In this document: piece by piece, positions 1 to 64,000 of the stretch
Numbering within the stretch: the stretch's first letter is position 1
Layout: every line of letters begins with the position of its first letter
Source: Alphaproteobacteria bacterium
GTDB lineage: Bacteria; Pseudomonadota; Alphaproteobacteria; MPNO01
Length of the DNA: 64,000 nucleotides
NCBI GenBank assembly: GCA_965231875.1
Contig: CBDDOM010000003.1
Location: forward strand, 417,899 to 481,898
Direction: 5' to 3'
Notes under the pieces: generated by a model
What the model was told of the DNA's origin: nothing
The model's input: the letters and a program-made list of their open reading frames with translations, nothing else
Databases searched by the model: none
Made by a program: the position numbers and the translations under genes

Positions 1-107
1 CGCCGACCATGACGAGGGGGCGGGACCCGCGCTCGTCGCGAAGGGGCGGCGTTGCCGTTGCCGAACCGCATCGGTCTGCCGCCCGTCAAGCAAGGCGGAT
101 CAGTCCC
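1..107. repeat. Right-hand part of a MITE-like element related to the one at 55734-55998 (truncated by window edge)
   Basis: CGCCGACCATGACG at 1-14 and CCGTCAAG at 83-90 have the same 82-nt offset as the same motifs at 55892 and 55974; 83-107 is a diverged 25-nt terminal repeat. Confidence 0.65.
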
Positions 108-391
108 ATAAAAGGCGCAACAGCAGCAATAGGAAGATCGATTCAAGGGAATACTGGCGGCCTGAACTTCAACCGGATTACACCTCAACCGAGCCGCCAG
201 GCTGTCCGAAAAGGTGGCGCCACCTCACTTCGGCCGAAGCTTACGACCGATCCGACAGTGCGGAGAACCGGATAACGATTTCCTATCGTCCCCATCGGAA
301 AATCCGTCTGGTTGCGGCGACGAACCTCCCCACCTGACTCTTCAGCGCATCCTTTCGGGGAGCGCCCTTCGCATTGCAGAGGAGAATCGCA

Positions 392-2788
392 ATGGCCGGA
401 GGGAACGCCAGCCACGCCAGCAGCACCAGGGGGACGGCGATCGCGGTCGTTGCCGCAGCGCTTATCCTGCTGCTCCCGTCATTCGCCTCGGCCGGTCAGT
501 GCAGCCCCTCGAAACGGGTGGACCCCGGGGACGCCGAATGCCTGAGCGCCTCGTGGAGGAACCGGGGGATTTTCAAGAAGAGTACGTACCGGGTCCGGAA
601 CATGTGTGCGGCCTACGGCCGGGTCGCCGCCAAGGTCGACCTCGTGGCGGCGAGGGACCGGACGGCGAACCTCGACGACGGAAGACCGAGACGCGGCTGG
701 GCATGGCGCCAGATCAGATCGATCTCCTGCTGCTCCGACATCGGCATCTGCAACAGGTCCGATGCGGTCACCGACGCGGGGTGCCTTGCGCGGTTCAAGC
801 AGGTTAGCTCGGCGCCGCTGTCCTGCAGGGCCATATCCGCTTCCGCCGCCATTTCCGGCGAGAACTACAGCTGCACCATCACCGCCCGGTGCCATCGCAA
901 TGTTTGGCCTCATCCCATTTACGATACTTCCACGATTACCGTTCCGTTCCTTGCTCTGGGCGACGTGCACAATTGCAATGGCACCCTGAATTCGGGGCCT
1001 TGCAACGACGATCCAATCGATACGACCAGAGTGTCGGTGCGCGACGTGTATGGCTTTGAGGACCGCCGCTCGATCCACACCCTGCACTTCAGGGTGTTCC
1101 TGAGCCGGCGGTTGCGGATCCCGGTGAGGGTCGACTACGCCACCTCGGACATCACAACCACTGCCGGGGCGGACTACCCGGCGACCTCGGGCACGCTGAC
1201 CTTCGCGCCGGGAGAGACGGCAAAGACCATCTCCGTGCCGGTGTTCCAGGACAGCCATGACGAGGACCCGGAGAGGCTGACGCTGACGCTGTCCAACCCG
1301 CAGCCGTGGCGGCGGGTGCGCCTGGCGGACGCGACCGCGACGGGGACGATCATCAACGCCGACCCGATGCCGAAGGCGTGGATCGCGCGCTTCGGGCGCA
1401 CGGTGGCGGATCAGGTGCTGGATGCGGTGGACGCCCGGATGCGGGCCAAGCCGGCGCCCGGCGTCGAGGCGCACGTCGCCGGGCAGCGAATCGGCGCCGG
1501 CCCGGCGTTCGCAGCCGGCCCGCAAGGGGATCCGATGTCCGGCGAGGCCGAAGCGTCCGGTCTTGGGCAGCCGATGAGCGGGCCCGAGCTGCTGCCGGGA
1601 TCGTCCTTCTCTCTGACAGCGGAGACCGGCGGCGACGGCATCGTCTCGATCTGGGGCCGCGGCGCCGCGACGGGCTTCTCCAGCCGCGAGGACGATGTGG
1701 CGGTCGACGGCGACGTGGCGAGCGCCACGCTGGGCGCGGACTGGACGCGCGGGCGCTGGACGACCGGGTTGGTGGTCACGCACAGCCGGGGCGACGGCGG
1801 CTACGGTGGCGCGGGCGATGGCTCCGTGGCCTCGACACTGACCGGGGTGTGGCCCTGGACGCGCTATGCCTTGGGCGAGCGGCTCTCGGTGTGGGGCGTG
1901 GCGGGCTACGGCGGCGGCAGCCTGACGCTGGAGCCGCGCGCAGAGGACGGCACCCGGGCCAGGGCGATCCGGACCGACCTGGATCTCTGGATGGCGGCGG
2001 TCGGGCTGCGCGGCCTGGCGCTCGACGCCGGCGACGACGGCGTCTCTCTGGCGGTGAAGACCGATGCCATGACCGTGCGCACCGCATCGGACGCGGTATC
2101 CGGAGCAGGCGGCAACCTGGCGGCCGCCGAGGCCGAGATCACGCGGCTCAGGCTCGGGCTGGAAGGATCGCGGCCGCTACCGCTTGCCGACGGCTCGACG
2201 CTGACGCCGCGCATGGAGATCGGCCTGCGCCACGACGGAGGCGACGCGGAGACCGGCTTCGGCGCTGAATTCGGCGCTGCCCTCGCCTGGGCCGATCCCG
2301 AGCAAGGTCTGGGCGCGGAGTTGCGCGGGCGCGGATTGTTGACCCACGAGGCGAAGGGTTTTCGCGAACGCGGGCTTGCGGGCTCGCTCTCCTGGGACCC
2401 GGTGGCGGGCGACCGGGGACCGCGGCTGAGCCTGACCCCGACGCTGGGTATCCCGGCGCAAGGCGGCACGCTTGCGGAGCTCGCCGCGAGGGGCCCCGGA
2501 TCGGGATCGGGAGCAGGCGGTGACGAACCGCGGCGGAGGCTGACGGTGCGGTTCGGCTATGGCTTCCCTGCCCTCGGCGACCGGTTCACCTCGACGCCGG
2601 AGATCGCCATCGGCCTGTCGGATGCCGGGCGGGACTACGGCCTGGGGTGGCGGCTGGCGCGCGGCAACGGTGCGCCCGACGGCAACGCGCTGGAACTCTC
2701 CGTCGAGGCGCGGCGGCGCGAGACCGCTGCCCACCGGCACGCTCCGCCGGAGCATGCAGCCGGCCTTCGCGTGATATCGCGGTTCTAG
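392..2788 (+). CDS. Secreted/outer-membrane protein: signal peptide, Cys-rich N-terminal domain, Calx-beta domain, C-terminal autotransporter-like beta-barrel
   Basis: GAGGAG at 379-384 before ATG 392; hydrophobic signal ending ASA; 12 Cys in N-terminal region; Calx-beta motif VRVDYATSD..AGADY...SGTLTFAPGETAKTISVPV..D..DE..E.LTLTLSNP; Gly/aromatic beta-strand C-terminus ending in Phe. Confidence 0.8.
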   Translation: MAGGNASHASSTRGTAIAVVAAALILLLPSFASAGQCSPSKRVDPGDAECLSASWRNRGIFKKSTYRVRNMCAAYGRVAAKVDLVAARDRTANLDDGRPRRGWAWRQIRSISCCSDIGICNRSDAVTDAGCLARFKQVSSAPLSCRAISASAAISGENYSCTITARCHRNVWPHPIYDTSTITVPFLALGDVHNCNGTLNSGPCNDDPIDTTRVSVRDVYGFEDRRSIHTLHFRVFLSRRLRIPVRVDYATSDITTTAGADYPATSGTLTFAPGETAKTISVPVFQDSHDEDPERLTLTLSNPQPWRRVRLADATATGTIINADPMPKAWIARFGRTVADQVLDAVDARMRAKPAPGVEAHVAGQRIGAGPAFAAGPQGDPMSGEAEASGLGQPMSGPELLPGSSFSLTAETGGDGIVSIWGRGAATGFSSREDDVAVDGDVASATLGADWTRGRWTTGLVVTHSRGDGGYGGAGDGSVASTLTGVWPWTRYALGERLSVWGVAGYGGGSLTLEPRAEDGTRARAIRTDLDLWMAAVGLRGLALDAGDDGVSLAVKTDAMTVRTASDAVSGAGGNLAAAEAEITRLRLGLEGSRPLPLADGSTLTPRMEIGLRHDGGDAETGFGAEFGAALAWADPEQGLGAELRGRGLLTHEAKGFRERGLAGSLSWDPVAGDRGPRLSLTPTLGIPAQGGTLAELAARGPGSGSGAGGDEPRRRLTVRFGYGFPALGDRFTSTPEIAIGLSDAGRDYGLGWRLARGNGAPDGNALELSVEARRRETAAHRHAPPEHAAGLRVISRF

Positions 2789-2833
2789 AGTCTGTCCGTC
2801 TTAGATAGAAGCGCTACCGCCTTTGCCCCCCTG

Positions 2834-2863
2834 CGTCATGGTCGGCGAAGGCCGACCATGACG
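2834..2863. repeat. REP-like palindrome (13-bp perfect stem, GAAG loop); possible terminator/RNA stabiliser
   Basis: CGTCATGGTCGGC-GAAG-GCCGACCATGACG; same family as 55810-55906 and 1-14. Confidence 0.8.
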
Positions 2864-3001
2864 GGAGAGAACGGTGGAAGCGCTTCCAACTATCCAGGCA
2901 GTGCCCAAGACCGAGAGCGGCTGCTTGATGCTGGGAGGCCGCGACCGCGGAGATCTTCGGGGACGCGGTCATCTCCGGTCGGCCGGACACGACCCGGGGA
3001 A

Positions 3002-3077
3002 TGGTGCCCAGGGGTAGAATCGAACTACCGACACCATGATTTTCAGTCATGTGCTCTACCAACTGAGCTACCTGGGC
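3002..3077 (-). tRNA. tRNA-Phe (GAA)
   Basis: 76-nt cloverleaf GCCCAGGTAGCTCAGTTGGTAGAGC...CTGAAAA...GTTCGATTC...CTGGGCACCA with GAA anticodon and encoded CCA. Confidence 0.98.
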
Positions 3078-3130
3078 ACCTGAAGAAGCCCGCTTATAGA
3101 GGAGAACGCCGGAGCCTGTCCAGACGGCGC

Positions 3131-3304
3131 TCAGGCGTCGAAATCGTCGTCTTCGAGATCGTCCGGCGGCTCCACCGCGGGCACCGCGTAGACGCCGGAA
3201 AACCACCGGCCGAGATCGATTTCCCGGCAGCGGGACGAGCAGAACGGACGATGTTCGGCCTCGCACGGTTCGCCGCAGATGGGGCAGGGGGCGGAAACTG
3301 GAAT
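3131..3304 (-). CDS. yacG: DNA gyrase inhibitor YacG (start uncertain: ATT at 3304, or frameshifted from GTG at 3327)
   Basis: Manual translation CPICGEPCEAEHRPFCSSRCREIDLGRWFSGVYAVP with acidic tail; canonical position between rng and tRNA-Phe; absent from the ORF track because no ATG/GTG/TTG is in frame. Confidence 0.85.
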   Translation of the reverse strand: MPVSAPCPICGEPCEAEHRPFCSSRCREIDLGRWFSGVYAVPAVEPPDDLEDDDFDA

Positions 3305-3323
3305 TGGCCGGGCTCCTCGGCGG

Positions 3324-4781
3324 TCACTGCTGACCGGCCACGATATCGAATGTTTCGCGTCCGTGGCGGGACGAACGCTCCAGGACGATTCTTCGCCCGA
3401 GAATCGCCGCGAGCTCCGACATCGACGCGGCGGCCGGGCCTTCCAGCATGTCCACCACGTCGCCGGCGGCGGTGACGACGATCGGTCCCGGTTTGGCCTT
3501 GCGCGCTTCCCGCTTCAACGCGCGCATGATGACGAGCGCCGCGGTATGCGGCGAGCTTACCCGTCCGGCGCCGACGCATTGCGCGCACGGCTCGGTAAGC
3601 ATGCTTTCGAGGGACTTGCGTTGCCGCCGGCGCGTGATCTCCACCAGCCCGGCTCCGGTGCGCCCGATCAGGCGCACGTTGCTCCTGTCTCCGGCGAGCG
3701 CGCCGCCGAGTCCGTCGAGCACCCGGTCCCAGTTCGCTTCGTCCTTCATGTGGATGAAGTCGATCAGGATCAGCCCGCCGATATTCCTGAGGCGCAGCTG
3801 TCGCGCCGCCTCTTCCGCCGCTTCCAGGTTGGTTCTGGCCGCGGTCTCTTCGAGGCGCCCGCCGCCGGTGAACCGTCCCGAGTTGACGTCGACCGCGGTC
3901 AGCGCCTCGGTCGCCTCGATCACCAGCTCCCCGCCCGAGGGCAGGGCGACGCGGGGGCGCAGCGCACGATCGATTTCTTCCTCCACCCCGGCAGCGGCGA
4001 AGATATGCTCGGGGCCGGAGTGAAGCCGCAGGCGGTCTTTCAGCTTCGGCATGAACCGCCCGCAATAATCGCGGGCGGCCGCGAACCCGCCCGGCGAGTC
4101 GATGACGATCTCCTCCGTCGCCGCGCTCACCCGGTCGCGAAACAAGCGGAGCAAAGGCGGGGGCTCCTCGTGCAGTAGCGCGGGTGGCGAGGCGACCCTG
4201 CTTCTCTCATCGATTTCCGACCGGAGCCGGCGCAGATAGGCGGCGTCGTCCACGAGCTCGTCGCCGCTGGCGCCTTCCGCGGCGGTACGGACGATGAAGC
4301 CGTCGCCCGGCTCCGCGGTGTCGCCCACCAGGGCCTCAAGCCGGGTGCGCTCCCCGGGGTCCGCGATCTGGCGGGATACCGCGATCCGTTGCTGGGTGGG
4401 TGTGTACACGAGGTGGCGCCCGGCGACGGCGATCCGCCGGCTGACCTGCGCCCCCTTGCGGTCCGAGGCATCCTTGACGACCTGTACCCGGATCGCCTCG
4501 CCCTCCACGACGTGATTGCCGATCCTGTCGTTCGGATCGCGGGACCTGGCATCGCCGGTGCGCGCGCCGTCGAGGCCGAGAAAGCCCGACCGGCCGATGC
4601 CGATATCCACGAACGCGGCATCCATTCCGTCGAGGATGCGTTCGACCCGGCCCAGATAGACGTTCCCGACCAGGCTCTCGTGTCCGCGCCGTTCCAGGAA
4701 AAATTCGGCGACGCGCCCGTCCTTCAGCACCGCGGCGCGTATTTCGCCCGGCATCGCATCGATCAACAGCGACTCACTCAA
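3324..4781 (-). CDS. rng: Ribonuclease G (RNase E/G family)
   Basis: S1 domain GNVYLGRV...AAFVDIG, TEALTAVDVNSG, LRLRNIGGLILIDFIHM, CxxC; TTG start overlapping maf stop. Confidence 0.93.
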   Translation of the reverse strand: MSESLLIDAMPGEIRAAVLKDGRVAEFFLERRGHESLVGNVYLGRVERILDGMDAAFVDIGIGRSGFLGLDGARTGDARSRDPNDRIGNHVVEGEAIRVQVVKDASDRKGAQVSRRIAVAGRHLVYTPTQQRIAVSRQIADPGERTRLEALVGDTAEPGDGFIVRTAAEGASGDELVDDAAYLRRLRSEIDERSRVASPPALLHEEPPPLLRLFRDRVSAATEEIVIDSPGGFAAARDYCGRFMPKLKDRLRLHSGPEHIFAAAGVEEEIDRALRPRVALPSGGELVIEATEALTAVDVNSGRFTGGGRLEETAARTNLEAAEEAARQLRLRNIGGLILIDFIHMKDEANWDRVLDGLGGALAGDRSNVRLIGRTGAGLVEITRRRQRKSLESMLTEPCAQCVGAGRVSSPHTAALVIMRALKREARKAKPGPIVVTAAGDVVDMLEGPAAASMSELAAILGRRIVLERSSRHGRETFDIVAGQQ

Positions 4782-5379
4782 CGCTCCGATCTCCCGGGCG
4801 GCGGAAGCCAAGCCCTTCCAGCAGCGTCACCGTCTCGTACAAGGGCAGGCCGACCACGTTGAAATAGGAACCGCCGAGGAATTTCACAAAGGCGCCCGCC
4901 CGCCCCTGGATTGCATAGCCGCCGGCCTTGTCCCGCCATTCGCCGCCGTCGACGTAACTCTCGATCTCGCGCGACGCGAGTCCCTTGAAGGCGACCGTGG
5001 TGACTGCATCCCTCGAACGCCCGTTTCCTTCGGGGTCGATCGCATGGATGCTGCCGAAGACCCTGTGGCGCCGGCCGGAAAGGAGGACAAGGCAGCCCCG
5101 CGCGGCCTCCGCGGTCGCGGGCTTCGGCAGGATGCGGCGTCCGCAAGCCACCACCGTATCCGCCGCGAGGATCCACGCGCCCGGCCGGCGCTCCGCGACG
5201 GCGCGGGCTTTTTCCGATGCGAGACGCCGGGCGAGAGCGCGCGGCAGTTCACCGGGGAGCGCCGCTTCATCGATGTCCGCTGCCTCCACGAGGTCGGGTT
5301 CGTAACCGGCCTGGCGCAGCAGAGCGAGCCGCCGGGGCGAGGCGGAGGCGAGGATCAGCGTTGCATTCCTATCTGCCAT
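4774..5379 (-). CDS. maf: Maf family nucleoside triphosphate pyrophosphatase
   Basis: LILASASPRR, ILAADTVV, DKAGGYAIQG, GSYFNVVGLP. Confidence 0.95.
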   Translation of the reverse strand: MADRNATLILASASPRRLALLRQAGYEPDLVEAADIDEAALPGELPRALARRLASEKARAVAERRPGAWILAADTVVACGRRILPKPATAEAARGCLVLLSGRRHRVFGSIHAIDPEGNGRSRDAVTTVAFKGLASREIESYVDGGEWRDKAGGYAIQGRAGAFVKFLGGSYFNVVGLPLYETVTLLEGLGFRRPGDRSVE

Positions 5380-5443
5380 TGCCGGCCGTCATGCGGTCTC
5401 GCGGGCGCCCGGTCAAGAAAAATGGCTATTCCCCGCATCTGGG

Positions 5444-5878
5444 TCACGAGCTCGGGTCGTCTTCATCCGAAAGCCGTGCGCGGATGCGTTCGGTCAGGAA
5501 ATCCCTCAGCGCACGGTAGGCCTGCAGGCGCGTGTCCCGGTTGCCTTCGACCAGCGAAGGATCGAGGGTGTTCCAGTATTCCACCTCGGCGGCGGACGTC
5601 CTGGTCAGCTCGATCGACCGGTGATGAGCCTCGGGCGAGAGCGAAACGATCAGGTCGAAGGACGTGTCGAGAAGGTCGTCCATTCGTTTCGGGACGTGCC
5701 GCGAAGCGTCGATCCCCGCCTCCGCCAGTACCTCGACCGCGAAGGGGTCGACTTGCCCTTCGCGTACGCCGACGGAATCGATGTAGATCCGGCTGCCGAA
5801 GTGATGTTTCGCGATTGCTTCGGCCATCGGCGAGCGCAGAGCGTTTTCGCTGCAGGCGAACAGGACGCTGCCGATCAT
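5444..5878 (-). CDS. Low-molecular-weight phosphatase / ArsC-like protein
   Basis: VLFACSENALRSPMAE P-loop (Cx5R); conserved alphaproteobacterial position. Confidence 0.88.
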   Translation of the reverse strand: MIGSVLFACSENALRSPMAEAIAKHHFGSRIYIDSVGVREGQVDPFAVEVLAEAGIDASRHVPKRMDDLLDTSFDLIVSLSPEAHHRSIELTRTSAAEVEYWNTLDPSLVEGNRDTRLQAYRALRDFLTERIRARLSDEDDPSS

Positions 5879-5907
5879 GATCCAGGGACGTCTCGCGGGC
5901 GCATCGG

Positions 5908-6387
5908 TCAGCCCCTTACATGCAGCACGCAAACCAGGGTGAACAGCCGACGCGCGGTGCCGGCGTCGATCTCGACGGAGTCCGCCAGCCTTTCGCGAAG
6001 CAGCTCCGCGCCTTCGTCGTGCAGACCCCGACGGCCCATGTCGATCGCTTCGATGCGTGACAGGCTCGCGGTCTTGATCGCCTCGAAATAGGCCTCGCAC
6101 AGCGTGAAGTAATCCCGGACGATTCCGCGGAATGGGGCGAGCGACAGGCGAATCCGTTCGATCGGCGCGTCTTGGGGATCGCGGACATCGAAGACCAGCC
6201 GGTTCTCTTCGATCCCGATGGCGAGCGAGTAGGGGCCCGGCGGTCCGCCGACGAGGGCGAAGTCGTTCGCTTCCAGAAGGTCGAAGACGGCGACTTCGCG
6301 TTCCCGCTCGACCTCCCGGCTGCGGCGAATCACCGGTCCGTCATCGAGCACGATGTTCTCGAGCCGGCGCGCTCGGTCGGAAGCCAT
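5908..6387 (-). CDS. UPF0262 family protein
   Basis: EREREVAVFDLLEAN, IEAIDMGRRGLHDEG, TARRLFTLVCVLH; synteny after hisD. Confidence 0.9.
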   Translation of the reverse strand: MASDRARRLENIVLDDGPVIRRSREVEREREVAVFDLLEANDFALVGGPPGPYSLAIGIEENRLVFDVRDPQDAPIERIRLSLAPFRGIVRDYFTLCEAYFEAIKTASLSRIEAIDMGRRGLHDEGAELLRERLADSVEIDAGTARRLFTLVCVLHVRG

Positions 6388-6390
6388 GTC

Positions 6391-7698
6391 TCAGCCTTCG
6401 GTGGGCGCGTTCGTCCGGATTGTCAGAGACAGCGCATGGGCATCCAGCCCTTCGGCGCGCGCGAGGCTGACCGCCGCGGGAGCGATCGCCGAAAATGCCG
6501 CTTCGTCGCAGCCGACCAGGGACGTGCGTTTCATGAAGTCCAGCACCCCGAGTCCCGACGCGAAGCGCGCGCTGCCGGCGGTGGGAAGGACATGGTTGGG
6601 ACCGGCCACATAATCTCCGATGGCCTCCGGGGTGTGGCGTCCGAGAAAGATCGCGCCGGCATGGCGGACGCATTCTGCGAGACGGTCGGGATCCTCGACC
6701 GCAAGCTCCAGATGTTCCGGCGCGATGCGGTCGATCAGCGCCGGTGCCTCGTCGAGCGAACCCACGACGATGACGGCCCCGCGATCGTGCCAGCTCGCGC
6801 GGGCGATTTCGGCGCGTGGCAATGTCGAAAGATGATCCTCGGCCGCTGCGACGACCGCGTCGGCAAAGCTCGCGTCGTCGGCGATCAGAATCGCCTGAGC
6901 GACCGTATCGTGTTCGGCCTGGGACAACAGGTCGGCGGCGATCCATGCCGGGTCGTTCCCGGCATCGGCGACGACCAGGATTTCCGACGGGCCCGCGATC
7001 AGGTCGATACCGACCTTTCCGAACACCTGGCGCTTGGCCTCGGCCACCCAGGCGTTTCCCGGCCCGGTGATCTTGTCCACCGGAAGGATGGTCTCGGTGC
7101 CCCAGGCGAAGGCGGCGACGGCCTGTGCCCCGCCCATCCGCCATATCTCCTTCACCCCCGCGATCGACGCCGCCGCGAGCACCAGGGGCGCGACGCTGCC
7201 GCCTGGCGCGGGTACTGCCATGGCGATGCGCTCCACCCCCGCGATCCGAGCCGGAACGGCGTTCATCAGCACCGAGCTCGGGTAAGCCGCCGTACCGCCG
7301 GGGACGTAGAGACCGGCTGCATCGAGGGGTGTCCATCGTGCCCCGAGACGTACGCCGGCCGGATCGACATATGACAGCGGCTCCGGCACCTGGCGGTCAT
7401 GAAAGGCGGCGATGCGCTTCTCCGCCTCTTCGAGCGCGTCGACAAGGGCAGCCGGGCAATCGGCGCGCGCGTTTTCGATTTCATCCGCCGGCACTCGGAG
7501 TGCGCTGACGCTTTCCGCTTCGAAACCGTCGAGCGTCGCGCTGTAACGAAGAAGCGCGCGGTCACCGTTCTCGCGAATATCGGCGACGATGCGCGCCGTC
7601 TCCACCGCAACATCGGATTGCGCCGCGCGGGGGCGGGCCAGCAATTCGTCGAAGGCGTCGGTGAAATCCGTGTGCGCGCTGTCGAGCCTAGCCGGCAT
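6391..7698 (-). CDS. hisD: Histidinol dehydrogenase
   Basis: GLYVPGG, PSSVLMNA, GPGNAWV, AGPSE, SQAEH, APEHLEL, GDYVAGPNHVLPT. Confidence 0.98.
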   Translation of the reverse strand: MPARLDSAHTDFTDAFDELLARPRAAQSDVAVETARIVADIRENGDRALLRYSATLDGFEAESVSALRVPADEIENARADCPAALVDALEEAEKRIAAFHDRQVPEPLSYVDPAGVRLGARWTPLDAAGLYVPGGTAAYPSSVLMNAVPARIAGVERIAMAVPAPGGSVAPLVLAAASIAGVKEIWRMGGAQAVAAFAWGTETILPVDKITGPGNAWVAEAKRQVFGKVGIDLIAGPSEILVVADAGNDPAWIAADLLSQAEHDTVAQAILIADDASFADAVVAAAEDHLSTLPRAEIARASWHDRGAVIVVGSLDEAPALIDRIAPEHLELAVEDPDRLAECVRHAGAIFLGRHTPEAIGDYVAGPNHVLPTAGSARFASGLGVLDFMKRTSLVGCDEAAFSAIAPAAVSLARAEGLDAHALSLTIRTNAPTEG

Positions 7699-8359
7699 CG
7701 AGAGCGTCCCGGAATCGAGCGATCCAATGATTGATTTCTTCCGACCGGGTCTTCAGCGTGGCACGGTTGACCGCAAGTCGGGAGGTAATGTGCGCGATGG
7801 TTTCGACTTCGACGAGGCCGTTGGCCCGAAGCGTCGCACCCGTCGATACGAGGTCCACCACCCGGCGGCACAGGCCGAGGCGCGGCGCGAGCTCCAGCGC
7901 CCCGTTGAGCTTGATGCATTCCGCCTGGACGTTTCGTGCTGCGAAATGGCGTTTCGTGATCGAGGGATATTTGGTGGCCACGCGGACATGGCTCCAGCGT
8001 TCGGGCTTCTCGGTTTCCAGAAGCTCCGCGGTCGCGGCCACCGCCATCCTGCACTTGCCGACGCCCAGATCCAGCGGCGCGTAGATCTCCGGGTAGTCGA
8101 ACTCCATCAGGACATCGTTTCCCGCAATGCCGAAATGGGCGGCGCCGAACGCCACGAATGTCGCGACGTCGAAGCTGCGTACCCGGATGATCGAAAAGTT
8201 CTCGACGTTGGTCGGAAACTGGAGCGCGCGGCTGTCCGTCTCGTCGAACCCGCCTCCGGGGACGATACCGACGCGCGAGAGCAGCGGCATCACCTCGTTC
8301 AGGATCCGGCCGCGCGGGAGCGCCAGCACCAATGCCTTGCTCGTGTCCACGTCAGTCAC
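7688..8359 (-). CDS. hisG: ATP phosphoribosyltransferase, short form (needs HisZ encoded elsewhere)
   Basis: VATKYP, LNGALELAP, VDLVSTGATLRANGL; 223 aa. Confidence 0.96.
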   Translation of the reverse strand: MTDVDTSKALVLALPRGRILNEVMPLLSRVGIVPGGGFDETDSRALQFPTNVENFSIIRVRSFDVATFVAFGAAHFGIAGNDVLMEFDYPEIYAPLDLGVGKCRMAVAATAELLETEKPERWSHVRVATKYPSITKRHFAARNVQAECIKLNGALELAPRLGLCRRVVDLVSTGATLRANGLVEVETIAHITSRLAVNRATLKTRSEEINHWIARFRDALDAG

Positions 8360-8362
8360 GCC

Positions 8363-8793
8363 TCAGCTTTCCGGGTGGTCCGGCTTCAACCGCGTCGGCC
8401 ACCGCAGGTCCAGATCGTCGATCCGGCATGCGACCTCGTCGGCGATCAGCCGGATCGTGCCGCCTCCGGAGAAAACCAGGTCGATATACTCCGCCCCGGA
8501 CCGGATGGCGAGCAGGGACAGCACCCCGGTCAGCCGGGCGGGATCGAGATTGCGCCGCTTGACCGCGCCGATGCGGTCGAACCTGAGCGCGCAGTTGACC
8601 CGTTCGAAAACGGCGTTTCGGGTTTCCTCCCCGCTGTCTCCATCCTCGCGGCAGAATCGGCTCGCGATCAGGACGAAACGGCTTTCCTCCTCGATGAAGG
8701 CGATCTCGTTGACGGGCACAATGGCGTCTTGAAGGACCGAGGAGATCACCTCCAGATCTTCGCCGTCGCGGGCGATGAGTGCGAGCCTCCGGG

Positions 8794-8797
<4 letters not shown>
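8363..8797 (-). CDS. DUF2948 family protein
   Basis: [29 protein letters not shown]; synteny between murA and hisG. Confidence 0.88.
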
Positions 8798-10065
<1,268 letters not shown>

Positions 10066-10150
10066 CGGTTAGCCGTGAGGTACGGAAAGCGGTCGGGGCG
10101 CGGGCGGCGCTTGTATAGCTACCCTCGGGGCTCGATACCAGAACCGGCTA

Positions 10151-11491
10151 CTAGCGTATCTCGGGTGCGTCGCTGTCACGGCCCAGGTTGGCGCCCGCGG
10201 TATCTCGCGCCCTGTTCTGCGCCTTCCGCCGCTTCAGATTCTGACGAAGCGCGGCGGCCTCTCTATCGCGGCGGTGGGAAATCTTCGTGGCGTCCGTGGC
10301 CGCCGCTTTCGCGTAACCGTCGCGCGTCTGGGGCAGCCTCCTGTCGAGCAGCCGGCTCGCGACCACGGTTCTCAGGATCTGCGCCGTTCCCCCGCCGATC
10401 GCGAACATCCGCGCGTCGCGGACCATCCTTTCCAATGGGCGGGACTGGGAATAGCCGGCGGCGCCGAAGACCTGGAGCGCGTCGTTGGTCACGCGGATGG
10501 CCATTTCGCTCGACAGCACCTTGGCCTGGGCGGCCATCAGCATGTCGGGAAATCCGTCCCCGGCCGAGCGAGCGGCGCGGTGGATCATCGCCCGGGCCGC
10601 CTCGATCTCGATCGACATGTCCGCCAGCATCCATTGCAGGCCCTGGAATTCGCAGATCGGGCGGCCGAATTGCTCTCTCGTCTTGGCGTATTCGAGTGCG
10701 TGATCGAATGCCCCGGCGGCGACGCCGAGCGCGACGGTCGCGGCGCCGACACGCTGGCTGTTATAGGCGTTCATCAGGTCCGCGAAGCCCTTCCGCAATC
10801 CGCGAGGCGGGACGACCATGGCGGATCCCGGCACCGCCATGTCCTCGAAGCGGATTTCGGTCTCGGGAATGCCGCGAAGCCCCATCGTTCGTTCGCGTTC
10901 GCCAATGACGAGGCCGGGGGTTTCGTCGCGGGTCGCGATGAAGCCGGCGATTCCTTCCTCGTCACCCCGCTCGTCGTAGACGCGGGCGAAAACGAGATGA
11001 AGCCGCGAGACCCCGCCGCCCGTTATCCAGTGCTTGCGACCGTTGACGACGAATTCGTCTCCCTTCCGGTCGGCGCGCGTGGTCATTTCGGATGCGGCGC
11101 TTCCGGCCTCCGGCTCCGTGATGCAAATCGCGGGCTTGTCGCCGCCCAATACACCGTCGGCCCATTGCCGCTTTTGCGCCTCGGTCCCGTAGGCGAGCAC
11201 CGCCGAGATCGCGCCCATATTGGATTCGACCGCGATGCGTCCGGTTACCGCGCAAACCTTCGCGAACTCCTCGATTACCAGCGAGGCATCGAGAAAGCCG
11301 AGGCCCTGACCGCCGAGAGATTCCGGCACTGTCATTCCCATGAAGCCGGCATCCCCGAGCAGCTTCACGGTGTCCCACGGATACTCGCGCGTCTCGTCGA
11401 TCTCGGCCGCGCGGCCGGCAACGTGATCCTGGGCAAGCGCCCGCGCACCGGCCTGCAGTTCGATCTGCGCCGGGCTCAACGAGCCGTCCAT
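10151..11491 (-). CDS. Acyl-CoA dehydrogenase family protein, 3-sulfinopropionyl-CoA desulfinase-like, with a basic C-terminal extension
   Basis: ACAD motifs (EPEAGS, KHWITGG, REQFGRPI, RDARMFAIGGGTAQI) plus GDKPAICITEP, YNSQRVGA and LPQTRDGY, recalled from the Advenella desulfinase Acd. Confidence 0.8.
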   Translation of the reverse strand: MDGSLSPAQIELQAGARALAQDHVAGRAAEIDETREYPWDTVKLLGDAGFMGMTVPESLGGQGLGFLDASLVIEEFAKVCAVTGRIAVESNMGAISAVLAYGTEAQKRQWADGVLGGDKPAICITEPEAGSAASEMTTRADRKGDEFVVNGRKHWITGGGVSRLHLVFARVYDERGDEEGIAGFIATRDETPGLVIGERERTMGLRGIPETEIRFEDMAVPGSAMVVPPRGLRKGFADLMNAYNSQRVGAATVALGVAAGAFDHALEYAKTREQFGRPICEFQGLQWMLADMSIEIEAARAMIHRAARSAGDGFPDMLMAAQAKVLSSEMAIRVTNDALQVFGAAGYSQSRPLERMVRDARMFAIGGGTAQILRTVVASRLLDRRLPQTRDGYAKAAATDATKISHRRDREAAALRQNLKRRKAQNRARDTAGANLGRDSDAPEIR

Positions 11492-11604
11492 GGCCTCATC
11501 CTTTCGTTCGTCGGCGCCAGCATAGTGAAAGCGCTGGCGCTTCGCCGCATTTCTGTCGGCCCGCCCTCCGTGATAGCTTGCCCGAAAGACAGAGGAGGGG
11601 CCTG

Positions 11605-12996
11605 GTGACGACCGGAAGGGATTGCCGGGGGCTTGCGATAACGGCGGCGAACGACGAGGCCGTGGCGGGATTCGACCGCACGATCGGCGCTTACCTGGGC
11701 CTCAGAATGGACACCGGCGACCATCTCAAGGCGACGCTCGAAGCCGATCCGTCCTTCGTCATGGCCCATGTGCTGCGCGGCTATTTCATGCTGCTGTTCG
11801 CGAGCCGGAAACTGCTCGGGCGCGCTCTGTCCTCCCTCGAAACCGCGCGTGAGGCGGTCCGGGAGGGCGGCTGCAACGAACGCGAGAAATTGCACATCGA
11901 TGCGCTGGATGCCTGGGCATCGGGCAACCAGAAACGTGCGCTCGCCGTCTGGGACACGATCCTGACCGAATGGCCGCGAGACGTCCTGGCCCTGAAACTC
12001 TCGGAGTACTGGAATTTCTATCTCGGCGATTGTCGGGGCATGCGCGAGGTGCAGGCCCGGGTCGCACCGCACTGGGACGAGGCGGTACCCGACTACGGCA
12101 AGGTGCTCGGGATGTCCGCCTTCGCCCTGGAAGAGTGCGGCGTATACGACGAAGCGGAACGGCGCGGCCGGCGCGCGGTCGAGCTCGACGGGACGGATAT
12201 CTGGGCGACGCACGCGGTGGCCCATGTGATGGAAATGACCGGTCGCCAACGCGACGGGATCGCGTGGATCGACGGTAAAGCGGCGGATTTCGGCGGGTGC
12301 AACGCTTTCGCCAACCATCTCTGGTGGCACCGCGCGCTGTTCTATTTCGAGCTCGGACAATTCGACGCGGTCCTCGACCTCTACGACCGCGAAGTGCTGC
12401 CCCGGGACGCGTTCGAATATCTGGACATATGCAACGCGGTCTCGATCCTCTGGCGGCTGGAAGAAGAAGACGTCGATGTCGGCGACCGCTGGGAGACGGT
12501 CGCGGACGCGGCCGCGGAACGGGCCGACGACCTTCAACTTGTCTTTACCGACGTGCACTATGCGTTGGCGTTCGCGGCTGCTGCACGAAAGGATGCGCTG
12601 GATGCCCTGGTCGCGGCGGCGGAGGCGTTCGCGGAGGCCGCCGAAGGCACCCAGGCGGAAATCATGGCCGAATACGGGTTGGCCCTCTGCCGTGCAGCCG
12701 GGGCGTCCAAATCGGACGACTGGGGAACCGCCGTCGATCTCCTCTACCCGCGGCGCCGGGGGCTTACCGGGATCGGCGGCAGCCATGCGCAGCGCGACCT
12801 GTTCCGTCGGGGGCTGATTCATGCGGCGGAAAGCGCCGGTAGAGAACGGCTCGCCTCCTCGCTGCTTGCGGAAAGATGCGAGGAAAGACCGGCCAGTCCC
12901 ATTGCATTGCTGCGTTATGCGCGCGTGCTCGCCGGGCTTGGCGAGACCCGCGCGGCGGAAGCAGCTGCAGCAAGAGCCGCCTCTCTGGTTCAATAG
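11605..12996 (+). CDS. Tetratricopeptide repeat protein, TTC38-like
   Basis: GAGGAG then GTG; WPRDVLALK, GMSAFALEE, WATHAVAHVMEM, HLWWHRAL, IGGSHAQRDLF. Confidence 0.8.
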   Translation: MTTGRDCRGLAITAANDEAVAGFDRTIGAYLGLRMDTGDHLKATLEADPSFVMAHVLRGYFMLLFASRKLLGRALSSLETAREAVREGGCNEREKLHIDALDAWASGNQKRALAVWDTILTEWPRDVLALKLSEYWNFYLGDCRGMREVQARVAPHWDEAVPDYGKVLGMSAFALEECGVYDEAERRGRRAVELDGTDIWATHAVAHVMEMTGRQRDGIAWIDGKAADFGGCNAFANHLWWHRALFYFELGQFDAVLDLYDREVLPRDAFEYLDICNAVSILWRLEEEDVDVGDRWETVADAAAERADDLQLVFTDVHYALAFAAAARKDALDALVAAAEAFAEAAEGTQAEIMAEYGLALCRAAGASKSDDWGTAVDLLYPRRRGLTGIGGSHAQRDLFRRGLIHAAESAGRERLASSLLAERCEERPASPIALLRYARVLAGLGETRAAEAAAARAASLVQ

Positions 12997-13011
12997 CATT
13001 CGGTGACCGCG

Positions 13012-13758
13012 ATGAGCGAAGAAAAGAACGTGATCGTGACCGGGGCCGCGAGCGGCATCGGCCAGGCCTGCGCGCGCGATCTCGCGGCCGAGGGACATCG
13101 TGTCCTGGCGCTCGATCTCAGCGCCGACGCGCTCCAGGCCGCGCATCCTGGAGCGGGCAACGCGCTGGTCCCCTTTGCCGGCGATGTCTCGAACGCGGCC
13201 GACTGCGAAGCCGCGGTGGCGGCCGCGGTCGAGCGGTTCGGCGGGCTGGATGCGACGATCCACTTCGCCGCGATCCATTCCTCCGTGCCGTGGTCCGAGC
13301 TCGGAGCCGACGAGTTCAACCGCGTGCTCGCGGTCAACGTCACCGGCTCGTTCTTGATGTCGCAGGCCGCGGCGAAGCCGATGATCGCTCAGGGCGGCGG
13401 GTCGATCGTGCTCACCGCCTCCGGCATCGTCCATATCGGCGGGGTCGGCGGCGCCGGACGGGGCGGTCCCGCCTATGCGAGCTCCAAGGCGGCGATCGTC
13501 GCGCTCACCCGGTCGCTTGCCCGCTCGCTCGGCGCCGACGGGATCCGGGTCAACGCGATCGCCCCCGGCGCGACCGAAACCGCGATGACGGCGGGTTACA
13601 CGGAACAGGCCCGCGCCAACGTCCGCAACGTCGCCGCGCTTGGCCGGATGGGCCGGGCCGAGGAGATCGCCGACGCCGCCCGTTTCCTGATCTCCGACCG
13701 GGCGAGCTACATTTCCGGCGAGATCATGAACGTCAACGGCGGCGCGAGCTTCGCGTAG
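13012..13758 (+). CDS. Short-chain dehydrogenase/reductase
   Basis: TGAASGIG, YASSK, RVNAIAPG. Confidence 0.93.
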   Translation: MSEEKNVIVTGAASGIGQACARDLAAEGHRVLALDLSADALQAAHPGAGNALVPFAGDVSNAADCEAAVAAAVERFGGLDATIHFAAIHSSVPWSELGADEFNRVLAVNVTGSFLMSQAAAKPMIAQGGGSIVLTASGIVHIGGVGGAGRGGPAYASSKAAIVALTRSLARSLGADGIRVNAIAPGATETAMTAGYTEQARANVRNVAALGRMGRAEEIADAARFLISDRASYISGEIMNVNGGASFA

Positions 13759-13779
13759 GCGTCCGGCGCGCCGTCTGGC

Positions 13780-15024
13780 CTAGAAACGATCCGCCTTGTA
13801 GGGGCTGGGGTCGATCTCGCTGTCGCGGCCGGCGACGAGATCCGCCACAATTCTCCCGGTAACCGCGCCCAGCGTGAGGCCGAGATGGCCGTGGCCGAAT
13901 GCGAGGAACGCGCGGTCGGATCCCGGAACGGGACCGATCACCGGCAGACTGTCCGGCATCGAGGGCCGGAATCCCATCCATTCCTCGCCGCCGTCGAGCT
14001 TGAGGTCGGGGACGATTATCCGCGCCATGGGACCCAGCATGCGCGACCGCCGGTAGTTGGGAGGCGCATCGACGCTGGCAAGCTCCGACGTGCCGGCGAG
14101 GCGGATACCGTCGGTCATTGGTGTGAGCGCGAAGCGATGGTCGCCTACGATGAGCGGTATGCGCAGATCGACGCCGGGATCGGGCAGCATCAGATGATAG
14201 CCGCGCTCGGTGTCGAGAGGCACGCGCGCGCCCAGCTTCGCCGTCCATTGCTTCGAGAACGCGCCCATGGCTATCACCAGCCGGTCCACTTCGTGCCGGC
14301 TCGCATCGGTGACGATTGCGGTCGGGCCGTCCGGTCCGGATTCGATATTCGTGACGGTTTCGGTGAGCAGGGTGCCCCCGCCACGCACGAAAGCGTTCGC
14401 TAGCCGGCGGGAGAGCGCGAGCGGGCTGGCGACGCGCAGGCAGTCGGGCGAAAAGACTCCCCGTGCCACATCCGGGGCGAGCGCGGGTTCCAGCTGCCGC
14501 ATTTCGGAAGGCCCGACGTCTTCGAGCTTCGCGCCGTGACGACGTCGGTGATCGTGGTCGCGCTTTGCCGACTCGTAGGCGGCCAGGCTCCGATAGACAT
14601 AGAGCTCTCCGGTGGGCACGAAAAGATCCTCTGCATCCGCCGCGGCGAGCAGCGGGCGGTATGAGTCGTGGGCCCGCTCCAGGAGGGCGGCGAGGGCGCG
14701 CGAAATCGCATCGACTCTTTGCGGGCTCGACGCGGCGACGAAGCGCAGAAGCCAGGGCGTGAGCCGGAGCAGATAGCGCCAGCGGATGACCAGCGGTCCC
14801 TCGGGGTCCATCAGCATCCCCGGCACCTTCCACAAGATGCCGGGCGTACCGATCGGCAGAGCGGATTCGACCTGGATCAGCCCAGCATTGCCGTAGGACG
14901 TCCCTTCGCCCGGCGGCAGCCGGTCGATCACCGTAACCCGGTGTCCGTCGCGCTGGAGGGAGAGCGCCGAGCAGAGCCCGACGATCCCGGCGCCCAGAAC
15001 GATGACGTCGCGGGGCGGAGACAC
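13780..15024 (-). CDS. FAD-dependent oxidoreductase, D-amino acid dehydrogenase (DadA) family
   Basis: GAGIVG, TSYGNAG, ERGYH, WMGFRPSMPDSLPVIG, FGHGHLGLT. Confidence 0.88.
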   Translation of the reverse strand: MSPPRDVIVLGAGIVGLCSALSLQRDGHRVTVIDRLPPGEGTSYGNAGLIQVESALPIGTPGILWKVPGMLMDPEGPLVIRWRYLLRLTPWLLRFVAASSPQRVDAISRALAALLERAHDSYRPLLAAADAEDLFVPTGELYVYRSLAAYESAKRDHDHRRRHGAKLEDVGPSEMRQLEPALAPDVARGVFSPDCLRVASPLALSRRLANAFVRGGGTLLTETVTNIESGPDGPTAIVTDASRHEVDRLVIAMGAFSKQWTAKLGARVPLDTERGYHLMLPDPGVDLRIPLIVGDHRFALTPMTDGIRLAGTSELASVDAPPNYRRSRMLGPMARIIVPDLKLDGGEEWMGFRPSMPDSLPVIGPVPGSDRAFLAFGHGHLGLTLGAVTGRIVADLVAGRDSEIDPSPYKADRF

Positions 15025-15030
15025 GCTCGC

Positions 15031-16029
15031 TTATCCCAGCCCGAGGAACGCGCGGCCGTTGTTGAGATACATGTCCTCGCGTTCCTGGGCCGTGCATCGC
15101 AGGTTGTCGACCACGGCGATCGTGTCCCGCATCAGGATACGCCCGCCCTCTCTGTCGAACGGGCAGTCCGACGCGAAGAGGGAGTGGCTGGCGCCGAAGA
15201 ATTCCAGCCCGCACTGGCTCGCCGCCTGGGCGCCGAACATTGCCGTGTCGGCATGGAACATCTTGAAATATTCGCTCACCGGACGCTTCAGGTTGTCCTT
15301 CAGCGGTCCATAATCGGTCTCGTCCGATTGCGATGACCGGCCTTCCCAGTGCGGCAGCCGGCCTTCGGCGTGGGGGATGTACGCGCCCCAGTGATGCGCC
15401 AGTATTTTCAGGCTCGGCAGCTTGTCGAACATGCCCGAGAACACGATGCGGGCCATCGCCGCGGAGGTTTCGTAAGCCCAACCGAGACCCCAGAAGATTT
15501 CGTATTTGGACTCGTCCTCGGCTTGGTAGTCCGAATGCGACATCGGCCGCGCCGGATGCAGGAATACGGGTTTGCCCAGGCGTTCCAGGCGTTCGAACAC
15601 GGGAAAGAACGCCGGGTCGTCGAGCGCGCGGCCGTTGACGTTGGAATGGATCTGGGCGCCGCAGGCGTCGAGCTCGGTCACCGCCCGGTCGACTTCTTTC
15701 ACCGCTTCGTCCGGATTGTTCATCGGCAAGCTCAGGAGGAAGCTCGGAAACCGGTCGGGGTGCGCGCGGCAGATCGCCGCCATCCCGTCATTCGCGATCC
15801 GCGCCAGCGCCGGCGTTCGTTCGGGGCCTCCCAGCAAGTCGATGGGCGGTTGCGACATGGAGACGATCTGTTGGTAGTCGCCGAACTCGTCGAGCAGACG
15901 CAGCCGCGCGTCCATGTTCCAGAGCGTCTCGATGGAGCGCCACCGCGCCACCGCACGCTTGGGCATGGTTTCCTCCAGCGTCTCGATGAAGACCTCGGGA
16001 AACACATGGTTGAAGACATCGAGTTTCAT
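15031..16029 (-). CDS. Amidohydrolase_2 family protein (decarboxylase/hydratase-like)
   Basis: DVFNH, ARIANDG, FLHP, YETSAAMARIVFSG, ASDCPFD. Confidence 0.8.
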   Translation of the reverse strand: MKLDVFNHVFPEVFIETLEETMPKRAVARWRSIETLWNMDARLRLLDEFGDYQQIVSMSQPPIDLLGGPERTPALARIANDGMAAICRAHPDRFPSFLLSLPMNNPDEAVKEVDRAVTELDACGAQIHSNVNGRALDDPAFFPVFERLERLGKPVFLHPARPMSHSDYQAEDESKYEIFWGLGWAYETSAAMARIVFSGMFDKLPSLKILAHHWGAYIPHAEGRLPHWEGRSSQSDETDYGPLKDNLKRPVSEYFKMFHADTAMFGAQAASQCGLEFFGASHSLFASDCPFDREGGRILMRDTIAVVDNLRCTAQEREDMYLNNGRAFLGLG

Positions 16030-16132
16030 TGGTTTGCACTCCTGTCGACGCTATTGGAGAACCGCCGTGCCGGCTCCGCGATCATAGGGCATTCGTCGTC
16101 CGTGGCGCACGGCAACGTCGGGCCTGCCTCCA

Positions 16133-17410
16133 TCATGCGCGAGCTTTCACGAAGGCCTCCAGCCGTCGCCGATAGGCCGCCATGTCTTCGATCGGCCGGC
16201 CGGCGACACCGCTTTCCATTGCCGCGTGGGCGACGGCAACGGGCACCTCGACGGCGAGCCTGGGATCGAACGGCTTCGGCACGAGGTAGCGGCGTCCGAA
16301 GGTGAGCGACTCGCCGGGATAAGTCTCGCGGACGGTCGCCGGCGGTTCGCTGCGGGCGATTTCGGCGAGGGCGCGGACGCAGGCGGACTTCATGGCAAGG
16401 TTTATGGTGCTCGCGCCCACGTCCAACGCCCCGCGGAACAGGAACGGAAAACACAGCACGTTATTGACCTGGTTGGGAAAATCCGATCGGCCGGTCGCGA
16501 TCGTCACATCCGCCCGTGCATCGTGCGCTTCTGCCGGGTCGATCTCGGGGTCGGGATTGGCCAGCGCCAGCACCAGCGGATCGCGGGCCATCGCCCGCAC
16601 CATGGCGGCATCGATGAGTCCGGCGGCCGAAACTCCGAGAAAGACGTCGGCGCCGGCCAACGCCTCGCCGACGGTGCGAAGGTCGGTCCTCGCCGCATAG
16701 CGCGCCTTGTTGGGCTCCATCGCCTCGTCGCGGCCCTCGAATATGACCCCGCGGCTGTCGGCGACGACGACGGAATCCTTTCTCAGCCCCATCCCGGTGA
16801 GCAGGTCGAGGCCGGCGATCGCCGCGGCGCCCGCGCCGGAACACACGAGCCGGATGTCCTCCAGCCGACGCCCGGTCAGTTCGAGCCAGTTGACCAGGGC
16901 GGCTGCCGTCACCACGGCGGTACCGTGCTGGTCGTCGTGGAAGACCGGGATATTCATGCGCTCGATCAGCCTGGACTCGATCTCGAAGCACTCCGGCGCC
17001 TTGATGTCCTCCAGGTTGATGCCGCCGAAGGTGGGCTCGAGCCGCGCGACCGTCTCCACGAAGGCGTCCGGATCGTTCTCCGCGATCTCGATGTCGAACA
17101 CGTCGATTCCGGCAAAGCGCTTGAACAGGACGGCCTTGCCTTCCATGACCGGCTTGGACGCGAGCGGCCCGATGTTGCCGAGACCGAGCACGGCGCTGCC
17201 ATTGCTGATCACGCCCACGCAGTTCGCGCGGCCCGTCATCTCCGCGGCCGCCGCCGGGTCATCGACGATGGCCAGGCAGGCATCGGCCACGCCCGGCGAA
17301 TAGGCCAGGGCCAGGTCGTCGGGCGTCGATACCGGCTTGGTCGCGACCACCTCGAGTTTTCCCGGCGGATCGGCACGGTGATAGGCGAGCGCCCGCTCCT
17401 TGAGCGACAT
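16133..17410 (-). CDS. NADP-dependent malic enzyme, MaeB-type ME domain only (no PTA domain)
   Basis: [60 protein letters not shown]; 425 aa. Confidence 0.9.
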
Positions 17411-17561
17411 CCTCGTGTTTTCCCTGTCGTTCGGCAGTGCGGCGGCGGCACAATATGTCAGAACGCGGCTGAAGGCGAACCCCCCGGGCAGTCTTGGACG
17501 GGTTCGGGCACTGGTCTAAGGTCCGGCCAAATCGCCGGGGAACAGGAACGGGAGGGTCCAT

Positions 17562-18479
17562 ATGCGCATCGCCCTGATCGGACAGCAGGCATTCGGGAAA
17601 TCGGTTCTGGAGGCGCTGCTCGAACGCGGCGAGGAGGTGATCGCCGTCTACTGCGCCCCCGATCGGGAAGGGCGCCGCCCCGACCCGCTCAAGGAGGCCG
17701 CGCAAGAGCACGGCATCCCGCTCCGGCAGCCGCCGTCCTACAAGGAGCCGGCGGTGTGGGAGGAGTACCGGGAGATGAAGCCCGATCTCGGGGTGATGGC
17801 GTTCGTCACTCTCTTCGTTCCCGAGGACTTCCTCTACATCCCGACCGGGGGGACGATCCAATACCACCCCTCGCTGCTGCCGAAGCATCGCGGACCGAGC
17901 TCGATCAACTGGCCGATCATTCTGGGCGCCACCAGGACGGGGCTCTCTATTTTCTGGCCGGATAACGGTCTCGATACCGGACCGATCCTGATGCAGAAGG
18001 AAGTCGACATCCTTGAGAACGATACCCTGGGAACGGTCTATTTCGACAAGCTGTTCCCGCTCGGTGTCGAAACCATGATCGAGAGCGTCGATCTGGTGCG
18101 GGAGGGCAATGCGCCGAAGATCGTCCAGGACGACAGCCAGTCGACCTACGAGAGCTGGTGCCGCAAGGCGGATGTCGAAATCGACTGGACGAAGCCCGCC
18201 CGGGAAGTCCACAACCTGATCCGGGGCGCCGACCCGGCGCCAGGCGCTTGGACCGTGATCGGGGGAACGACGGTCCAGCTCTTCGAGTCCAGACGGGCCG
18301 ACGGCTCCGGAGGCGAGCCGGGTGAGATCGTCGCCGTGGGGGATGGACGGCTCGTTATCGCAACGGGAGACGGCCGGATTTCGGTGGGTCGCGCACGCCC
18401 GGAAGCCGGCGCCAAGGTGGCGGCCGATGCGTATGTCGGGGAAGCCGGCATTGCGGCCGGAACGCGTGCGGGGCCGTAG
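17562..18479 (+). CDS. Formyltransferase-fold protein (10-formyl-THF hydrolase/Fmt-like)
   Basis: IGQQAFG, YHPSLLPKHRGPSSINW, FWPDNGLDTGPIL, IRGADPAPGAWT. Confidence 0.8.
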   Translation: MRIALIGQQAFGKSVLEALLERGEEVIAVYCAPDREGRRPDPLKEAAQEHGIPLRQPPSYKEPAVWEEYREMKPDLGVMAFVTLFVPEDFLYIPTGGTIQYHPSLLPKHRGPSSINWPIILGATRTGLSIFWPDNGLDTGPILMQKEVDILENDTLGTVYFDKLFPLGVETMIESVDLVREGNAPKIVQDDSQSTYESWCRKADVEIDWTKPAREVHNLIRGADPAPGAWTVIGGTTVQLFESRRADGSGGEPGEIVAVGDGRLVIATGDGRISVGRARPEAGAKVAADAYVGEAGIAAGTRAGP

Positions 18480-18482
18480 CTT

Positions 18483-20012
18483 CTACCCCGACGCTTCCGA
18501 CTTGCGAAGCTCGGTCTTCAGCACCTTGCCGTAGTTGTTCTTGGGAAGGGCGTCGATGAAACGATAGGCGCGCGGCCGCTTGAAGCGGGCGATGTTCTCG
18601 ATGCAGAGCGCGTCCAGGGTCGCGGCGTCGACTTCCGTTTCGGCCCGCGGAACGACGAAGGCCACGACTTCTTCGCCCATGTCGTGATGCGGACGTCCTA
18701 TCACCGAGACCTCAAGCACGCCGGGGTGTCTGAGCAGCGCCTCCTCGACCTCGCGCGGATAGATATTGGACCCGCCCGAGATGATCAGGTCCTTCGAACG
18801 GTCCTTGAGGGTCAGATATCCGTCCTCGTCGAGGGCGCCCATGTCGCCGGTGTGCAGCCAGCCTCCACGCAGCGTCTCCGCCGTGGCTTCCGGATTCCGC
18901 CAGTAGCCGGTCATGACGACGTCGCCGCGAACCAGTACCTCGCCGACTTCGCCCGGCTTCACGTCCCCGTCGTCGCGGTCGCAGACCCGCACCTCGACGT
19001 CGGTGCGGGGGACGCCCACGGACGCCAGCCGTTCCATGTAGCGCGGATGGCCGCGGTCGAGATGGGCTTCGCGCGACAGCCCTGTGATGGTCATGGGCGA
19101 CTCGCCCTGGCCGTAGATCTGGACCAGCCGCGGGCCGAGCGCGTCGAGTGCGCGGAGACAATCCTCCGCATACATCGGCCCGCCGCCATAGACGATGGTT
19201 CGTAGATTGGAGAGATCCGCGCTTCCAAGGGACGGCGCGTTGATCAGGCGGGTCACCATGGTCGGCGCGAAGAACGCCATGACATCCGTATAGGCGGGGA
19301 GGAGGGTGAGGAATTCGTCGCCGTTGAACCCCTTGCTTTCCGGGACGACCTGGCATGCGCCCTTGGCGATATGGGGCAGCAGATAGAGGCCGGAGCCGTG
19401 CGACATCGGCGCGGCGTGGACGATCGTGCTGTCCGCGCTTACCCGGTCGACATCGGCGTAGTAGCTGAGCGTCATGGTCAGAAGGTTGCGGTGGCTGAGC
19501 ATCGCGCCCTTCGGACGTCCCGTCGTGCCCGAGGTGTAGAACAGCCAGGCGAGGTCGTCGGGCGTCGCGTCCGCCATCGGAGAGGGCTCTGCGGCGCAGA
19601 GTTTCGCGTAGTCCGTCCCGCCAACCACCGGGACCGCAAGGAGTTCGGGAAGATCGTCGGCGACGCCGGCGATTCCTTCCGCGAGGTTCTCGGTCGCGAT
19701 GCAAACCCGCGCACCCGAATCGCCAAGAATGTACGCGAATTCCCGAGGGTGCAGCTTCGCGTTTATCGGGACCGCCGCGAACCCGCCATGCCAGGCCGCG
19801 AACAGCGCTTCCACATATTCCGGCGTGTTTGTCATCGCCAGCGCGACCCGGTCGCCCGGCGCGAGGCCGTGGATGTCGCGCAAGCCCGTGGCGAGCCGCG
19901 CGACCCGGTCGGCGAGGTCGCGGTAGGTGAGGACGGTGCCGGTGCCGACCGCGACGGCCGGCCGGTCGGACCAGGCGGCGGCCGGCTTGGCAAGAAGTTG
20001 AGCGAGGTTCAT
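18483..20012 (-). CDS. AMP-dependent acyl-CoA synthetase/ligase
   Basis: YTSGTTGRPKG, YGQGE, WLHTGD, DRSKDLIISGGSNIYPREVE, LPKNNYGK; start set at MNLAQ. Confidence 0.92.
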   Translation of the reverse strand: MNLAQLLAKPAAAWSDRPAVAVGTGTVLTYRDLADRVARLATGLRDIHGLAPGDRVALAMTNTPEYVEALFAAWHGGFAAVPINAKLHPREFAYILGDSGARVCIATENLAEGIAGVADDLPELLAVPVVGGTDYAKLCAAEPSPMADATPDDLAWLFYTSGTTGRPKGAMLSHRNLLTMTLSYYADVDRVSADSTIVHAAPMSHGSGLYLLPHIAKGACQVVPESKGFNGDEFLTLLPAYTDVMAFFAPTMVTRLINAPSLGSADLSNLRTIVYGGGPMYAEDCLRALDALGPRLVQIYGQGESPMTITGLSREAHLDRGHPRYMERLASVGVPRTDVEVRVCDRDDGDVKPGEVGEVLVRGDVVMTGYWRNPEATAETLRGGWLHTGDMGALDEDGYLTLKDRSKDLIISGGSNIYPREVEEALLRHPGVLEVSVIGRPHHDMGEEVVAFVVPRAETEVDAATLDALCIENIARFKRPRAYRFIDALPKNNYGKVLKTELRKSEASG

Positions 20013-20105
20013 GGCATCTCCGTCCCATATCGCGCCGCGGATCGTCAAGCTCTTGCATCCACGCGCTACGCGGGCGACAGTCCTGCAAATTCCGGGAGCG
20101 GGTCT

Positions 20106-20744
20106 ATGACCGAAACCGCCGAACTGACCTCGATCGAAGCCTACGATGCCCTTCGTGAAGCCGTCGGAGAGCCGACTGCGTCGATTGCCGAGAAGGAAAT
20201 GCCGGTGCTCGACAAGCACGCGCGGCACTTCCTTTCGCTGTCGCCGATCCTGTTCATTTCTACGGTCGGCGTGGACGGTCGCGCCGATATCAGCCCGCGC
20301 GGCGACCCGGCGGGGTTCGTCAAGGTGATCGACGAGCGCACGATTCTGATCCCCGAACGCCCCGGCAACCGGCGCGTGGATACGATGTCCAACATCGTCG
20401 AGAACCCCGGGCACTCGGTCGCGCTTATTTTCCTGCTCCCCGGCGTCGAGGAAACGCTCCGCGCCTCCGGTCGGGCCCGGATCGTCGACGATCCGGCCGT
20501 GCTGCGCGACATGGCGGTCCGCGGCAAGGTTCCCCAGCTCGGGATCCTGATCGAGATCGACGAAGTATTCTTCCACTGCGCCAAGGCGCTCAAGCGCGCC
20601 CGTCTGTGGGATCCCGATACCAGGATCGAACGGAAGGAATTTCCGTCGCTCGCCCGGATCACCAAGGACCAGCGGGAATCCGGCACGCCGCTGGAGGAAA
20701 TCGAGGAAAGGATCCGGGAGAGCTACGAGACGCGGCTCTACTGA
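20106..20744 (+). CDS. Pyridoxamine 5'-phosphate oxidase-like FMN-binding protein
   Basis: DISPRGDPAGFV, PERPGNRR, ETLRASG, FFHCAKALKRARLW. Confidence 0.85.
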   Translation: MTETAELTSIEAYDALREAVGEPTASIAEKEMPVLDKHARHFLSLSPILFISTVGVDGRADISPRGDPAGFVKVIDERTILIPERPGNRRVDTMSNIVENPGHSVALIFLLPGVEETLRASGRARIVDDPAVLRDMAVRGKVPQLGILIEIDEVFFHCAKALKRARLWDPDTRIERKEFPSLARITKDQRESGTPLEEIEERIRESYETRLY

Positions 20745-20745
20745 C

Positions 20746-23079
20746 CTACCCGGACGCCGAGCGGATCGCCTTCCAAAGACGCTCCGGCGTCGCGGGCATC
20801 TCGATTTCGTCGATCCCGAGCGGGCGGAGGGCATCGCCTATCGCGCTGATCACGGCCGGCAACGCGCCCACCGTGCCGGCTTCCCCGGCACCCTTGACGC
20901 CCAGCGGATTGGCCGGTGTCGGCACCGGGTTGCTCTCGACTTCGAAGGAGCAGAAATCGTCGCCGCGCGGCATCGTGTAGTCCATCAGCGAACCCGCGAG
21001 CATCTGGCCGCTGTCCGGATCGAATACCATTTGCTCCATCAGCGCCTGCCCCGCGCCCTGCGCCACGCCCCCATGGACCTGCCCCTTCACCAGGAGGGGA
21101 TTGATCACCGTGCCGAAATCGTCGACCACGACGTAACGGAGGATTCGGGCTTCGCCGGTCTCCCTGTCGATCTCGACCTCGCAGACGTGGCACCCGTTGG
21201 GGTAGCTCGCGACCTGCGAGCGGTATGTTCCCGTCTCGATCAGGCCCGGCTCGATGTCCGCCGGGAGGCGCGCCGGCTGGAAAGCCGTCCTGGCAATGTC
21301 GCCTAAACCGACATCGCGGTCGGTTCCGGCGATGGTGAAGCGGCCGTCGCGGAATTCGATGTCGTCCGCGGCGGCTTCGAGCATGTGGGCCGCGATTTTC
21401 TTCCCCTTGTCGATCACCTTGTCGGCCGCGACAAGCAGCGCCGCGCAGCCCATCGCCGATATTCGCGAACCGCCCGCGCCGAAGCCGAAGGCCAGCCGGT
21501 CGGTGTCGCCCTGGACGAAGCGGATTTCCTCCGGTTCAAGTCCGAGCCGATCGCTCAGGAGTTGCGCGAACGCGGTCGCGTGGCCCTGGCCCTGGGTCGT
21601 CGCCCCGCACAGCACGGTCACGCCTCCCGAGGGTGCAAAGCGGATTTCCGCGAATTCGAGCCCGGGCGGCGCGGCGCGCTCGATGGCGTTGGCGACGCCC
21701 AGTCCGAGCAGCTTGCCGCTCTCTGCCGCGCCGCGCCGCCGTTGCGCGAAGTCGCCGGCCTCGGCAAGCGTCAGCGCACGGTCCATGTTTGTCTCGAAAT
21801 CGCCGGTGTCGTAGACGAAGCCGAGCGGGGTGGCGAAGGGGAGCTCCCCGCGCCCGATCATGTTCCGTCGGCGGAGTTCTATGCGGTCGACACCGAGGTC
21901 CTCCGCTGCCGCGTCGATCAGCCGTTCGATTACGAACGCGGCTTCCGGCCGGCCCGCGCCGCGATAGGGGGCGGTCGGCTGGCTGTTGCTCAGAGCGCCC
22001 CGCACTTCGACATGGGCCGCGGGCGTGCGATAGACGCCGGCGAGCGAGCCGAGATTGTTCACCGCCGGCCCGGCGCCGAGCGGCGAGAGATAGGCGCCGA
22101 GATTGACCACGGTTCGCACGCGGAGACCGACGAAGCGGTTATCCGCATCGAGCGCCAGCTCGGCGTCGGTAATGTTGTCGCGCCCGTGATAGTCGCTCAG
22201 ATGACCTTCCGAACGCTCGCTCGCCCAGCGGACCGGCCGGCTCAGCCGGCGTGCCGCCCACAGCGACAGCAGATACTCGGGGTAGACGTTGGCCTTGATG
22301 CCGAAGCTGCCGCCGACGTCGTCCACCTCGACGTGGATATCTTGTTCGTCTACCCCGAACACCCGGTCGGCGAGCACGCTACGAACGACGAAGGGGTGCT
22401 GGACCGGCGCGCGCAGAAAGAGCCGCCGGGTGCGGGGATCGTAGTCGGCGAGACAGCCACGCGGTTCCATTGCATTGGCGAGCACGCGGGACAATACGAA
22501 CCGCCGGTGGACGATGTTCCGCGCACCGGCGAATGCGGCGTCGGTCGCGGCGCGGTCGCCGATCTCGTGGACGAAGCACTCGTTGTCGGGGCAGCCGTCG
22601 AAGACGACGGGCGCGCCGTCCACCAGCAGGTCGGCCGTCCCGGTCACCGCCGGGAGCGGTTCGTAGTCGATCCCGATCCGTTCGGCCGCGTCCTTCGCCC
22701 TGTCGAGGGTCTCGGCGAGGATGAAGACGACGCCGTCGCCGACATGGCGCGCGTGTCCGTTCGCAAGCGGGAAATAGGGCGGGCTTGCCGGCGCTTCGCC
22801 GCCGCGCCGCTTCACCGGCGGTCCGATATGGGGGATCGGGCCGAGCCCGTCGGCGATGTAGTCCCGCGCGGTCAGGACGGCGGCGACGCCCGGCATGGCG
22901 GCGGCCGCGGAAACGTCGATTTCCGCGAACCGCGCATTGGCGTGCGGCGACCGCAGGACGTAGCCGTACAACGCCCCCTCGAAGCTCGACCCGGCATCGT
23001 CCGCGAACTGGCCTCGGCCGGTCAGCAGCGCCGGATCCTCAAGTCGCGGAACGGACTGCCCGACGCCGAATTCGCCCAT
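20746..23079 (-). CDS. Xanthine oxidase family molybdoenzyme large subunit (CoxL-like, not form I CODH)
   Basis: GQSVPRLED, VGGSFG, APYRGAGRPE, QGQGH, GQVHGGVAQG, GVKGAGEAG. Confidence 0.9.
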   Translation of the reverse strand: MGEFGVGQSVPRLEDPALLTGRGQFADDAGSSFEGALYGYVLRSPHANARFAEIDVSAAAAMPGVAAVLTARDYIADGLGPIPHIGPPVKRRGGEAPASPPYFPLANGHARHVGDGVVFILAETLDRAKDAAERIGIDYEPLPAVTGTADLLVDGAPVVFDGCPDNECFVHEIGDRAATDAAFAGARNIVHRRFVLSRVLANAMEPRGCLADYDPRTRRLFLRAPVQHPFVVRSVLADRVFGVDEQDIHVEVDDVGGSFGIKANVYPEYLLSLWAARRLSRPVRWASERSEGHLSDYHGRDNITDAELALDADNRFVGLRVRTVVNLGAYLSPLGAGPAVNNLGSLAGVYRTPAAHVEVRGALSNSQPTAPYRGAGRPEAAFVIERLIDAAAEDLGVDRIELRRRNMIGRGELPFATPLGFVYDTGDFETNMDRALTLAEAGDFAQRRRGAAESGKLLGLGVANAIERAAPPGLEFAEIRFAPSGGVTVLCGATTQGQGHATAFAQLLSDRLGLEPEEIRFVQGDTDRLAFGFGAGGSRISAMGCAALLVAADKVIDKGKKIAAHMLEAAADDIEFRDGRFTIAGTDRDVGLGDIARTAFQPARLPADIEPGLIETGTYRSQVASYPNGCHVCEVEIDRETGEARILRYVVVDDFGTVINPLLVKGQVHGGVAQGAGQALMEQMVFDPDSGQMLAGSLMDYTMPRGDDFCSFEVESNPVPTPANPLGVKGAGEAGTVGALPAVISAIGDALRPLGIDEIEMPATPERLWKAIRSASG

Positions 23080-23114
23080 CGAACGCTTCCGTGCTCTACC
23101 GGTTCAAGACGCGA

Positions 23115-24281
23115 TCAGCGAAGCGGCTCGAGAATGCTCGCGTAGTTGGCGACGGCGCTCCCGCCCATGTTGAAGACGCCGGCAAGTTTGGCATCCGGCA
23201 CCTGGATCGCGCCCGCGTCGCCGCGCACCTGCATCGCGGCCATCACGTGCATGGAAACGCCGGTGGCGCCGATCGGGTGACCCTTCGACTTGAGCCCGCC
23301 GGACGGGTTGATCGGAAGCCTGCCGGTCTTCTCGGTCCAGCCTTCCTCGACCGCCGTCGCGCCCTCTCCGCGCGCGGTCAGGCCGAGCGCCTCGTAGATG
23401 ATCAGCTCGGCGACGGTGAAGCAGTCGTGCACTTCCAGGAGATCGAGATCGTCCAGAGCGAGGCCGCTATCGTCGAAGGCCTGCCGCCAGACAAGTTCGG
23501 CGCCCTCGAACCTCGTCGGGTCGCGCCGGCTCATCGGCAGAAATTCGTTCACGTGCCGCGCGGCGCGGAACACGACAGCCTTGTCATGGGCCAGCGCGGT
23601 ATCGAGGTCCGTCAACACCACCGCCGCCGCACCGTCCGTAACGGGCGAGCAATCCGTCCGCTTCAACGGACCCGCGACGATGGGATTCTTGTCGGAAGGC
23701 GTGCGGCAGAACTCGAAGCCGAGATCCTTCTGGAAATGCGCGAGCGGGTTGACCGCGCCGTTGGCGTGGTTCTTGGCGGCGATCCTGGCGAGCACGTCCG
23801 TCTTGTCGCCGTATTTCTGAAAATAGCTTTCCGCGATGCGTCCGAAGATCGCCGCGAAGCTGCCGTTCTCCCCGCCTTCCTCCTTGACGTAGCTCGCCTT
23901 GACCAGCACCTCGCCGATCGCCGCTCCGGCGAGCTCGGTCATCTTCTCGACGCCGACCACCAGCACCCGGCGCGCCTTGCGGGCGTCGATGGCGTTCATA
24001 CCCTGGTGGATCGCCGCCGATCCGGTGGCGCAGGCGTTTTCTACCCGTGTCGCCGGCTTGAAGCGCAGATCGTCATGGGCCTGGAGCACCAGCGAAGAGG
24101 GAAACTCCTGACGCACGAAGCCACCGTTGCAGTGACCGATATAGATTTCGTCGATGTCGGCGGGGGCTACTCCCGCATCTTCGAGCGCGCCCACCGCGAC
24201 CTCGGCGATCAGCGACTCGATGTCCCGGTCTTCGTGCTTGCCGAACTTCGTGTGGGACCAGCCCACGATGCATGCGGTCAT
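23115..24281 (-). CDS. Thiolase family protein (SCP-x-type acetyl-CoA acetyltransferase)
   Basis: VENACATGS, DCSPVTDGAAA, EVHDCF, NPSGGLKSKGHPIGATG. Confidence 0.9.
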   Translation of the reverse strand: MTACIVGWSHTKFGKHEDRDIESLIAEVAVGALEDAGVAPADIDEIYIGHCNGGFVRQEFPSSLVLQAHDDLRFKPATRVENACATGSAAIHQGMNAIDARKARRVLVVGVEKMTELAGAAIGEVLVKASYVKEEGGENGSFAAIFGRIAESYFQKYGDKTDVLARIAAKNHANGAVNPLAHFQKDLGFEFCRTPSDKNPIVAGPLKRTDCSPVTDGAAAVVLTDLDTALAHDKAVVFRAARHVNEFLPMSRRDPTRFEGAELVWRQAFDDSGLALDDLDLLEVHDCFTVAELIIYEALGLTARGEGATAVEEGWTEKTGRLPINPSGGLKSKGHPIGATGVSMHVMAAMQVRGDAGAIQVPDAKLAGVFNMGGSAVANYASILEPLR

Positions 24282-24378
24282 GAGGAATTCCCGTGTTCGA
24301 AGGCGCCCGCCTCGCGGGCCGATTACATGCTCGCTATGATCGATTTACAGCGAGGAATAATCAAGCGGGGCGGGGTTG

Positions 24379-25488
24379 ATGACGGATCGGGCCTTTGCCG
24401 CGGTGCTGACCGGACCGCGGCAGTTCGATTACCGCGAAGTTGCGATACCGGACATCGGTCCCGATGACGGGGTCCTCCGGATGGAGGCCGCGGGGCTTTG
24501 CGGCACCGATTACGAGCAATACGACGGACGTCTCGGCGCTTCGGGACGCGGCATTTTCCCGATCGTTCCCGGGCACGAGATTTTCGGCTGGATCGACCGC
24601 GCGGGCGCCGATGCGCTCAAGCGCTGGGGCGTCAGGGAAGGCGACCGGGTAATCGTCGAGACCTCGATCGGCTGCGGCGAGTGCCGTTACTGCAAGGACA
24701 ACCGCATGGTCCTTTGCGACAATAACATGGGCTACGGGCTGCGCATGGGATTCGACGTCCCGCCGCATCTCTGGGGCGGCTATGCCTCCCATCTCTATCT
24801 CCATCCCAGAACCCGGTTGCACCGGGCGCCGGACGACATCCCGACGGACGTGTTGAGCCTGTTCAACCCGCTCTCCAACGCGGTCCGCTGGGCGGGCGAA
24901 CGGCCGCGGACCCGCGCCGGCGACACGGTGGTCATCACCGGGCCCGGCCAGCGCGGCCTGCTTTCGGTCGTGGTCGCGCGCGAAATCGGCGCCGGGCAGG
25001 TGATCGTTACCGGCACGGGCGCCGATGCGAGACGGCTGGAGCTTGCCCGCGAGCTCGGCGCCGACGTGACCGTCGATGTCGACGCCGAAGACCCGGTCGA
25101 GCGGGTGCTCGCATTGACCGGAGGCCGGGGAGCCGATGTCGTGGTCGACGTATCGGCGCACGCGACCGAGCCGCTGCTCCAGGCGGTCGATATGGTGCGC
25201 AAGGGTGGGAACGTCGTTGTCGCCGGCCTCAAGACCGACAACGCGCTTAACAACCTCTATACCGACAAGCTGATCTTTCGCGAGATCTCCCTCCTCGGCG
25301 TGCTGTCGTCCGACTGGGTCGACACGGTCAAGGCGATAGACATCCTGAAAGCGCGCTGGCGCGATCTCGCCGTTCTTTGCACGCACAGCTACCCCGTCGT
25401 CGAGGCCGAAAAAGCGGTCCGCGTGCTCGGCCGCGAAATCGAGGACGGCCCCGAGCCGGTCCATATCCACATCGACACCGTAGCTTGA
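24379..25488 (+). CDS. Zinc-dependent alcohol dehydrogenase (MDR family)
   Basis: GLCGTD, PGHE, CGECRYC...C, GPGQRG. Confidence 0.9.
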   Translation: MTDRAFAAVLTGPRQFDYREVAIPDIGPDDGVLRMEAAGLCGTDYEQYDGRLGASGRGIFPIVPGHEIFGWIDRAGADALKRWGVREGDRVIVETSIGCGECRYCKDNRMVLCDNNMGYGLRMGFDVPPHLWGGYASHLYLHPRTRLHRAPDDIPTDVLSLFNPLSNAVRWAGERPRTRAGDTVVITGPGQRGLLSVVVAREIGAGQVIVTGTGADARRLELARELGADVTVDVDAEDPVERVLALTGGRGADVVVDVSAHATEPLLQAVDMVRKGGNVVVAGLKTDNALNNLYTDKLIFREISLLGVLSSDWVDTVKAIDILKARWRDLAVLCTHSYPVVEAEKAVRVLGREIEDGPEPVHIHIDTVA

Positions 25489-25508
25489 GCCGCGGGCTCC
25501 GGTTCGTG

Positions 25509-26018
25509 CTATCGCGCGAGGGGCAGCAATTGTCCCCGGTACATCGGGCGATTCGGTGCTGCCGTCGGCGACTGCCCCGCCGGCCCGATGGCGAGGGCGG
25601 TGGCTCCGGAGATCGCACGGGCGAGTTCGACGTCGAGCGGTATCTCGATCTCGCCGGACGCCCGGACCGTGCCGAGCGAGCGCGGTGCTTCTTGGTCGGG
25701 GATCGCCCATAACTCGTAGGTCTGTCCACCCGTGCTCAACCCCCCGACCGGTCGGACCGAGAGCACGCCTTCGGTCGTATTCGCTGTGACCAGCCAGGCC
25801 GGGCCTTCATGTCCCGACCGGAGCACCGCGACGTAACCCGGGGCGCTCGGTGTGTCGAAGACGATCACGGCGAGAAAGGCGAGGGCGGCCAGGTTCGCGC
25901 CCAGCGCCCATTGCCGCCAGAAGGACAGGTTGTTCCAGAGTGCAAATCGCCGGCGGAAATCCAGGATCGGGTTTCCGCCCTCGTCGGGGTCCGAACCGGG
26001 TGGGTCAGTCCTCGACAT
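25509..26018 (-). CDS. RskA-like anti-sigma factor C-terminal domain membrane protein
   Basis: LWNNLSFWR before a TM helix; YELWAIP...PRSLG...LAI; no cognate sigma gene nearby. Confidence 0.6.
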   Translation of the reverse strand: MSRTDPPGSDPDEGGNPILDFRRRFALWNNLSFWRQWALGANLAALAFLAVIVFDTPSAPGYVAVLRSGHEGPAWLVTANTTEGVLSVRPVGGLSTGGQTYELWAIPDQEAPRSLGTVRASGEIEIPLDVELARAISGATALAIGPAGQSPTAAPNRPMYRGQLLPLAR

Positions 26019-26763
26019 AGGGAATGTCGTTCACGAATTTCACGACATCCGGAACGATCGGGTTGGATTGCTCCTCGAGCACGTGCGCGACGAGTCCCGC
26101 GGCGCGCCCGACGATCGAGCACGCGCGCATGACCTCGACCGGGAATTCGATCTCGCTCAACACCGCGCCGAGAGCGCCGGTGACGTTGAGGGTCAGATGG
26201 CGGCCCGCCGCCCTGTCGACCTCCTCGCCCAGCAGCTTGACCAGCGCGATGTAGTCGCCCTTGGCCCCGTTGGCCTCCGCGATCTGGAACAGACGGGCGG
26301 CGCGCGGGTCCTCGAACTTGTAGTAGGGGTGGCCGAAGCCGGGGATGAAGCGCCGTTGGGCCCGGAACGAGGCGACCTTGTCGGCCAGCCAGGCGCGCTT
26401 GTCGCCATCCTGCGCCATGCATTCCTGCAGGATTTGGCCGCAGCCCGCCATGGTCCCGGCGAACTTGTTCCCCACCATCAGCAGACCGGAAGCGACCGGA
26501 ACCTGCAGATCGGTCGGCACCGCGTCGTGGACCAGCCGCGAGACCAGAGCCTGAGGCGTGATGCCATGATCCATCAGGACGATCACGCAGGAATCGAAAA
26601 TCCTGCCCTGCTCCTTCGTCAGCTCGCGGCCCGTGACGATGAAGTAGAACGCCTCGGTGAAGCTCATCTCGCCGACGATCTCGGAGAGCACGTCCTTGCC
26701 GCGCATCCTGAATTGCGAGGTATCCGAGGTGGCGCTGCCGATGCGCGTGGTCGGGCTGCTCAT
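26005..26763 (-). CDS. Citryl-CoA lyase / citrate synthase-like protein
   Basis: RGKDV, LMDHG, IPGFGHP, DPRA, LNVTGALG, RAAGLVAH..EE. Confidence 0.8.
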   Translation of the reverse strand: MSSPTTRIGSATSDTSQFRMRGKDVLSEIVGEMSFTEAFYFIVTGRELTKEQGRIFDSCVIVLMDHGITPQALVSRLVHDAVPTDLQVPVASGLLMVGNKFAGTMAGCGQILQECMAQDGDKRAWLADKVASFRAQRRFIPGFGHPYYKFEDPRAARLFQIAEANGAKGDYIALVKLLGEEVDRAAGRHLTLNVTGALGAVLSEIEFPVEVMRACSIVGRAAGLVAHVLEEQSNPIVPDVVKFVNDIPYVED

Positions 26764-26935
26764 TTGAACGCTGTCTCCCTGTTGCGGTGTCGGGCGGCAA
26801 TCGTGGCACCGCAGTTGAGTGTTGTCATGTCGGCCCGGTCTTGTCCCGCCACGGGCCGGTTGATTAAATGGCCCCGCCGGCACCATCCGCGCGCAGCGCC
26901 ACACCGGCCGGCGATCAACAGGGAGGATCCCCGAT

Positions 26936-27922
26936 ATGAAGAGGATGTGGACTTCGCTGCTTGCCGGGGCGGCGCTCGCCGTTGCCACGGTCGGCGTCGT
27001 CGAGGCTGCCAGTCTCAAGCTGCTGACCAGTTGGAACAAGAACAACTGGCCGACCTACGCGGTCCTTCAGCAGTACCTGGACAACGTGACGGAGATCGGC
27101 GGCGACACCGTCAAGATCAGCATATCGGGCCCCGAGGTGGTGCCCCCCTTCGAACAGCTCCAGCCGGTTGCCTCGGGCGTGTTCGATATGCTCTTCACCC
27201 ATGGCGTCTATCACGCTGGGTCGAAGGGCATCGCGCTGGTCGTCGATACGATCGACGTGGATCCGCTCAAGCGCCGCTCGGCGGGTATCTGGGACTCCGT
27301 CGACAAGTACTACCAGAAGCACAACAACATGAAGATGGTCGCGCTGGTGGCGGCGAGCTTCTCCGGCTATCACATGTTCCTCAAGGAACCGCTCAGCCCC
27401 GAGGGCGACGTGAAGGGCCGCAAGATCCGCGGGACCCTGTCCTACCATGGCGTGATCCGCGCGCTCGGGGGCTCGCCGGTCGTGCTGCCCGGGTCGCAGA
27501 TCTATTCCGCGCTGGAAAAGGGCGTGGTCGACGGCGCCTGCTGGCCGGCGGCCGGGATGCTGTCGATGAAGCATTACGAGGTCGCCAAGTACCGCGTCCG
27601 CCCGACCTTCGGGTCCTCCAACCTGCCGGTCCTGGTCAACCTCGATTCCTGGAACAAGCTCAACGACAAGGAGAAGGGCGTTCTGCTGGCGGCCGGGCGC
27701 CGGACCGAGCTCGAGATGCCCTGGGTCGGCGACCAGATTCTCGCCGACGAAACCGGCAAGCTCGACAAGTTCGGCGTGAATACGCTCCACCTCTCGCCGG
27801 AGAAGGCCGCCCTGGTCAAGAAGGCCTGGAGCACCAGCCTCTGGAAGACCGCGCGCGATTGCTGCGGCGACGGGGCGGACGACCTCTACAAGCTCGCCAA
27901 GGCGGCGGGCATGACCGACTAG
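26936..27922 (+). CDS. TRAP transporter substrate-binding protein (DctP family)
   Basis: Signal peptide, GPEVVPPFEQ, KGRKIRG, IYSALEKGVVDG. Confidence 0.9.
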   Translation: MKRMWTSLLAGAALAVATVGVVEAASLKLLTSWNKNNWPTYAVLQQYLDNVTEIGGDTVKISISGPEVVPPFEQLQPVASGVFDMLFTHGVYHAGSKGIALVVDTIDVDPLKRRSAGIWDSVDKYYQKHNNMKMVALVAASFSGYHMFLKEPLSPEGDVKGRKIRGTLSYHGVIRALGGSPVVLPGSQIYSALEKGVVDGACWPAAGMLSMKHYEVAKYRVRPTFGSSNLPVLVNLDSWNKLNDKEKGVLLAAGRRTELEMPWVGDQILADETGKLDKFGVNTLHLSPEKAALVKKAWSTSLWKTARDCCGDGADDLYKLAKAAGMTD

Positions 27923-27972
27923 CCTCCTTCGGCTGGACGGACGAAGCATGACGGGATGCCGGGGACAGGGCG

Positions 27973-28494
27973 ATGGGTGACGTGCTGAATACCCTCGCGC
28001 GGCTGCACGACGGAGTCACGCGGGTCGGATTCCACCTCTCCAAGCTTTGCCTCGGCATCATCGTCTTTGCCTATTGCTACGAGGTCTTCGCGCGCTACTT
28101 CTTCGCCGCGCCGACCTGGTGGTCGAGCGAGGCGGTCCAGTATTCGCTTTGCATCGGTGCCTTCCTGATGATGCCCCATGTCACGAAGGAAAAGGGCCAT
28201 GTCGCGGTGACCGTCCTCCTCGACATGCTCGCCCAGGAAAAGACGCGGCTTCTGTACTGGTTCATTTATCTCGTCGGGTTCCTGGCCTGCGCCGCCGCGA
28301 CCTGGATCAGCCTGGATGAGAACATCCGCCAGATCGTGAAGGACGTGCACCTGATGAAGGTGAAGCCGATTCCCAAGATCTACATCTCGGCCTGGATCAC
28401 CTACGGCTTCGGCTCATCGGCGATCTATTTCCTGCGCATGCTCGATCCCCGGACCCTGGGCGTCGAGAAACCGGCAAGCGGAATGCACGGCTGA
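27973..28494 (+). CDS. TRAP transporter small permease (DctQ family)
   Basis: Four TM segments, EVFARY, PTWWS.E, GHVAV. Confidence 0.88.
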   Translation: MGDVLNTLARLHDGVTRVGFHLSKLCLGIIVFAYCYEVFARYFFAAPTWWSSEAVQYSLCIGAFLMMPHVTKEKGHVAVTVLLDMLAQEKTRLLYWFIYLVGFLACAAATWISLDENIRQIVKDVHLMKVKPIPKIYISAWITYGFGSSAIYFLRMLDPRTLGVEKPASGMHG

Positions 28495-28496
28495 CC

Positions 28497-29807
28497 ATGG
28501 TCTGGTGGGGCACATTGTCGGGCGGTCTCGCGGTCCTTCTGGCCGCGTTCATGACCGGCGCGCCGATTTTCATCGCGTTCCTGGTGATCAACATCGCGGG
28601 CGTGCTGGTCGTGCTCGGCCAGCCCGGCTTCGGCATGGTCGCCAACTCGATATTCGAGACGACAAACATCGCGGCGCTGTCGGCGATTCCGCTGTTCATC
28701 CTGATGGGCGAGCTGCTGTTCCGGTCCGGCTCGATCGACATCCTGTTCGATTCGGTCGACAAGCTGGTCGGCAAGGTGCGCGGGCGGCAATACGTTCTGT
28801 GCATCGTGCTGTCGACGATCTTCGGCGCGTTGTCGGGGGCGGCGATGGGTGTCGCCGCGATGATGGCGCGCACGCTTTACCCCGGCATGATCGAGCGCAA
28901 ATACGATTCGCGCCTGTCGACCGGGGCGATTCTCGCCGGTGCGAGCCTGGCGCCGATCATCCCGCCGAGCGTCCTCGTCATCATCATCGGAACGCTCGCC
29001 GACGTGTCGATCGCCGGGCTGCTCATCGCCGGCATCGTGCCCGGGCTGCTGCTGTCGGGGATGTTCATGATCTACATCTTCGCGCGGGTCCGGGCCAATC
29101 CGGAGCTCGCGCCCTACGGCGATTCCGACACCGCGCCCCAGGTTACCCCGTGGGAAATGGTGGTGGCGGTGCTCCGCGTGATGCCGTTCGCGATCATCAT
29201 CTTCTGCGTGATGGGCTTCATCCTGCTGGGCGTCGCGACTCCGTCAGAATCGGCTGCGACGGGCGTGCTGGGTGCGCTGCTGACCGCGGTCTACTACCGC
29301 AAGCTGAACTGGAAGATGGTCTCCGAATCGGTGTCCTCGGCGGCATTCATCACCAGCATGATCCTGGTGATCATGGCGAGCTCCAAGATGTTCAGCCAGC
29401 TGCTCGCCTTCACCGGCTCGACCCGGGAACTGACGACGCTGATCGTGACGCTCAATTTCGAGCCTTACGCGATGCTGTTCATCATGATGCTGATCCCGTT
29501 CATCCTCTGCATGTTCATCGACCAGATCGCGCTGATGCTGGTGGTGATTCCGATCTACCAGCCGCTCCTCGGGACTCTTGGATTCGACCCGATCTGGTTC
29601 TGGCTGATCATGCTGCTCAATGTGACCGTGGGCGGGATCACGCCGCCTTTCGGCTATACGATGTTCGCGTTCAAGGGCTCGGCGCCTCATGTTCCATTGA
29701 AAGACATCTTCAACGCGACCTGGCCGTTCGTCGGCATATTCCTGGTCGGCATGATCGTGATCGCGGCCTTTCCGCCCCTTGCAACATGGCTTCCCGGGCT
29801 GCTCTAA
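28497..29807 (+). CDS. TRAP transporter large permease (DctM family)
   Basis: AIPLFILMGELL, IIPPS, ATPSESAA, ITPPFG. Confidence 0.93.
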   Translation: MVWWGTLSGGLAVLLAAFMTGAPIFIAFLVINIAGVLVVLGQPGFGMVANSIFETTNIAALSAIPLFILMGELLFRSGSIDILFDSVDKLVGKVRGRQYVLCIVLSTIFGALSGAAMGVAAMMARTLYPGMIERKYDSRLSTGAILAGASLAPIIPPSVLVIIIGTLADVSIAGLLIAGIVPGLLLSGMFMIYIFARVRANPELAPYGDSDTAPQVTPWEMVVAVLRVMPFAIIIFCVMGFILLGVATPSESAATGVLGALLTAVYYRKLNWKMVSESVSSAAFITSMILVIMASSKMFSQLLAFTGSTRELTTLIVTLNFEPYAMLFIMMLIPFILCMFIDQIALMLVVIPIYQPLLGTLGFDPIWFWLIMLLNVTVGGITPPFGYTMFAFKGSAPHVPLKDIFNATWPFVGIFLVGMIVIAAFPPLATWLPGLL

Positions 29808-29848
29808 TCGCCGCGAGCCGACGCAACCTCCCGACCGAGGGGAAGTAG

Positions 29849-31084
29849 ATGGAACTCCCGACCGGCAACGAACAGTTTTTCCGGATGAGCGTCGATTCGT
29901 TCGACACCGACAAGGTGTTGGCGAACGCGGCGAAGCAGCGCGACAGACGCAATCTGCAGGACGTGCTGATTATCGATGTCGATTCGCACCACTACGAGAG
30001 CGAATCGATGGCCGAGATCATGGAATATATGGAGGATCCGGTCCTCCAGCAGCTCGCCCGCTCGGGCGGCCAGGTCGCCCAACGCGGCGGCGGCATGTTC
30101 GCGCTGGGCCGGGTCGGCTACCAGGACATTGGCGGAAGGGTGACCCGTTACCCGCTCAGGCGGATGGAGCAGACCCCCGCCGATGGCCTGCACCGGGACA
30201 TCCATCTCGGCCACCGCTGGATGGACGCGATGGGGGTCGACTACACCTGCATGTTCCCGACGCCGATGCTGGGGCTCGCGATGCACCCGCAACCGGAGGT
30301 CGAAAACCATCTGGCGCGGGCATACAACCGGTGGCTGGTCGAGCGCGTGCTGCCGGGTTCCTCGCGCATCAAGTCGATGCTCTACCTCCCCTTCAACGAC
30401 CACAACGCGGCGATGAAGATGGTGGAGGACTTCGCCGACTATCCCGGCGTGATCGGCTTCATGGTCACGTCGGTCCGGCACAAGCCGGTGCACGACAACG
30501 ACTACATGAAGATCTACCGCGCCGTGGAAGAGCGCGGGCTGCCGCTCGGCTTCCATTCGGGGTTCAACTGGGACGACCCGATGTTCCGCACCTCGAACCG
30601 GTTCATCGCCGTCCACGCGCTGGGCTTCACCTGGTACAACGTCGTCCACTGCACGAACTGGGTGGTCAACGGCCTCCCCGAACGGTTCCCCAACCTCAAG
30701 ACGATCTGGATCGAATCCGGCATCGCCTGGGTGCCGTGGCTGATGATGCGCCTCGACAACGAATACAGGATGCGGAGCTCGGAATGCCCGTCGCTCAAGC
30801 GGTTGCCGAGCGAGTACATGAAGGAGATGTACTACTCCACCCAGCCGATGGAGCGGCCCAACGAGGACTGGCTGCTGGAAGCGACCTTCAGGGCGATGGA
30901 CGCGGAGAACAGCCTCCTGTTCGCGACCGACTACCCGCACTGGGACATGGACCTGCCTGGCGTGATCTGGGACCTGCCGTTCCTCGACGACAAGGCCAAG
31001 CGCAAGATCCTGGGCGGGAACGCGCAGAAGGTCTTCAAGCTCGACGTCAGCGAGCGGTTCCCGCAACAGGTGGCGGCGGAGTAG
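29849..31084 (+). CDS. Amidohydrolase-fold metalloprotein (DYPHWD type; candidate dinuclear oxygenase subunit)
   Basis: DVDSHH, FPT, AYNRW, GFHSG, WIESG, ATDYPHWD; paralogue of 52217-53458. Confidence 0.85.
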   Translation: MELPTGNEQFFRMSVDSFDTDKVLANAAKQRDRRNLQDVLIIDVDSHHYESESMAEIMEYMEDPVLQQLARSGGQVAQRGGGMFALGRVGYQDIGGRVTRYPLRRMEQTPADGLHRDIHLGHRWMDAMGVDYTCMFPTPMLGLAMHPQPEVENHLARAYNRWLVERVLPGSSRIKSMLYLPFNDHNAAMKMVEDFADYPGVIGFMVTSVRHKPVHDNDYMKIYRAVEERGLPLGFHSGFNWDDPMFRTSNRFIAVHALGFTWYNVVHCTNWVVNGLPERFPNLKTIWIESGIAWVPWLMMRLDNEYRMRSSECPSLKRLPSEYMKEMYYSTQPMERPNEDWLLEATFRAMDAENSLLFATDYPHWDMDLPGVIWDLPFLDDKAKRKILGGNAQKVFKLDVSERFPQQVAAE

Positions 31085-31143
31085 CGAATACCGGCCGGTA
31101 ACGGCCGCGACACAGATCACGGTAATCGAGAACAGGGGCGCGT

Positions 31144-33240
31144 ATGGAAGCCGACATGCTCGGTATGGCCATCAAGGCCGCAACGATCATGGTCGATCCG
31201 GAACGGATCGGATTTCTGGCTCTCGGGGTGCTCATCGGATTGGTCCTGGGCGTGATTCCCGGGCTCGGCGGGTTGGTCGGCCTGTCGCTCCTGCTGCCGT
31301 TTACCTTCGACATGGATCCCTATACCGCGCTGGCCTTCCTGATGGGCCTGCAGGCGGTGGTCGTCACTTCGGACACGATACCGGCAGTGTTGTTCGGGGT
31401 GCCCGGGACGGTTGGATCGGCGGCGACGATTCTCGACGGCTATCCCATGGCCCGGAAGGGCGAAGCGGGGCGCGCGTTCGGCGCGGCGTTCTCCGCCTCG
31501 GTGATCGGCGGCCTCTACGGCGCTTTCCTGCTCGCGATCAGCGTGCCGATTCTGCGCCCGGTAATGCTCGAGATCGGTTCGCCCGAGCTCCTGTCGTTCT
31601 GTGTGTTCGGCCTTTCCCTGGCCGCGGTTCTGAGCGGCGGCACGCCGCTGAAGGGGCTGGCGGGGGCCTGTATTGGGCTCTTGGTGGCGACGGCCGGCGA
31701 CGACCCGCAGACCGGGACGCTGCGCTGGACCTTCGATTCGCTCTATCTCTGGGACGGCTTGCCCGTGGTTCCGCTGGCGCTCGGCCTGTTCGCGATTCCC
31801 GAGATCGCCGACATGGCCATCACGCGGCAGCGGATCGCCGTCGAGGGGCAGGTCAAGTCGGAGATGAGCCAGATCGCGGGCGTCCGGGATGTGTTCCGCA
31901 ACTGGTTCCTGTTGCTGCGCTGCGCCACCATCGGATCCAGCCTCGGCGCGGTGCCGGGCATCGGCGCCTCGGTGATCGACTGGATCGCCTACGGTCACGC
32001 GCTGCGCAGCGAGAAGGACACCGCCACCACCTTCGGCAAGGGCGACGTGCGCGGGGTCATCGCGTCGGAAAGCTCGAACAACGCCAAGGAAGGCGGGGCG
32101 CTGGTCCCGACGATCGCTTTCGGCGTGCCGGGCAGCGCGTCGATGGCGCTGATCCTGGGGGCGTTCCTGATCCACGGCCTGACGCCGGGGCCGGAGATGT
32201 TGACCAAGCATCTCGACGTCACCTACACGCTGGTCTGGTCGGTCGCCTTCGCCAACGTGATCGGCGCCGGGATCTGCTTCCTGTTTGCCAACCAGCTTGC
32301 CAAGGTCGCGCTGGTGCGCATCGGCATCCTGGCGCCCGTCGTGCTCGCCGTCGTCTTCGTCGGCGCCTTCCAGGGGTCTCGGCAATGGGGCGACATCTAT
32401 GCCCTGTTGATCTTCGGGTTCGTCGGTTGGGTGATGAAGCGCATGAAATGGCCGCGCCCGCCGCTGATCCTCGGCTTCGTCCTCGGCAACCTGATCGAGC
32501 GCTATCTGTTCATTTCGGTCGAGCGCTATGGCGCCGAGTGGCTGACCTTCCCGGTCGTCATGATCGTCTTCGCCCTCACGCTCTACGGAATCCTGCGGCC
32601 CATCCTGAAGGGGTACTTGGCGCGGCCGCGGGGAGGAGAGAGGCAACGCGCACGACTCGGCTTCCGGCCGGAGAGCATCAACCCCGATCTAGGCTTCGGA
32701 GTCCTGGTGCTCGCGTTGTTCGCGACATGCCTCGCGGTCTCTTCGCAATGGGAGTTCGGCGCCAGGCTGGTGCCGCAGGTCGTCGGGTGGGCGGGTCTGC
32801 TGTTCACGGCCTGGCTCATCCTGGCCGCGATGTTCGTGCGCCCGGTCCGGGTCGAGTCCACCGGGCTGCTGGCCGGAGCGCCGCAGGGAGAAGAGGGAGG
32901 ACCCACCACCGACGACGTGCATTTCGACATTCAGGCCGACTACGGCGACATGCCTCCCCGCACGATCTATCTGCGCGCCGCGCTCTATTTCGGCTGGCTC
33001 CTGTTATTCCTGGGCGCGGCCGCGTTGGTCGGCATCCTGCCCGCCATATTCCTCTTCCTCGTCGGCTACATGCGCTTCGAGGGGAAGGAGAGCTGGACGA
33101 CGACACTGGGGATCGCGATTCCGATGGGCATCTTCTGCTACTGGCTGTTCCACAAGATTCTGATCGTGCCGTGGCCGCAGACGGTGCTGGGCGACATATT
33201 CCCCGAACTCCGCTCCAGTGTCTGGCTCAACCTGTTCTAG
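31144..33240 (+). CDS. Tripartite tricarboxylate transporter TctA with fused C-terminal TctB-like domain
   Basis: GVIPGLGG, PGTVGSAATILDGYPMA, ESSNNAKEGG, GLTPGP; about 200 extra hydrophobic C-terminal residues. Confidence 0.88.
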   Translation: MEADMLGMAIKAATIMVDPERIGFLALGVLIGLVLGVIPGLGGLVGLSLLLPFTFDMDPYTALAFLMGLQAVVVTSDTIPAVLFGVPGTVGSAATILDGYPMARKGEAGRAFGAAFSASVIGGLYGAFLLAISVPILRPVMLEIGSPELLSFCVFGLSLAAVLSGGTPLKGLAGACIGLLVATAGDDPQTGTLRWTFDSLYLWDGLPVVPLALGLFAIPEIADMAITRQRIAVEGQVKSEMSQIAGVRDVFRNWFLLLRCATIGSSLGAVPGIGASVIDWIAYGHALRSEKDTATTFGKGDVRGVIASESSNNAKEGGALVPTIAFGVPGSASMALILGAFLIHGLTPGPEMLTKHLDVTYTLVWSVAFANVIGAGICFLFANQLAKVALVRIGILAPVVLAVVFVGAFQGSRQWGDIYALLIFGFVGWVMKRMKWPRPPLILGFVLGNLIERYLFISVERYGAEWLTFPVVMIVFALTLYGILRPILKGYLARPRGGERQRARLGFRPESINPDLGFGVLVLALFATCLAVSSQWEFGARLVPQVVGWAGLLFTAWLILAAMFVRPVRVESTGLLAGAPQGEEGGPTTDDVHFDIQADYGDMPPRTIYLRAALYFGWLLLFLGAAALVGILPAIFLFLVGYMRFEGKESWTTTLGIAIPMGIFCYWLFHKILIVPWPQTVLGDIFPELRSSVWLNLF

Positions 33241-33244
33241 CCGG

Positions 33245-34651
33245 CTAACCGCCGAGCCAGGGCAGCCAGACCGCCAATGCGGGGAAGATCACGATCAGCA
33301 GGGTGAGGAGCAGCGCGCACCCCATGAAGGGCAGCGCGGCCAGGCATATCTCGCTGAAGCGTGTGCCCGGCGGCGCCACCCCCTGCATGACGAACAGCAG
33401 CAGGCCAAAGGGCGGCGTGGTGAAGCTGATCTCCATCGCAAGCAGCATGATGACGGCGAACCAGATCAGCTTCATGTCCGCCGCCAGACCGAAATCGAGG
33501 CCCTGCACGATCGGGAAGAAGATCGGCACCGTCAGCAGCATCATGGCGAGCTGATCCATGAACATGCCGAGAAGCAGCAGGATGCCGAACATCATCAGCA
33601 GCATGACGTAAGGCGAAACCTCGAAGCTCGCGACCCAGGCGATCAATGCCGCGCTCGATCCCGAGGCCGCCAGCACGTTGGAAAAAAGCGACGACCCGAA
33701 CAGGATCATCAGCGCGATCACCGTCACCCGCCCGGCGCCCCAAAGCGATTTCCACATCGCCGCCGCGAAGAGCGGCCCGAAGGCAAGGGCCTGCCGGAAA
33801 TCGCCGCGCAGCAGCGGCACCACGAACAGATAGCCCACCGCCAGCAGGATCACGCCGACCGAGCCATAGGCGGCGGCTTCCGACGGCGTCGCCACCCCGC
33901 CCATGATCAAGCCGATCACGAAACCGATGATCGAGATCATCGGCAGGACATCGAACGCGAACAGCATGATGCGCCGGCTCACCGGCACGGTCTCGATCTC
34001 GTAGGACGGCGCGGCCTCCGGGTCGAGGGTCGCGCGGATGAAGATCAGGATGGCGTAGAAGACGGCCAGCAGCAGTCCCGGCACGATCCCGGCGATGAGC
34101 AGCCTGCCTATGTCGATCTCGGCCAGGGTGCCGAGCAGCACGGCGAGCGCCGAGGGCGGAATCAGCATGGCGAGGCCGCCGGTCCCGAGGATCGGCCCGA
34201 TCGACATGCTCTTCTTGTAGCCGCGCGAGGTCATCTCGGGGACCATCAGCGTGCCGAGCAGGGCGGTCGAGCCCATCGAAGAGCCGGACAGGGTGGCGAA
34301 GGCGGTGCCCCCCGCGACGGTGACGTAGGACAACCGCGCGGGAACCCGGCCCATCAGCTTCTCGACGGCGTTGAACATGCGGTTGGCGAGGCCGGTATGG
34401 AAGAACAGCTCGCCCATCAGCAGAAACATCGGAATCGGCACGATGGCGAAGATCGTCATGTTGCCGAACGCGTTGTCGACATGCTGGCCGATGGCCGACT
34501 GGACCCGCGTATCGAAATCGCCGAAACGGCCGAAAATGAAGAAGGCGGCGACCGTATTGACCGCGATGAACGCGATACCGACCGGCAGTCCGGCGAACAT
34601 CAGCAGCAGAATGGAGCCAAACAGTGCCAGAAGGATCCAGTACCACTCCAT
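33245..34651 (-). CDS. TRAP transporter large permease (DctM family)
   Basis: IPMFLLMGELF, LIPPS, ATPSEAAA, TTPPFG. Confidence 0.93.
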   Translation of the reverse strand: MEWYWILLALFGSILLLMFAGLPVGIAFIAVNTVAAFFIFGRFGDFDTRVQSAIGQHVDNAFGNMTIFAIVPIPMFLLMGELFFHTGLANRMFNAVEKLMGRVPARLSYVTVAGGTAFATLSGSSMGSTALLGTLMVPEMTSRGYKKSMSIGPILGTGGLAMLIPPSALAVLLGTLAEIDIGRLLIAGIVPGLLLAVFYAILIFIRATLDPEAAPSYEIETVPVSRRIMLFAFDVLPMISIIGFVIGLIMGGVATPSEAAAYGSVGVILLAVGYLFVVPLLRGDFRQALAFGPLFAAAMWKSLWGAGRVTVIALMILFGSSLFSNVLAASGSSAALIAWVASFEVSPYVMLLMMFGILLLLGMFMDQLAMMLLTVPIFFPIVQGLDFGLAADMKLIWFAVIMLLAMEISFTTPPFGLLLFVMQGVAPPGTRFSEICLAALPFMGCALLLTLLIVIFPALAVWLPWLGG

Positions 34652-35224
34652 TCAGCGGGCTTCCGTCAGGCTGCGCTTGGTCTCCTCGAGTTCGATCCGT
34701 TCGTTGCCGACACCGGCCTCGCCGCTGTGCATGGTCTGCCGGCCGAAGACGAATCGAAGAAATTCGACGGCCATGAACAGGAAGCCCACGGGATAGACGA
34801 TGGTGATCGTCCACAGGCGCATGCCGCGGTCGTCGCGCAGCTCGTCGAAGGCGAGCGGGTCTTCCAGATGCTCGAGGAATATGCCCCAGGTGTACCAGAC
34901 CCAGACCAGGCAGATCGCGGCGCAAAGCGCGGCGATGCCGCGGGACAGCACTGCCCGGTTCCGGTCCGGTACGGCCGCCGTCAGCAGTTCGATATAGACA
35001 TGCCCCCGGGTCCGAACGAGCCAAGGCGAGCCCAGGAAAAGGATGTAGAGGAAACCGTACTCGATCAGCGTGAAGACGAACTGGTTGTAGGCCCAGCCCG
35101 CGCTGCGGAAGATCGTCACATAGACGATCGCCAGCATGATAAAGCCGACATAGAGCGCGGCCAGCGCCATCATGACCCACAACAGGCCGGCCCAGACCCT
35201 GTCTGCGGCGCGTAAAACGCTCAT
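34652..35224 (-). CDS. TRAP transporter small permease (DctQ family)
   Basis: Four TM segments, GHVYIELL, between DctP and DctM. Confidence 0.85.
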   Translation of the reverse strand: MSVLRAADRVWAGLLWVMMALAALYVGFIMLAIVYVTIFRSAGWAYNQFVFTLIEYGFLYILFLGSPWLVRTRGHVYIELLTAAVPDRNRAVLSRGIAALCAAICLVWVWYTWGIFLEHLEDPLAFDELRDDRGMRLWTITIVYPVGFLFMAVEFLRFVFGRQTMHSGEAGVGNERIELEETKRSLTEAR

Positions 35225-35287
35225 CCGCCGCCGCTCCGGGCCCTCATGACGGCTCCCCCGGAGCGGGAAGCCGCGATCGGGAAGCTC

Positions 35288-36298
35288 CTATTGCTGCTGC
35301 CAGAGCTCGCGCAGCTTGGCGACGTGTTCGGTCGGGCGTTTTGCCTTCTTCAACCGGTCCGTCATGCGGGCATAGGCCGAATCGATCGCGAGTTTCGAAT
35401 AGACCGCGGCGGCCGGCACCGTGTGGAATTTCATGCCTTCCTTGGCCAGCGTCGCCCGCTCTTTCTTCGACTCGTCGAGCAGGACTTTCCGCACCGCCTT
35501 TTCGTTCGCGATCACCATGTCCTGGACCAGCTTGCGGAGTCCGGCATCGAGGCTGTTCCACTTCTTCAGGTTTATGAACCAGCCGATATCGGTGTGATAG
35601 AACTCCGGCTCCACGGCGTGGCGCAGGAACTTGTCCCATTTCAGGCCTTTCAGGCCGATGGTGGCCCAGGCGGCGGCGTTCACCACGCCCTTCTCCAGAG
35701 CGGAATAGACCTGAGTCGCCGGAAGCGGGTGGGTCGTCGCGTTCATCGCCCGGAAGAAAGCGCCGTAAATCGGGTTGTCGCGCAGTTTCACGCCGGCAAG
35801 ATCCAGCATGCCCTTGTCGTTGAATTTCGGCGCTTTCTCCATGTAGATCCGGAAGCGCCCGCCCGACGAGGTCCAGCCCAGGTTCTTCACCCCGAAATAT
35901 TTCTGCTGGATTTCGTCCAGCATTTCGAGGCCGCCATTGGCGCGGACGGTCTCGGGATTCGAGGCGGAGGTCGAGACCGCCTCGTTCTCCGGCACCGCCC
36001 GGGCGAAGAAGGCGTAGGGTATGCACATCATGTCGACCCGGCCCTTGCGGACGGCGGGCGGCTGCTGGAACATCTTGATCGAGTTGAACGGCAGCACCTC
36101 GATCGACAGCTTGCCCTTCGCTGCCGCCGTGATGTCGGCGGCGAGCTGCTTGCACTGCTTGGTGTAGATCAGGAAATCCGGGAACGGATAAACCATGTTG
36201 AGCTTCACTTCAGCGGACGCCTTGGGGGCGCCGGCTGTCAGGACAGCAGCCATCCCGGCCGCGGCCAGGAGTGCTCCAACAGGCTTCGATCTCAGCAT
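35288..36298 (-). CDS. TRAP transporter substrate-binding protein (DctP family)
   Basis: Signal peptide, GVKLR, VYSALEKGVV. Confidence 0.88.
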   Translation of the reverse strand: MLRSKPVGALLAAAGMAAVLTAGAPKASAEVKLNMVYPFPDFLIYTKQCKQLAADITAAAKGKLSIEVLPFNSIKMFQQPPAVRKGRVDMMCIPYAFFARAVPENEAVSTSASNPETVRANGGLEMLDEIQQKYFGVKNLGWTSSGGRFRIYMEKAPKFNDKGMLDLAGVKLRDNPIYGAFFRAMNATTHPLPATQVYSALEKGVVNAAAWATIGLKGLKWDKFLRHAVEPEFYHTDIGWFINLKKWNSLDAGLRKLVQDMVIANEKAVRKVLLDESKKERATLAKEGMKFHTVPAAAVYSKLAIDSAYARMTDRLKKAKRPTEHVAKLRELWQQQ

Positions 36299-36443
36299 GG
36301 CAGGTCTTCTCCCTTTCCGGTGTCGGGCGATAGTCCCATAGCGGACCGCCAGGGGACAAGGACGCGTGCCCGGTGCGTCCGGCGCTCCGATCCGGCGGCG
36401 GCGGGCGGGGCGGTTGCCCCGCCCGCGATCTCGGATAATCGCT

Positions 36444-37466
36444 CTACTTGAAGCCGAAGGCGGTTTTCATCTTGGCGACCAGTTCGGGCGAGACCTTCAA
36501 CCCTTCGTTGACGACCTTGACCAGCTCCTCGCCCGGGATCGCCGCGACCGGTGCGCGCCGCTTCTTGGCGTCGGCCAGAAATGCCGGGTCCTTCATCGTC
36601 GCCATGAACGAGGCGCGGAGCGCCGCCACCCGGTCCTTCGGCACCTCGGGCGCGACCCAGAAACCCATCCCGATCAGCTCGCAGACCTCGATGAAATTGA
36701 CCATCTTCTTGCCGTCTTCCGACTTCACGAGGTCCCCGATGCTGGGTACGTCCGGAAGCTCCGGAATGCGCGGACCGTACTGGATCAGGTGCTTGAGCTT
36801 GCCGGTCTTGAGCCAGTCGTTCTTGATCGTCGTCCAGCCGGTCCAGTAGTTCATCCGGCCGTGCACCTCGCCCTGCGCCATCGCCTTGTTGATCGAGGCG
36901 CCGCCCTTGTAGCCCTTGACGATCTTGAACTTGGTGCCGAGCAGGTGGTTCATCAGTTTTGGCATCAGGTAGGTCTCGGAACCGAAACCGGTCGAGCCCA
37001 TGATGACTTCTGTCTTCTTCACCCCGTCCAGCGTGGTGGCCGGCGCGTTGTGGAACACCGAGACTACGCTCGGACGCTGGGTGATCGATCCGAGCCACTG
37101 GAACTTGGTGGCGTCGAATTTGACGTTGCGGAGGATCGGCGCGAGGACCGAAGGAGCCAGCACCTCGGCGATCGTCGTCCCGTCCTTGGGCGCGGCATTG
37201 TAGACATAGGCGGCGCCCTTCGTGCCGCCGCCGCCCGGGCGCGACTGCACGATCACGGTCGGCTTGCCGGGAATATGATTGCCCCAGTGCTCCGCCAGCA
37301 GGCGGCCGTAGAGCCCGAGCGAGGCGCCGAGCCCGGCGGGGACCACGATGGTCACGGTTCTGTCCTTGTAGAAGCCCGCGACATCGGCCGAAGCCGACCC
37401 GGTCACACCGATCGCGAGTGCGCCGGCGGCAACCGCCAGCGCTCTGGTTGCGCGTTTGAACGGCAT
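36444..37466 (-). CDS. TTT family substrate-binding protein (TctC/Bug)
   Basis: FYKDRTVTIVV, PGGGG, APKDGTTI, GYKGG, QGEVHG, LPDVPS. Confidence 0.88.
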   Translation of the reverse strand: MPFKRATRALAVAAGALAIGVTGSASADVAGFYKDRTVTIVVPAGLGASLGLYGRLLAEHWGNHIPGKPTVIVQSRPGGGGTKGAAYVYNAAPKDGTTIAEVLAPSVLAPILRNVKFDATKFQWLGSITQRPSVVSVFHNAPATTLDGVKKTEVIMGSTGFGSETYLMPKLMNHLLGTKFKIVKGYKGGASINKAMAQGEVHGRMNYWTGWTTIKNDWLKTGKLKHLIQYGPRIPELPDVPSIGDLVKSEDGKKMVNFIEVCELIGMGFWVAPEVPKDRVAALRASFMATMKDPAFLADAKKRRAPVAAIPGEELVKVVNEGLKVSPELVAKMKTAFGFK

Positions 37467-37661
37467 CTTCTGCTCCTTGTTCGTTCTCGTCGCCGAAACG
37501 TCTCTAGCCGAGGCTAAGGATACGCTTGGCGTCGCCCCCGCGCAAAACCCGACCCGCCGGTTGTCACGGTCCGAAGGGCTGCATAGATTGCCGATCGCTT
37601 GGCTGTCGAATGAATCGTTTCCCGCGCGCCCGCACGGCGAGGCGGAAGGAGTCCATCTCCC

Positions 37662-39356
37662 ATGTCATTGCCGGCGCGGGGCTACCGCGACCTCCACGAA
37701 CACATCTCCGCGTTGCGCGAAGCCGGCCTGCTGATCGAGGTCCACCGGCGGATCAACAAGGATACCGAGATGCATCCTCTGGTCCGCTGGCAGTTCCGCG
37801 GCGGGATCGATGCCGAGGACCGCAAGGCGTTCCTGTTCACCAACGTGACCGATTCCAAGGGGCGGGAGTTCGACATTCCGGTCCTGGTATGCGGCCTGGC
37901 CGCCAACAGCCAAGTCTACGAGATGGGCATGGGCGTCCCGCTCGCCGAGATCAAGGAGAACTGGATCCGGGCGATGAACGCCCCGATCGAGCCCAACACG
38001 GTCGACGACGCGCCGTGCCACGAGGTCGTCCATCGCGATGGCGACCTGCTCAACGGAAGCGGGCTCGACGCGCTTCCCGTGCCGATCTCCTCGCCAGGAT
38101 GGGACAACGCGCCCTACACGACCTCTTCCCATTTCATCACCAAGGATCCAGAGACCGGCGTCCAGAACATGGGCAACTATCGCGGGATGCTGAAGGCGCC
38201 CAACCGGATCGGCATGAACCCTTCGATCGAACTCCGGACGGGCGGTTACATGCACTGGGAGGAGTGGAAAAAACGCGGCGAGCCCATGCCGTGCGCCATC
38301 GTCCTCGGCTGTCCGCCCGTGGTGTCCTTCACGGCCGTCCAGAAGATGCCGGAGAAGCTCGACGAGCTCTGGGTCTCCGGCGGGCTGGTGGGCAAGCCGT
38401 TGAACGTCGTCAAGGCGCAGACGGTCGACCTGCTGGTCCCGGCCGAGGCGGAGGTGGTGATCGAGGGCTTCGTGTCTACCGAACTTCTGGAGCCCGAGGC
38501 CCCGTTCGGCGAGAGTCACGGCCACGTCAATTTGCAGGAATATAACGGCTACGTCGACGTAACCGCGATCACCAGGCGTCGGGACGCGGTGATCACCTCA
38601 TGGGTGAGCCAGGTGACGCCGTCCGAATCGAGCGCCATCAAGCGGCCGGCCTACGAGGCGGCGCAAATCGAGCATCTGCGCGATCATCTCGGTATCAAGG
38701 GCGTGAAGCACGTCGCCACCCACGAGCCGCTGACCTCGCTCCACAAGCTGATTGTGGTCGTCGTCGAACGCGAGATTCCCCGCACCGAGATCTGGCGCGC
38801 GCTCTACGGCGTCGCTTCGCTGCGACGCGCCGAGGGCAAGTGGGTCATCGCGGTCAACGAGGACATCGACCCGGACGACACCAACGCGGTGTTCTGGGCG
38901 ATGTCCTACCGATCGAAGCCGCACCGCGATGTCGAGATCCTCAAGCACAAGGACGAGGGGCACGGCCCGCGCAGCCTGATCGACAGCGAGGACAGCGCTG
39001 TGCTGGTGGATGCAACGCTCAAGGAGACTTTCCCGCCGGTTTCGCTGCCCAAGCGCCAGTATATGGAGGCGGCGGCCGAGATCTGGAACGAGCTCGGCCT
39101 GCCGAAGCTCAAGCCCGAGCGGCCCTGGTTCGGCTATGATCTCGGCGAGTGGAACGAGGATCTGGAAATGATGGCGCGCCGTGCCGTGCGCAGCGAATAC
39201 TGGGAAACCGGGCGGATCATCGCCCAGCGCCGCCGGGGCGATGTTTCGATGAACACCGAGGTTCGGACGCTCGACGAGGGAAATCCCGGGGCGAGCGGTT
39301 CGGGAAGCGAGGAGGGAGAGCTCACATGGGACGGCTTGACGGACGCGTCGCGATAG
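37662..39356 (+). CDS. UbiD family prFMN-dependent (de)carboxylase, paralogue 1
   Basis: LFTNV, LPVP, TKDPETGVQNMGNYR, EVVIEG, EAPFGESHG, VNEDIDP, DAT. Confidence 0.92.
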   Translation: MSLPARGYRDLHEHISALREAGLLIEVHRRINKDTEMHPLVRWQFRGGIDAEDRKAFLFTNVTDSKGREFDIPVLVCGLAANSQVYEMGMGVPLAEIKENWIRAMNAPIEPNTVDDAPCHEVVHRDGDLLNGSGLDALPVPISSPGWDNAPYTTSSHFITKDPETGVQNMGNYRGMLKAPNRIGMNPSIELRTGGYMHWEEWKKRGEPMPCAIVLGCPPVVSFTAVQKMPEKLDELWVSGGLVGKPLNVVKAQTVDLLVPAEAEVVIEGFVSTELLEPEAPFGESHGHVNLQEYNGYVDVTAITRRRDAVITSWVSQVTPSESSAIKRPAYEAAQIEHLRDHLGIKGVKHVATHEPLTSLHKLIVVVVEREIPRTEIWRALYGVASLRRAEGKWVIAVNEDIDPDDTNAVFWAMSYRSKPHRDVEILKHKDEGHGPRSLIDSEDSAVLVDATLKETFPPVSLPKRQYMEAAAEIWNELGLPKLKPERPWFGYDLGEWNEDLEMMARRAVRSEYWETGRIIAQRRRGDVSMNTEVRTLDEGNPGASGSGSEEGELTWDGLTDASR

Positions 39357-40084
39357 TCACCGGCGCGGCGCAGGGAATCGGCGCCGCGTTCGCCCGCGCC
39401 ATGGCGGCGGAGGGCGCGAGGATCGCCATCGCGGACCTCGATTCCGGGGCCGGCATCGTCGAGGAATTGAAGGCGGGCGGCGCCGAGGCCATCGACGTGC
39501 CGACCGACGTCGCGGATGAGGACTCCTGCATGACGATGGTCGCGCGCACCGTGGAGGCGTTCGGCGGGCTCGACATCATCGTCAACAACGCCGCCGTCTT
39601 CACCACCGTAGAGCGCAAGGCTTTCGACGAGATCACGGTCGAGGAATGGGACCAGGTGCTCGCCGTCAACACCAAGGGCGTCTGGCTCTGCTGCAAGGCG
39701 GCCGCGCCGGAGATGCGCAAGAGAAAATACGGCAAGATCATCTCGATCTGCACCGGACGCATCTTCAAGGGCTCGCCCTTCTTCCTGCACTACGACGCTT
39801 CCAAGGCCGCCGTCCTGGGCATCACCCGTTCGCTCGCCCGCGAGCTCGGCGACGACAACATTTCCGTGAACGCGATCGCGCCCGGCTCGACGATGTCGGA
39901 GAACGTCTTGAAGCGGACCAACTGGATGGGCGGCGGACCGGAGCGCACGCGCGCGACGCGGGCGATCAAGGAGGACGAGACGCCGGAGGACCTGATCGGC
40001 GCCTGCGTCTATCTCGCGTCGGCCGACAGCGACTTCGTGACGGGCCAGACCATCGTCGTCGATGGCGGCTCGGCCATGTGGTAG
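39326..40084 (+). CDS. Short-chain dehydrogenase/reductase
   Basis: TGAAQGIG, VNNAA, YDASK, VNAIAPG, TGQTIVVDGG; GGAG-rich RBS before ATG 39326. Confidence 0.93.
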   Translation: MGRLDGRVAIVTGAAQGIGAAFARAMAAEGARIAIADLDSGAGIVEELKAGGAEAIDVPTDVADEDSCMTMVARTVEAFGGLDIIVNNAAVFTTVERKAFDEITVEEWDQVLAVNTKGVWLCCKAAAPEMRKRKYGKIISICTGRIFKGSPFFLHYDASKAAVLGITRSLARELGDDNISVNAIAPGSTMSENVLKRTNWMGGGPERTRATRAIKEDETPEDLIGACVYLASADSDFVTGQTIVVDGGSAMW

Positions 40085-41737
40085 ATGGCCGCCTCCCGCC
40101 TGGAGTCCAAAGCGCAGCGCGCGTATCCGGATTTCCGCGACCATCTCGACGCGCTCGACCGGGCGGGACTCCTGTTCCGTGTAGACGAACGCATCGACAA
40201 GGACGTCGAGATGCACCCCCTGGTCCGCTGGCAGTTCCGCGGCGGGCTGAAGGAAGACCAGCGCAAGGCCTTCCTTTTCACCGACGTCACGGACGCGAAG
40301 GGCCGGGACTACGACATGCCCGTGGTCGTCGGCGCGCTTGCCGCGAACGCCGCGATCTACAGCATCGGCATGGGTGTCCCGGTCGAAGAAATAGGCGATC
40401 GGTGGACCGCGGCCATCGCGAACCCCGTCCCGCCCGCGGAAGTAGCTCACGCGCCCTGCCAGGAGGTCGTGGTCGAGGGTGCCGCGCTGTTGGGCGAGGG
40501 AAGGGGGCTCGACGCGCTGCCGGTGCCGATCTCGACGCCCGGTTTCGACGCCGCGCCCTATCTCACCGCGACCGGATGCGTCACCAGGAATCCGGAGACC
40601 GGGGTCCAGAACATGGGCACCTACCGGGCGGGGCTGAAGGCGCCGGATCGCCTTGCGGTGCGGATGGCGACTCGTTCCGGCGGCGCGGAAGGTTATCGCC
40701 ACTGGCTGCAATACCGGGAGCGCGGCGAGCCCATGCCCTGCGCGATCGCGCTCGGCCCGCCGCCCGCGGTCGCCTATTGCGCGCCTCAGAAATTGCAGAT
40801 GGGGTTCGATGAGGTGGCGGTGGCAGGCGGGATCGTCGGCGCGCCGATCGATGTGGTCCGGTGCAGGACGGTCGACCTCACCGTCCCGGCCGATTCGGAG
40901 ATCGTGATCGAGGGGCTGATCGACACGGAATTCGTGGAGCCCGAGGCGCCGTTCGGCGAGAGCCACGGCCATGTCGCGCTCGAAGACTACAACATGATCA
41001 TGCGGGTGACCGCGATCGCCCACCGCCGGGACGCCATCCTGCCGTCGATCATCAGCCAGGTGACGCCGTCCGAATCGAGCGTCATCAAGCGGGTCGCCTA
41101 CGAGCCCTTGTTCCTTGCGCATCTGACAGACCGTCTCGGCATCAAGGGCGTCAAGCGGGTGGTCATGCACGAGCCGCTGACCAATATCCGGCGGGTGATC
41201 TTCGTCCAGTTCGAAGGCGGCGTGCCCAGGACCGAAGTGTGGCGCGCGCTCTACGGTGCGTCGTCGCTGCAATCGGCTTGCGGGAAATACGTCGTCGCGG
41301 TTTCCGACGACATCGATCCGGAAAACGCCGATGCCGTCTGGTGGTCGATCGCCTATCGCGCCAACCCGCGCGAGGACAGCGCGGTTCTCGACCACCGCCA
41401 TCGCGGCCATGGGCCGAAGACCGAAGACCCCGATTTCGAGGACTCGACGCTGCTGATCGACGCGACCCTCAAGGGCGACATGCCGCCCGTGGCGCTGCCC
41501 AGGGAAGGGTATATGGAACGCGCGAGGGAAATCTGGGAGCGTCTCGACCTGCCGTCCCTCAGCCCGCAGAGCCCGTGGGCCGGGTATTCGCTCGGCGACT
41601 GGGAGGAGCGCTGGGAAGCGGCCGCCCAACGAGCCGTCGCCGGCGACTATCTGGAAAACGGCCGGCTGACGGCGCAGCGGCGGAGAAGCGCCGTCGAGCC
41701 CGAAACGCCGGTCCGCTGGGTCGAAGACGATGTCTAG
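40085..41737 (+). CDS. UbiD family prFMN-dependent (de)carboxylase, paralogue 2
   Basis: QNMGTYR, EIVIEG, EAPFGESHG, DDIDP, IDAT. Confidence 0.92.
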   Translation: MAASRLESKAQRAYPDFRDHLDALDRAGLLFRVDERIDKDVEMHPLVRWQFRGGLKEDQRKAFLFTDVTDAKGRDYDMPVVVGALAANAAIYSIGMGVPVEEIGDRWTAAIANPVPPAEVAHAPCQEVVVEGAALLGEGRGLDALPVPISTPGFDAAPYLTATGCVTRNPETGVQNMGTYRAGLKAPDRLAVRMATRSGGAEGYRHWLQYRERGEPMPCAIALGPPPAVAYCAPQKLQMGFDEVAVAGGIVGAPIDVVRCRTVDLTVPADSEIVIEGLIDTEFVEPEAPFGESHGHVALEDYNMIMRVTAIAHRRDAILPSIISQVTPSESSVIKRVAYEPLFLAHLTDRLGIKGVKRVVMHEPLTNIRRVIFVQFEGGVPRTEVWRALYGASSLQSACGKYVVAVSDDIDPENADAVWWSIAYRANPREDSAVLDHRHRGHGPKTEDPDFEDSTLLIDATLKGDMPPVALPREGYMERAREIWERLDLPSLSPQSPWAGYSLGDWEERWEAAAQRAVAGDYLENGRLTAQRRRSAVEPETPVRWVEDDV

Positions 41738-43364
41738 TTCCGCGCGCGGTTATCCGGACCTTCACGATCACATCGCCACGCTGGAGGGGTCCGGTCTTCT
41801 TGTCCGCGTTGATCGCGAGATCAACAAGGACACGGAAATGCATCCGCTGGTCCGCTGGCAGTTTCGCGGCGGCATTCCGGAAAATGAGCGTAAGGCGTTC
41901 CTGTTCACCAACGTGGTCGACTCCAAGGACCGGAGCTACGACATACCGGTGATCGTCGGCGGGCTGGCGGCGAGCCGGGAGATCTATCGGCACGGGATTG
42001 GCTGCGAGCTCGACCGGATCGATGAGCGCTGGGCGGAGGCGATCGCCAACCCGATCCCGCCCCGCGAGATCGCGGACGCGCCGTGCCACGAACTGGTGTT
42101 CGCCGACGAGGCGCTCAATACCGAGGGGAACGCGCTCGACGGCATCCCGGTGCCGATCTCGACGCCCGGCTGGGACAACGCGCCCTACACGACGCTGTCC
42201 CAATACATCACCCGCGACCCCGACACCGGCATCCAGAACATGGGCAACTACCGGGGGCAGGTGAAAGCGCCCCGGCGTCTCGGCATGAACCCCTCGCTGG
42301 AGCTCAGACCGGGTATCTACATCCACTGGCAGAAATACCGGGAGCGCGGCGAGCGCATGCCGGCCGCCGTGGTTCTCGGCGCACCGCCATGCGTGACCTT
42401 CACATCGACCCTCAAGCTGCCCGAGTCGGTCTGTGAGTTCGACATCGCGGGCGGGCTGGTCGGCTGCCCGCTGAACGTCGTCAGGGCGAAGACCGTCGAC
42501 CTCCTCGTTCCCGCCGAGGCCGAGATCGTTGTCGAAGGCTATATCGACACGGAATACCTCGAACCCGAGGCGCCGTTCGGGGAAAGCCATGGCCACGTCA
42601 ATTTGCAGGAATTCAACGCCTTCATGGACGTGACCGCCGTGACCCGGCGCAAGAACGCGGTCCTGACTTCCATCATCAGCCAGGTTACGCCGTCCGAATC
42701 GAGCACCATCAAGCGGGTGGCGATGGAGCCGCTGTTCCTCGCGCATCTCAGGGACCGCCTGGGCATCAAGGGCGTGATCCGCGTCGGCATGCACGAACCG
42801 CTGACCAATATCAGGAAGGTCATCGTGGTCCAGGTCGAGCGCGGCCTCGCGCGGACCGAGATCTGGCGGGCGCTCTACGGCGCGGCCTCGCTGCATCGCG
42901 CGGCCGGGAAGTACGTCATCGCGGTCAACGACGATATCGACCCGGACAACGCCGATGCCCTGTTCTGGGCGATGGCGTACCGCGCCAACCCCGCCCTCGA
43001 TCTCGAAATGCTCGGCCACCGCGACCAGGGACACGGCCCGCGCAGCCTTCGCAACAACGGCGAGGATGCGAGCGTCCTGATCGACGCCACGCTCAAGGAG
43101 GACTTTCCGCCGATCTCGCTGCCCAGGCGGGAGTTCATGGATAACGCCCGGGAAATATGGGAAGAGCTGGGCCTCCCGCCGCTCAAGCCCGAGACGCCCT
43201 GGCACGGTTACAGTCTCGGTGAGTGGTCGGAGGAGTTCGAGCGCGCCGCGGTCATGGCCACGGAAGGCGACTATTTCGAGACCGGCCGGATTATCGCCCA
43301 GAGACGGCGCAACGACGTCGAAATGAACACCGAGGTGCGCCGCGTGGACGAGGGCGGCGACTAG
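41730..43364 (+). CDS. UbiD family prFMN-dependent (de)carboxylase, paralogue 3
   Basis: QNMGNYR, EIVVEG, EAPFGESHG, NDDIDP, IDAT. Confidence 0.92.
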   Translation: MSSSARGYPDLHDHIATLEGSGLLVRVDREINKDTEMHPLVRWQFRGGIPENERKAFLFTNVVDSKDRSYDIPVIVGGLAASREIYRHGIGCELDRIDERWAEAIANPIPPREIADAPCHELVFADEALNTEGNALDGIPVPISTPGWDNAPYTTLSQYITRDPDTGIQNMGNYRGQVKAPRRLGMNPSLELRPGIYIHWQKYRERGERMPAAVVLGAPPCVTFTSTLKLPESVCEFDIAGGLVGCPLNVVRAKTVDLLVPAEAEIVVEGYIDTEYLEPEAPFGESHGHVNLQEFNAFMDVTAVTRRKNAVLTSIISQVTPSESSTIKRVAMEPLFLAHLRDRLGIKGVIRVGMHEPLTNIRKVIVVQVERGLARTEIWRALYGAASLHRAAGKYVIAVNDDIDPDNADALFWAMAYRANPALDLEMLGHRDQGHGPRSLRNNGEDASVLIDATLKEDFPPISLPRREFMDNAREIWEELGLPPLKPETPWHGYSLGEWSEEFERAAVMATEGDYFETGRIIAQRRRNDVEMNTEVRRVDEGGD

Positions 43365-43395
43365 GGCAGTTCTTGGCCAACCGTCAGCCTCCATT

Positions 43396-43505
43396 TCGTC
43401 ATATCGACCGAAGCGCCGTCAGGCGCGCAGCTGAGAAATCTCGTGCGCGTGGCCGGAGATATCTCCGCTCCGCCGCGCTCCGCGCGGCTCCGGTCGATAT
43501 GACGA
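43396..43505. repeat. 110-bp palindromic intergenic repeat (empty copy of the outer element at 55663-56060)
   Basis: TCGTCATATCGACCGAAGC ... GCTCCGGTCGATATGACGA inverted arms; inner GAGAAATCT/AGATATCTC. Confidence 0.85.
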
Positions 43506-43598
43506 TGGGGTCTTGCGCCGATAGCGCGCCGGCCCACTGGACAAGGCCGAGGCCGCGCGGCTAGACCCTGCGTATCGAGCCCGGCCCGGGAGGAGCGA

Positions 43599-44678
43599 TT
43601 GGCTGACTTCGCGACACTGCATGAGATCGTCGCCGCCGCGCGCGGCAATCTGTCCGACGGCGTCTGGGACTACCTGACCGGCGGAACCGAGACGGAGACC
43701 TCCCTGCTCCGCAACCGCCTGGGGCTCGATTCGATCGCCTTCCGGCCTCGCGTGCTCAACGATGTCAGTTCCATCGATCTCGCGGGAACGATCGCCGGGC
43801 AGGCAACGCGGCTGCCCGTCGCGCTTGCGCCGATGGGTTCGCTGGAAAACCTGCACCCGGACGGCTCGATGGCGGTCGCCAGGGCGGCGGAGGCATTCGG
43901 CACGGTCTCCTACCTGAGCTCGGTGACGCATCCCGGGCTCGAGGCGATCGCCAAGGGCACCGGGCACCCGAAGATTTACCAGCTCTATGTCCGCGGCGAC
44001 CGGGAGTGGGTCGCGGAAATGGCGCGGCGCGCGATCGACAATGGCTACATCGCGTTCTGCCTCACCGTCGACGTCGCCCTCTACTCGCGCCGGGAGCGCG
44101 ACCTGATCAAGCGCTACGTGCCCACTGCGCGGCGCGCGTCCGCCGAGGGGATGGACTACCAGGCGATGCTCGACTGGGATTTCGTCGACTGGTTCAAGGA
44201 TTCCTTCGACATCCCGCTCCAGATCAAGGGGGTCGCGACCGCCGAGGACGCCGCGCTCTGCGTCGAGCACGGGGTGGACACGGTCTATGTCTCCAACCAC
44301 GGCGGGCGGCAGCTCGACCATGGCAGGGCGACCATCGACGTGTTGCCCGAGGTAGTGGAGGCGGTCGGCGGCAGGGCGGAGATCGTCATCGACGGCGGCT
44401 TCATGCGCGGCGCCGACATCGTCAAGGCGATCGCCCGGGGCGCCGATTCGGTCGCCATAGGCAAGGTTCAGGGCTTCGGGCTCGCCGCCGAGGGCAAATC
44501 GGGGATCGTCCGCGTGCTGGAGCTGCTGGAAGACGAGATGCGGATCGCGATGGGGCTGATGGGCCTCACCCGCCTCGACCGGCTCGACGAAACCTTTCTC
44601 CATGAAGCGGCGCCGGTGCGCGAGCCCTCGGCAATCTCCGCCTTTCCCTTTCTCAAACTCAGGTCACCGGAGTACTGA
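43599..44678 (+). CDS. FMN-dependent alpha-hydroxy acid dehydrogenase/oxidase
   Basis: FRPRVL, LAPMG, LTVD, RRERD, IKGV, VSNHGGRQLD, DGGFMRGAD; GGAGGAG before TTG. Confidence 0.93.
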   Translation: MADFATLHEIVAAARGNLSDGVWDYLTGGTETETSLLRNRLGLDSIAFRPRVLNDVSSIDLAGTIAGQATRLPVALAPMGSLENLHPDGSMAVARAAEAFGTVSYLSSVTHPGLEAIAKGTGHPKIYQLYVRGDREWVAEMARRAIDNGYIAFCLTVDVALYSRRERDLIKRYVPTARRASAEGMDYQAMLDWDFVDWFKDSFDIPLQIKGVATAEDAALCVEHGVDTVYVSNHGGRQLDHGRATIDVLPEVVEAVGGRAEIVIDGGFMRGADIVKAIARGADSVAIGKVQGFGLAAEGKSGIVRVLELLEDEMRIAMGLMGLTRLDRLDETFLHEAAPVREPSAISAFPFLKLRSPEY

Positions 44679-44681
44679 GCG

Positions 44682-46487
44682 ATGAACATGTTGCAGAAAT
44701 TCGACCGGCCCGCGCTCGGCGGCAACCGTCAAATGGAATGGACCAGCGACGTCGCGGCCGAGATGCTGCGCCGCCTCGGGATCAAGTACGTCTCGCTGAA
44801 CCCCGGCGCCAGCTATCGCGGGTTCCACGACTCGATCGTCAACTATCTCGGCAACGAAGACCCGCAGATGCTGCTCTGCCTGCACGAGGATCATGCGGTC
44901 TCGATCGCCCATGGATACGCCAAGGTGACCGACGAACCCATGGGGGCCATCGTCCATTCCAATGTCGGCCTGATGCACGGGTTGATGGCGATGTTCAACG
45001 CCTGGTGCGACCGCGCGCCGGTCTATGTGATGGGTGCGACCGGTCCGGTCGACGCGCCGCTCAGGCGGCCATGGATCGACTGGATCCACACCGCCAAGGA
45101 CCAGGGCATGATGCTGCGGAATTTCGTCAAATGGGACGACGAACCGCGCTCCGCCGAGGCGATCGTCGAAACCATGCTTCGCGGCGGGATCATGGCGCGG
45201 ACGCCGCCGCGCGGGCCGGTCTATATCTGTCTCGACGCGGGGCTCCAGGAAACCCGGCTCAACGGCGAAGTGACGATCCCGGACGCCGGAAGGTTCGAGG
45301 CGCCCGAGACGCCGCACGCATCGGCGGACGCCGTGTCCGCGGCGGCGGATACGCTGATCGCCGCCGAGCGGCCGGTGATGATGATCGGCCGGGTGTCGCG
45401 CAGCCAGAACGGGTGGGACCGTCGTGTGCGTTTGGCGGAAATGCTGGGCGCGCGCGTGGTCACCGACCTCAAGACCTCTTCCTCCTTCCCGACCGGGCAT
45501 CCGCTCCACGCGGGAGCGCCGTCCAACTGGGTGCGCGGTCCAGGCGAGGATCTGGTTCGGAACGCGGATGCGCTCCTTGTGCTCGACTGGATCGACCTTG
45601 CCGGCACCTTCAAGGCGCTGGGTCTCGGTTACGGCGTGGACGCGAAGGTCATCGACGTGACCCTCGACTCTTACGTTCACAACGGCTGGTCGATGGATCA
45701 TTTCGGACTTGCGGTGGGCGATCAGCGCCTGCTCGCCGATCCGGACGCCTTCGTTGTCCAGCTCCTCGCGGAGGTCGAGGAAAGGCTGGGCGGAAAACCC
45801 AAATTCGCCGGTGGCGATCCCGTGCCGCTCGCCGAACCCGATTCCAAGGAAGCGTCTTCGCCTATCGCACCGCGCGACATTGCCGGCGCGCTCAACCGGA
45901 TCAAGGGAGAGAGAAAGATAACCCTGACCCGCGTGCCGCTCGGCTGGGCAGGCGATTCGTATCACTTCTCCGAACCGCTCGATTACCTCGGCAACGATGG
46001 CGGCGGGGGGCTCGGTTCCGGCCCGGGCAATGCGGTCGGCGCCGGACTCGCGCTGATGGGATCGGACCGGGTGCCGGTCGCCATCCTCGGCGACGGCGAC
46101 TTCATGCAGGGCGGCTCGGCGCTCTGGACCGCCGCGCACTACAACATCCCTGTGCTCTTCGTGGTTTCCAACAACCGGTCGAACTTCAACGACGAGGTTC
46201 ATCAGGAGGCGATGGCGAAGGAGCGGAACCGTCCGGTGGAGAACCGCTGGATCGGCCAGCGCATCGACGATCCGGCGATCGACCTGGCCGGCTACGCCCG
46301 CTCGCAAGGCGTCGACGCGGCGGGTCCGGTCGAGACCGCGGGCGATCTTCCGGCGGCTCTCGATGCCGCCATCGCGGCCGTCGAAGCGGGCAAGCCGTTC
46401 CTGCTCGACGTGGTGGTCCAGCCGGGCTACAGCGCGCCCATGGTAACCCGGGCGAGCGGCGAGGCCTCGACCGGCACCGCGAGCTGA
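44682..46487 (+). CDS. Thiamine diphosphate-dependent enzyme (benzoylformate decarboxylase/acetolactate synthase-like)
   Basis: NPGASYRG, LHE, AHGYAK, GDGDFMQ...VSNN ThDP motif. Confidence 0.88.
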   Translation: MNMLQKFDRPALGGNRQMEWTSDVAAEMLRRLGIKYVSLNPGASYRGFHDSIVNYLGNEDPQMLLCLHEDHAVSIAHGYAKVTDEPMGAIVHSNVGLMHGLMAMFNAWCDRAPVYVMGATGPVDAPLRRPWIDWIHTAKDQGMMLRNFVKWDDEPRSAEAIVETMLRGGIMARTPPRGPVYICLDAGLQETRLNGEVTIPDAGRFEAPETPHASADAVSAAADTLIAAERPVMMIGRVSRSQNGWDRRVRLAEMLGARVVTDLKTSSSFPTGHPLHAGAPSNWVRGPGEDLVRNADALLVLDWIDLAGTFKALGLGYGVDAKVIDVTLDSYVHNGWSMDHFGLAVGDQRLLADPDAFVVQLLAEVEERLGGKPKFAGGDPVPLAEPDSKEASSPIAPRDIAGALNRIKGERKITLTRVPLGWAGDSYHFSEPLDYLGNDGGGGLGSGPGNAVGAGLALMGSDRVPVAILGDGDFMQGGSALWTAAHYNIPVLFVVSNNRSNFNDEVHQEAMAKERNRPVENRWIGQRIDDPAIDLAGYARSQGVDAAGPVETAGDLPAALDAAIAAVEAGKPFLLDVVVQPGYSAPMVTRASGEASTGTAS

Positions 46488-46496
46488 GGCGGCGCT

Positions 46497-46596
46497 CCCC
46501 CTCACCCCGACCCTCTCCCCGCGGGGGAGAGGGGATTTGCCCGCCCACTCCGCCTTACCTTCCCCCCTCCCGCTTGCGGGAGGGGCCGGGGGAGGG
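46497..46596. repeat. REP-like double hairpin repeat between convergent genes
   Basis: CCCTCACCCCGACCCTCTCCCCGCGGGGGAGAGGG and CCCCTCCCGCTTGCGGGAGGGG hairpins in inverted arrangement. Confidence 0.8.
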
Positions 46597-46796
46597 CGGA
46601 CAACTGTGCCACGAATAATTCGCGCGGCCCAGGCGGCACTCCCCCGCCGCGCTGCGCGGGGACCGGTTCGGGCGCGAGTCCCGTCCCCCGGGGACGCGGA
46701 ACCGGCGGTTTCGCGACACGATGTTACGCGCGCTCCCGTATTTTGTGACTTACGGCACGTTCTTGACACGATGGATAAGTCAGTACTGTTGACCTT

Positions 46797-46812
46797 TGTT
46801 TCACGTGAAACA
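46797..46812. promoter_or_regulatory. parS: parS centromere-like site (ParB binding)
   Basis: Perfect 16-bp palindrome TGTTTCACGTGAAACA matching the bacterial parS consensus, in an intergenic lower-GC patch. Confidence 0.85.
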
Positions 46813-46840
46813 TTGGGGCCGCGCAAGCGCGGGCAGGAAC

Positions 46841-47917
46841 TCACAGCCTGATTTCCTCGCCCAGCAGCGGAAAGGCGCCGAGTTCGGTCGCCTCGGTCAC
46901 CGCGGGAGCCTCCGTGACGTAGCTCGGGTCCAGCTGGTCCATGCTCGTAATGCCGATCAGCCCCATCGCGTTGTGAATCTCAGCTTCCAGGATTTCAAGC
47001 GCACGGATCAGTGTCGCCGTCCCGCCGACCGCGAGCGCCCAGGCCTGGAGCCGGCCGATGGCGACCGCATTGGCGCCGAGAGCGAAGGCCTTGAGGACGT
47101 CGCACCCCCGGGCGATTCCGGAATCGAGCACGATTTCCGCCCGGCCGTCGACCGCCGCCACCACCTCCCGCAGGATGTCGATCGTGCCCTGGCCGTGGTC
47201 CATCTGCCGACCGCCGTGGTTGGAGACGTACACCACGTCGACCCCGTGCTCGACCGCGAGTTCGGCATCCTCGGCGGTCTGGATGCCCTTGAGGATGAAG
47301 GGAAGGCCGCCATGCTCCTTCATCATCGCCATGGTTTCCCAGGTGATTTTGGTCTGCCATTCGCGCCCGATCTGGGTGCGGACGCTGGGTGGCAGCCAGC
47401 GGCTGAGGAGCTGGCGTTCGCGGCGGCCGTAATGGGCCGAATCGACGGTGAGGGCGAGGGCGGCGTAGCCGGCGTCGCGCGCGCGTCCGACGAGGTCGCG
47501 GATCCAGTTTTCGTCGCCGCGAATGTAAATCTGGAAGATTTTCGGGTGATCGACCGCGTCCGCGATTTCTTCGAGGCTCGGCTGGGTGACGGTCGAGACC
47601 ATCTGCAGCGTGCCGAAGGCCGCCGCCGCCCGGGCCACGGCGACTCCCGCATCCGGAGTGATGGTCTGCAACGAACCGATCGGCGCGAGCAGGACGGGAA
47701 TTCGCAGTTTGTGACCGAGCAGCTGGCCCGAAGTGTCGATCTCGGAGACATCGCGCAGGACCCGCGGACGAAAGGCGATACGGTCGAGCGCATGCCGGTT
47801 GCGCCGCATCGTCGTCTCGGTCTCGGCGGCGCCGGTGATGTAGTTCCACACCGGTTGGCTCACGTTCGCGCGCGCGGCGCGGATGATTTCTTGCGTGGTC
47901 TCGAATCGCTCAGTCAT
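46841..47917 (-). CDS. FMN-dependent alpha-hydroxy acid dehydrogenase/oxidase (paralogue of 43599-44678)
   Basis: FRPRVLRDVS, LAPIG, LTVD, ILKGI, VSNHGGRQMD; start set at MTERF by alignment with paralogue. Confidence 0.92.
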   Translation of the reverse strand: MTERFETTQEIIRAARANVSQPVWNYITGAAETETTMRRNRHALDRIAFRPRVLRDVSEIDTSGQLLGHKLRIPVLLAPIGSLQTITPDAGVAVARAAAAFGTLQMVSTVTQPSLEEIADAVDHPKIFQIYIRGDENWIRDLVGRARDAGYAALALTVDSAHYGRRERQLLSRWLPPSVRTQIGREWQTKITWETMAMMKEHGGLPFILKGIQTAEDAELAVEHGVDVVYVSNHGGRQMDHGQGTIDILREVVAAVDGRAEIVLDSGIARGCDVLKAFALGANAVAIGRLQAWALAVGGTATLIRALEILEAEIHNAMGLIGITSMDQLDPSYVTEAPAVTEATELGAFPLLGEEIRL

Positions 47918-48027
47918 GGGGTGCTCCGGTGATCTGGTCTGCTTCTTTCCTGGGTTGAGGACGCGCCGTTGACAGCGGCGGCGCCAGAGACGAAACATGA
48001 TCCCACGCCGGAGCGGCACGGAGAACC

Positions 48028-48834
48028 ATGGCCAACATCCTTGAGATTTCCGAGGTCTCGAAGACCTATGACGTCGACACCGGGAACCCCGTCCAGGCGC
48101 TGGACCGGGTAACGCTCGACGTCGCCGAGGGCGAGTTCGTCTCGGTGATCGGCCCCAGCGGTTGCGGCAAGTCGACGCTTTTCAACATCGTCGGCGGCCT
48201 GATCGCCCAATACGAGGGCAGCGTGCTGATCGACGGCCACGCGGTCGACGGCGCGCATCGCGACGTCGGCGTCGTGTTCCAGGAAGAATCGACCTTTCCC
48301 TGGCGAACCACGCTCGACAACGTCGCCTTCCCGCTCGAGGTCCAGGGCATGACCAAGGTCGACCGCGACGAACGGGCGCGGAAATTCGTGAGTCTGGTGG
48401 GCCTCGATGGTTTCGAGAACCACTACCCGGCCCAGCTCTCGGGCGGGATGAAACAGCGGACGGCGGTGGCGAGGACTCTTGCGTACGAGCCGCGCATCAT
48501 GCTGCTGGACGAGCCGTTCGGCGCACTCGACGAACAGACCCGCATGCTGCTCGGCGACAAGATGCTGGAGATCTGGGCGGCGCTGAACCAGACGATGCTG
48601 CTGATCACCCACAACATCACCGAAGCGGTCCAGCTCTCGGACCGGGTGGTGGTAATGTCCTTCCGTCCCGGCAAGATCAAGGAGATCATCGAGATCGATC
48701 TGCCGCGTCCACGGTCGTCGGAAGTGATTTCCACGCCCAAATTCGGCGAATACGTCGGGAGGCTCTGGACGCTTCTCCGCGAGGAGGCATCGCGGGGGAT
48801 GGTCGAGGCCGAAGCCGAGCTCGCAGCACGATAA
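48028..48834 (+). CDS. ABC transporter ATP-binding protein, NitT/TauT family
   Basis: GPSGCGKST, LSGGMKQR, LLDEPFGALD, ITH. Confidence 0.95.
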   Translation: MANILEISEVSKTYDVDTGNPVQALDRVTLDVAEGEFVSVIGPSGCGKSTLFNIVGGLIAQYEGSVLIDGHAVDGAHRDVGVVFQEESTFPWRTTLDNVAFPLEVQGMTKVDRDERARKFVSLVGLDGFENHYPAQLSGGMKQRTAVARTLAYEPRIMLLDEPFGALDEQTRMLLGDKMLEIWAALNQTMLLITHNITEAVQLSDRVVVMSFRPGKIKEIIEIDLPRPRSSEVISTPKFGEYVGRLWTLLREEASRGMVEAEAELAAR

Positions 48835-48907
48835 AATGGGCGGTTTCGCAGCCGTGGCGGGTTTCGGATAGACTGCCGCGGCTGATCACAAGGAGGGGAG
48901 TGAACAA

Positions 48908-49873
48908 ATGGCTGGATACGTGAAAACGGCGGTGCTTGCCGCCATGGCGGCGGCGGTCGCCGCAGCGCCCGCGGTAGCGCTCGACAAGGTCCGCATGGTC
49001 AACAGCACCAAGGTGGTGTTCGAGACCGAGCATCCCTACGCCGCCAAGGAAAACGGGATCTTCGAGAAGTACGGGCTCGACGTGTCGATCATCCACGGCT
49101 CGGGCGGCGCGGCATCGCTTCAGGCGGTAATCACCGCAAGCCAGGACGTGGTCTGGGGCAACGGCGTGCTCGGCGTGGTGTCGGCCTATGCCAAGGGTGC
49201 GCCGATCCGCGTGCTGGGAAGCAACATCCGTGGCGTGCCCGACCTCTACTGGTATGTGAAGACCGACAGCAAGATCAAGAGCTTCAAGGATCTCAAGGCG
49301 AGTGACGAATTCGTCTATTCGCGGCCGGGCTCCACCACCAACCTTGCTGTCCTGTTCATCAAGGAAGCGCTCAACATCCCGGCCAAGGCGGTCTCGGTCG
49401 GCGGGCCGTCGGGCTCGCGTACGCAGCTCATGTCGGGCCAGGTGGCCACCGGGTGGTCGGTCTTCCCGCTCAACAAGAACCTGTTGCGCGAAAAGAAGAT
49501 CCGCATCATCGGCACGGGGGCCTCGGCCGCCGCGCTGACCGGCACCACCATCCGTGTGATCGTGGCGAACGTGAACTGGCTCAACAAGAACCGCGATGCC
49601 GCCAGACGCCTGATGAATGCGCTTACGGAGGGCCAGGCGCGCACCTATTCGAGCGACGAGCAGTTGAGGGCCTATGCCAAGCGCTGGAAGCTCAACTACG
49701 AGGACATAAAGTCGGCGCCGATGGACACGCCGCTCAACTCCTCGACCTTCCTGCCGGTCGCCGGGCTTGAGACCATCAACAAGATCGCGCTCGAGAACAA
49801 GAAGATCAAGAAGCTGCTCACCGCGGAACAGCTCAAGGAGCTGGTGCATCCGATGGGCAACAAGCCCATCTAA
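48908..49873 (+). CDS. ABC transporter substrate-binding protein, NitT/TauT family
   Basis: Signal peptide, GIFEKYGLDV, IKSFKDLK, SRPGSTT. Confidence 0.88.
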   Translation: MAGYVKTAVLAAMAAAVAAAPAVALDKVRMVNSTKVVFETEHPYAAKENGIFEKYGLDVSIIHGSGGAASLQAVITASQDVVWGNGVLGVVSAYAKGAPIRVLGSNIRGVPDLYWYVKTDSKIKSFKDLKASDEFVYSRPGSTTNLAVLFIKEALNIPAKAVSVGGPSGSRTQLMSGQVATGWSVFPLNKNLLREKKIRIIGTGASAAALTGTTIRVIVANVNWLNKNRDAARRLMNALTEGQARTYSSDEQLRAYAKRWKLNYEDIKSAPMDTPLNSSTFLPVAGLETINKIALENKKIKKLLTAEQLKELVHPMGNKPI

Positions 49874-49897
49874 AGCGTTGCGCGCGGACGGCGCGGG

Positions 49898-50659
49898 ATG
49901 ACGGGTTCGTTCAAGCTATCCAGGTCGCCCGTCCTGGTCGGCGCTCTTGGGCTCGCGGTGTTCTTCTGCGTGCTTGAGATCGCGGTCGAGACCGGGATGG
50001 TGATGGAACTCGTCGTCCCGCGCCCGTCCGACGCGTTTCTCGCGTTCCCGTCGGTCCAGGAGGATATGGACCTGGTCGGCAACTTTTTCGTTACCCTGGG
50101 CATGACCGCGGCCTCGACCGGGATCGCGCTCGCGATAGGGGTGCCTTTCGGATATTTCCTCTATCGGAACCGGCGTTACGGCATCGCCTATGAAGGCTGG
50201 CTCGCGGCCGCCTTCGCGGCGCCCACGGTGCTGCTTTACCCGTTGTTCCTGGTGATCTTCGGACGGACCTATCTGACGCTGATCATGATGGGTTTCATCC
50301 CGGGCGCGATTCCCATCGTCATCCAGACCCGGCAGGGCCTGCTCGGCGTGTCTCAAACGCTGCTCAATGTCGGGCGGAGCTTCAATGTTTCCGAGCGGGA
50401 GATGTTCTGGAAGATCCAGCTTCCCAGCGCCGTCCCGACCATCTTCACGGGCATCCGCATCGGGGTGATGTATACTCTCGTCAACATTGTCGCGATCGAA
50501 TACCTGATCGATTTCGGCGGGCTGGGGCGGATCGTCTCGGAGATGTATTTCCGCTTCGACACACCCGGCACCTACGCCAGCATCGTCGCCGTCATTCTGG
50601 TGAGCGTGTTCTTCTACTGGGGCTTCGGAAGGATCGAGAAGTGGCTCAGGCCGGTGTAG
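49898..50659 (+). CDS. ABC transporter permease, NitT/TauT family
   Basis: TM helices, LLNVGRSF...KIQLPSAVPTIFTGIR, GLG. Confidence 0.9.
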   Translation: MTGSFKLSRSPVLVGALGLAVFFCVLEIAVETGMVMELVVPRPSDAFLAFPSVQEDMDLVGNFFVTLGMTAASTGIALAIGVPFGYFLYRNRRYGIAYEGWLAAAFAAPTVLLYPLFLVIFGRTYLTLIMMGFIPGAIPIVIQTRQGLLGVSQTLLNVGRSFNVSEREMFWKIQLPSAVPTIFTGIRIGVMYTLVNIVAIEYLIDFGGLGRIVSEMYFRFDTPGTYASIVAVILVSVFFYWGFGRIEKWLRPV

Positions 50660-51486
50660 TCCAAAGCGCGGCGCCCGCGGTCGCCACCGACCGCGAGGCG
50701 ACGGTGTTCCGGATCCGACTGCTCACCGTTATCTGCCTGCTGGTGGCATGGGAAGGGCTGGCCGCGCTCGGCAGCCTGGAGATCCTCTACGGCGACGTGA
50801 TCCCGTCGTCGTGGAAGATCGCCGTTGCGGTGTGGGGCGAGGTCATGGCGGCCGATTTCTACCGCGATCTCGGGATCACCTTCGCCGAGCACATCGTTGG
50901 CTTCATCGTCGGCTCCGCGATCGCGCTCGCGCTCGGCATCGCCATGGGGGTGAACCCGCTGCTCCGCAAGGCGATCGAGCCCTATCTCAATGCCATCGGA
51001 TCGACGCCCAAGATCATTTTCCTGCCGATCCTGTTCCTGATCTTCGGCACCGGGATCGATTCGAAGATGGCCAAGGGCGCGCTCTCGGCCTTTTTCCCCG
51101 TGGTGTTCTCGACCGCGCTGGGAATGATCCTGATCAATCCGGTTCTGCTGCGCGTGGGGAAGTCGTTCAATCTGAACCAGTGGCACACGGTGACCAAGAT
51201 CTATATCCCGGCGATGGTCAACCCGGTGATCACCGGGCTCCGGCTGGGCATGGCGATCACCGTCATCGGCGTGCTGGTCGCCGAGCTTAAATTCGCCGAC
51301 GGGGGCCTCGGCTACCGGCTCGGGAACTATTACGAACTGTTCAAGATCGCGGAAATGTACGCGATCATACTCATCATCTTCGCGCTCGCCGCGCTTGCGA
51401 ACATGGGCATGACCCGCCTGCAGACATACGCAAACCGGCATCAGGGCGGGTCCGGAGCCCACAGTCTCTCGGTCGCCACCAACTGA
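50641..51486 (+). CDS. ABC transporter permease, NitT/TauT family
   Basis: PKIIFLP, FFPVV, KIYIPA...TGLRLG, VAE...GGLG. Confidence 0.9.
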   Translation: MAQAGVVQSAAPAVATDREATVFRIRLLTVICLLVAWEGLAALGSLEILYGDVIPSSWKIAVAVWGEVMAADFYRDLGITFAEHIVGFIVGSAIALALGIAMGVNPLLRKAIEPYLNAIGSTPKIIFLPILFLIFGTGIDSKMAKGALSAFFPVVFSTALGMILINPVLLRVGKSFNLNQWHTVTKIYIPAMVNPVITGLRLGMAITVIGVLVAELKFADGGLGYRLGNYYELFKIAEMYAIILIIFALAALANMGMTRLQTYANRHQGGSGAHSLSVATN

Positions 51487-51522
51487 GGCGCCGGGACCGG
51501 TTTACCGAAAGGAGACGTGCGA

Positions 51523-51891
51523 ATGGCAAGGGAGATCTTTGTCGCCAAATCCAACGACCTTCCCGACGGCGAGCGCAAGATCGTTCCCAACGGCAATTCG
51601 GAGATCGGCGTCTACCGGGTGAAGGGCAGGCTGTATGCCTACCAGAACCTTTGCGCCCACCAGGGCGGGCCCGCATGCGAAGGGCTGCTGATGGCCAAGG
51701 TCGAGGAGGTCATCGCCGAGGACAAGACCTATCAGGGGATGCGGTTCAACCACGACGAGATGCACATCGTCTGTCCCTGGCACGGCTGGGAGTACGACCT
51801 CGAGTCCGGCGTGATGGTGGCGGACAGGACCTTCCGCCTGAGGAAATACGACGTCGTCGAGAAAGAGGACGGCATCTATGTCCTCGCCTGA
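51523..51891 (+). CDS. Rieske [2Fe-2S] ferredoxin
   Basis: CAHQGGP and CPWHGWEYD; AGGAG RBS; 122 aa. Confidence 0.93.
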   Translation: MAREIFVAKSNDLPDGERKIVPNGNSEIGVYRVKGRLYAYQNLCAHQGGPACEGLLMAKVEEVIAEDKTYQGMRFNHDEMHIVCPWHGWEYDLESGVMVADRTFRLRKYDVVEKEDGIYVLA

Positions 51892-52204
51892 GCAGCCGGA
51901 AGAAGAATTCGGCGATCTGCTCGCCGATGTCGGAGAGGAAACGGCGAAGCTTCAGGCGTTCGCGGAGAAGATGCTCGCGTTGGAGAAGGGCAAGGAGCCG
52001 CCCGACGAGTTGATCCAGGAAGGACTCACCGCGCTGACAAGACTCTATACCGTCAAGTTCCAGGTCGGAGAGCGCTGGTCGCCGTTCGTCGACGACCGTG
52101 CCATGCCGGCGACCGCGGTCATGATCATGTGCACCGCGATGCTGCGGGCCGTGAATGTCGAGCTTTTCGAACTCGGCATGTGGCAGGCCTGGTCAGGCGC
52201 CTGA
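51878..52204 (+). CDS. Small acidic helical hypothetical protein
   Basis: 108-aa ORF overlapping Rieske stop, GAGGA upstream, host-like codon usage, fills operon gap. Confidence 0.75.
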   Translation: MSSPEQPEEEFGDLLADVGEETAKLQAFAEKMLALEKGKEPPDELIQEGLTALTRLYTVKFQVGERWSPFVDDRAMPATAVMIMCTAMLRAVNVELFELGMWQAWSGA

Positions 52205-52216
52205 AGGAGACGAAGG

Positions 52217-53458
52217 ATGGATATTCCGACAAGCGACATCCACAAGATGACCGTCGAGGAGTTCGACACCAAGAAACTCCTCATCAACGCGGCGCGCCAG
52301 CGGGAACAGCGCAAGCTGGACGACGTGCTGATCGTCGATGTCGATTGCCATCACTATGAAAACGAGTCGCTGCGCGACATCATCCAATACATCGAAGACC
52401 CGGTGATCAAGCAGACCGGCATGGTCTATTCCGGCGGCGGAACCGGCGCGCAGACGCCGCTCCTTCCCGGTGTGGTCGGCTATCAGGATATCTCCGGCCG
52501 GGTGATGCGCTATCCGCTCCGCAAGATGGAGCAGACGCCGGCCGACGGCACTCACCGCGATATCCACCTGTCGCTCAAATGGATGGACGCGATGGGTGTC
52601 GACTACGTGTCGATGTTCCCGACGCCGATGCTGCTGCTCGGCCTGCACCCCCAGCCCGAGATAGAGGTCGCGATGTCGCGCGCCTACAACCGCTGGCTGG
52701 TGGAACAGATCCTGCCGCAGAACGAGCGCATCACCTCGATGCTCTACCTGCCGTTCAACGACCCCGAAGCCAGCTACAAGATGGTGCGGGACTTCGGCGA
52801 CAGGCCCGGAGTGGTCGGTTTCTCGGTCGTGTCGACGCGGTACAAGCCAGTCTACGACAACGCTTACATGAAGACGTACCGGCTGATGGAGGAGATGGGC
52901 AAGCCGCTTGCCTTCCACGCGTCCTATAACTGGAACGATCCGCTCCTCGGGGCGACCAACCGGTTCCTCGTCACCCACGCGATGGGGTTCACGATCTACA
53001 ACGCCATGCACTGCGCGAACTGGGTGATCAACGGCCTGCCGGAGCGTTTCCCCGGTCTCAAGGTGATCTGGATCGAATCGGGCCTCGCCTGGGTTCCGTG
53101 GCTGATGCAGCGCCTCGACAACGACTACAAGATGCGGAGCTCGGAGGCGCCGTCGCTCAGGAAGCTGCCGAGCGAGTACATGCAGGACATGTACTACTCC
53201 TCGCAGCCGATGGAGGTTCCCAACGACCTCGACGTGCTCGAGATGACGTTCAAGATGATCAAGGCCGAGACCCAGCTCTGCTGGTGCTCCGACTACCCGC
53301 ACTGGGACATGGACCTGCCCAGCGTGATCTACGACCTTCCCTTCCTCGACGAGACGGCGAAGCGCAACATCCTCGGCGAGAACGCGCGCAAGCTGTTCAA
53401 CCTCGACGTCTCCGGCCGCTTCCCGAACTATCGGCCGCCGGGCGGCGGAAACGCGTGA
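52217..53458 (+). CDS. Amidohydrolase-fold metalloprotein (DYPHWD type; candidate dinuclear oxygenase subunit)
   Basis: DVDCHH, FPT, AYNRW, AFHAS, WIESG, CSDYPHWD. Confidence 0.85.
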   Translation: MDIPTSDIHKMTVEEFDTKKLLINAARQREQRKLDDVLIVDVDCHHYENESLRDIIQYIEDPVIKQTGMVYSGGGTGAQTPLLPGVVGYQDISGRVMRYPLRKMEQTPADGTHRDIHLSLKWMDAMGVDYVSMFPTPMLLLGLHPQPEIEVAMSRAYNRWLVEQILPQNERITSMLYLPFNDPEASYKMVRDFGDRPGVVGFSVVSTRYKPVYDNAYMKTYRLMEEMGKPLAFHASYNWNDPLLGATNRFLVTHAMGFTIYNAMHCANWVINGLPERFPGLKVIWIESGLAWVPWLMQRLDNDYKMRSSEAPSLRKLPSEYMQDMYYSSQPMEVPNDLDVLEMTFKMIKAETQLCWCSDYPHWDMDLPSVIYDLPFLDETAKRNILGENARKLFNLDVSGRFPNYRPPGGGNA

Positions 53459-54774
53459 GCACCGCCGCGCATGCGGCGGCCATCGAGCCGGCGGCCGCGC
53501 CGACGCTGACGGAAGGGCTGGTCGGACTGATCCGTTCCAGGCCCATCGTCCGGTCCGACCTCCACGCGATGGCGCTGATCGTGCTCGACGGCATCGCCAA
53601 CATGCTCGCCGGACGGGTTACCGAGCCGGGGCGGATCCTGCGGCGCTGGGGTGCGGACAAGCAGGACCCGGGGCGCCGCGCGCTCCTGATGGGCGGCTGC
53701 ATGCACATCCTGGAGGTCGACGACCTTCATCGCGGCTCGGTCACCCATCCGGGATGCGTCGTCATCCCCGCCGCGCTGGCGCTTGCCGGCAAGGCCGGGG
53801 CGGACGGCGAAACCTTCTTGCGCGCGGTGCTGCATGGTTTCGAGGCGGTCTGCCGGGTCGGAATGTCGGTCGGCCGGATGCACTACAAGGTATGGCACAA
53901 CACCGCGACCTGCGGGCCGTTCGGCGCCGCGATGGCGGCGGCCGCTCTGCTTGAGCTCGACGACGGGGCCGCCGTACATGCGCTCGGCAATGCGGGAACG
54001 CAATCGGCCGGGTTGTGGGAATTCCTCAACACCGGGGCGATGAGCAAGCACCTGCACGCGGGACGCGCGGCGGAGGCAGGGGTGGTCGCTGCCGAACTGG
54101 CGGCGGCCGGCTTTACCGGTCCGCCCGCGATCCTAGAAGGTCCGCAGGGATTCTATGCCGGTGCCTGTCCGGACCCCGATCCCGGCGCGGTGCTGCGCGA
54201 CCCGGACGCGCCGTGGCAGGTGCACGCGACCTCGATCAAGCCCTGGCCGTCCTGCCGGCACACCCATCCTGTCATCGACGCCGCGCTTGAGGTCTCCGCG
54301 GGGACCGATCCGCAAGCGGTGGTTGCCGTCGAAGCGTTGACCTACGGGGCGGCGGTCGATGTGTGCGACAGGCCGATACCGACATCGCCGTATGAAGCGA
54401 AATTCTCCCTCCAGCATTGCATCGCCGCGGCGCTTGCCGACGGGGCGGTGGGCTTCGATTCTTTCGAAGCCGAAGCGCGGGCGCGTCTTTCCGCGCTGCG
54501 CTCGCGCGTGCGGGTCGGGGCGGGCGAGCCCTATGCGTCCGATTATCCGGCCGCCTGGGGCGGCGAGGTGACCGCGATCTTCGACGACGGCAGCCGCGTG
54601 ACCGCTTCCCGCCGGCGGTGCAAGGGCGATCCCGAAGCGGCGCTCGACCGCGACGAGATGGCGGACAAGGCGCGCGGTCTGCTGCGCTTCGGCGGCATCG
54701 CCGATCCAGAAGCGATGATCGGGGCCGTGCTCGCGATGGCCGGCGGCGGGCCGGTGCCGGAATTCGATATCTGA
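53455..54774 (+). CDS. MmgE/PrpD family protein
   Basis: HILEVDDLH, HPG, WHNT, KHLHAG, LEGPQGF, IKPWPSCRHTH, AKFS; GTGA overlap with upstream stop. Confidence 0.88.
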   Translation: MSTAAHAAAIEPAAAPTLTEGLVGLIRSRPIVRSDLHAMALIVLDGIANMLAGRVTEPGRILRRWGADKQDPGRRALLMGGCMHILEVDDLHRGSVTHPGCVVIPAALALAGKAGADGETFLRAVLHGFEAVCRVGMSVGRMHYKVWHNTATCGPFGAAMAAAALLELDDGAAVHALGNAGTQSAGLWEFLNTGAMSKHLHAGRAAEAGVVAAELAAAGFTGPPAILEGPQGFYAGACPDPDPGAVLRDPDAPWQVHATSIKPWPSCRHTHPVIDAALEVSAGTDPQAVVAVEALTYGAAVDVCDRPIPTSPYEAKFSLQHCIAAALADGAVGFDSFEAEARARLSALRSRVRVGAGEPYASDYPAAWGGEVTAIFDDGSRVTASRRRCKGDPEAALDRDEMADKARGLLRFGGIADPEAMIGAVLAMAGGGPVPEFDI

Positions 54775-54785
54775 GGGGAACGCCG

Positions 54786-55622
54786 ATGGCGGATGCGGGA
54801 CAGGTCGCGAAGGCCGAAGCCTTTCGGGCGCTGCATGACGGGCCGGAGCCGCTGGTCCTCGTCAACGCTTCCGATGCGTCGATCGCGCGGATCGTCGTCG
54901 AGGCCGGGTACCCGGCGGTGGCAACGTCCAGCGCCGGCATCGCCTGGCTGATGGGCTATGCCGACGGCGAGAACATACCGCGCGATGAAATGCTCTGGAT
55001 GGTGCGCCGCATCGCCGAGCGCGTCGACGTGCCGGTGACGGCCGACATGGAGGCGGGGTACGGAGTCGAACCCGAAGCGGTGGCCGACACCGTGCGCGCA
55101 ACGATCGGGACTGGCGCTATCGGGCTCAACATCGAGGACGGCGCGGTTCGCACGCCCGGCCCGCTGCTCGACTACGATCTCGCGGTCGCCCGGATCGCGG
55201 CAGGGCGCCGGGCCGCGGACGAGACTGGCGTACCGGCCGTCATCAACGCGCGCTGCGACGTGTTTCTGCGCGGCGGCAAGGGCCCGGAAGCCCTCCAGGA
55301 AGCGATCCGCCGCTGCAACGCCTTTCGCGAGGCCGGCGCGGACTGTCTGTTCGTCCCCTTCGCGCGCGATGCCGAGACCATCGGAGCCCTCGTCGAAGGC
55401 ATCGACGGGCCGTTGAACATCCTGGCGAACGCGGTCTCGCCGCCGGTCCCCGAGCTCAAGCGCCTCGGCGTCGCCCGGATCAGCATCGGCGGGCTGCTCT
55501 CGCTCGCCTACGCCACGCTGGCGCGCCGCGCGGCGGGCGAGCTGGACGATTCCGGGACTTACGGGTTCGCCGAGGGCGTCATACTCCACCCCGAAATGAA
55601 CGCCCTGATGGCGGGCGATTAG
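54786..55622 (+). CDS. Isocitrate lyase/PEP mutase superfamily protein
   Basis: FRALH, ATSSAG, PVTADMEAGYG, GLNIED, INARCD, AGADCLFVP; no KxCGH loop. Confidence 0.85.
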   Translation: MADAGQVAKAEAFRALHDGPEPLVLVNASDASIARIVVEAGYPAVATSSAGIAWLMGYADGENIPRDEMLWMVRRIAERVDVPVTADMEAGYGVEPEAVADTVRATIGTGAIGLNIEDGAVRTPGPLLDYDLAVARIAAGRRAADETGVPAVINARCDVFLRGGKGPEALQEAIRRCNAFREAGADCLFVPFARDAETIGALVEGIDGPLNILANAVSPPVPELKRLGVARISIGGLLSLAYATLARRAAGELDDSGTYGFAEGVILHPEMNALMAGD

Positions 55623-55733
55623 GGCGTTTCCGCGCCGTCCTTGTCAGCCGCCCAACCCAATCCGTCATTTCGACCGCAGCGCCGAAGGCGCGGAGCGGAG
55701 AAATCTGTCTGCGCAGGTTTCGCGGCATCGAAG

Positions 55734-55998
55734 GGGGCTTATAAAGATAGCTTGACGGTGACCGGGCCGCCGCCCGGTGCCGGCGGGCGCGGGACCTGTC
55801 CCGCCTCCTCCGTCATGGTCGGCGCAGGCCGACCATCCACGAGTTTTTTTGGCGCTGGAAACAAAAGAACAAATCGTGGATGGTCGGCCTGCGCCGACCA
55901 TGACGGCAGAGGAACGGTCTAGTGCGAAAGGGGTATGCCCCGGCGCCTCCCGGAACGTCTGTCGACCTACCGCCCGTCAAGTTATCCATATAAGCCCC
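55734..55998. mobile_element. 265-bp MITE with 25-bp imperfect terminal inverted repeats and 8-bp target site duplication
   Basis: TIRs GGGGCTTATAAAGATAGCTTGACGG / GGGGCTTATATGGATAACTTGACGG; CATCGAAG direct repeat at 55726-55733 and 55999-56006. Confidence 0.75.
55810..55906. repeat. REP-like perfect 33-bp inverted repeat inside the MITE
   Basis: CCGTCATGGTCGGCGCAGGCCGACCATCCACGA (55810-55842) and its exact reverse complement (55874-55906). Confidence 0.9.
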
Positions 55999-56190
55999 CA
56001 TCGAAGCGGAAAGGTATCTCCGCTCCGCCGCCCTTGCGGACGGCTTCGGTCGATATGACGAAGGGGATGATCTGAGCTTCCGTCCAAACCGGACGGGCCT
56101 TAAGCGCTTGGTAAGCGGTGGGGATGGCCCACCTACCTTATATATAGGGAGTAGGTTTGGATTGGCCTTCTTGACGGGGAGGGCGATCTG

Positions 56191-56673
56191 TTGGGCGATG
56201 AGTATCGAAGCGGTCCCATCGACTGGGATTTTCTGGAGGACTTTGAGGCTGAGCCGGCTTCGGAAGTAGAACCGGCTTCGGAAGTGGAGGCGTCTTCCGA
56301 GCGGTCGGCGCCGTCTCGCTGGAGCGAGGAAGAGAAGGCACGGATCGTTCGCGAGAGTTTCTGGCCCGGAGAGCGCGTGGGCGATGTGGCCGAGCGTTAC
56401 GGTCTGTCGAGCAGACGGTTGTCGTCGTGGCGCAGCCTTGCCCGCGAAGGCAAGCTGGTGCTTCCATCGTCTACGGCGGATCCGGAGCCTGAGCCGATTG
56501 CTGCGCCCGAACCGGCCTTCGCGACAGTAGAGGTTGATCCGCTGCCGGTGCCGGAGCGGTGCCTGATCGGTTCGGTTTCGATCAAGGCGTGCGGAGTGAC
56601 GGTTCGCCTGGACGGCGATATTGGCGCGAGCCGGATCGCGGAGATCGCGTCCTTGTTGAGGGCGCTGCGATGA
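56191..56673 (+). CDS. tnpA: IS66 accessory protein TnpA (HTH)
   Basis: RWSEEEKARIVRES...VAERYGL...LSSWR; start uncertain. Confidence 0.85.
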   Translation: MGDEYRSGPIDWDFLEDFEAEPASEVEPASEVEASSERSAPSRWSEEEKARIVRESFWPGERVGDVAERYGLSSRRLSSWRSLAREGKLVLPSSTADPEPEPIAAPEPAFATVEVDPLPVPERCLIGSVSIKACGVTVRLDGDIGASRIAEIASLLRALR

Positions 56674-57023
56674 TGGCGGCGGGCTCGGGGTCGAAGATCG
56701 TGGTGGCGACGCGGCCAATTGACTTCCGCAAGGGTCACGATGGTCTTGTGGCGGTGGTCGAGCACGAGCTGGGTCTGGATCCGTATTCCGGCATCGTCTT
56801 CGTCTTTCGCCCCAAGCGCGCCGACAGGGTCAAGATTCTCTGGTGGGACGGGACGGGTCTGGTGCTGGCGACGAAGCGCCTTGAGCAGGGCCGGTTTGCC
56901 TGGCCGGCGGTTTGCGACGGGGTGATACGGCTTTCGCGGGCGCAGTTCGAGGCCTTGTTCGAGGGGCTCGATTGGCGCCGGGTGTGGGGACCTCGGGTTC
57001 GCCGTCCGCTCGCGGCGGCATGA
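56670..57023 (+). CDS. tnpB: IS66 accessory protein TnpB
   Basis: PIDFRKGHDGL, FVFRPKRADRVKILWWDGTG, KRLEQGRFAWP; ATGA overlap. Confidence 0.93.
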   Translation: MMAAGSGSKIVVATRPIDFRKGHDGLVAVVEHELGLDPYSGIVFVFRPKRADRVKILWWDGTGLVLATKRLEQGRFAWPAVCDGVIRLSRAQFEALFEGLDWRRVWGPRVRRPLAAA

Positions 57024-57081
57024 GCGGGTCTGATTCGGATCGCCGCATTCCGTGGCGGCGATGCGATGGTAGTCTTCCGTC

Positions 57082-58665
57082 ATGGAACCAGGCCCCGGCA
57101 CGGTCGATCTCGCATCGCTTGCGCCTCCCTTGCAGGCACTGTTCGCGGGACAGCAAGCGGCTCTTGAGACGCTGCGCGTCGAGAACGCGGCGCTGAGCGA
57201 CCAGAACCGGCGCCTTGAACATCTGCTCGACGAGTTGCGCCGGGCGATGTTCGGGAAGAAGTCCGAGAAGCTCGACCCCGACCAGCTCCAGCTTGCCTTC
57301 GAGGAACTCGAAGGTGCGCTGGCTGAGGCCGGGGAAGAGGGTCCGACGGGCACGACGCCGGCGCCGCGCGCGAAGCGCCGCGCCGCGGAGCGCAACCTCG
57401 GTCATCTGCCGGCCCACCTGCCGCGCATCGAGCGGGTGATCGAACCCGAGAGCATCGAGTGCCCTTGCGGCTGCGGCCAGATGGTTCGTATCGGCGAAGA
57501 CCGCACCGAGCGGCTCGATATCGTTCCGGCGCAGTTCCGGGTGATCGTCACCGTGCGTCCGAAGTATGCCTGCCGCAAGTGCGAGGAAGGCGTCACCCAG
57601 GCACCGTCGCCCGCTTGGCTGATCGAGGGAGCGCTGCCGACCGAGGCGCTGCTCGCCCATGTTCTGGTGTCGAAGTTCGCGGACCATCTTCCGCTGTATC
57701 GCTTATCGCAGATCTTCGCCCGCTCGGGCATCGAGCTGCACCGTTCGACGCTGGCCGAGTGGGTCGGCAAGGCGTCGTTCCACCTTGGGCCCGTGTTCGA
57801 CTGCCTGAAGGCGGAACTGAAGACGTCGAGTACGCTGGGGCTGGACGAGACCACGGTTCGGGTGCTCGACCCGGGCCGGGGCAAGACGAAGACAGGCTAC
57901 ATGTGGACGATGGCGCGCGACGAGCGGTCGTGGTCCGGGGCCGACCCGCCGGGCGTGATCTATGAGTATGCACCGAGCCGCAGTGGCAAGCATGGTGAGA
58001 CGTTGCTCGAGGGCTTCCAGGGAACGGTGCAGGTCGACGGCTATGCCGGCCACAACCGGCTGGCCCGGTCGACCCGGCCGGGCGGAGCTCTGACGCTGGC
58101 AGCATGTTGGATCCACGCGAGGCGGGGGCTCAAGGAGGTGTTCGACAGCAACGGCTCGCCGATCGCGAAGGCCGGACTGGAGCGCATCGCGCAGCTCTAC
58201 AAGATCGAGGACAGGATCCGGGGCGAGAAGCCGGCGACGCGCCAGTTCGTCCGGTGGACCGAGTCCGCGCCGCTGGTGAACGCCTTCGGCGTGTGGCTCG
58301 ACGAGCAGCGCTCGCGCGTCTCGCCACGCTCGCGCCTGGGCGAGAAGCTGACCTATATCGCCAACCAGTGGGGCAGGATGCTGGTGTTCCTCTACGACGG
58401 GCGCGTCGAGATGGACAGCAACTTCGTCGAGAACCGGATCCGACCGATCAAGCTCACCGCGAAGAATGCGCTGTTCGCCGGCCACGACGAGGGCGCTCGC
58501 TCCTGGGGCCGCGCCGGCTCGCTCATCGAGACCTGCAAGATGAACGGCGTTGAGCCCTACGCCTGGCTCAAGAATACGCTGGAGAAAATCGCCGCCGGCC
58601 ACCCGCTGTCGAAAATCCACGAGCTGTTGCCCTGGAACTTCGAGCCCGGGGCCAACCCCACCTGA
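57082..58665 (+). CDS. tnpC: IS66 DDE transposase TnpC
   Basis: FGKKSEK, LPAHLPR, CPCGC, KFADHLPLYR, DET, VDGYAG, CWIHARR, DSNFVENRIR, ELLPW. Confidence 0.95.
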   Translation: MEPGPGTVDLASLAPPLQALFAGQQAALETLRVENAALSDQNRRLEHLLDELRRAMFGKKSEKLDPDQLQLAFEELEGALAEAGEEGPTGTTPAPRAKRRAAERNLGHLPAHLPRIERVIEPESIECPCGCGQMVRIGEDRTERLDIVPAQFRVIVTVRPKYACRKCEEGVTQAPSPAWLIEGALPTEALLAHVLVSKFADHLPLYRLSQIFARSGIELHRSTLAEWVGKASFHLGPVFDCLKAELKTSSTLGLDETTVRVLDPGRGKTKTGYMWTMARDERSWSGADPPGVIYEYAPSRSGKHGETLLEGFQGTVQVDGYAGHNRLARSTRPGGALTLAACWIHARRGLKEVFDSNGSPIAKAGLERIAQLYKIEDRIRGEKPATRQFVRWTESAPLVNAFGVWLDEQRSRVSPRSRLGEKLTYIANQWGRMLVFLYDGRVEMDSNFVENRIRPIKLTAKNALFAGHDEGARSWGRAGSLIETCKMNGVEPYAWLKNTLEKIAAGHPLSKIHELLPWNFEPGANPT

Positions 58666-58727
58666 TCGCGGCGCTCAACCCGACCTCCCACAAATCCCGT
58701 CCGTCAACCCTGACCTCGACGTGGGGC

Positions 58728-60410
58728 TCAGATACCGCTTACAGCGCTTGCGGCGCGGATGCCGCTGATGGTGGCGTTGGGCAATATCGCATCGGGGTCG
58801 ATCTGGAGCTCGATCAGGGCGGGGGTCTCGGCTTTTCGCGCGCGTTCGAACGACTCGGCGAAGTCTTCCGTGCGGGTCACCGTCTCTCCGTGCAGGCCGT
58901 AGGCCCTGGCGAGCATGGCGAAATCCGGGTTGGCGAGGTCGGTGGCGATTACCCGTCCGGGATAGTGCCGTTCCTGGTGCATGCGGATTGTGCCGTAGGT
59001 GCCGTTATTGACCACCAGGAAGGTGAGATTTGCGAGGCCCTGCGCGGCGGCGGTCGCGATCTCCTGTCCGTTCATCAGGAAGTCGCCGTCGCCGCACCAT
59101 GACACGACCTCGCGTTCGGGATGCAGGATCGCGGCGGCGACGCCCGCCGGGACGCCGTAGCCCATCGAGCCGCTTTGCGGCGACAGCTGGGTGCGGAACC
59201 CGCGATAGCGGTGGAACCGGTGCAGCCACTGGGAAAAGTTTCCCGCGCCGTTGGAGATGATGGCGTTTTCCGGGAGCACGCTCTCCAGATGCCGCACCGC
59301 ATGGGCGAGGTTGAGCGTGCCCGGCATCTCGGTCGGCTCCGCGTAAGCCTCGCAGGCGGCCCGGATTGCGCTTCGGTACTCTGCCCAGGGAGGGTTCCCG
59401 ACCGGATCGAGCGTTGCGAGCGCGGCGGCGAATGCCGCCATGCCGGCATTGATCCCGAGATCGGGCTGATAGACCTTGCCGATCTCGTCGATCCCGGGAT
59501 GTGCGTGCACCAGCCCTTGCCGCGGTTTGGGGAGGGCGAGGAGCGAATAGCCCTGGGTGATGACCTCGCCGAGCTGGGCGCCGGCCACCAGCAAGAGATC
59601 GGAGTCCCGTACCGCCGCGGCCAAGGCTGGATTTGCGCCGAGCCCGACCACCCCGACATAGCCCGGATGGCGGTTGTCGAACAAATCCTGGCGGCGAAAC
59701 CCGACGGCGACCGGGAGGTCGTTGGCCTCCGCGAAAGTTCGCAGATCGTCACAGGCGCGGTCTGTCCAGCCACTGCCGCCGACGAGGACGAGGGGACGTT
59801 CCGCCCGCGCCAGCATGTCGCGCAGCCGCGCCATGTCCTCCGGGGCCGGGCTGGGCTGCACCTCCTCATAGGCCGCGCCGTCCTCGATCTCGGCGCGGTC
59901 GGTCTGCATGTCCTCCGGCAGCGCCAGCACCACCGGCCCGGCGCGTCCCGATGTCGCCGTGCGGAAGGCGCGGTTGACGTATTCCGGAATCCGGGCTGGA
60001 TCGTCGATCTGGCCCGTCCATTTGGTGAGCTCGCCCATCATCCGGCGGAAGTCGATCTCCTGGAACGCTTCGCGGTCCGCCATACCGCGCGCGACCTGGC
60101 CGACGAAGACGATGACCGGCGTGGAATCCTGGCGCGCGGTGTGGATGCCGACGCTCGCATTGGTTGCCCCCGGACCGCGGGTAACGAAGCAGATACCGGG
60201 CCGTCCGGTCAGCTTGCCGTAGGCCTCCGCCATATAGGCGGCGCCGCCTTCCTGGCGGCAGGTGACGATCCGAATCCGGTCGCGGACGTCGAAGAGCGCG
60301 TCGAGGGTCGCGATATAGCTCTCGCCCGGGACGCAGAAGATCGTATCCACGCCATGGGTGAGCAGCGCGTCGGCGAGGATCTGGCCGCCGGTCCTCAGAT
60401 TGCTGGTCAT
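58728..60410 (-). CDS. ThDP-dependent enzyme, acetolactate synthase large subunit-like
   Basis: FCVPGES, RQEGGAAYMAEAYGK, TRGPGATN, GSMGYG, GDGDFLM...VNN; last four codons and stop lie inside the IS66 end. Confidence 0.9.
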   Translation of the reverse strand: MTSNLRTGGQILADALLTHGVDTIFCVPGESYIATLDALFDVRDRIRIVTCRQEGGAAYMAEAYGKLTGRPGICFVTRGPGATNASVGIHTARQDSTPVIVFVGQVARGMADREAFQEIDFRRMMGELTKWTGQIDDPARIPEYVNRAFRTATSGRAGPVVLALPEDMQTDRAEIEDGAAYEEVQPSPAPEDMARLRDMLARAERPLVLVGGSGWTDRACDDLRTFAEANDLPVAVGFRRQDLFDNRHPGYVGVVGLGANPALAAAVRDSDLLLVAGAQLGEVITQGYSLLALPKPRQGLVHAHPGIDEIGKVYQPDLGINAGMAAFAAALATLDPVGNPPWAEYRSAIRAACEAYAEPTEMPGTLNLAHAVRHLESVLPENAIISNGAGNFSQWLHRFHRYRGFRTQLSPQSGSMGYGVPAGVAAAILHPEREVVSWCGDGDFLMNGQEIATAAAQGLANLTFLVVNNGTYGTIRMHQERHYPGRVIATDLANPDFAMLARAYGLHGETVTRTEDFAESFERARKAETPALIELQIDPDAILPNATISGIRAASAVSGI

Positions 60411-61063
60411 GTGTCGATGAACTCGTCCAGGAAAATGGTGTATTTCTGCAGCTTGGGCTTGTCGGCGTCTTCCGGGTCGACGTAGCGGATCGAGCTCTTT
60501 CCCTTGAGCCGGCGGGGCAGGATCATCACCCGCGAGAAATGCCCCGGCGCGTCGTCCGGCGCCCACGCATGGACCGGGTCGGGACCGGCCTCGAACCACG
60601 CATCGTATTCGCCGAATTCCGTCGTCTCACCATGAACGCGGACGTTGAAGCCGCCCTTGAGCAGACAGCGTATGCCGCCGCCCTGATGGGTGTGGGTATA
60701 GGCAATCCCGCCGGGTGGAAGCTCGACCTTGTCGCATCGGAGCAGGTAGCCGTCCGGATCGTCGAGCCTGAGCGATGCTTCGAGCTTGCGTTCCGTGCTC
60801 ACGCCCGCGCCGGTGGGGTCGGCTTCGTCGGGGTCGAGCTCGTAACGAAGCAGGCACGCTCCCTGCGCGCCGGCGGCGACCGAGAGCGGACCGGTATGAA
60901 AGAACGCCGAGTTCGGGGCCAGGGTCGCGGTCGCGCCGCCGGAAGAAACCGTAACCATCCCCTCCGACACGTAGATCGCACGAATCCCCGGGGGAAGCGC
61001 TTCCTCCAGCGAGGCCCCCGCTTCGAAATCGTCCCTTGTAAGGCGGAGAAGGTGATCCGTCAT
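60407..61063 (-). CDS. Cupin-like hypothetical protein
   Basis: PPGGIAYTHTHQGGGIRCLLKG, AWFEAG; ATGA coupling to downstream gene. Confidence 0.65.
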   Translation of the reverse strand: MTDHLLRLTRDDFEAGASLEEALPPGIRAIYVSEGMVTVSSGGATATLAPNSAFFHTGPLSVAAGAQGACLLRYELDPDEADPTGAGVSTERKLEASLRLDDPDGYLLRCDKVELPPGGIAYTHTHQGGGIRCLLKGGFNVRVHGETTEFGEYDAWFEAGPDPVHAWAPDDAPGHFSRVMILPRRLKGKSSIRYVDPEDADKPKLQKYTIFLDEFIDT

Positions 61064-61222
61064 GCACTATTTCCGGCCGTGAGCGCCCGCCGAGTCGGGC
61101 CTTGAGCTACCTAATCATACCGTCCGGGTGCCCACAACACGCCGGCCCGACCGCGATTTGACCGGGTTTCTCTCCGGGGTATGATCGCCTGTACGGCAAG
61201 CTGGGAAGGAACGAACAAGTCA

Positions 61223-62731
61223 ATGCTAAATCATACGGTTAAAGTCTATCCTTCAAAAGAAGTCTTAGAAAGGAAAGACCAGCTTGCATGGAAAATCGCC
61301 GCCGTCGCCACCGATCCCGTGGCGGTCGAGCCGGCGGTGCTCGACATGACGGTCAACCGGATAATCGACAATGCCGCCGTAGCGGTGGCTGCGCTCGATC
61401 GCGGCCCGGTCGCCGCCGCCCGGGCGCAGGCGCTTGCCCATCCCCGAGACGGAGGCGCGGCCGTGTTCGGCATCGCGTCGGAGCGCCGCTTCGCCGCGGA
61501 ATGGGCCGCGTGGGCGAACGGGACGGCGGTCCGCGAACTCGATTTCCACGACACGTTCCTGGCCGCGGACTACTCCCATCCCGGCGACAACATCCCGGCC
61601 ATCCTTGCGGTCGCCCAGCAGACGGGGCGGGGCGGCGAAGACCTCGTGCGCGGCATCGCGACCGGATACGAGATCCAGATCGACCTGGTGAAGGGCATCT
61701 GTCTCCACGCCCACAAGATCGACCACATCGCCCATCTCGGCCCTTCCGCGGCGGCGGGGTTGGGCACGCTGCTCGGGCTTTCGACCGAAACCGTGTACCA
61801 GGCCGTGCAGCAGGCGCTGCACACTTCCGTCAGCACGCGACAGTCGCGCAAGGGCGAAATCTCCAGTTGGAAGGCGTTTGCGCCGGCCCATGCGGGCAAG
61901 CTCGCGATCGAGGCGGTGGACCGCGCGATGCGGGGGGAGGGCGCGCCGTCCCCGATCTACGAGGGGGAGGACAGCGTGATCGCCCGGGTGCTGGACGGAC
62001 CCGGTGCCGAGTACACGGTGCCGCTGCCCGCGCCGGGAGAGGCCAAGCGCGCGATCCTCGAATCCTATACCAAGGAGCATTCGGCCGAGTACCAGAGCCA
62101 GGCGATCATCGATCTCGCCTTCCGCATGCGGGACAGGATCGCCGATTTCGAGGAGATCGACCGACTCGTCCTCCATACCAGCCACCACACCCACTATGTG
62201 ATCGGGACCGGGGCGGGGGATCCCCAGAAGATGGACCCCGAGGCGAGCCGCGAGACGCTCGATCACAGCATCATGTACATCCTCGCCGTGGCCCTGCAGG
62301 ACGGCGAGTGGCACCACATCCGGTCCTACGCGCCGGAACGCGCGGCGCGGCCGGATACCGTCCGCCTGTGGCACAAGATTTCGACGGTCGAGGACGAGGA
62401 GTGGACCGGGCGCTATCACGAGCCCGATCCCAGCAAGCGCGCCTTCGGCGGGCGGCTCGAGATCGTGCTCAAATCGGGCGAGACCGTCGTCGACGAGCTC
62501 GCCGTCGCCAACGCCCATTCCGCCGGGGCGCGACCTTTCGCGCGGGCGGATTACATCCGCAAGTTCGAGACCCTGGCCGACGGTATCGTCACGCCCGACG
62601 AGCAGCGGCGGTTCCTCGACCTGGTCCAGCGCCTGCCCGATCTCGGGCCGAAGGATCTCGGCGGACTCAATGTGGCCGTCGATCCCGCGGGCTTGCTCAA
62701 CGTCGAGCGTGACGACAGGGGGATATTCTGA
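61223..62731 (+). CDS. prpD: 2-methylcitrate dehydratase
   Basis: [55 protein letters not shown]; operon with prpB/prpC. Confidence 0.88.
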
Positions 62732-63624
62732 TGCTGTTCGCGAAGAAAACGGCGGCGGAGAAACGCGCCGCGTTCCGGGCGGCGATAGACTCCGGCGCGC
62801 TATTGCAGTTGCCGGGTGCGTTCTCGCCCCTGGTGGCCGTGCTGGTCCAGGAGAAGGGTTTCGACGGCATCTATATTTCGGGTGCGGCGCTATCGGCCGA
62901 TCTTGCGCTGCCCGATATCGGGCTGACGACGCTGCAGGAGGTGGCCGCGCGGGGTCGCCAGATCGCGCGGGCGACCGACCTGCCGGCGCTGATCGACCTC
63001 GACACCGGGTTCGGCGAGCCGATGAACGCGGCGCGCTCGATCCAGGAAATCGAGGATGCCGGGCTCGCCGGTTGCCATCTGGAAGACCAGGTAAGCCCCA
63101 AGCGCTGCGGGCATCTGGACAACAAGGTCCTGATCCCCGCCGGGGACATGGCGCAGAAGATCCGCGCCGCGGCCGGTGCGAAACGCGACCCCAATTTTCT
63201 CTTGATGGCCCGGACCGATGCCAAGGCGTCCGAGGGGATGGATGCGGCGGTCGACCGCGCGAAGGCCTATGTCGATGCGGGGGCGGACGCGATCTTTCCC
63301 GAGGCGCTGACGACGATCCCCGAATACGAAGCCTTCCGGGCGGCGATCGATGTGCCGCTCCTGGCGAACCTCACCGAGTTCGGAAAAACCCCGCTCCTGT
63401 CCCGGGACCGGCTGGTGGAGCTCGGCTACAACATCGCGATCTACCCGGTGACGACGCTCCGGCTGGCGATGTTCGGGGTCGAGGAGGGGCTCGACATCCT
63501 CAAGGCCACGGGCAGCCAGGAAGAGGCCGTGCCCCGGATGCAGACCCGCAAGCGGCTCTATGAGCTGGTTCGCTACGAGGATTACAATCGATTCGACCAG
63601 AGCCTCTTCAATTTCAGAATCTGA
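62731..63624 (+). CDS. prpB: Methylisocitrate lyase
   Basis: YISGA, LPDIG, DLDTGFG, HLEDQ..PKRCGH, ARTDA, AIFPEA, NLTEFGKT. Confidence 0.95.
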   Translation: MLFAKKTAAEKRAAFRAAIDSGALLQLPGAFSPLVAVLVQEKGFDGIYISGAALSADLALPDIGLTTLQEVAARGRQIARATDLPALIDLDTGFGEPMNAARSIQEIEDAGLAGCHLEDQVSPKRCGHLDNKVLIPAGDMAQKIRAAAGAKRDPNFLLMARTDAKASEGMDAAVDRAKAYVDAGADAIFPEALTTIPEYEAFRAAIDVPLLANLTEFGKTPLLSRDRLVELGYNIAIYPVTTLRLAMFGVEEGLDILKATGSQEEAVPRMQTRKRLYELVRYEDYNRFDQSLFNFRI

Positions 63625-63658
63625 AACCGTAGGAGTCGGAACGGAAAGGGAGGATCGG

Positions 63659-64000
63659 ATGGCGGAACCGGAAATCCAGAAAGGTCTCGCCGGGGTCACG
63701 GTGGATACCACCGCGATCTCCAAGGTGATGCCGGAGACCAACTCGCTCACCTATCGCGGATACGCGGTGCAGGACCTCTGTGCGCATGCCTCTTTCGAGG
63801 AAGTCGCCTACCTGATGTGGAACGGGGATCTGCCCACGGACGCCCAACTCGACGGCCTCAAGGAAGAGGAAATCCGCCGGCGCGAAATCTCGGAGGACCA
63901 TGTCGCCGTCATCGAACGATTTCCCCGCGACGCCCATCCGATGGACACGCTGAGGACGGCGGTCAGCTATCTCGGCACCACCGAAACGGCGTGGGGCGGG
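63659..64000 (+). CDS. prpC: 2-methylcitrate synthase / citrate synthase (partial, runs off window)
   Basis: Manual translation MAEPEIQKGLAGVTVDTTAISKVMPETNSLTYRGYAVQDL...FEEVAYLMWNG...AHPMDTLRTAVS; GGGAGG RBS. Confidence 0.88.
   Translation, partial: MAEPEIQKGLAGVTVDTTAISKVMPETNSLTYRGYAVQDLCAHASFEEVAYLMWNGDLPTDAQLDGLKEEEIRRREISEDHVAVIERFPRDAHPMDTLRTAVSYLGTTETAWGG

Follow-up and report, generated by a model that had tools for sequence, protein, structure and literature searches.

Why should three UbiD paralogs be encoded end to end with an SDR: to build one hetero-oligomeric enzyme, to decarboxylate one poly-carboxylated compound in sequence, or to work separately on different acids? The first two possibilities came from an earlier sequence-only reading of the window, that is, the whole 64,000-nt stretch of DNA analyzed here, and the answer bears on a family in which few enzymes have been characterized in detail, according to the available part of PMC8988006.

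Organization of the operon

The packing of ubiD1-SDR-ubiD2-ubiD3 (Table 1), first read as a 31-nt overlap, a 0-nt gap, and an 8-nt overlap, agrees with both the ORFs and the junction sequences. The ORF holding the SDR covers 39149–40084, and SDR profile alignments start at its residues 60–66; the start was assigned to the ATG at 39326, preceded by GAGGAGGGAGAG, translated MGRLDGRVAIVTGAAQGIG, which gives the 31-nt overlap with ubiD1. The SDR stop codon TAG (40082–40084) is followed directly by the ATG of ubiD2, and the 8 nt common to ubiD2 and ubiD3 are ATGTCTAG. The ubiD1 ATG is preceded by AGGAG at 9 nt. The SDR translation contains TGAAQGIG and YDASK and reaches no NCBIfam cut-off, not even with its top matches, PRK07774 and pyridoxal 4-dehydrogenase. 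With Pfam, PF01977 is found in UbiD1, UbiD2, and UbiD3 at E 4e-50 to 5e-51, PF20696 in all three, and PF20695 in UbiD2 and UbiD3, with a UbiD2 score slightly below the gathering score. Contigs of a relative are present in one RNA library (X1), in which DNA carry-over is possible.

Table 1. Features of the operon and its surroundings (positions in the window)
Feature	Position	Strand	Basis and remarks
TRAP transporter 1 (DctP, DctQ, DctM)	26936-29807	+	Pfam; limits from GC3-based gene caller
Amidohydro_2 protein	29849-31084	+	Pfam PF04909, E 1.1e-24
Fused TctA-TctB, membrane component of tripartite tricarboxylate transporter (TTT)	31144-33240	+	Pfam TctA E 1e-126, TctB
TRAP transporter 2 (DctM, DctQ, DctP)	33245-36298	-	Pfam; conserved in L014, L015
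TctC (Bug-type) periplasmic solute-binding protein	36444-37466	-	Pfam TctC; divergent from ubiD1
Sigma-70-like promoter match, weak	37561-37589	+	Upstream of ubiD1; region with 1 found vs 1.2 expected by chance; lead only
UbiD1	37662-39356	+	564 aa, D1 clade; Pfam UbiD and UbiD_C, alignment, tree
SDR (classical oxidoreductase)	39326-40084	+	252 aa; Pfam adh_short
UbiD2	40085-41737	+	550 aa, D2 clade; Pfam UbiD_N, UbiD, UbiD_C
UbiD3	41730-43364	+	544 aa, D3 clade; Pfam UbiD_N, UbiD, UbiD_C; AF2-modeled protein
Palindromic intergenic repeat element	43396-43505	.	blastn of spacer vs genome, about 45 partial copies
FMN-dependent 2-hydroxyacid dehydrogenase/oxidase family protein 1 (FMN_dh 1)	43599-44678	+	Pfam FMN_dh E 4e-101
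ThDP-dependent enzyme	44682-46487	+	Pfam TPP_enzyme N, M, C; starts 3 nt past FMN_dh 1
REP-like repeat, G+C-rich	46496-46600	.	blastn, about 100 genome copies; depth about 25x flanks
FMN-dependent 2-hydroxyacid dehydrogenase/oxidase family protein 2	46841-48019	-	Pfam FMN_dh E 3e-108
ABC importer: ATPase, NMT1/SsuA-like binding protein, two permeases	48028-51486	+	Pfam ABC_tran, NMT1, BPD_transp_1 x2

The trio is not an assembly artefact, a possibility that the sequence-only reading had raised against itself. Contigs of three runs (X2–X4), which belong to a single study and may derive from the source sample, span both junctions with zero differences. The trio is also adjacent in 11/11 same-genus genomes, it recurs in L014 and L015, both named MAG loci, and its members belong to three separate old clades. 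Contig depth is raised at the palindromic repeat, which lies within the 234-nt gap 3' of ubiD3.

Catalytic residues, loop, tail, and fold

The three UbiDs share 56–65% pairwise identity, and NMGxYR, EAPFGE, MHPLVRWQFRGG, SQVTPSESS, and the W.GY.LG.W...AQRRR tail are each present in every one of them, so the alignment upholds the claim that all carry the Arg and E-x4-E motifs together with unusual common features. N170, R175, E236, E280, and E285 (UbiD3 numbering), which we take from the Fdc1/UbiD literature to be catalytic residues or metal ligands, are invariant in 87/87 subfamily sequences; the catalytic residues of the subfamily align with QNLGIYR and EGPYGD of E. coli UbiD and with the HmfF motifs. 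By this alignment, UbiD1, UbiD2, and UbiD3 all retain the catalytic and metal-binding residues. An E(D)-R-E network is named for UbiD enzymes in the available part of PMC8988006.

S317, Q318, V319, P321, S322, and E323 are likewise invariant (87/87), and S324 of UbiD3, kept by 90% or more of the subfamily, aligns with the sole His of the corresponding HmfF stretch. That residue (H297) is described as key for furan specificity and equated with N318 of HudA in the text seen of PMC7976604, and the invariant SQVTPSE loop is thereby placed, by alignment, at the substrate-specificity position of HmfF and HudA. Twelve positions separate the clades D1, D2, and D3, five of which fall in the 187–196 loop between the catalytic Arg and H199.

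The C-terminal tail of the subfamily amounts to an extra ~85 residues and is strongly conserved. In solved UbiDs, the C-terminal element contacts the adjacent monomer (PMC8988006, in the part available), and since the tail extends this inter-subunit element, paralog-specific assembly is conceivable. The AF2 model of UbiD3 (pLDDT 87.1, pTM 0.80) has the UbiD fold over residues 6–460, with VIA-align Z 32–37 to 49 UbiD entries and Foldseek E about 1e-35 to 1e-40.

The closest solved relative is HmfF, the 2,5-furandicarboxylate decarboxylase of Pelotomaculum thermopropionicum (PDB 6H6V/6H6X; HmfF/HmfG in Cupriavidus basilensis). It is the best match in sequence and fold (phmmer E 2e-37, Foldseek E 1.5e-40, Z 36.6), although the Z scores of HmfF, HudA, VdcC, and E. 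coli UbiD are tied and its fold is not clearly the nearest. HmfF and the trio have the prFMN-binding and oligomerization domains and the E-R-E catalytic motif in common, and the HmfF substrate, a heteroaromatic dicarboxylate, fits the transporter context of the trio. However, identity is only 28–31%, HmfF ends near UbiD3 model residue 460 and thus lacks the long tail, it also lacks the MHPLVRWQFRGG insert, and its UbiX, HmfG, has no counterpart adjacent to the trio. With this identity, with the specificity His (PMC7976604, as far as available) replaced by Ser324 in UbiD3, and with no NCBIfam HmfF model among the matches, an HmfF-type furandicarboxylate decarboxylase was rejected; so was the hydroxyarylic acid decarboxylase subunit C VdcC/BsdC (NF041204, 143–149 bits vs a cut-off of 650). 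UbiD1–3 reach no cut-off of the NCBIfam equivalog models, which, with the distance to HmfF, agrees with the earlier view of an uncharacterized UbiD subfamily.

Age and synteny of the paralogs

In the tree, D1, D2, and D3 form three separate clades (SH-aLRT 85–99), each with orthologs outside the order, and D2 and D3 extend to other classes. On this topology, UbiD1, UbiD2, and UbiD3 are ancient paralogs of one widespread long-tailed subfamily and not recent tandem copies. The subfamily has at least 586 matches in the species-level genome set, and no studied member was found.

Neighborhood conservation, which the sequence-only reading had proposed examining, was found: among the 30 same-order relatives, 15 have all three genes side by side and 7 have two of them so (22/30 together), with D1 and D3 adjacent in 22/30, and importers and catabolic-type enzymes recur beside the subfamily. 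The adjacency is found in three or more families of the order, and the gene arrangement varies (D2-D1-D3 vs D1-SDR-D2-D3).

Cofactor supply and UbiD gene load

No UbiX gene had been seen in the window, and the observation stands: the sole match in the genome (TIGR00421, 238 bits; cut-off 108.9) is at G000:C2:1455042-1455587, on contig C2, a replicon other than that of the window (contig C3). As a clue, however, it is uninformative, because the genome has a ubiX along with 37 UbiD genes, and the single ubiX on C2 evidently serves them all. This load reflects a lineage-wide expansion to about thirty UbiD genes per genome across the order, with 27–39 in 27/30 same-order relatives vs 0–13 across 120 families elsewhere in the class; a literature search found no published account of it.

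Neighborhood and proposed function

The neighbors of the trio belong to generic families and score below every NCBIfam cut-off, and a Pfam scan found no ring-cleavage dioxygenase or regulator beside the operon. The Amidohydro_2 protein (no NCBIfam match) belongs to a family of metal-dependent non-oxidative decarboxylases and hydratases, and its gene accompanies the trio in L014, L017, and L031. FMN_dh 1, below all NCBIfam cut-offs, is syntenic in L014, L015, L018, L020, L021, and L033, and the ABC importer in L014, L015, L020, L021, L031, and L033. The ThDP enzyme is weakly benzoylformate-decarboxylase-like (NCBIfam PRK08327 226 bits, BFD 154 bits, both below cut-off), and its orthologs (65–95% identity) adjoin UbiDs in 8 loci. 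Within ±3 genes of subfamily members at 62 loci, TctC is the commonest neighbor (22), followed by Amidohydro_2 (10), the ThDP enzyme (9), Mo-hydroxylase (8), and FAD aromatic-ring hydroxylase (7), and one paralog in the source genome itself adjoins cupin dioxygenase, FAA hydrolase, and glyoxalase genes. Given that carboxylate importers, Amidohydro_2, ThDP enzymes, Mo-hydroxylases, and aromatic-ring hydroxylases recur in this way, the loci point to a probable role of the trio in the breakdown of carboxylated (hetero)aromatics.

A parallel is offered by XCDC (LA1_0150), a recently characterized xanthine-carboxylate decarboxylase from lumazine/pterin degradation cluster I of Cupriavidus sp. LA-1, which the available part of PMC12391406 places outside the known UbiD branches and describes as handling an N-heteroaromatic carboxylate together with an amidohydrolase-type enzyme and a Mo-dehydrogenase. 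Mo-hydroxylase and amidohydrolase genes likewise recur by the trio subfamily, a likeness drawn from description; the XCDC cluster, as there described, has its own UbiX and purine/pyrimidine transporters, whereas the trio has a remote UbiX and TTT, TRAP, and ABC importers.

The best explanation, and a probable one, is that UbiD1, UbiD2, and UbiD3 are three separate, competent prFMN decarboxylases, homo-oligomeric and co-expressed, each acting on a different but chemically related imported acid. Translational coupling would ensure their co-expression, the flanking TTT, TRAP, and ABC importers would bring in carboxylated aromatic or heteroaromatic acids, and each UbiD would remove a carboxyl group from its own substrate with prFMN supplied in trans by the single UbiX from the main chromosome. 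Processing of side chains or further carboxyls of the same compound family may fall to the SDR, the ThDP enzyme, both FMN-dependent 2-hydroxyacid dehydrogenases, and the Amidohydro_2 protein. We infer the direction of the reaction (decarboxylation), the homo-oligomeric state, and the substrate class; within this explanation, the three enzymes are about equally likely to act in succession on one polycarboxylate or in parallel on analogs.

Alternative explanations

That the three are functionally unrelated isoenzymes for quite different imported acids, clustered merely through the tandem UbiD duplication of this lineage, is unlikely, though it has several facts in its favor: the number of UbiDs in the genome, including other tandem pairs (e.g., C2:1900502-1903594 and C2:5106705-5109853), subfamily paralogs elsewhere in the genome with quite different neighbors, and the three importer types flanking the operon. 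Mere tandem duplication fits poorly, however, with the age of the paralogs, with adjacency retained across families despite rearranged gene order, and with a specificity-position loop that is invariant among the trio.

A decarboxylation line is a rather improbable proposal: the three prFMN enzymes, possibly joined by their tails in a mixed complex, would work with the ThDP and Amidohydro_2 enzymes to strip polycarboxylated (N-hetero)aromatics successively, the roughly 30 UbiDs per genome then marking the order as a specialist in breaking down such compounds by decarboxylation. Benzene- or pyridine-polycarboxylates of refractory organic matter are example substrates for such a line.

It is doubtful that UbiD1–3 assemble into a single hetero-oligomeric (de)carboxylase, their tails clasping a non-identical neighbor in the manner of phenylphosphate carboxylase alpha/beta. 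Overlapping and abutting genes suit balanced, coupled expression, tight coupling and D1–D3 adjacency fit a heteromer equally well, and the conserved tail lies where solved UbiDs bind the adjacent monomer through their C-terminal element (PMC8988006, in part). PpcA/PpcB are also UbiD paralogs encoded side by side; nevertheless, their models TIGR02723/TIGR02724 give the trio 84–97 bits vs cut-offs of 565/469, and phenylphosphate carboxylase alpha/beta was rejected. The abutting genes leave no space for the small gamma/delta partners, and the partner genes of known heteromeric carboxylases are absent, as the sequence-only reading had stated. Unlike PpcA/PpcB, the trio is surrounded by importers and FMN_dh-type genes, with FAD ring hydroxylases in related loci. 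Moreover, D2 is absent from the otherwise syntenic loci L018, L020, and L021 and from G015. The balance of these observations tips against an obligate hetero-oligomer: all copies keep the catalytic residues, a single subfamily copy is present at 47/73 related loci, and in 5/5 other genomes checked, as in the three genomes of family f5, the copies are scattered over different contigs or lie far from one another.

Canonical UbiD (4-hydroxy-3-polyprenylbenzoate decarboxylase) has family, fold, and catalytic motifs in common with the trio, but was rejected as its identity: NF008175, a strict model whose cut-off of 788 bits is passed solely by E. coli among the controls, gives 125–139 bits, compared with 656 for the canonical ortholog of a same-genus genome. 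It is accordingly very improbable that the trio comprises carboxylases or biosynthetic enzymes (e.g., for a quinone or secondary metabolite) and not catabolic ones, for although UbiD reactions are reversible and some members biosynthetic (PMC6644310 and PMC8988006, in the parts available), and the source genome lacks the canonical ubiquinone-type UbiD present in 30/30 relatives, the trio also occurs in relatives possessing that enzyme, and its neighbors are importers and catabolic-type enzymes with zero biosynthetic core genes.

Significance

UbiD enzymes are sought as reversible (de)carboxylation catalysts, and the long-tailed subfamily is a large UbiD branch with additions of its own: the longer C-terminal part, in place of the short inter-subunit helix of other UbiDs, the invariant loop at the specificity position, and the conserved three-gene arrangement. 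The UbiD load of the order suggests a lifestyle built on non-oxidative decarboxylation. Identifying the substrates would reveal new UbiD-family chemistry and could explain the diet of these bacteria.

Operon structure and its conservation

The sequence-only reading had the four genes of the operon overlapping or abutting, and the ORFs and junction sequences agree: ubiD1 and the SDR gene share 31 nt, the SDR/ubiD2 junction is TAG-ATG, and ATGTCTAG is common to ubiD2 and ubiD3 where they meet. The 31-nt overlap stands because ATG 39326, with GAGGAGGGAGAG before it, yields a normal SDR N-terminus; in the longest ORF the profile alignments start only at residues 60-66. Every motif named in that reading was likewise found in an alignment of the three UbiDs, which share 56-65% pairwise identity. 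UbiD_N was detected by Pfam in two of the three proteins, UbiD and UbiD_C in all of them.

Features of the operon and of other parts of the window
Feature	Position	Orientation	Description
ubiD1	37662-39356	co-oriented with the other three genes	564 aa; ORF with Pfam UbiD, UbiD_C
SDR	39326-40084	co-oriented with the other three genes	Pfam adh_short
ubiD2	40085-41737	co-oriented with the other three genes	550 aa; Pfam UbiD, UbiD_C
ubiD3	41730-43364	co-oriented with the other three genes	544 aa; Pfam UbiD, UbiD_C
Palindromic intergenic repeat	43396-43505		~110 nt; ~45 partial copies in the genome; depth spike in contigs
G+C-rich intergenic repeat	46496-46600		~105 nt; ~100 copies in the genome; depth spike in contigs
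Genes after the ABC importer	51517-53458		small Rieske protein, 108-aa ORF (no Pfam match), second Amidohydro_2 protein
Other catabolic-type genes	15031-16029, 20746-23079, 58728-63624		third Amidohydro_2 protein, Mo-hydroxylase large subunit, a further ThDP enzyme, MmgE/PrpD, two PEP-mutase/isocitrate-lyase family proteins
IS66 transposase	57082-58665
472-aa ORF	11578-12996	+	coding-type GC3; no Pfam match at E 1e-5

An assembly artefact, raised at the outset as a way in which the locus might prove spurious, is opposed by two lines of evidence. Short-read contigs from runs X2-X4 match the operon without differences over its length and span both junctions (bridging contigs include X2 37120-40249, X4 40220-41883, and X2 41077-43486); taken alone, this support is weak because the runs belong to one study, perhaps of the source sample. 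The stronger evidence is synteny in relatives, the trio being adjacent in all 11 same-genus genomes as well as in two loci of named Defluviicoccus MAGs (L014 and L015). The locus is real and conserved. A scan for promoters and terminators returned one promoter-like site, where chance would give 1.2, and no + strand terminator of convincing quality within the operon, and no regulator genes were found in the window between 24 and 54 kb. The contigs of X1, the sole RNA run, include pieces of a relative at ~92% identity, one of which, 523 nt long, spans the ubiD1/SDR overlap; they establish neither transcription nor operon structure. X1 is a metatranscriptome labelled sponge metagenome; some of its contigs are 90-100% like window 36000-48100 and include parts of the TctC, ubiD1, ubiD2, and ThDP genes and of the ubiD1/SDR junction, a hint of a close relative living in a sponge holobiont.

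UbiX and the expansion of UbiD

The source genome (6.18 Mb) consists of three contigs, and the window lies on a 637-kb replicon, C3, that also bears housekeeping genes, among them hisD, hisG, and RNase G. The earlier statement that the window holds no UbiX is borne out: among five candidates in the genome, the only match over the cut-off is on contig C2. This absence is not peculiar to the operon, since that one UbiX faces 37 UbiDs genome-wide (matches over the cut-off among 42 candidates). Comparable numbers recur in 30 relatives from the same order, of which 27, from four families, have 27-39 UbiD matches, even with genomes of 2.5 Mb, and the three of a fifth family have 9-14. Across 120 other families of the class, each represented by a single genome of at least 90% completeness, UbiD is present in 56, as a single match in 42 of these and 13 at most, and missing from 64; this tally includes an unpublished genome, G062 (one match), and the source genome was scored only in part there. 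The UbiD expansion is lineage-wide, and a literature search found no published account of it in this lineage.

A separate observation concerns the canonical ubiquinone-type UbiD, which is missing from the source genome (99.6% complete, three contigs, no N) and present in all 30 relatives. The best Pfam E-values for UbiD are ~1e-76 to 1e-80 in the relatives (5e-69 in one incomplete genome) versus 5.5e-71 in the source genome. The canonical orthologue of one relative, G010 (L092:1096-2616, - strand), scores 656 bits on NF008175, and its best tblastn match in the source genome is only 32% identical. This reflects either a gap in the assembly or genuine loss of the gene, a paralogue having taken its place.

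A long-tailed subfamily with three clades

None of UbiD1, UbiD2, and UbiD3 reaches an NCBIfam equivalog or subfamily cut-off, and characterised members were not found, in line with the initial proposal of an uncharacterised UbiD subfamily. When a profile derived from these three UbiDs was run against the 37 UbiDs of the source genome, the window genes scored 1078-1125 bits, two further C3 genes 839-893, one gene 476, two 279-300, and the other 29 at most 185. Two subfamily-specific peptide patterns matched at least 616 stretches in the species-level genome set, at least 586 of which encode a relative; among the matches listed, the kept loci are mostly from Alpha- and Betaproteobacteria, nearly all of them MAGs, and the nearest named relatives are Defluviicoccus MAGs.

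In a tree (IQ-TREE quick search, LG+G4) of 90 rows, comprising 82 subfamily proteins from the loci, six from the source genome, and two outgroup paralogues, and leaving out rows below 450 aa or 400 bits, the window UbiDs fall in three separate clades. The D1 clade has 21 rows (SH-aLRT 99); the D2-like clade, which holds the two other C3 paralogues, has 20 (SH-aLRT 89); and the D3 clade has 46 (SH-aLRT 85), of which 43 form an inner set supported at 98. The duplications are old, because each clade has members outside the order and those of D2 and D3 extend to other classes. Propylenella binzhouense L72 and Limnohabitans sp. 15K are cultured bacteria that carry D3-clade genes. A D3-like gene in the genome bearing locus L027 (G155:C6:56987-58607) is represented by two neighbouring matches (residues 3-360 and 357-541) and may be a copy that is split or frameshifted.

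Predicted structure and active-site motifs

An AlphaFold2 model of UbiD3, made from an 87-sequence subfamily alignment, has a mean pLDDT of 87.1 and a pTM of 0.80, and its top matches by Foldseek and VIA-align are UbiD enzymes only. HmfF has the best Foldseek E-value, with 28-31% identity, and is tied at Z 32-37 with HudA, VdcC, E. coli UbiD, Fdc1, AroY, PhdA, InD, Pcd, and TtnD. Alignments to solved UbiDs stop near residue 460, and none of the UbiD chains listed by VIA-align spans residues 461-544. This tail is predicted to form confident helices at 467-479, 501-511, 515-523, and 536-540, and W477, P490, W491, G493, G497, and W499 are invariant in the subfamily alignment. Searched alone against the ESM Atlas, the tail matched UbiD C-terminal fragments only (scores 0.92-0.93). 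Solved UbiDs have a C-terminal element that contacts the adjacent monomer (PMC8988006), and we infer that the tail is an enlarged form of it.

Across the 87 subfamily sequences the catalytic and metal residues never vary, and they align with their counterparts in E. coli UbiD and HmfF. The model falls below pLDDT 50 only at 318-328, overlapping the SQVTPSESS loop, which has six invariant positions. According to PMC7976604, H297 of HmfF is key to furan specificity and has HudA N318 as its counterpart. S324 of UbiD3 aligns with this His, the sole one of the matching HmfF stretch, so that at this known specificity site the subfamily is uniform. Of the twelve positions that distinguish the clades, five fall in the loop that follows the catalytic Arg (187-196); 148, 156, and 291, the last of these six residues past E285, are also clade-specific. 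Such a pattern suggests one substrate scaffold common to the subfamily and tuned separately in each clade.

Genomic neighbourhood

Upstream of the operon, Pfam identifies two TRAP systems, a TctAB fusion, an Amidohydro_2 protein, and a divergent TctC at 36444-37466. Directly downstream, a 234-nt spacer with a repeat element is followed by an FMN-dependent 2-hydroxyacid dehydrogenase-type gene (FMN_dh) and, 3 nt after it, a ThDP enzyme, with a second FMN_dh on the opposite strand and an NMT1-type ABC importer further on, its NMT1 protein encoded at 48908-49873. For the SDR, FMN_dh, ThDP, Amidohydro_2, TctC, and NMT1 proteins, NCBIfam yields no functional assignment (below cut-off or no match). 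Elsewhere, ThDP orthologues of 65-95% identity adjoin UbiDs in eight loci, and FMN_dh and ABC genes do so in six each. Within three genes on either side in 62 loci (11 of the 73 being dropped where the gene caller gave no high-scoring subfamily gene), the neighbours include TctC (22 loci), Amidohydro_2 (10), a ThDP enzyme (9), a Mo-hydroxylase large subunit (8; its FAD subunit in 4), an SDR, a distant UbiD, and an FAD aromatic-ring hydroxylase (7 each), and TctA and an acyl-CoA ligase type (5 each). At locus L088 of the source genome (G000:C3:61817-79541), the subfamily paralogue at C3:69853-71541 adjoins a small cupin, an NMT1 binding protein, an FAA hydrolase, a glyoxalase-fold dioxygenase, and a 377-aa cupin, a set that resembles one for gentisate-type ring cleavage. 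The genes that follow the ABC importer in the window may represent another decarboxylase/oxygenase module.

Linkage of the copies and proposed roles

Linkage among the copies bears on whether D1, D2, and D3 form an obligate heteromer. Among the matches listed for the 30 relatives, the trio is adjacent in 15 (G001-G011, G014, G021, G025, and G028), with the order D2-D1-D3 in the last three, and a pair is adjacent in seven (G012, G013, and G015-G019). In four others, all of family f3, 8-21 kb separate a pair from the D3-like gene, and in three, which make up family f5 here, the copies are scattered; the assembly of G023 is too fragmented for a call. The pattern changes outside the order: over 73 loci, the subfamily is present as one copy in 47, two in 18, three in seven, and four in one, and in each of five genomes reached via single-copy loci the 2-7 matches lie on separate contigs or at a distance from one another. 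We consider an obligate heteromer improbable, and less likely than separate enzymes. The SDR follows D1 and precedes the next UbiD in L014-L018, L020, L021, L028, and L030 and is absent where the order is D2-D1-D3; it is an optional part of the arrangement.

The account that we moderately favour is that the operon encodes three separate, active decarboxylases for related imported carboxylated (hetero)aromatics, which would be co-expressed as a single unit, receive prFMN from the distant UbiX, and act in sequence or in parallel with about equal probability. XCDC (LA1_0150) of Cupriavidus LA-1 (genome AP031387-AP031390), described recently (PMC12391406), shows that UbiD branches as yet unplaced are able to act on N-heteroaromatic carboxylates together with Mo-dehydrogenases. 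Belonging to a subfamily for which no characterised members were found, the locus represents a variant within a well-known enzyme family.

Follow-up and report, generated by a model that had tools for sequence, protein, structure and literature searches.

The 413-aa protein that Pfam places in Amidohydro_2 is, judged by its sequence and a predicted structure, almost certainly an oxygen-inserting two-metal enzyme, an amidohydrolase-related dinuclear oxygenase (ARO), fed by the neighbouring Rieske protein. We consider it likely that the operon around it serves uptake and first oxidation, the latter through the ARO, the Rieske ferredoxin and a small auxiliary protein. In the window, the 64,000-nt stretch of DNA analysed here, nine plus-strand genes are tightly packed across 48028-55622, with spacings of -19 to +73 nt between adjacent genes. 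This confirms the single tight operon of an earlier sequence-only reading, with a Rieske ferredoxin ahead of an amidohydrolase-fold protein; all nine genes were found where that reading had placed them. The operon genes, three neighbours and a paralogue are as follows.

48028..48834, plus strand: ABC transporter ATP-binding subunit, nitrate/sulfonate/taurine type (PF00005, 1.8e-31)
48908..49873, plus strand: periplasmic substrate-binding protein, NMT1/THI5 (SsuA/TauA-like) family (PF09084, 3.5e-15)
49898..50659, plus strand: ABC permease 1, BPD_transp_1 (PF00528, 1.1e-21)
50641..51486, plus strand: ABC permease 2, BPD_transp_1, 19-nt overlap with permease 1 (PF00528, 3.1e-20)
51523..51891, plus strand: stand-alone Rieske [2Fe-2S] ferredoxin, 122 aa (PF00355, 2.4e-14)
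51878..52204, plus strand: 108-aa protein with no assigned family, 14-nt overlap with the Rieske gene (open reading frame)
52217..53458, plus strand: ARO, 413 aa (PF04909, 7.4e-20)
53455..54774, plus strand: MmgE/PrpD-superfamily protein, IDS-epimerase/IRG1 (CAD-like) branch, 439 aa (PF03972, 1.6e-51; PF19305, 7.5e-30)
54786..55622, plus strand: PEP-mutase/isocitrate-lyase superfamily (PEPM-like) protein, 278 aa (PF13714, 4.4e-78)
46841..48019, minus strand: FMN-dependent 2-hydroxy-acid oxidase/dehydrogenase, divergent neighbour (PF01070, 2.9e-108)
43503-44678, plus strand: second FMN-dependent 2-hydroxy-acid dehydrogenase, conserved neighbour (Pfam)
44679-46487, plus strand: benzoylformate-decarboxylase-like ThDP enzyme, conserved neighbour (Pfam)
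29849..31084, plus strand: paralogous ARO, 63% identical to the operon ARO, with both signature motifs

Three gene starts were refined from the sequence. The Rieske gene begins at ATG 51523, with AGGAG 8-9 nt 5′ of the ATG and an alternative GTG at 51517; the PrpD-like gene extends from GTG 53455, where its start and the ARO stop share the sequence GTGA, to 54774; and the PEPM-like gene runs from ATG 54786 to 55622. RNA-library contigs of 98-100% identity span the Rieske start, and a 305-nt contig spans the junction between the small gene and the ARO gene, both weak hints, as such libraries may contain DNA.

Signature motifs, similarity to solved AROs and a fully conserved Rieske linkage together argue for a dimetal oxygenase fed by a Rieske protein, not a hydrolase, as the sequence-only reading had proposed. 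First, the two motifs published as the ARO signature are both in the protein: D43-C-H45 falls on its predicted first strand (residues 40-46), and D359-Y-P-H-W-D364 is preceded by 358 residues. These motifs, and the wider ligand pattern already picked out by that reading (D41-x-D43-x-H45, H234, E287 and D359-x-x-H362-x-D364), are invariant in 27/27 aligned relatives, and H234 and E287 correspond in the alignment to a His and a Glu conserved in 8sm7, 8sm6 and 8sm9. We predict D43, H45, H234, E287, D359 and H362 to be metal ligands, with D364 in the second sphere. The metal-preference signature is mixed, so that the cofactor is not predictable from it: gamma4 has the Mn-type state, Trp; gamma2, probably Phe134, has the diiron-type state; and gamma1 is Cys, a position that varies as C/A/S within the clade.

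Second, the five best PDB matches by phmmer are solved AROs (1e-39 to 2e-20), among them 8sm7 (1e-39), SfbO (1e-29) and AibH2 (2e-23), followed by PtmU3 (6e-15) and AibH1; decarboxylases start at ~7e-8 and so match at about 1e-7 or weaker. With the structure model (pLDDT 78.7, pTM 0.84, low-confidence insert at residues 74-97), Foldseek puts 8sm7, SfbO, AibH2, 8sm8 and 8sm9 on top (E 5e-18 to 4e-14), with decarboxylases at ~1e-11. The paralogous ARO lies among TRAP and TctA/B transporter genes, and neither a Rieske nor a small gene adjoins it.

Third, the ARO is preceded by a Rieske gene in all 57 related loci whose sequence extends 800 nt or more upstream and in 75/75 metagenome loci reached via the small protein, a linkage far beyond chance; the sequence-only reading had named a lack of such conservation as its own refutation, and that refutation failed. 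The cluster ligands C44-x-H46 and C84-x-x-H87 are invariant in 22/22 relatives. Whole-genome family searches also bear out the statement that the window holds no ring-hydroxylating alpha subunit, P450 or reductase: the genome has 79 Rieske-domain matches, of which just the operon's own lies in the window, and its 8 P450 matches, 2 PF00175 matches and 13 PF07992 matches (at E<=1e-10) all lie outside it. The reductase search covered PF00175 and PF07992, and as neither the operon nor the rest of the window yielded a reductase, the electron path has a gap.

We propose that the importer takes up a small organic molecule, probably anionic. NAD(P)H would supply the electrons: a reductase whose gene lies elsewhere in the genome would hand them to the Rieske ferredoxin of the operon, which would pass them on to an Fe2 or Mn/Fe site held by the six predicted ligands. 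This site would activate O2 for C-H hydroxylation of the imported substrate, or for dealkylation via such hydroxylation. The top NCBIfam matches of the ATPase are of the SaoA, TauB and NtrCD types, every one under its cut-off, and its gene is kept upstream of the Rieske-small-ARO triad in closer relatives; the binding protein matches SsuA_fam at 8e-12, far under the cut-off, and has a single weak PDB relative (3qsl, 1e-9). The sulfate-binding residues R232 and R235 of SfbO align with A255 and F258 in the operon ARO, a replacement that points to a substrate other than SfbO's surrogate.

The oxidised product would then reach the PrpD-superfamily enzyme, whose IDS-epimerase/CAD branch is one of proton abstraction beside a carboxylate, and the PEPM-like enzyme would act on it as well. 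Downstream of the ARO, the PrpD-like gene is present in 46/49 related loci and the PEPM-like gene in 40/49. A homologue of the 46841..48019 oxidase lies upstream in 34/46, and homologues of the 43503-44678 dehydrogenase and the ThDP enzyme occur in 35 and 25 of the 46, respectively; PrpD-like, PEPM-like and FMN dehydrogenase genes are all absent from 15 more distant loci. The best PDB match of the oxidase is L-lactate oxidase (4e-104), with glycolate oxidase and 4-hydroxymandelate oxidase also matched, and that of the ThDP enzyme is benzoylformate decarboxylase (2.5e-29). The 46841..48019 oxidase possibly belongs to the same pathway as the operon, and the 2-hydroxy-acid oxidases and ThDP decarboxylases encoded beside it are probable participants; their conservation there suggests that the ARO product is a 2-hydroxy carboxylic acid.

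A PrpD orthologue was rejected for 53455..54774 (19.7 bits against the PrpD equivalog cut-off of 950), whose best PDB matches are IDS epimerase 2hp3 (2.8e-35) and B. subtilis IRG1 (2.2e-33). PrpB was likewise rejected for 54786..55622 (prpB, 71.9 bits, cut-off 354): methylisocitrate lyases match at only ~1e-15, and the best PDB matches are 4mg4 (8e-50), 2ze3 (1e-49) and 4lsb (1e-42), deposited as 'Phosphonomutase', 'DFA0005' and 'lyase/mutase'. The sequence matches put the PEPM-like protein in an apparent clade without assigned function. Lyases of the PEP-mutase/ICL superfamily typically carry K-(K/R)-C-G-H after the I-E-D-G segment; the PEPM-like protein's own sequence has no C-G-H after that segment, so a role as C-C lyase is uncertain. 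Since the downstream pair are not PrpD/PrpB orthologues, the isomerisation/dehydration and subsequent C-C cleavage put forward by the sequence-only reading are plausible but no more than a guess.

Possibly, if on the doubtful side, the ARO yields no stable alcohol. Hydroxylation would then trigger cleavage, by N- or O-dealkylation via a hemiaminal or hemiacetal, as in SfbO with aminoethylsulfonates, or the reaction would be oxidative decarboxylation or desaturation, as in BarH-like AROs, and the PrpD-like protein would either prepare an aminopolycarboxylate-type substrate or process it. SfbO does dealkylate through N-alpha C-H hydroxylation (PMC10811679), but its sulfate-binding arginines are not conserved in the operon ARO; oxidative decarboxylation is reported for E0U9F9/LynB7 (PMC10811679; PMC13154177, available part), but the clade is distant from the BarH-like H-type AROs, which seldom have Rieske partners (PMC13154177, available part). 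The taurine/sulfonate/nitrate type of the importer and IDS epimerase as best PDB match of the PrpD-like protein fit such cleavage, whereas the conservation of 2-hydroxy-acid oxidase and ThDP decarboxylase genes close by better suits a 2-hydroxy-acid product.

Listed without comment in the sequence-only reading, the 108-aa protein, nearly always encoded between the Rieske ferredoxin and the ARO, proves to be the companion that is least explained and most conserved. It matches nothing in Pfam, NCBIfam, PDB or Atlas; its model (pLDDT 82) has four predicted helices, and a fold search with it gave no match (best E 0.84). The reading frame has a GC3 of 0.79, and the protein has a C-terminal hallmark motif N-x-E-x-F-E-L-G-M-W-Q-x-W. 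One search gave 265 relatives, and a family of 800 clusters at 50% identity was found at E<=0.001; source names, given for part of the 120 relatives listed among the 265, are 'hypothetical protein' and one 'Mn-containing catalase'. The triad is present in 53/57 related loci and in 61 of the 62 metagenome loci with both flanks, reached via the small protein, and persists in five Bradyrhizobium/Beijerinckiaceae loci at only 34-45% identity. A second, diverged triad lies in a different gene context of the same genome, and genome G144 has two triads. We propose that the 108-aa protein is a functionally linked auxiliary of the oxygenase module, acting as a coupling or structural subunit or as an assembly factor.

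It is unlikely, in our view, that the small protein stands outside the catalytic cycle, either serving the dimetal site or [2Fe-2S] cluster as chaperone or assembly factor, or being a regulator that merely accompanies the Rieske gene. Such a role would fit four Acidobacteriota orthologues (70-73% identical) that have no small gene, which is therefore not indispensable everywhere; one contig in which the Rieske and small genes run directly into a PrpD-like gene with the ARO missing between, so that the small gene stays with the Rieske gene; and a 186-aa database protein joining Rieske and small domains, which may be genuinely fused or the product of a frameshift error. The lack of any conserved Cys or His found in the family is compatible with a role outside catalysis but makes a metallochaperone unlikely, and translational coupling and a constant gene order across hundreds of diverged loci equally suit a stoichiometric partner.

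That the PF04909 protein is a mononuclear, non-redox hydrolase or decarboxylase whose adjoining Rieske gene serves another enzyme is highly improbable: Pfam gives Amidohydro_2 alone and the genome has 79 Rieske-domain genes needing electron carriers, but D-x-H and D-x-P-H-x-D are reported for no characterised PF04909 hydrolase or decarboxylase (PMC13154177, available part), the matches are at 1e-39 to 2e-20 for solved AROs against ~1e-7 for decarboxylases, the Rieske linkage holds in 57/57 loci and the window has no Rieske oxygenase alpha subunit.

Among known systems, PrpD/PrpB (2-methylcitrate dehydratase/2-methylisocitrate lyase) share two superfamilies and gene adjacency with the downstream pair, but the operon proteins fall far under the equivalog cut-offs and have IDS epimerase/IRG1 and PEP-mutase-family entries as nearest solved relatives. 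Bacterial multicomponent monooxygenases have small effector or auxiliary proteins of the MmoB, MmoD and DmpK types; the 108-aa protein resembles these, as a functional analogy only, in being a ~100-aa protein inside a multicomponent oxygenase operon beside hydroxylase and ferredoxin, and differs in matching nothing solved by sequence or fold. PtmU3 (platensimycin diiron hydroxylase, PDB 6OMP) shares the superfamily and C-terminal motif type, but is distant from the operon ARO (6e-15 by sequence, 5e-11 by fold) and is H-type, biosynthetic and without a Rieske partner (PMC13154177, available part). AibH1H2-AibG-AibF, the three-component 2-aminoisobutyrate hydroxylase of Rhodococcus wratislaviensis, resembles the system proposed here in that a Rieske ferredoxin feeds a dimetal hydroxylase of amidohydrolase fold and that the catabolic operon also encodes a transporter (AibH2 matches at 2e-23); unlike that system, Aib is a heterotetramer of two amidohydrolase-fold subunits, against one ARO gene in the operon, its cluster has a dedicated FMN/[2Fe-2S] reductase, none being found in the operon's window, and its gene table lists no counterpart of the small helical protein (PMC7782822, available part).

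The ARO family was described in 2021-2026. Rieske-neighboured AROs were found through this same neighbour logic and defined in 2024, with 3,307 candidates (Liu et al. 2024, PMC10811679), and the family was widened to about 17,000 in 2026 and defined by the two motifs that the operon ARO carries (Liu et al. 2026, PMC13154177, available part). The operon ARO belongs to this described family, and the sequence-only reading's 'undescribed system' does not stand. Closest to it are D3EI84 of 'Geobacillus' sp. Y412MC10 (PDB 8SM7) and SfbO of Litorilinea aerophila (PDB 8SM6; Rieske partner SfbR) (PMC10811679), both Rieske-neighboured low-potential AROs (PMC10811679; PMC13154177, available part). They are its best sequence and fold matches and share its fold, both signature motifs, an adjoining small Rieske ferredoxin gene and a gamma4 Trp; the published strategy draws no reductase next to them. 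The operon ARO is only ~25-27% identical to them and exceeds them by 40-60 residues, having an extended N-terminus and an insert at ~62-110; its gamma1 is Cys, not Val/Ile, its gamma2 probably Phe, not small polar, and it has no counterpart of SfbO's sulfate-binding arginines. The ARO papers' main texts (PMC10811679; PMC13154177, available part) make no mention of the 108-aa protein. The conserved gene for this small helical protein, between Rieske and ARO genes, sets the operon apart from D3EI84 and SfbO and is its less expected part.

The operon comprises nine closely packed genes on the + strand (48028-55622). They encode an importer, a stand-alone Rieske ferredoxin, a 108-aa protein (hereafter the small protein), a candidate amidohydrolase-related dinuclear oxygenase (ARO), a protein of the MmgE/PrpD superfamily (PrpD-like) and one of the PEP-mutase/isocitrate-lyase superfamily (PEPM-like). 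The starts of the last two genes and of the Rieske gene were refined by reading the junction sequences.

48028-48834, + strand: ABC ATPase
48908-49873, + strand: NMT1/SsuA-like substrate-binding protein
49898-50659, + strand: permease 1
50641-51486, + strand: permease 2
51523 (likeliest start, ATG), + strand: stand-alone Rieske ferredoxin, with AGGAG 8-9 nt upstream of the start and homologues of 122-123 aa
51878-52204, + strand: small ORF, 108 aa, no Pfam match
52217-53458, + strand: PF04909 'amidohydrolase', 413 aa, the candidate ARO
53455 (start, GTG), + strand: PrpD-like gene, overlapping the ARO stop as GTGA
54786 (start, ATG), + strand: PEPM-like gene, neighbour of the MmgE/PrpD gene and last of the nine

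The small ORF shares its first 14 nt with the end of the Rieske gene, stops 12 nt before the ARO gene and, with a GC3 of 0.79, shows the third-position bias seen in real genes of this genome. A scan of 47700-56300 was uninformative, with no promoter-like site seen and terminator-like matches falling inside genes. In one metatranscriptomic library, contigs matching at 98-100% identity extend over the Rieske start and portions of the ARO gene, and a single 305-nt contig spans the junction of the small and ARO genes; a second study has contigs of a relative, 90-95% identical, that span both this junction and the ARO/PrpD-like one. Such contigs record presence only, cover parts of the operon with gaps that carry no meaning, and come from RNA libraries that can hold DNA, so they give a weak hint of transcription.

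Several lines of evidence place the 413-aa protein among the AROs, a class of C-H-activating enzymes that has been recognised only recently and is mostly annotated wrongly. The term was coined by Liu et al. 2024 (PMC10811679), who found candidates through PF04909 genes adjoining small Rieske genes and solved structures 8SM6-8SM9. In the available text of Liu et al. 2026 (PMC13154177), the Rieske-neighbour strategy yields 3,307 candidates, the superfamily is defined by an N-terminal D-x-H and a C-terminal D-x-P-H-x-D/E motif, and about 17,000 sequences are counted.

First, the ligand pattern named in the sequence-only reading, D41-x-D43-x-H45, H234, E287 and D359-x-x-H362-x-D364, is real, with every position invariant in all 27 rows of an alignment of relatives and paralogues. 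The N-terminal motif, which in AROs lies on the first beta strand and supplies two ligands of metal site 1, is D43-C44-H45, inside a predicted strand (40-46), with D43 and H45 invariant in 27/27 rows; the C-terminal motif is D359-Y-P-H362-W-D364, likewise invariant in 27/27, confirmed by a regular-expression check on the genome's ORFs and preceded by the roughly 200 or more residues that the motif rule asks for. The invariant H234 and E287 align with the conserved H and E of 8sm7, 8sm6 and 8sm9, and so are predicted as the remaining site-1 ligands, a His and a bridging carboxylate, by alignment rather than from a metal-bound structure.

Second, the five best PDB sequence matches are all solved AROs: 8sm7 (1e-39), 8sm6 (SfbO, 1e-29), 8sm9 (1e-27), AibH2 (2e-23) and 8sm8 (2e-20). 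These are followed by PtmU3 (6e-15) and AibH1 (7e-11), and decarboxylases of the same Pfam family appear from about 7e-8.

Third, the fold agrees. PF04909 matches at 7.4e-20, and the AlphaFold2 model built from the 27-row alignment (pLDDT 78.7, pTM 0.84, with a weak insert at 74-97) has as its top Foldseek matches 8sm7, SfbO, AibH2, 8sm8 and 8sm9, at probability 1.00, E values of 5e-18 to 4e-14 and target-normalised TM scores of 0.75-0.82; decarboxylases follow at about 1e-11.

With both motifs and the conserved H234 and E287 present, the protein passes all sequence-level tests of superfamily membership, and by these tests it is a new, uncharacterised ARO. The sequence-only reading thus named the enzyme class, an amidohydrolase-fold dinuclear oxygenase, correctly; its proposal of the operon as a candidate undescribed system is not supported, since the class is already in print (PMC10811679 and the available text of PMC13154177). 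By the published motif rule, as worded in the latter text, 10 of the 19 PF04909-like ORFs in this genome are AROs. One, at 29849-31084 in the window, is 63% identical to the operon's ARO, has the motifs D-S-H and D-Y-P-H-W-D, and lies among DctP/DctM TRAP and TctA/TctB transporter genes with no adjoining Rieske or small gene; another, on a second contig, is directly followed by a cytochrome P450 gene (the pair at C2:330984-333290).

The metal preference of the operon's enzyme is less readily assigned. According to Table 1 in the available text of PMC13154177, Mn use is predicted by a hydrophobic gamma1, a hydrophilic gamma2 and an aromatic gamma4, all together, and diiron use by the opposite states. 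Here gamma4 is W363, the Mn-type state; gamma1 is C44, borderline hydrophobic, at a position occupied by C, A or S in the clade; gamma3 is C357 and gamma5 is M365. An invariant F134, which lies where the predicted second strand ends, aligns with the gamma2 Thr of SfbO and with its counterpart Thr in 8sm7. From these pairwise alignments with 8sm6 and 8sm7, which are not the authors' alignment, gamma2 would be F134, a diiron-type state. The predicted signature is mixed and fits neither row of the table, which would put this second-sphere signature outside the Mn-versus-Fe prediction rules as they stand in that text. Beside the ARO gene lies a small Rieske ferredoxin with C-x-H...C-x-x-H, as in the Rieske-coupled subclass. 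In the available text of PMC13154177, Rieske ferredoxins go mainly with low-potential, Mn-using AROs; the Rieske partner points to that low-potential group.

The Rieske linkage is conserved. One genome per species was scanned, giving 559 relatives. Of these, 78 loci were kept, the nearest being Defluviicoccus-labelled and other alphaproteobacterial MAGs at 95-96% identity. Leaving out the 4 of 78 loci with less than 800 nt upstream, a Rieske gene lies just upstream in all 57 loci whose ARO is at least 67% identical. The non-conserved Rieske linkage that, by the sequence-only reading, would have refuted it is therefore not seen. In the 63-66% group, the Rieske gene is upstream in 5 of 17 loci (Bradyrhizobium and Beijerinckiaceae); the other 12 belong to a paralogue clade, to which the window's ARO gene at 29849-31084 also belongs, with TRAP and TctA/B transporter surroundings and without a Rieske gene.

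The same reading had noted no ring-hydroxylating alpha subunit, P450 or reductase in the window, and whole-genome searches for Rieske, P450, PF00175 and PF07992 domains support this. The genome (6.18 Mb in 3 contigs, the window being C3:417899-481898) contains 79 Rieske-domain matches, and most of the open frames that carry them are 340-520 aa long, the size of oxygenase alpha subunits. Only the operon's own lies inside the window, the nearest outside being C3:417014-417274 on the same contig. None of the genome's 2 PF00175, 8 P450 or 13 PF07992 matches (E<=1e-10) falls inside. This oxygenase repertoire is unusually large and must share few reductases; with 79 Rieske-domain genes to so few reductases, shared reductases are the rule here. 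About 40 kb upstream of the window, at C3:378016-379248, a Pyr_redox_2 gene of ferredoxin-reductase type (378016-378906) sits directly beside another small Rieske ORF, a candidate shared electron-transfer pair for orphan oxygenases, this ARO included.

The less expected element of the operon is the small protein. In 53 of the 57 related loci its gene separates the Rieske gene from the ARO gene. All 4 exceptions come from Acidobacteriota MAGs, where the Rieske and ARO genes overlap directly. It occupies the same position in the five Bradyrhizobium and Beijerinckiaceae loci, at only 34-45% identity, and in two triads of genome G144. The window's genome itself has a second, diverged triad at C2:1971106-1973042 (Rieske 48%, small protein 42% and ARO 52% identical) set in other surroundings, among HAD and alpha/beta hydrolase genes.

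A metagenome scan seeded by the small-protein motif alone, from which 80 of 574 relatives were kept, recovers the same order. The Rieske gene is upstream in 75/75 loci with at least 300 nt upstream, the ARO gene is downstream in 65/66 with at least 300 nt downstream (a count that leaves out L145, whose downstream flank is 74 nt), and the triad is complete in 61 of the 62 loci with both flanks. In the sole exception, L106, a PrpD-like gene 66% identical to the window's comes straight after the Rieske and small genes, with no ARO gene between. Across 401 evenly sampled genomes of the phylum, only 2 have the small protein, the window's included, and they are the same 2 that have this ARO clade (E<=1e-60).

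The small protein has no match in Pfam, NCBIfam, the PDB (single-sequence and profile searches) or the ESM Atlas. Its model (pLDDT 82) has four helices, 18-33, 43-62, 78-91 and 94-107, with no significant fold match in the PDB by Foldseek (best E 0.84). The family is nonetheless large, with 265 relatives in a word-indexed protein set and, in a profile search against 1.84 billion representatives, 800 clusters at E<=0.001, of which 337 reach E<=1e-10. Where the 120 relatives listed carry source names, these read 'hypothetical protein', save one 'Mn-containing catalase'. Its hallmark is a C-terminal N-x-E-x-F-E-L-G-M-W-Q-x-W, with no conserved Cys or His.

Longer fused forms were not found in a 5.8-billion set, which is weak evidence by the search tool's own rating. 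Ten longer family members compared with Pfam comprise one with a Rieske domain in front, two with other matches (a weak histone-like match and a DNA-polymerase exonuclease domain, both taken to be unrelated to the small protein) and seven without a match; the three of these seven that were inspected have Lys/Ala/Pro-rich N-termini. Among the database proteins P0253, P0148, P0164 and P0178, one joins a Rieske and a small-protein domain, and several are members of about 200 aa with long Lys/Ala/Pro-rich N-terminal extensions. The joined protein could be a genuine fusion or could have arisen through a frameshift error. Prediction of a complex of ARO, Rieske ferredoxin and small protein scored 0.00 in both runs, which says nothing either way.

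We tentatively propose, at somewhat less than even confidence, that the small protein founds an undescribed family and is a true third component of a large Rieske-coupled ARO subclass, a subunit or coupling protein docking between ferredoxin and hydroxylase for efficient coupled turnover, and that this ARO clade provides a new oxidative route by which a carboxylic acid taken up from outside is converted to a 2-hydroxy acid, then oxidised and decarboxylated. If so, AROs of that subclass are best studied with the small partner present; were it to belong to the functional enzyme, the way these oxygenases are reconstituted and engineered would change. Otherwise the locus counts as a further uncharacterised member of an established family.

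The neighbouring genes bear on the chemistry. Of the 49 related loci with 4 kb or more of downstream sequence, 46 have the PrpD-like gene and 40 the PEPM-like gene, both absent from all 15 more distant loci; the two genes belong with this ARO clade. FMN-dependent 2-hydroxy-acid oxidases, with lactate, glycolate and 4-hydroxymandelate oxidases as their best matches in the PDB, are kept in 34/46 and 35/46 loci, a benzoylformate-decarboxylase-like ThDP enzyme in 25/46 and an acetolactate-synthase-like ThDP enzyme in 32/49. A second pair of MmgE/PrpD and PEP-mutase/ICL genes, at 61115-63624 in the window, is kept in 24/49 and 13/49 loci. In the window, a complete IS66 element (56191-58665: HTH_Tnp_1 ORF, IS66 Orf2-like ORF and DDE transposase) parts the operon's last gene from the ThDP enzyme and downstream neighbours that adjoin it in relatives. 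The ABC importer is kept in closer relatives only. The catabolic context of the clade is well conserved and could lead to a natural substrate, something established for only a few AROs in PMC10811679 and the available text of PMC13154177.

Upstream, at 37614-43364, the window has three UbiD-family paralogues and an SDR. A further ARO paralogue, on contig C1 (28537-29727), adjoins a UbiD gene, a ThDP enzyme and a PrpD-like gene. With such genes beside both AROs, the association of ARO, UbiD, ThDP and PrpD-like genes recurs in this genome. A literature search for Rieske, amidohydrolase, PrpD and isocitrate lyase together found no paper.

What we observe are gene identities, motifs, fold and synteny, from which we infer the following mechanism. 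A small molecule, probably carboxylated, would be imported and hydroxylated by the ARO in an O2-dependent step, with two electrons passed on to the enzyme by the Rieske ferredoxin, which would receive them from a reductase whose gene lies elsewhere; a 2-hydroxy-acid product would then be oxidised, epimerised or decarboxylated, and shortened. The 2-hydroxy acid is a guess at the substrate class that we hold to be rather doubtful, made because 2-hydroxy-acid oxidases, ThDP decarboxylases and PrpD-like and PEPM-like proteins are conserved in the neighbourhood. The main alternative is a hydroxylation-triggered dealkylation of an aminopolycarboxylate-like compound, suggested by the chemistry of SfbO and by the kinship of the PrpD-like protein with iminodisuccinate (IDS) epimerase: its nearest solved relatives are that enzyme (2.8e-35) and Bacillus subtilis IRG1 (2.2e-33), then cis-aconitate decarboxylases.

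Three other readings were considered. A methylcitrate-type PrpD/PrpB module does not fit: the PrpD-like protein scores 19.7 bits against an equivalog cut-off of 950 for PrpD and the PEPM-like protein 71.9 bits against 354 for prpB, and the nearest solved relatives differ, those of the PEPM-like protein being 4mg4 'Phosphonomutase', 2ze3 'DFA0005' and 4lsb 'lyase/mutase' (1e-50 to 1e-42), versus only about 1e-15 for methylisocitrate lyases. Lyases of the PEP-mutase/ICL superfamily typically carry K-(K/R)-C-G-H after I-E-D-G; the PEPM-like sequence has no C-G-H after its I-E-D-G segment. A phosphonate reading, prompted by the PEP-mutase family and a weak Phosphonate-bd match of the substrate-binding protein (E 0.0054), was set aside because models for PEP mutase and phosphonopyruvate hydrolase score far below lyase models. 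A sulfonate bound as in SfbO is not supported, the SfbO arginines not being conserved here.

Set beside the AibH1H2-type three-component monooxygenase, the operon differs in two components. No second amidohydrolase-fold partner subunit is encoded next to the ARO, the operon having a single PF04909 gene and the paralogue 21 kb away keeping both motifs, and no dedicated ferredoxin:NAD+ reductase, the window having no PF00175 or PF07992 match. In some relatives (loci L017, L022, L026-L029, L032, L036, L039, L041, L043, L045-L047, L050, L054 and L057), a map drawn from crude gene calling shows tandem ARO genes or an ARO-Rieske-small-ARO order, which recalls the two-subunit arrangement of AibH1H2. 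An accessory or hypothetical protein goes unmentioned in the main text of PMC10811679 and the available main text of PMC13154177, whose neighbourhood diagrams sit in figures and supplements. Relative to those main texts, the three-gene module is a variant outside the ARO descriptions, and the conserved small partner protein is an addition to them.
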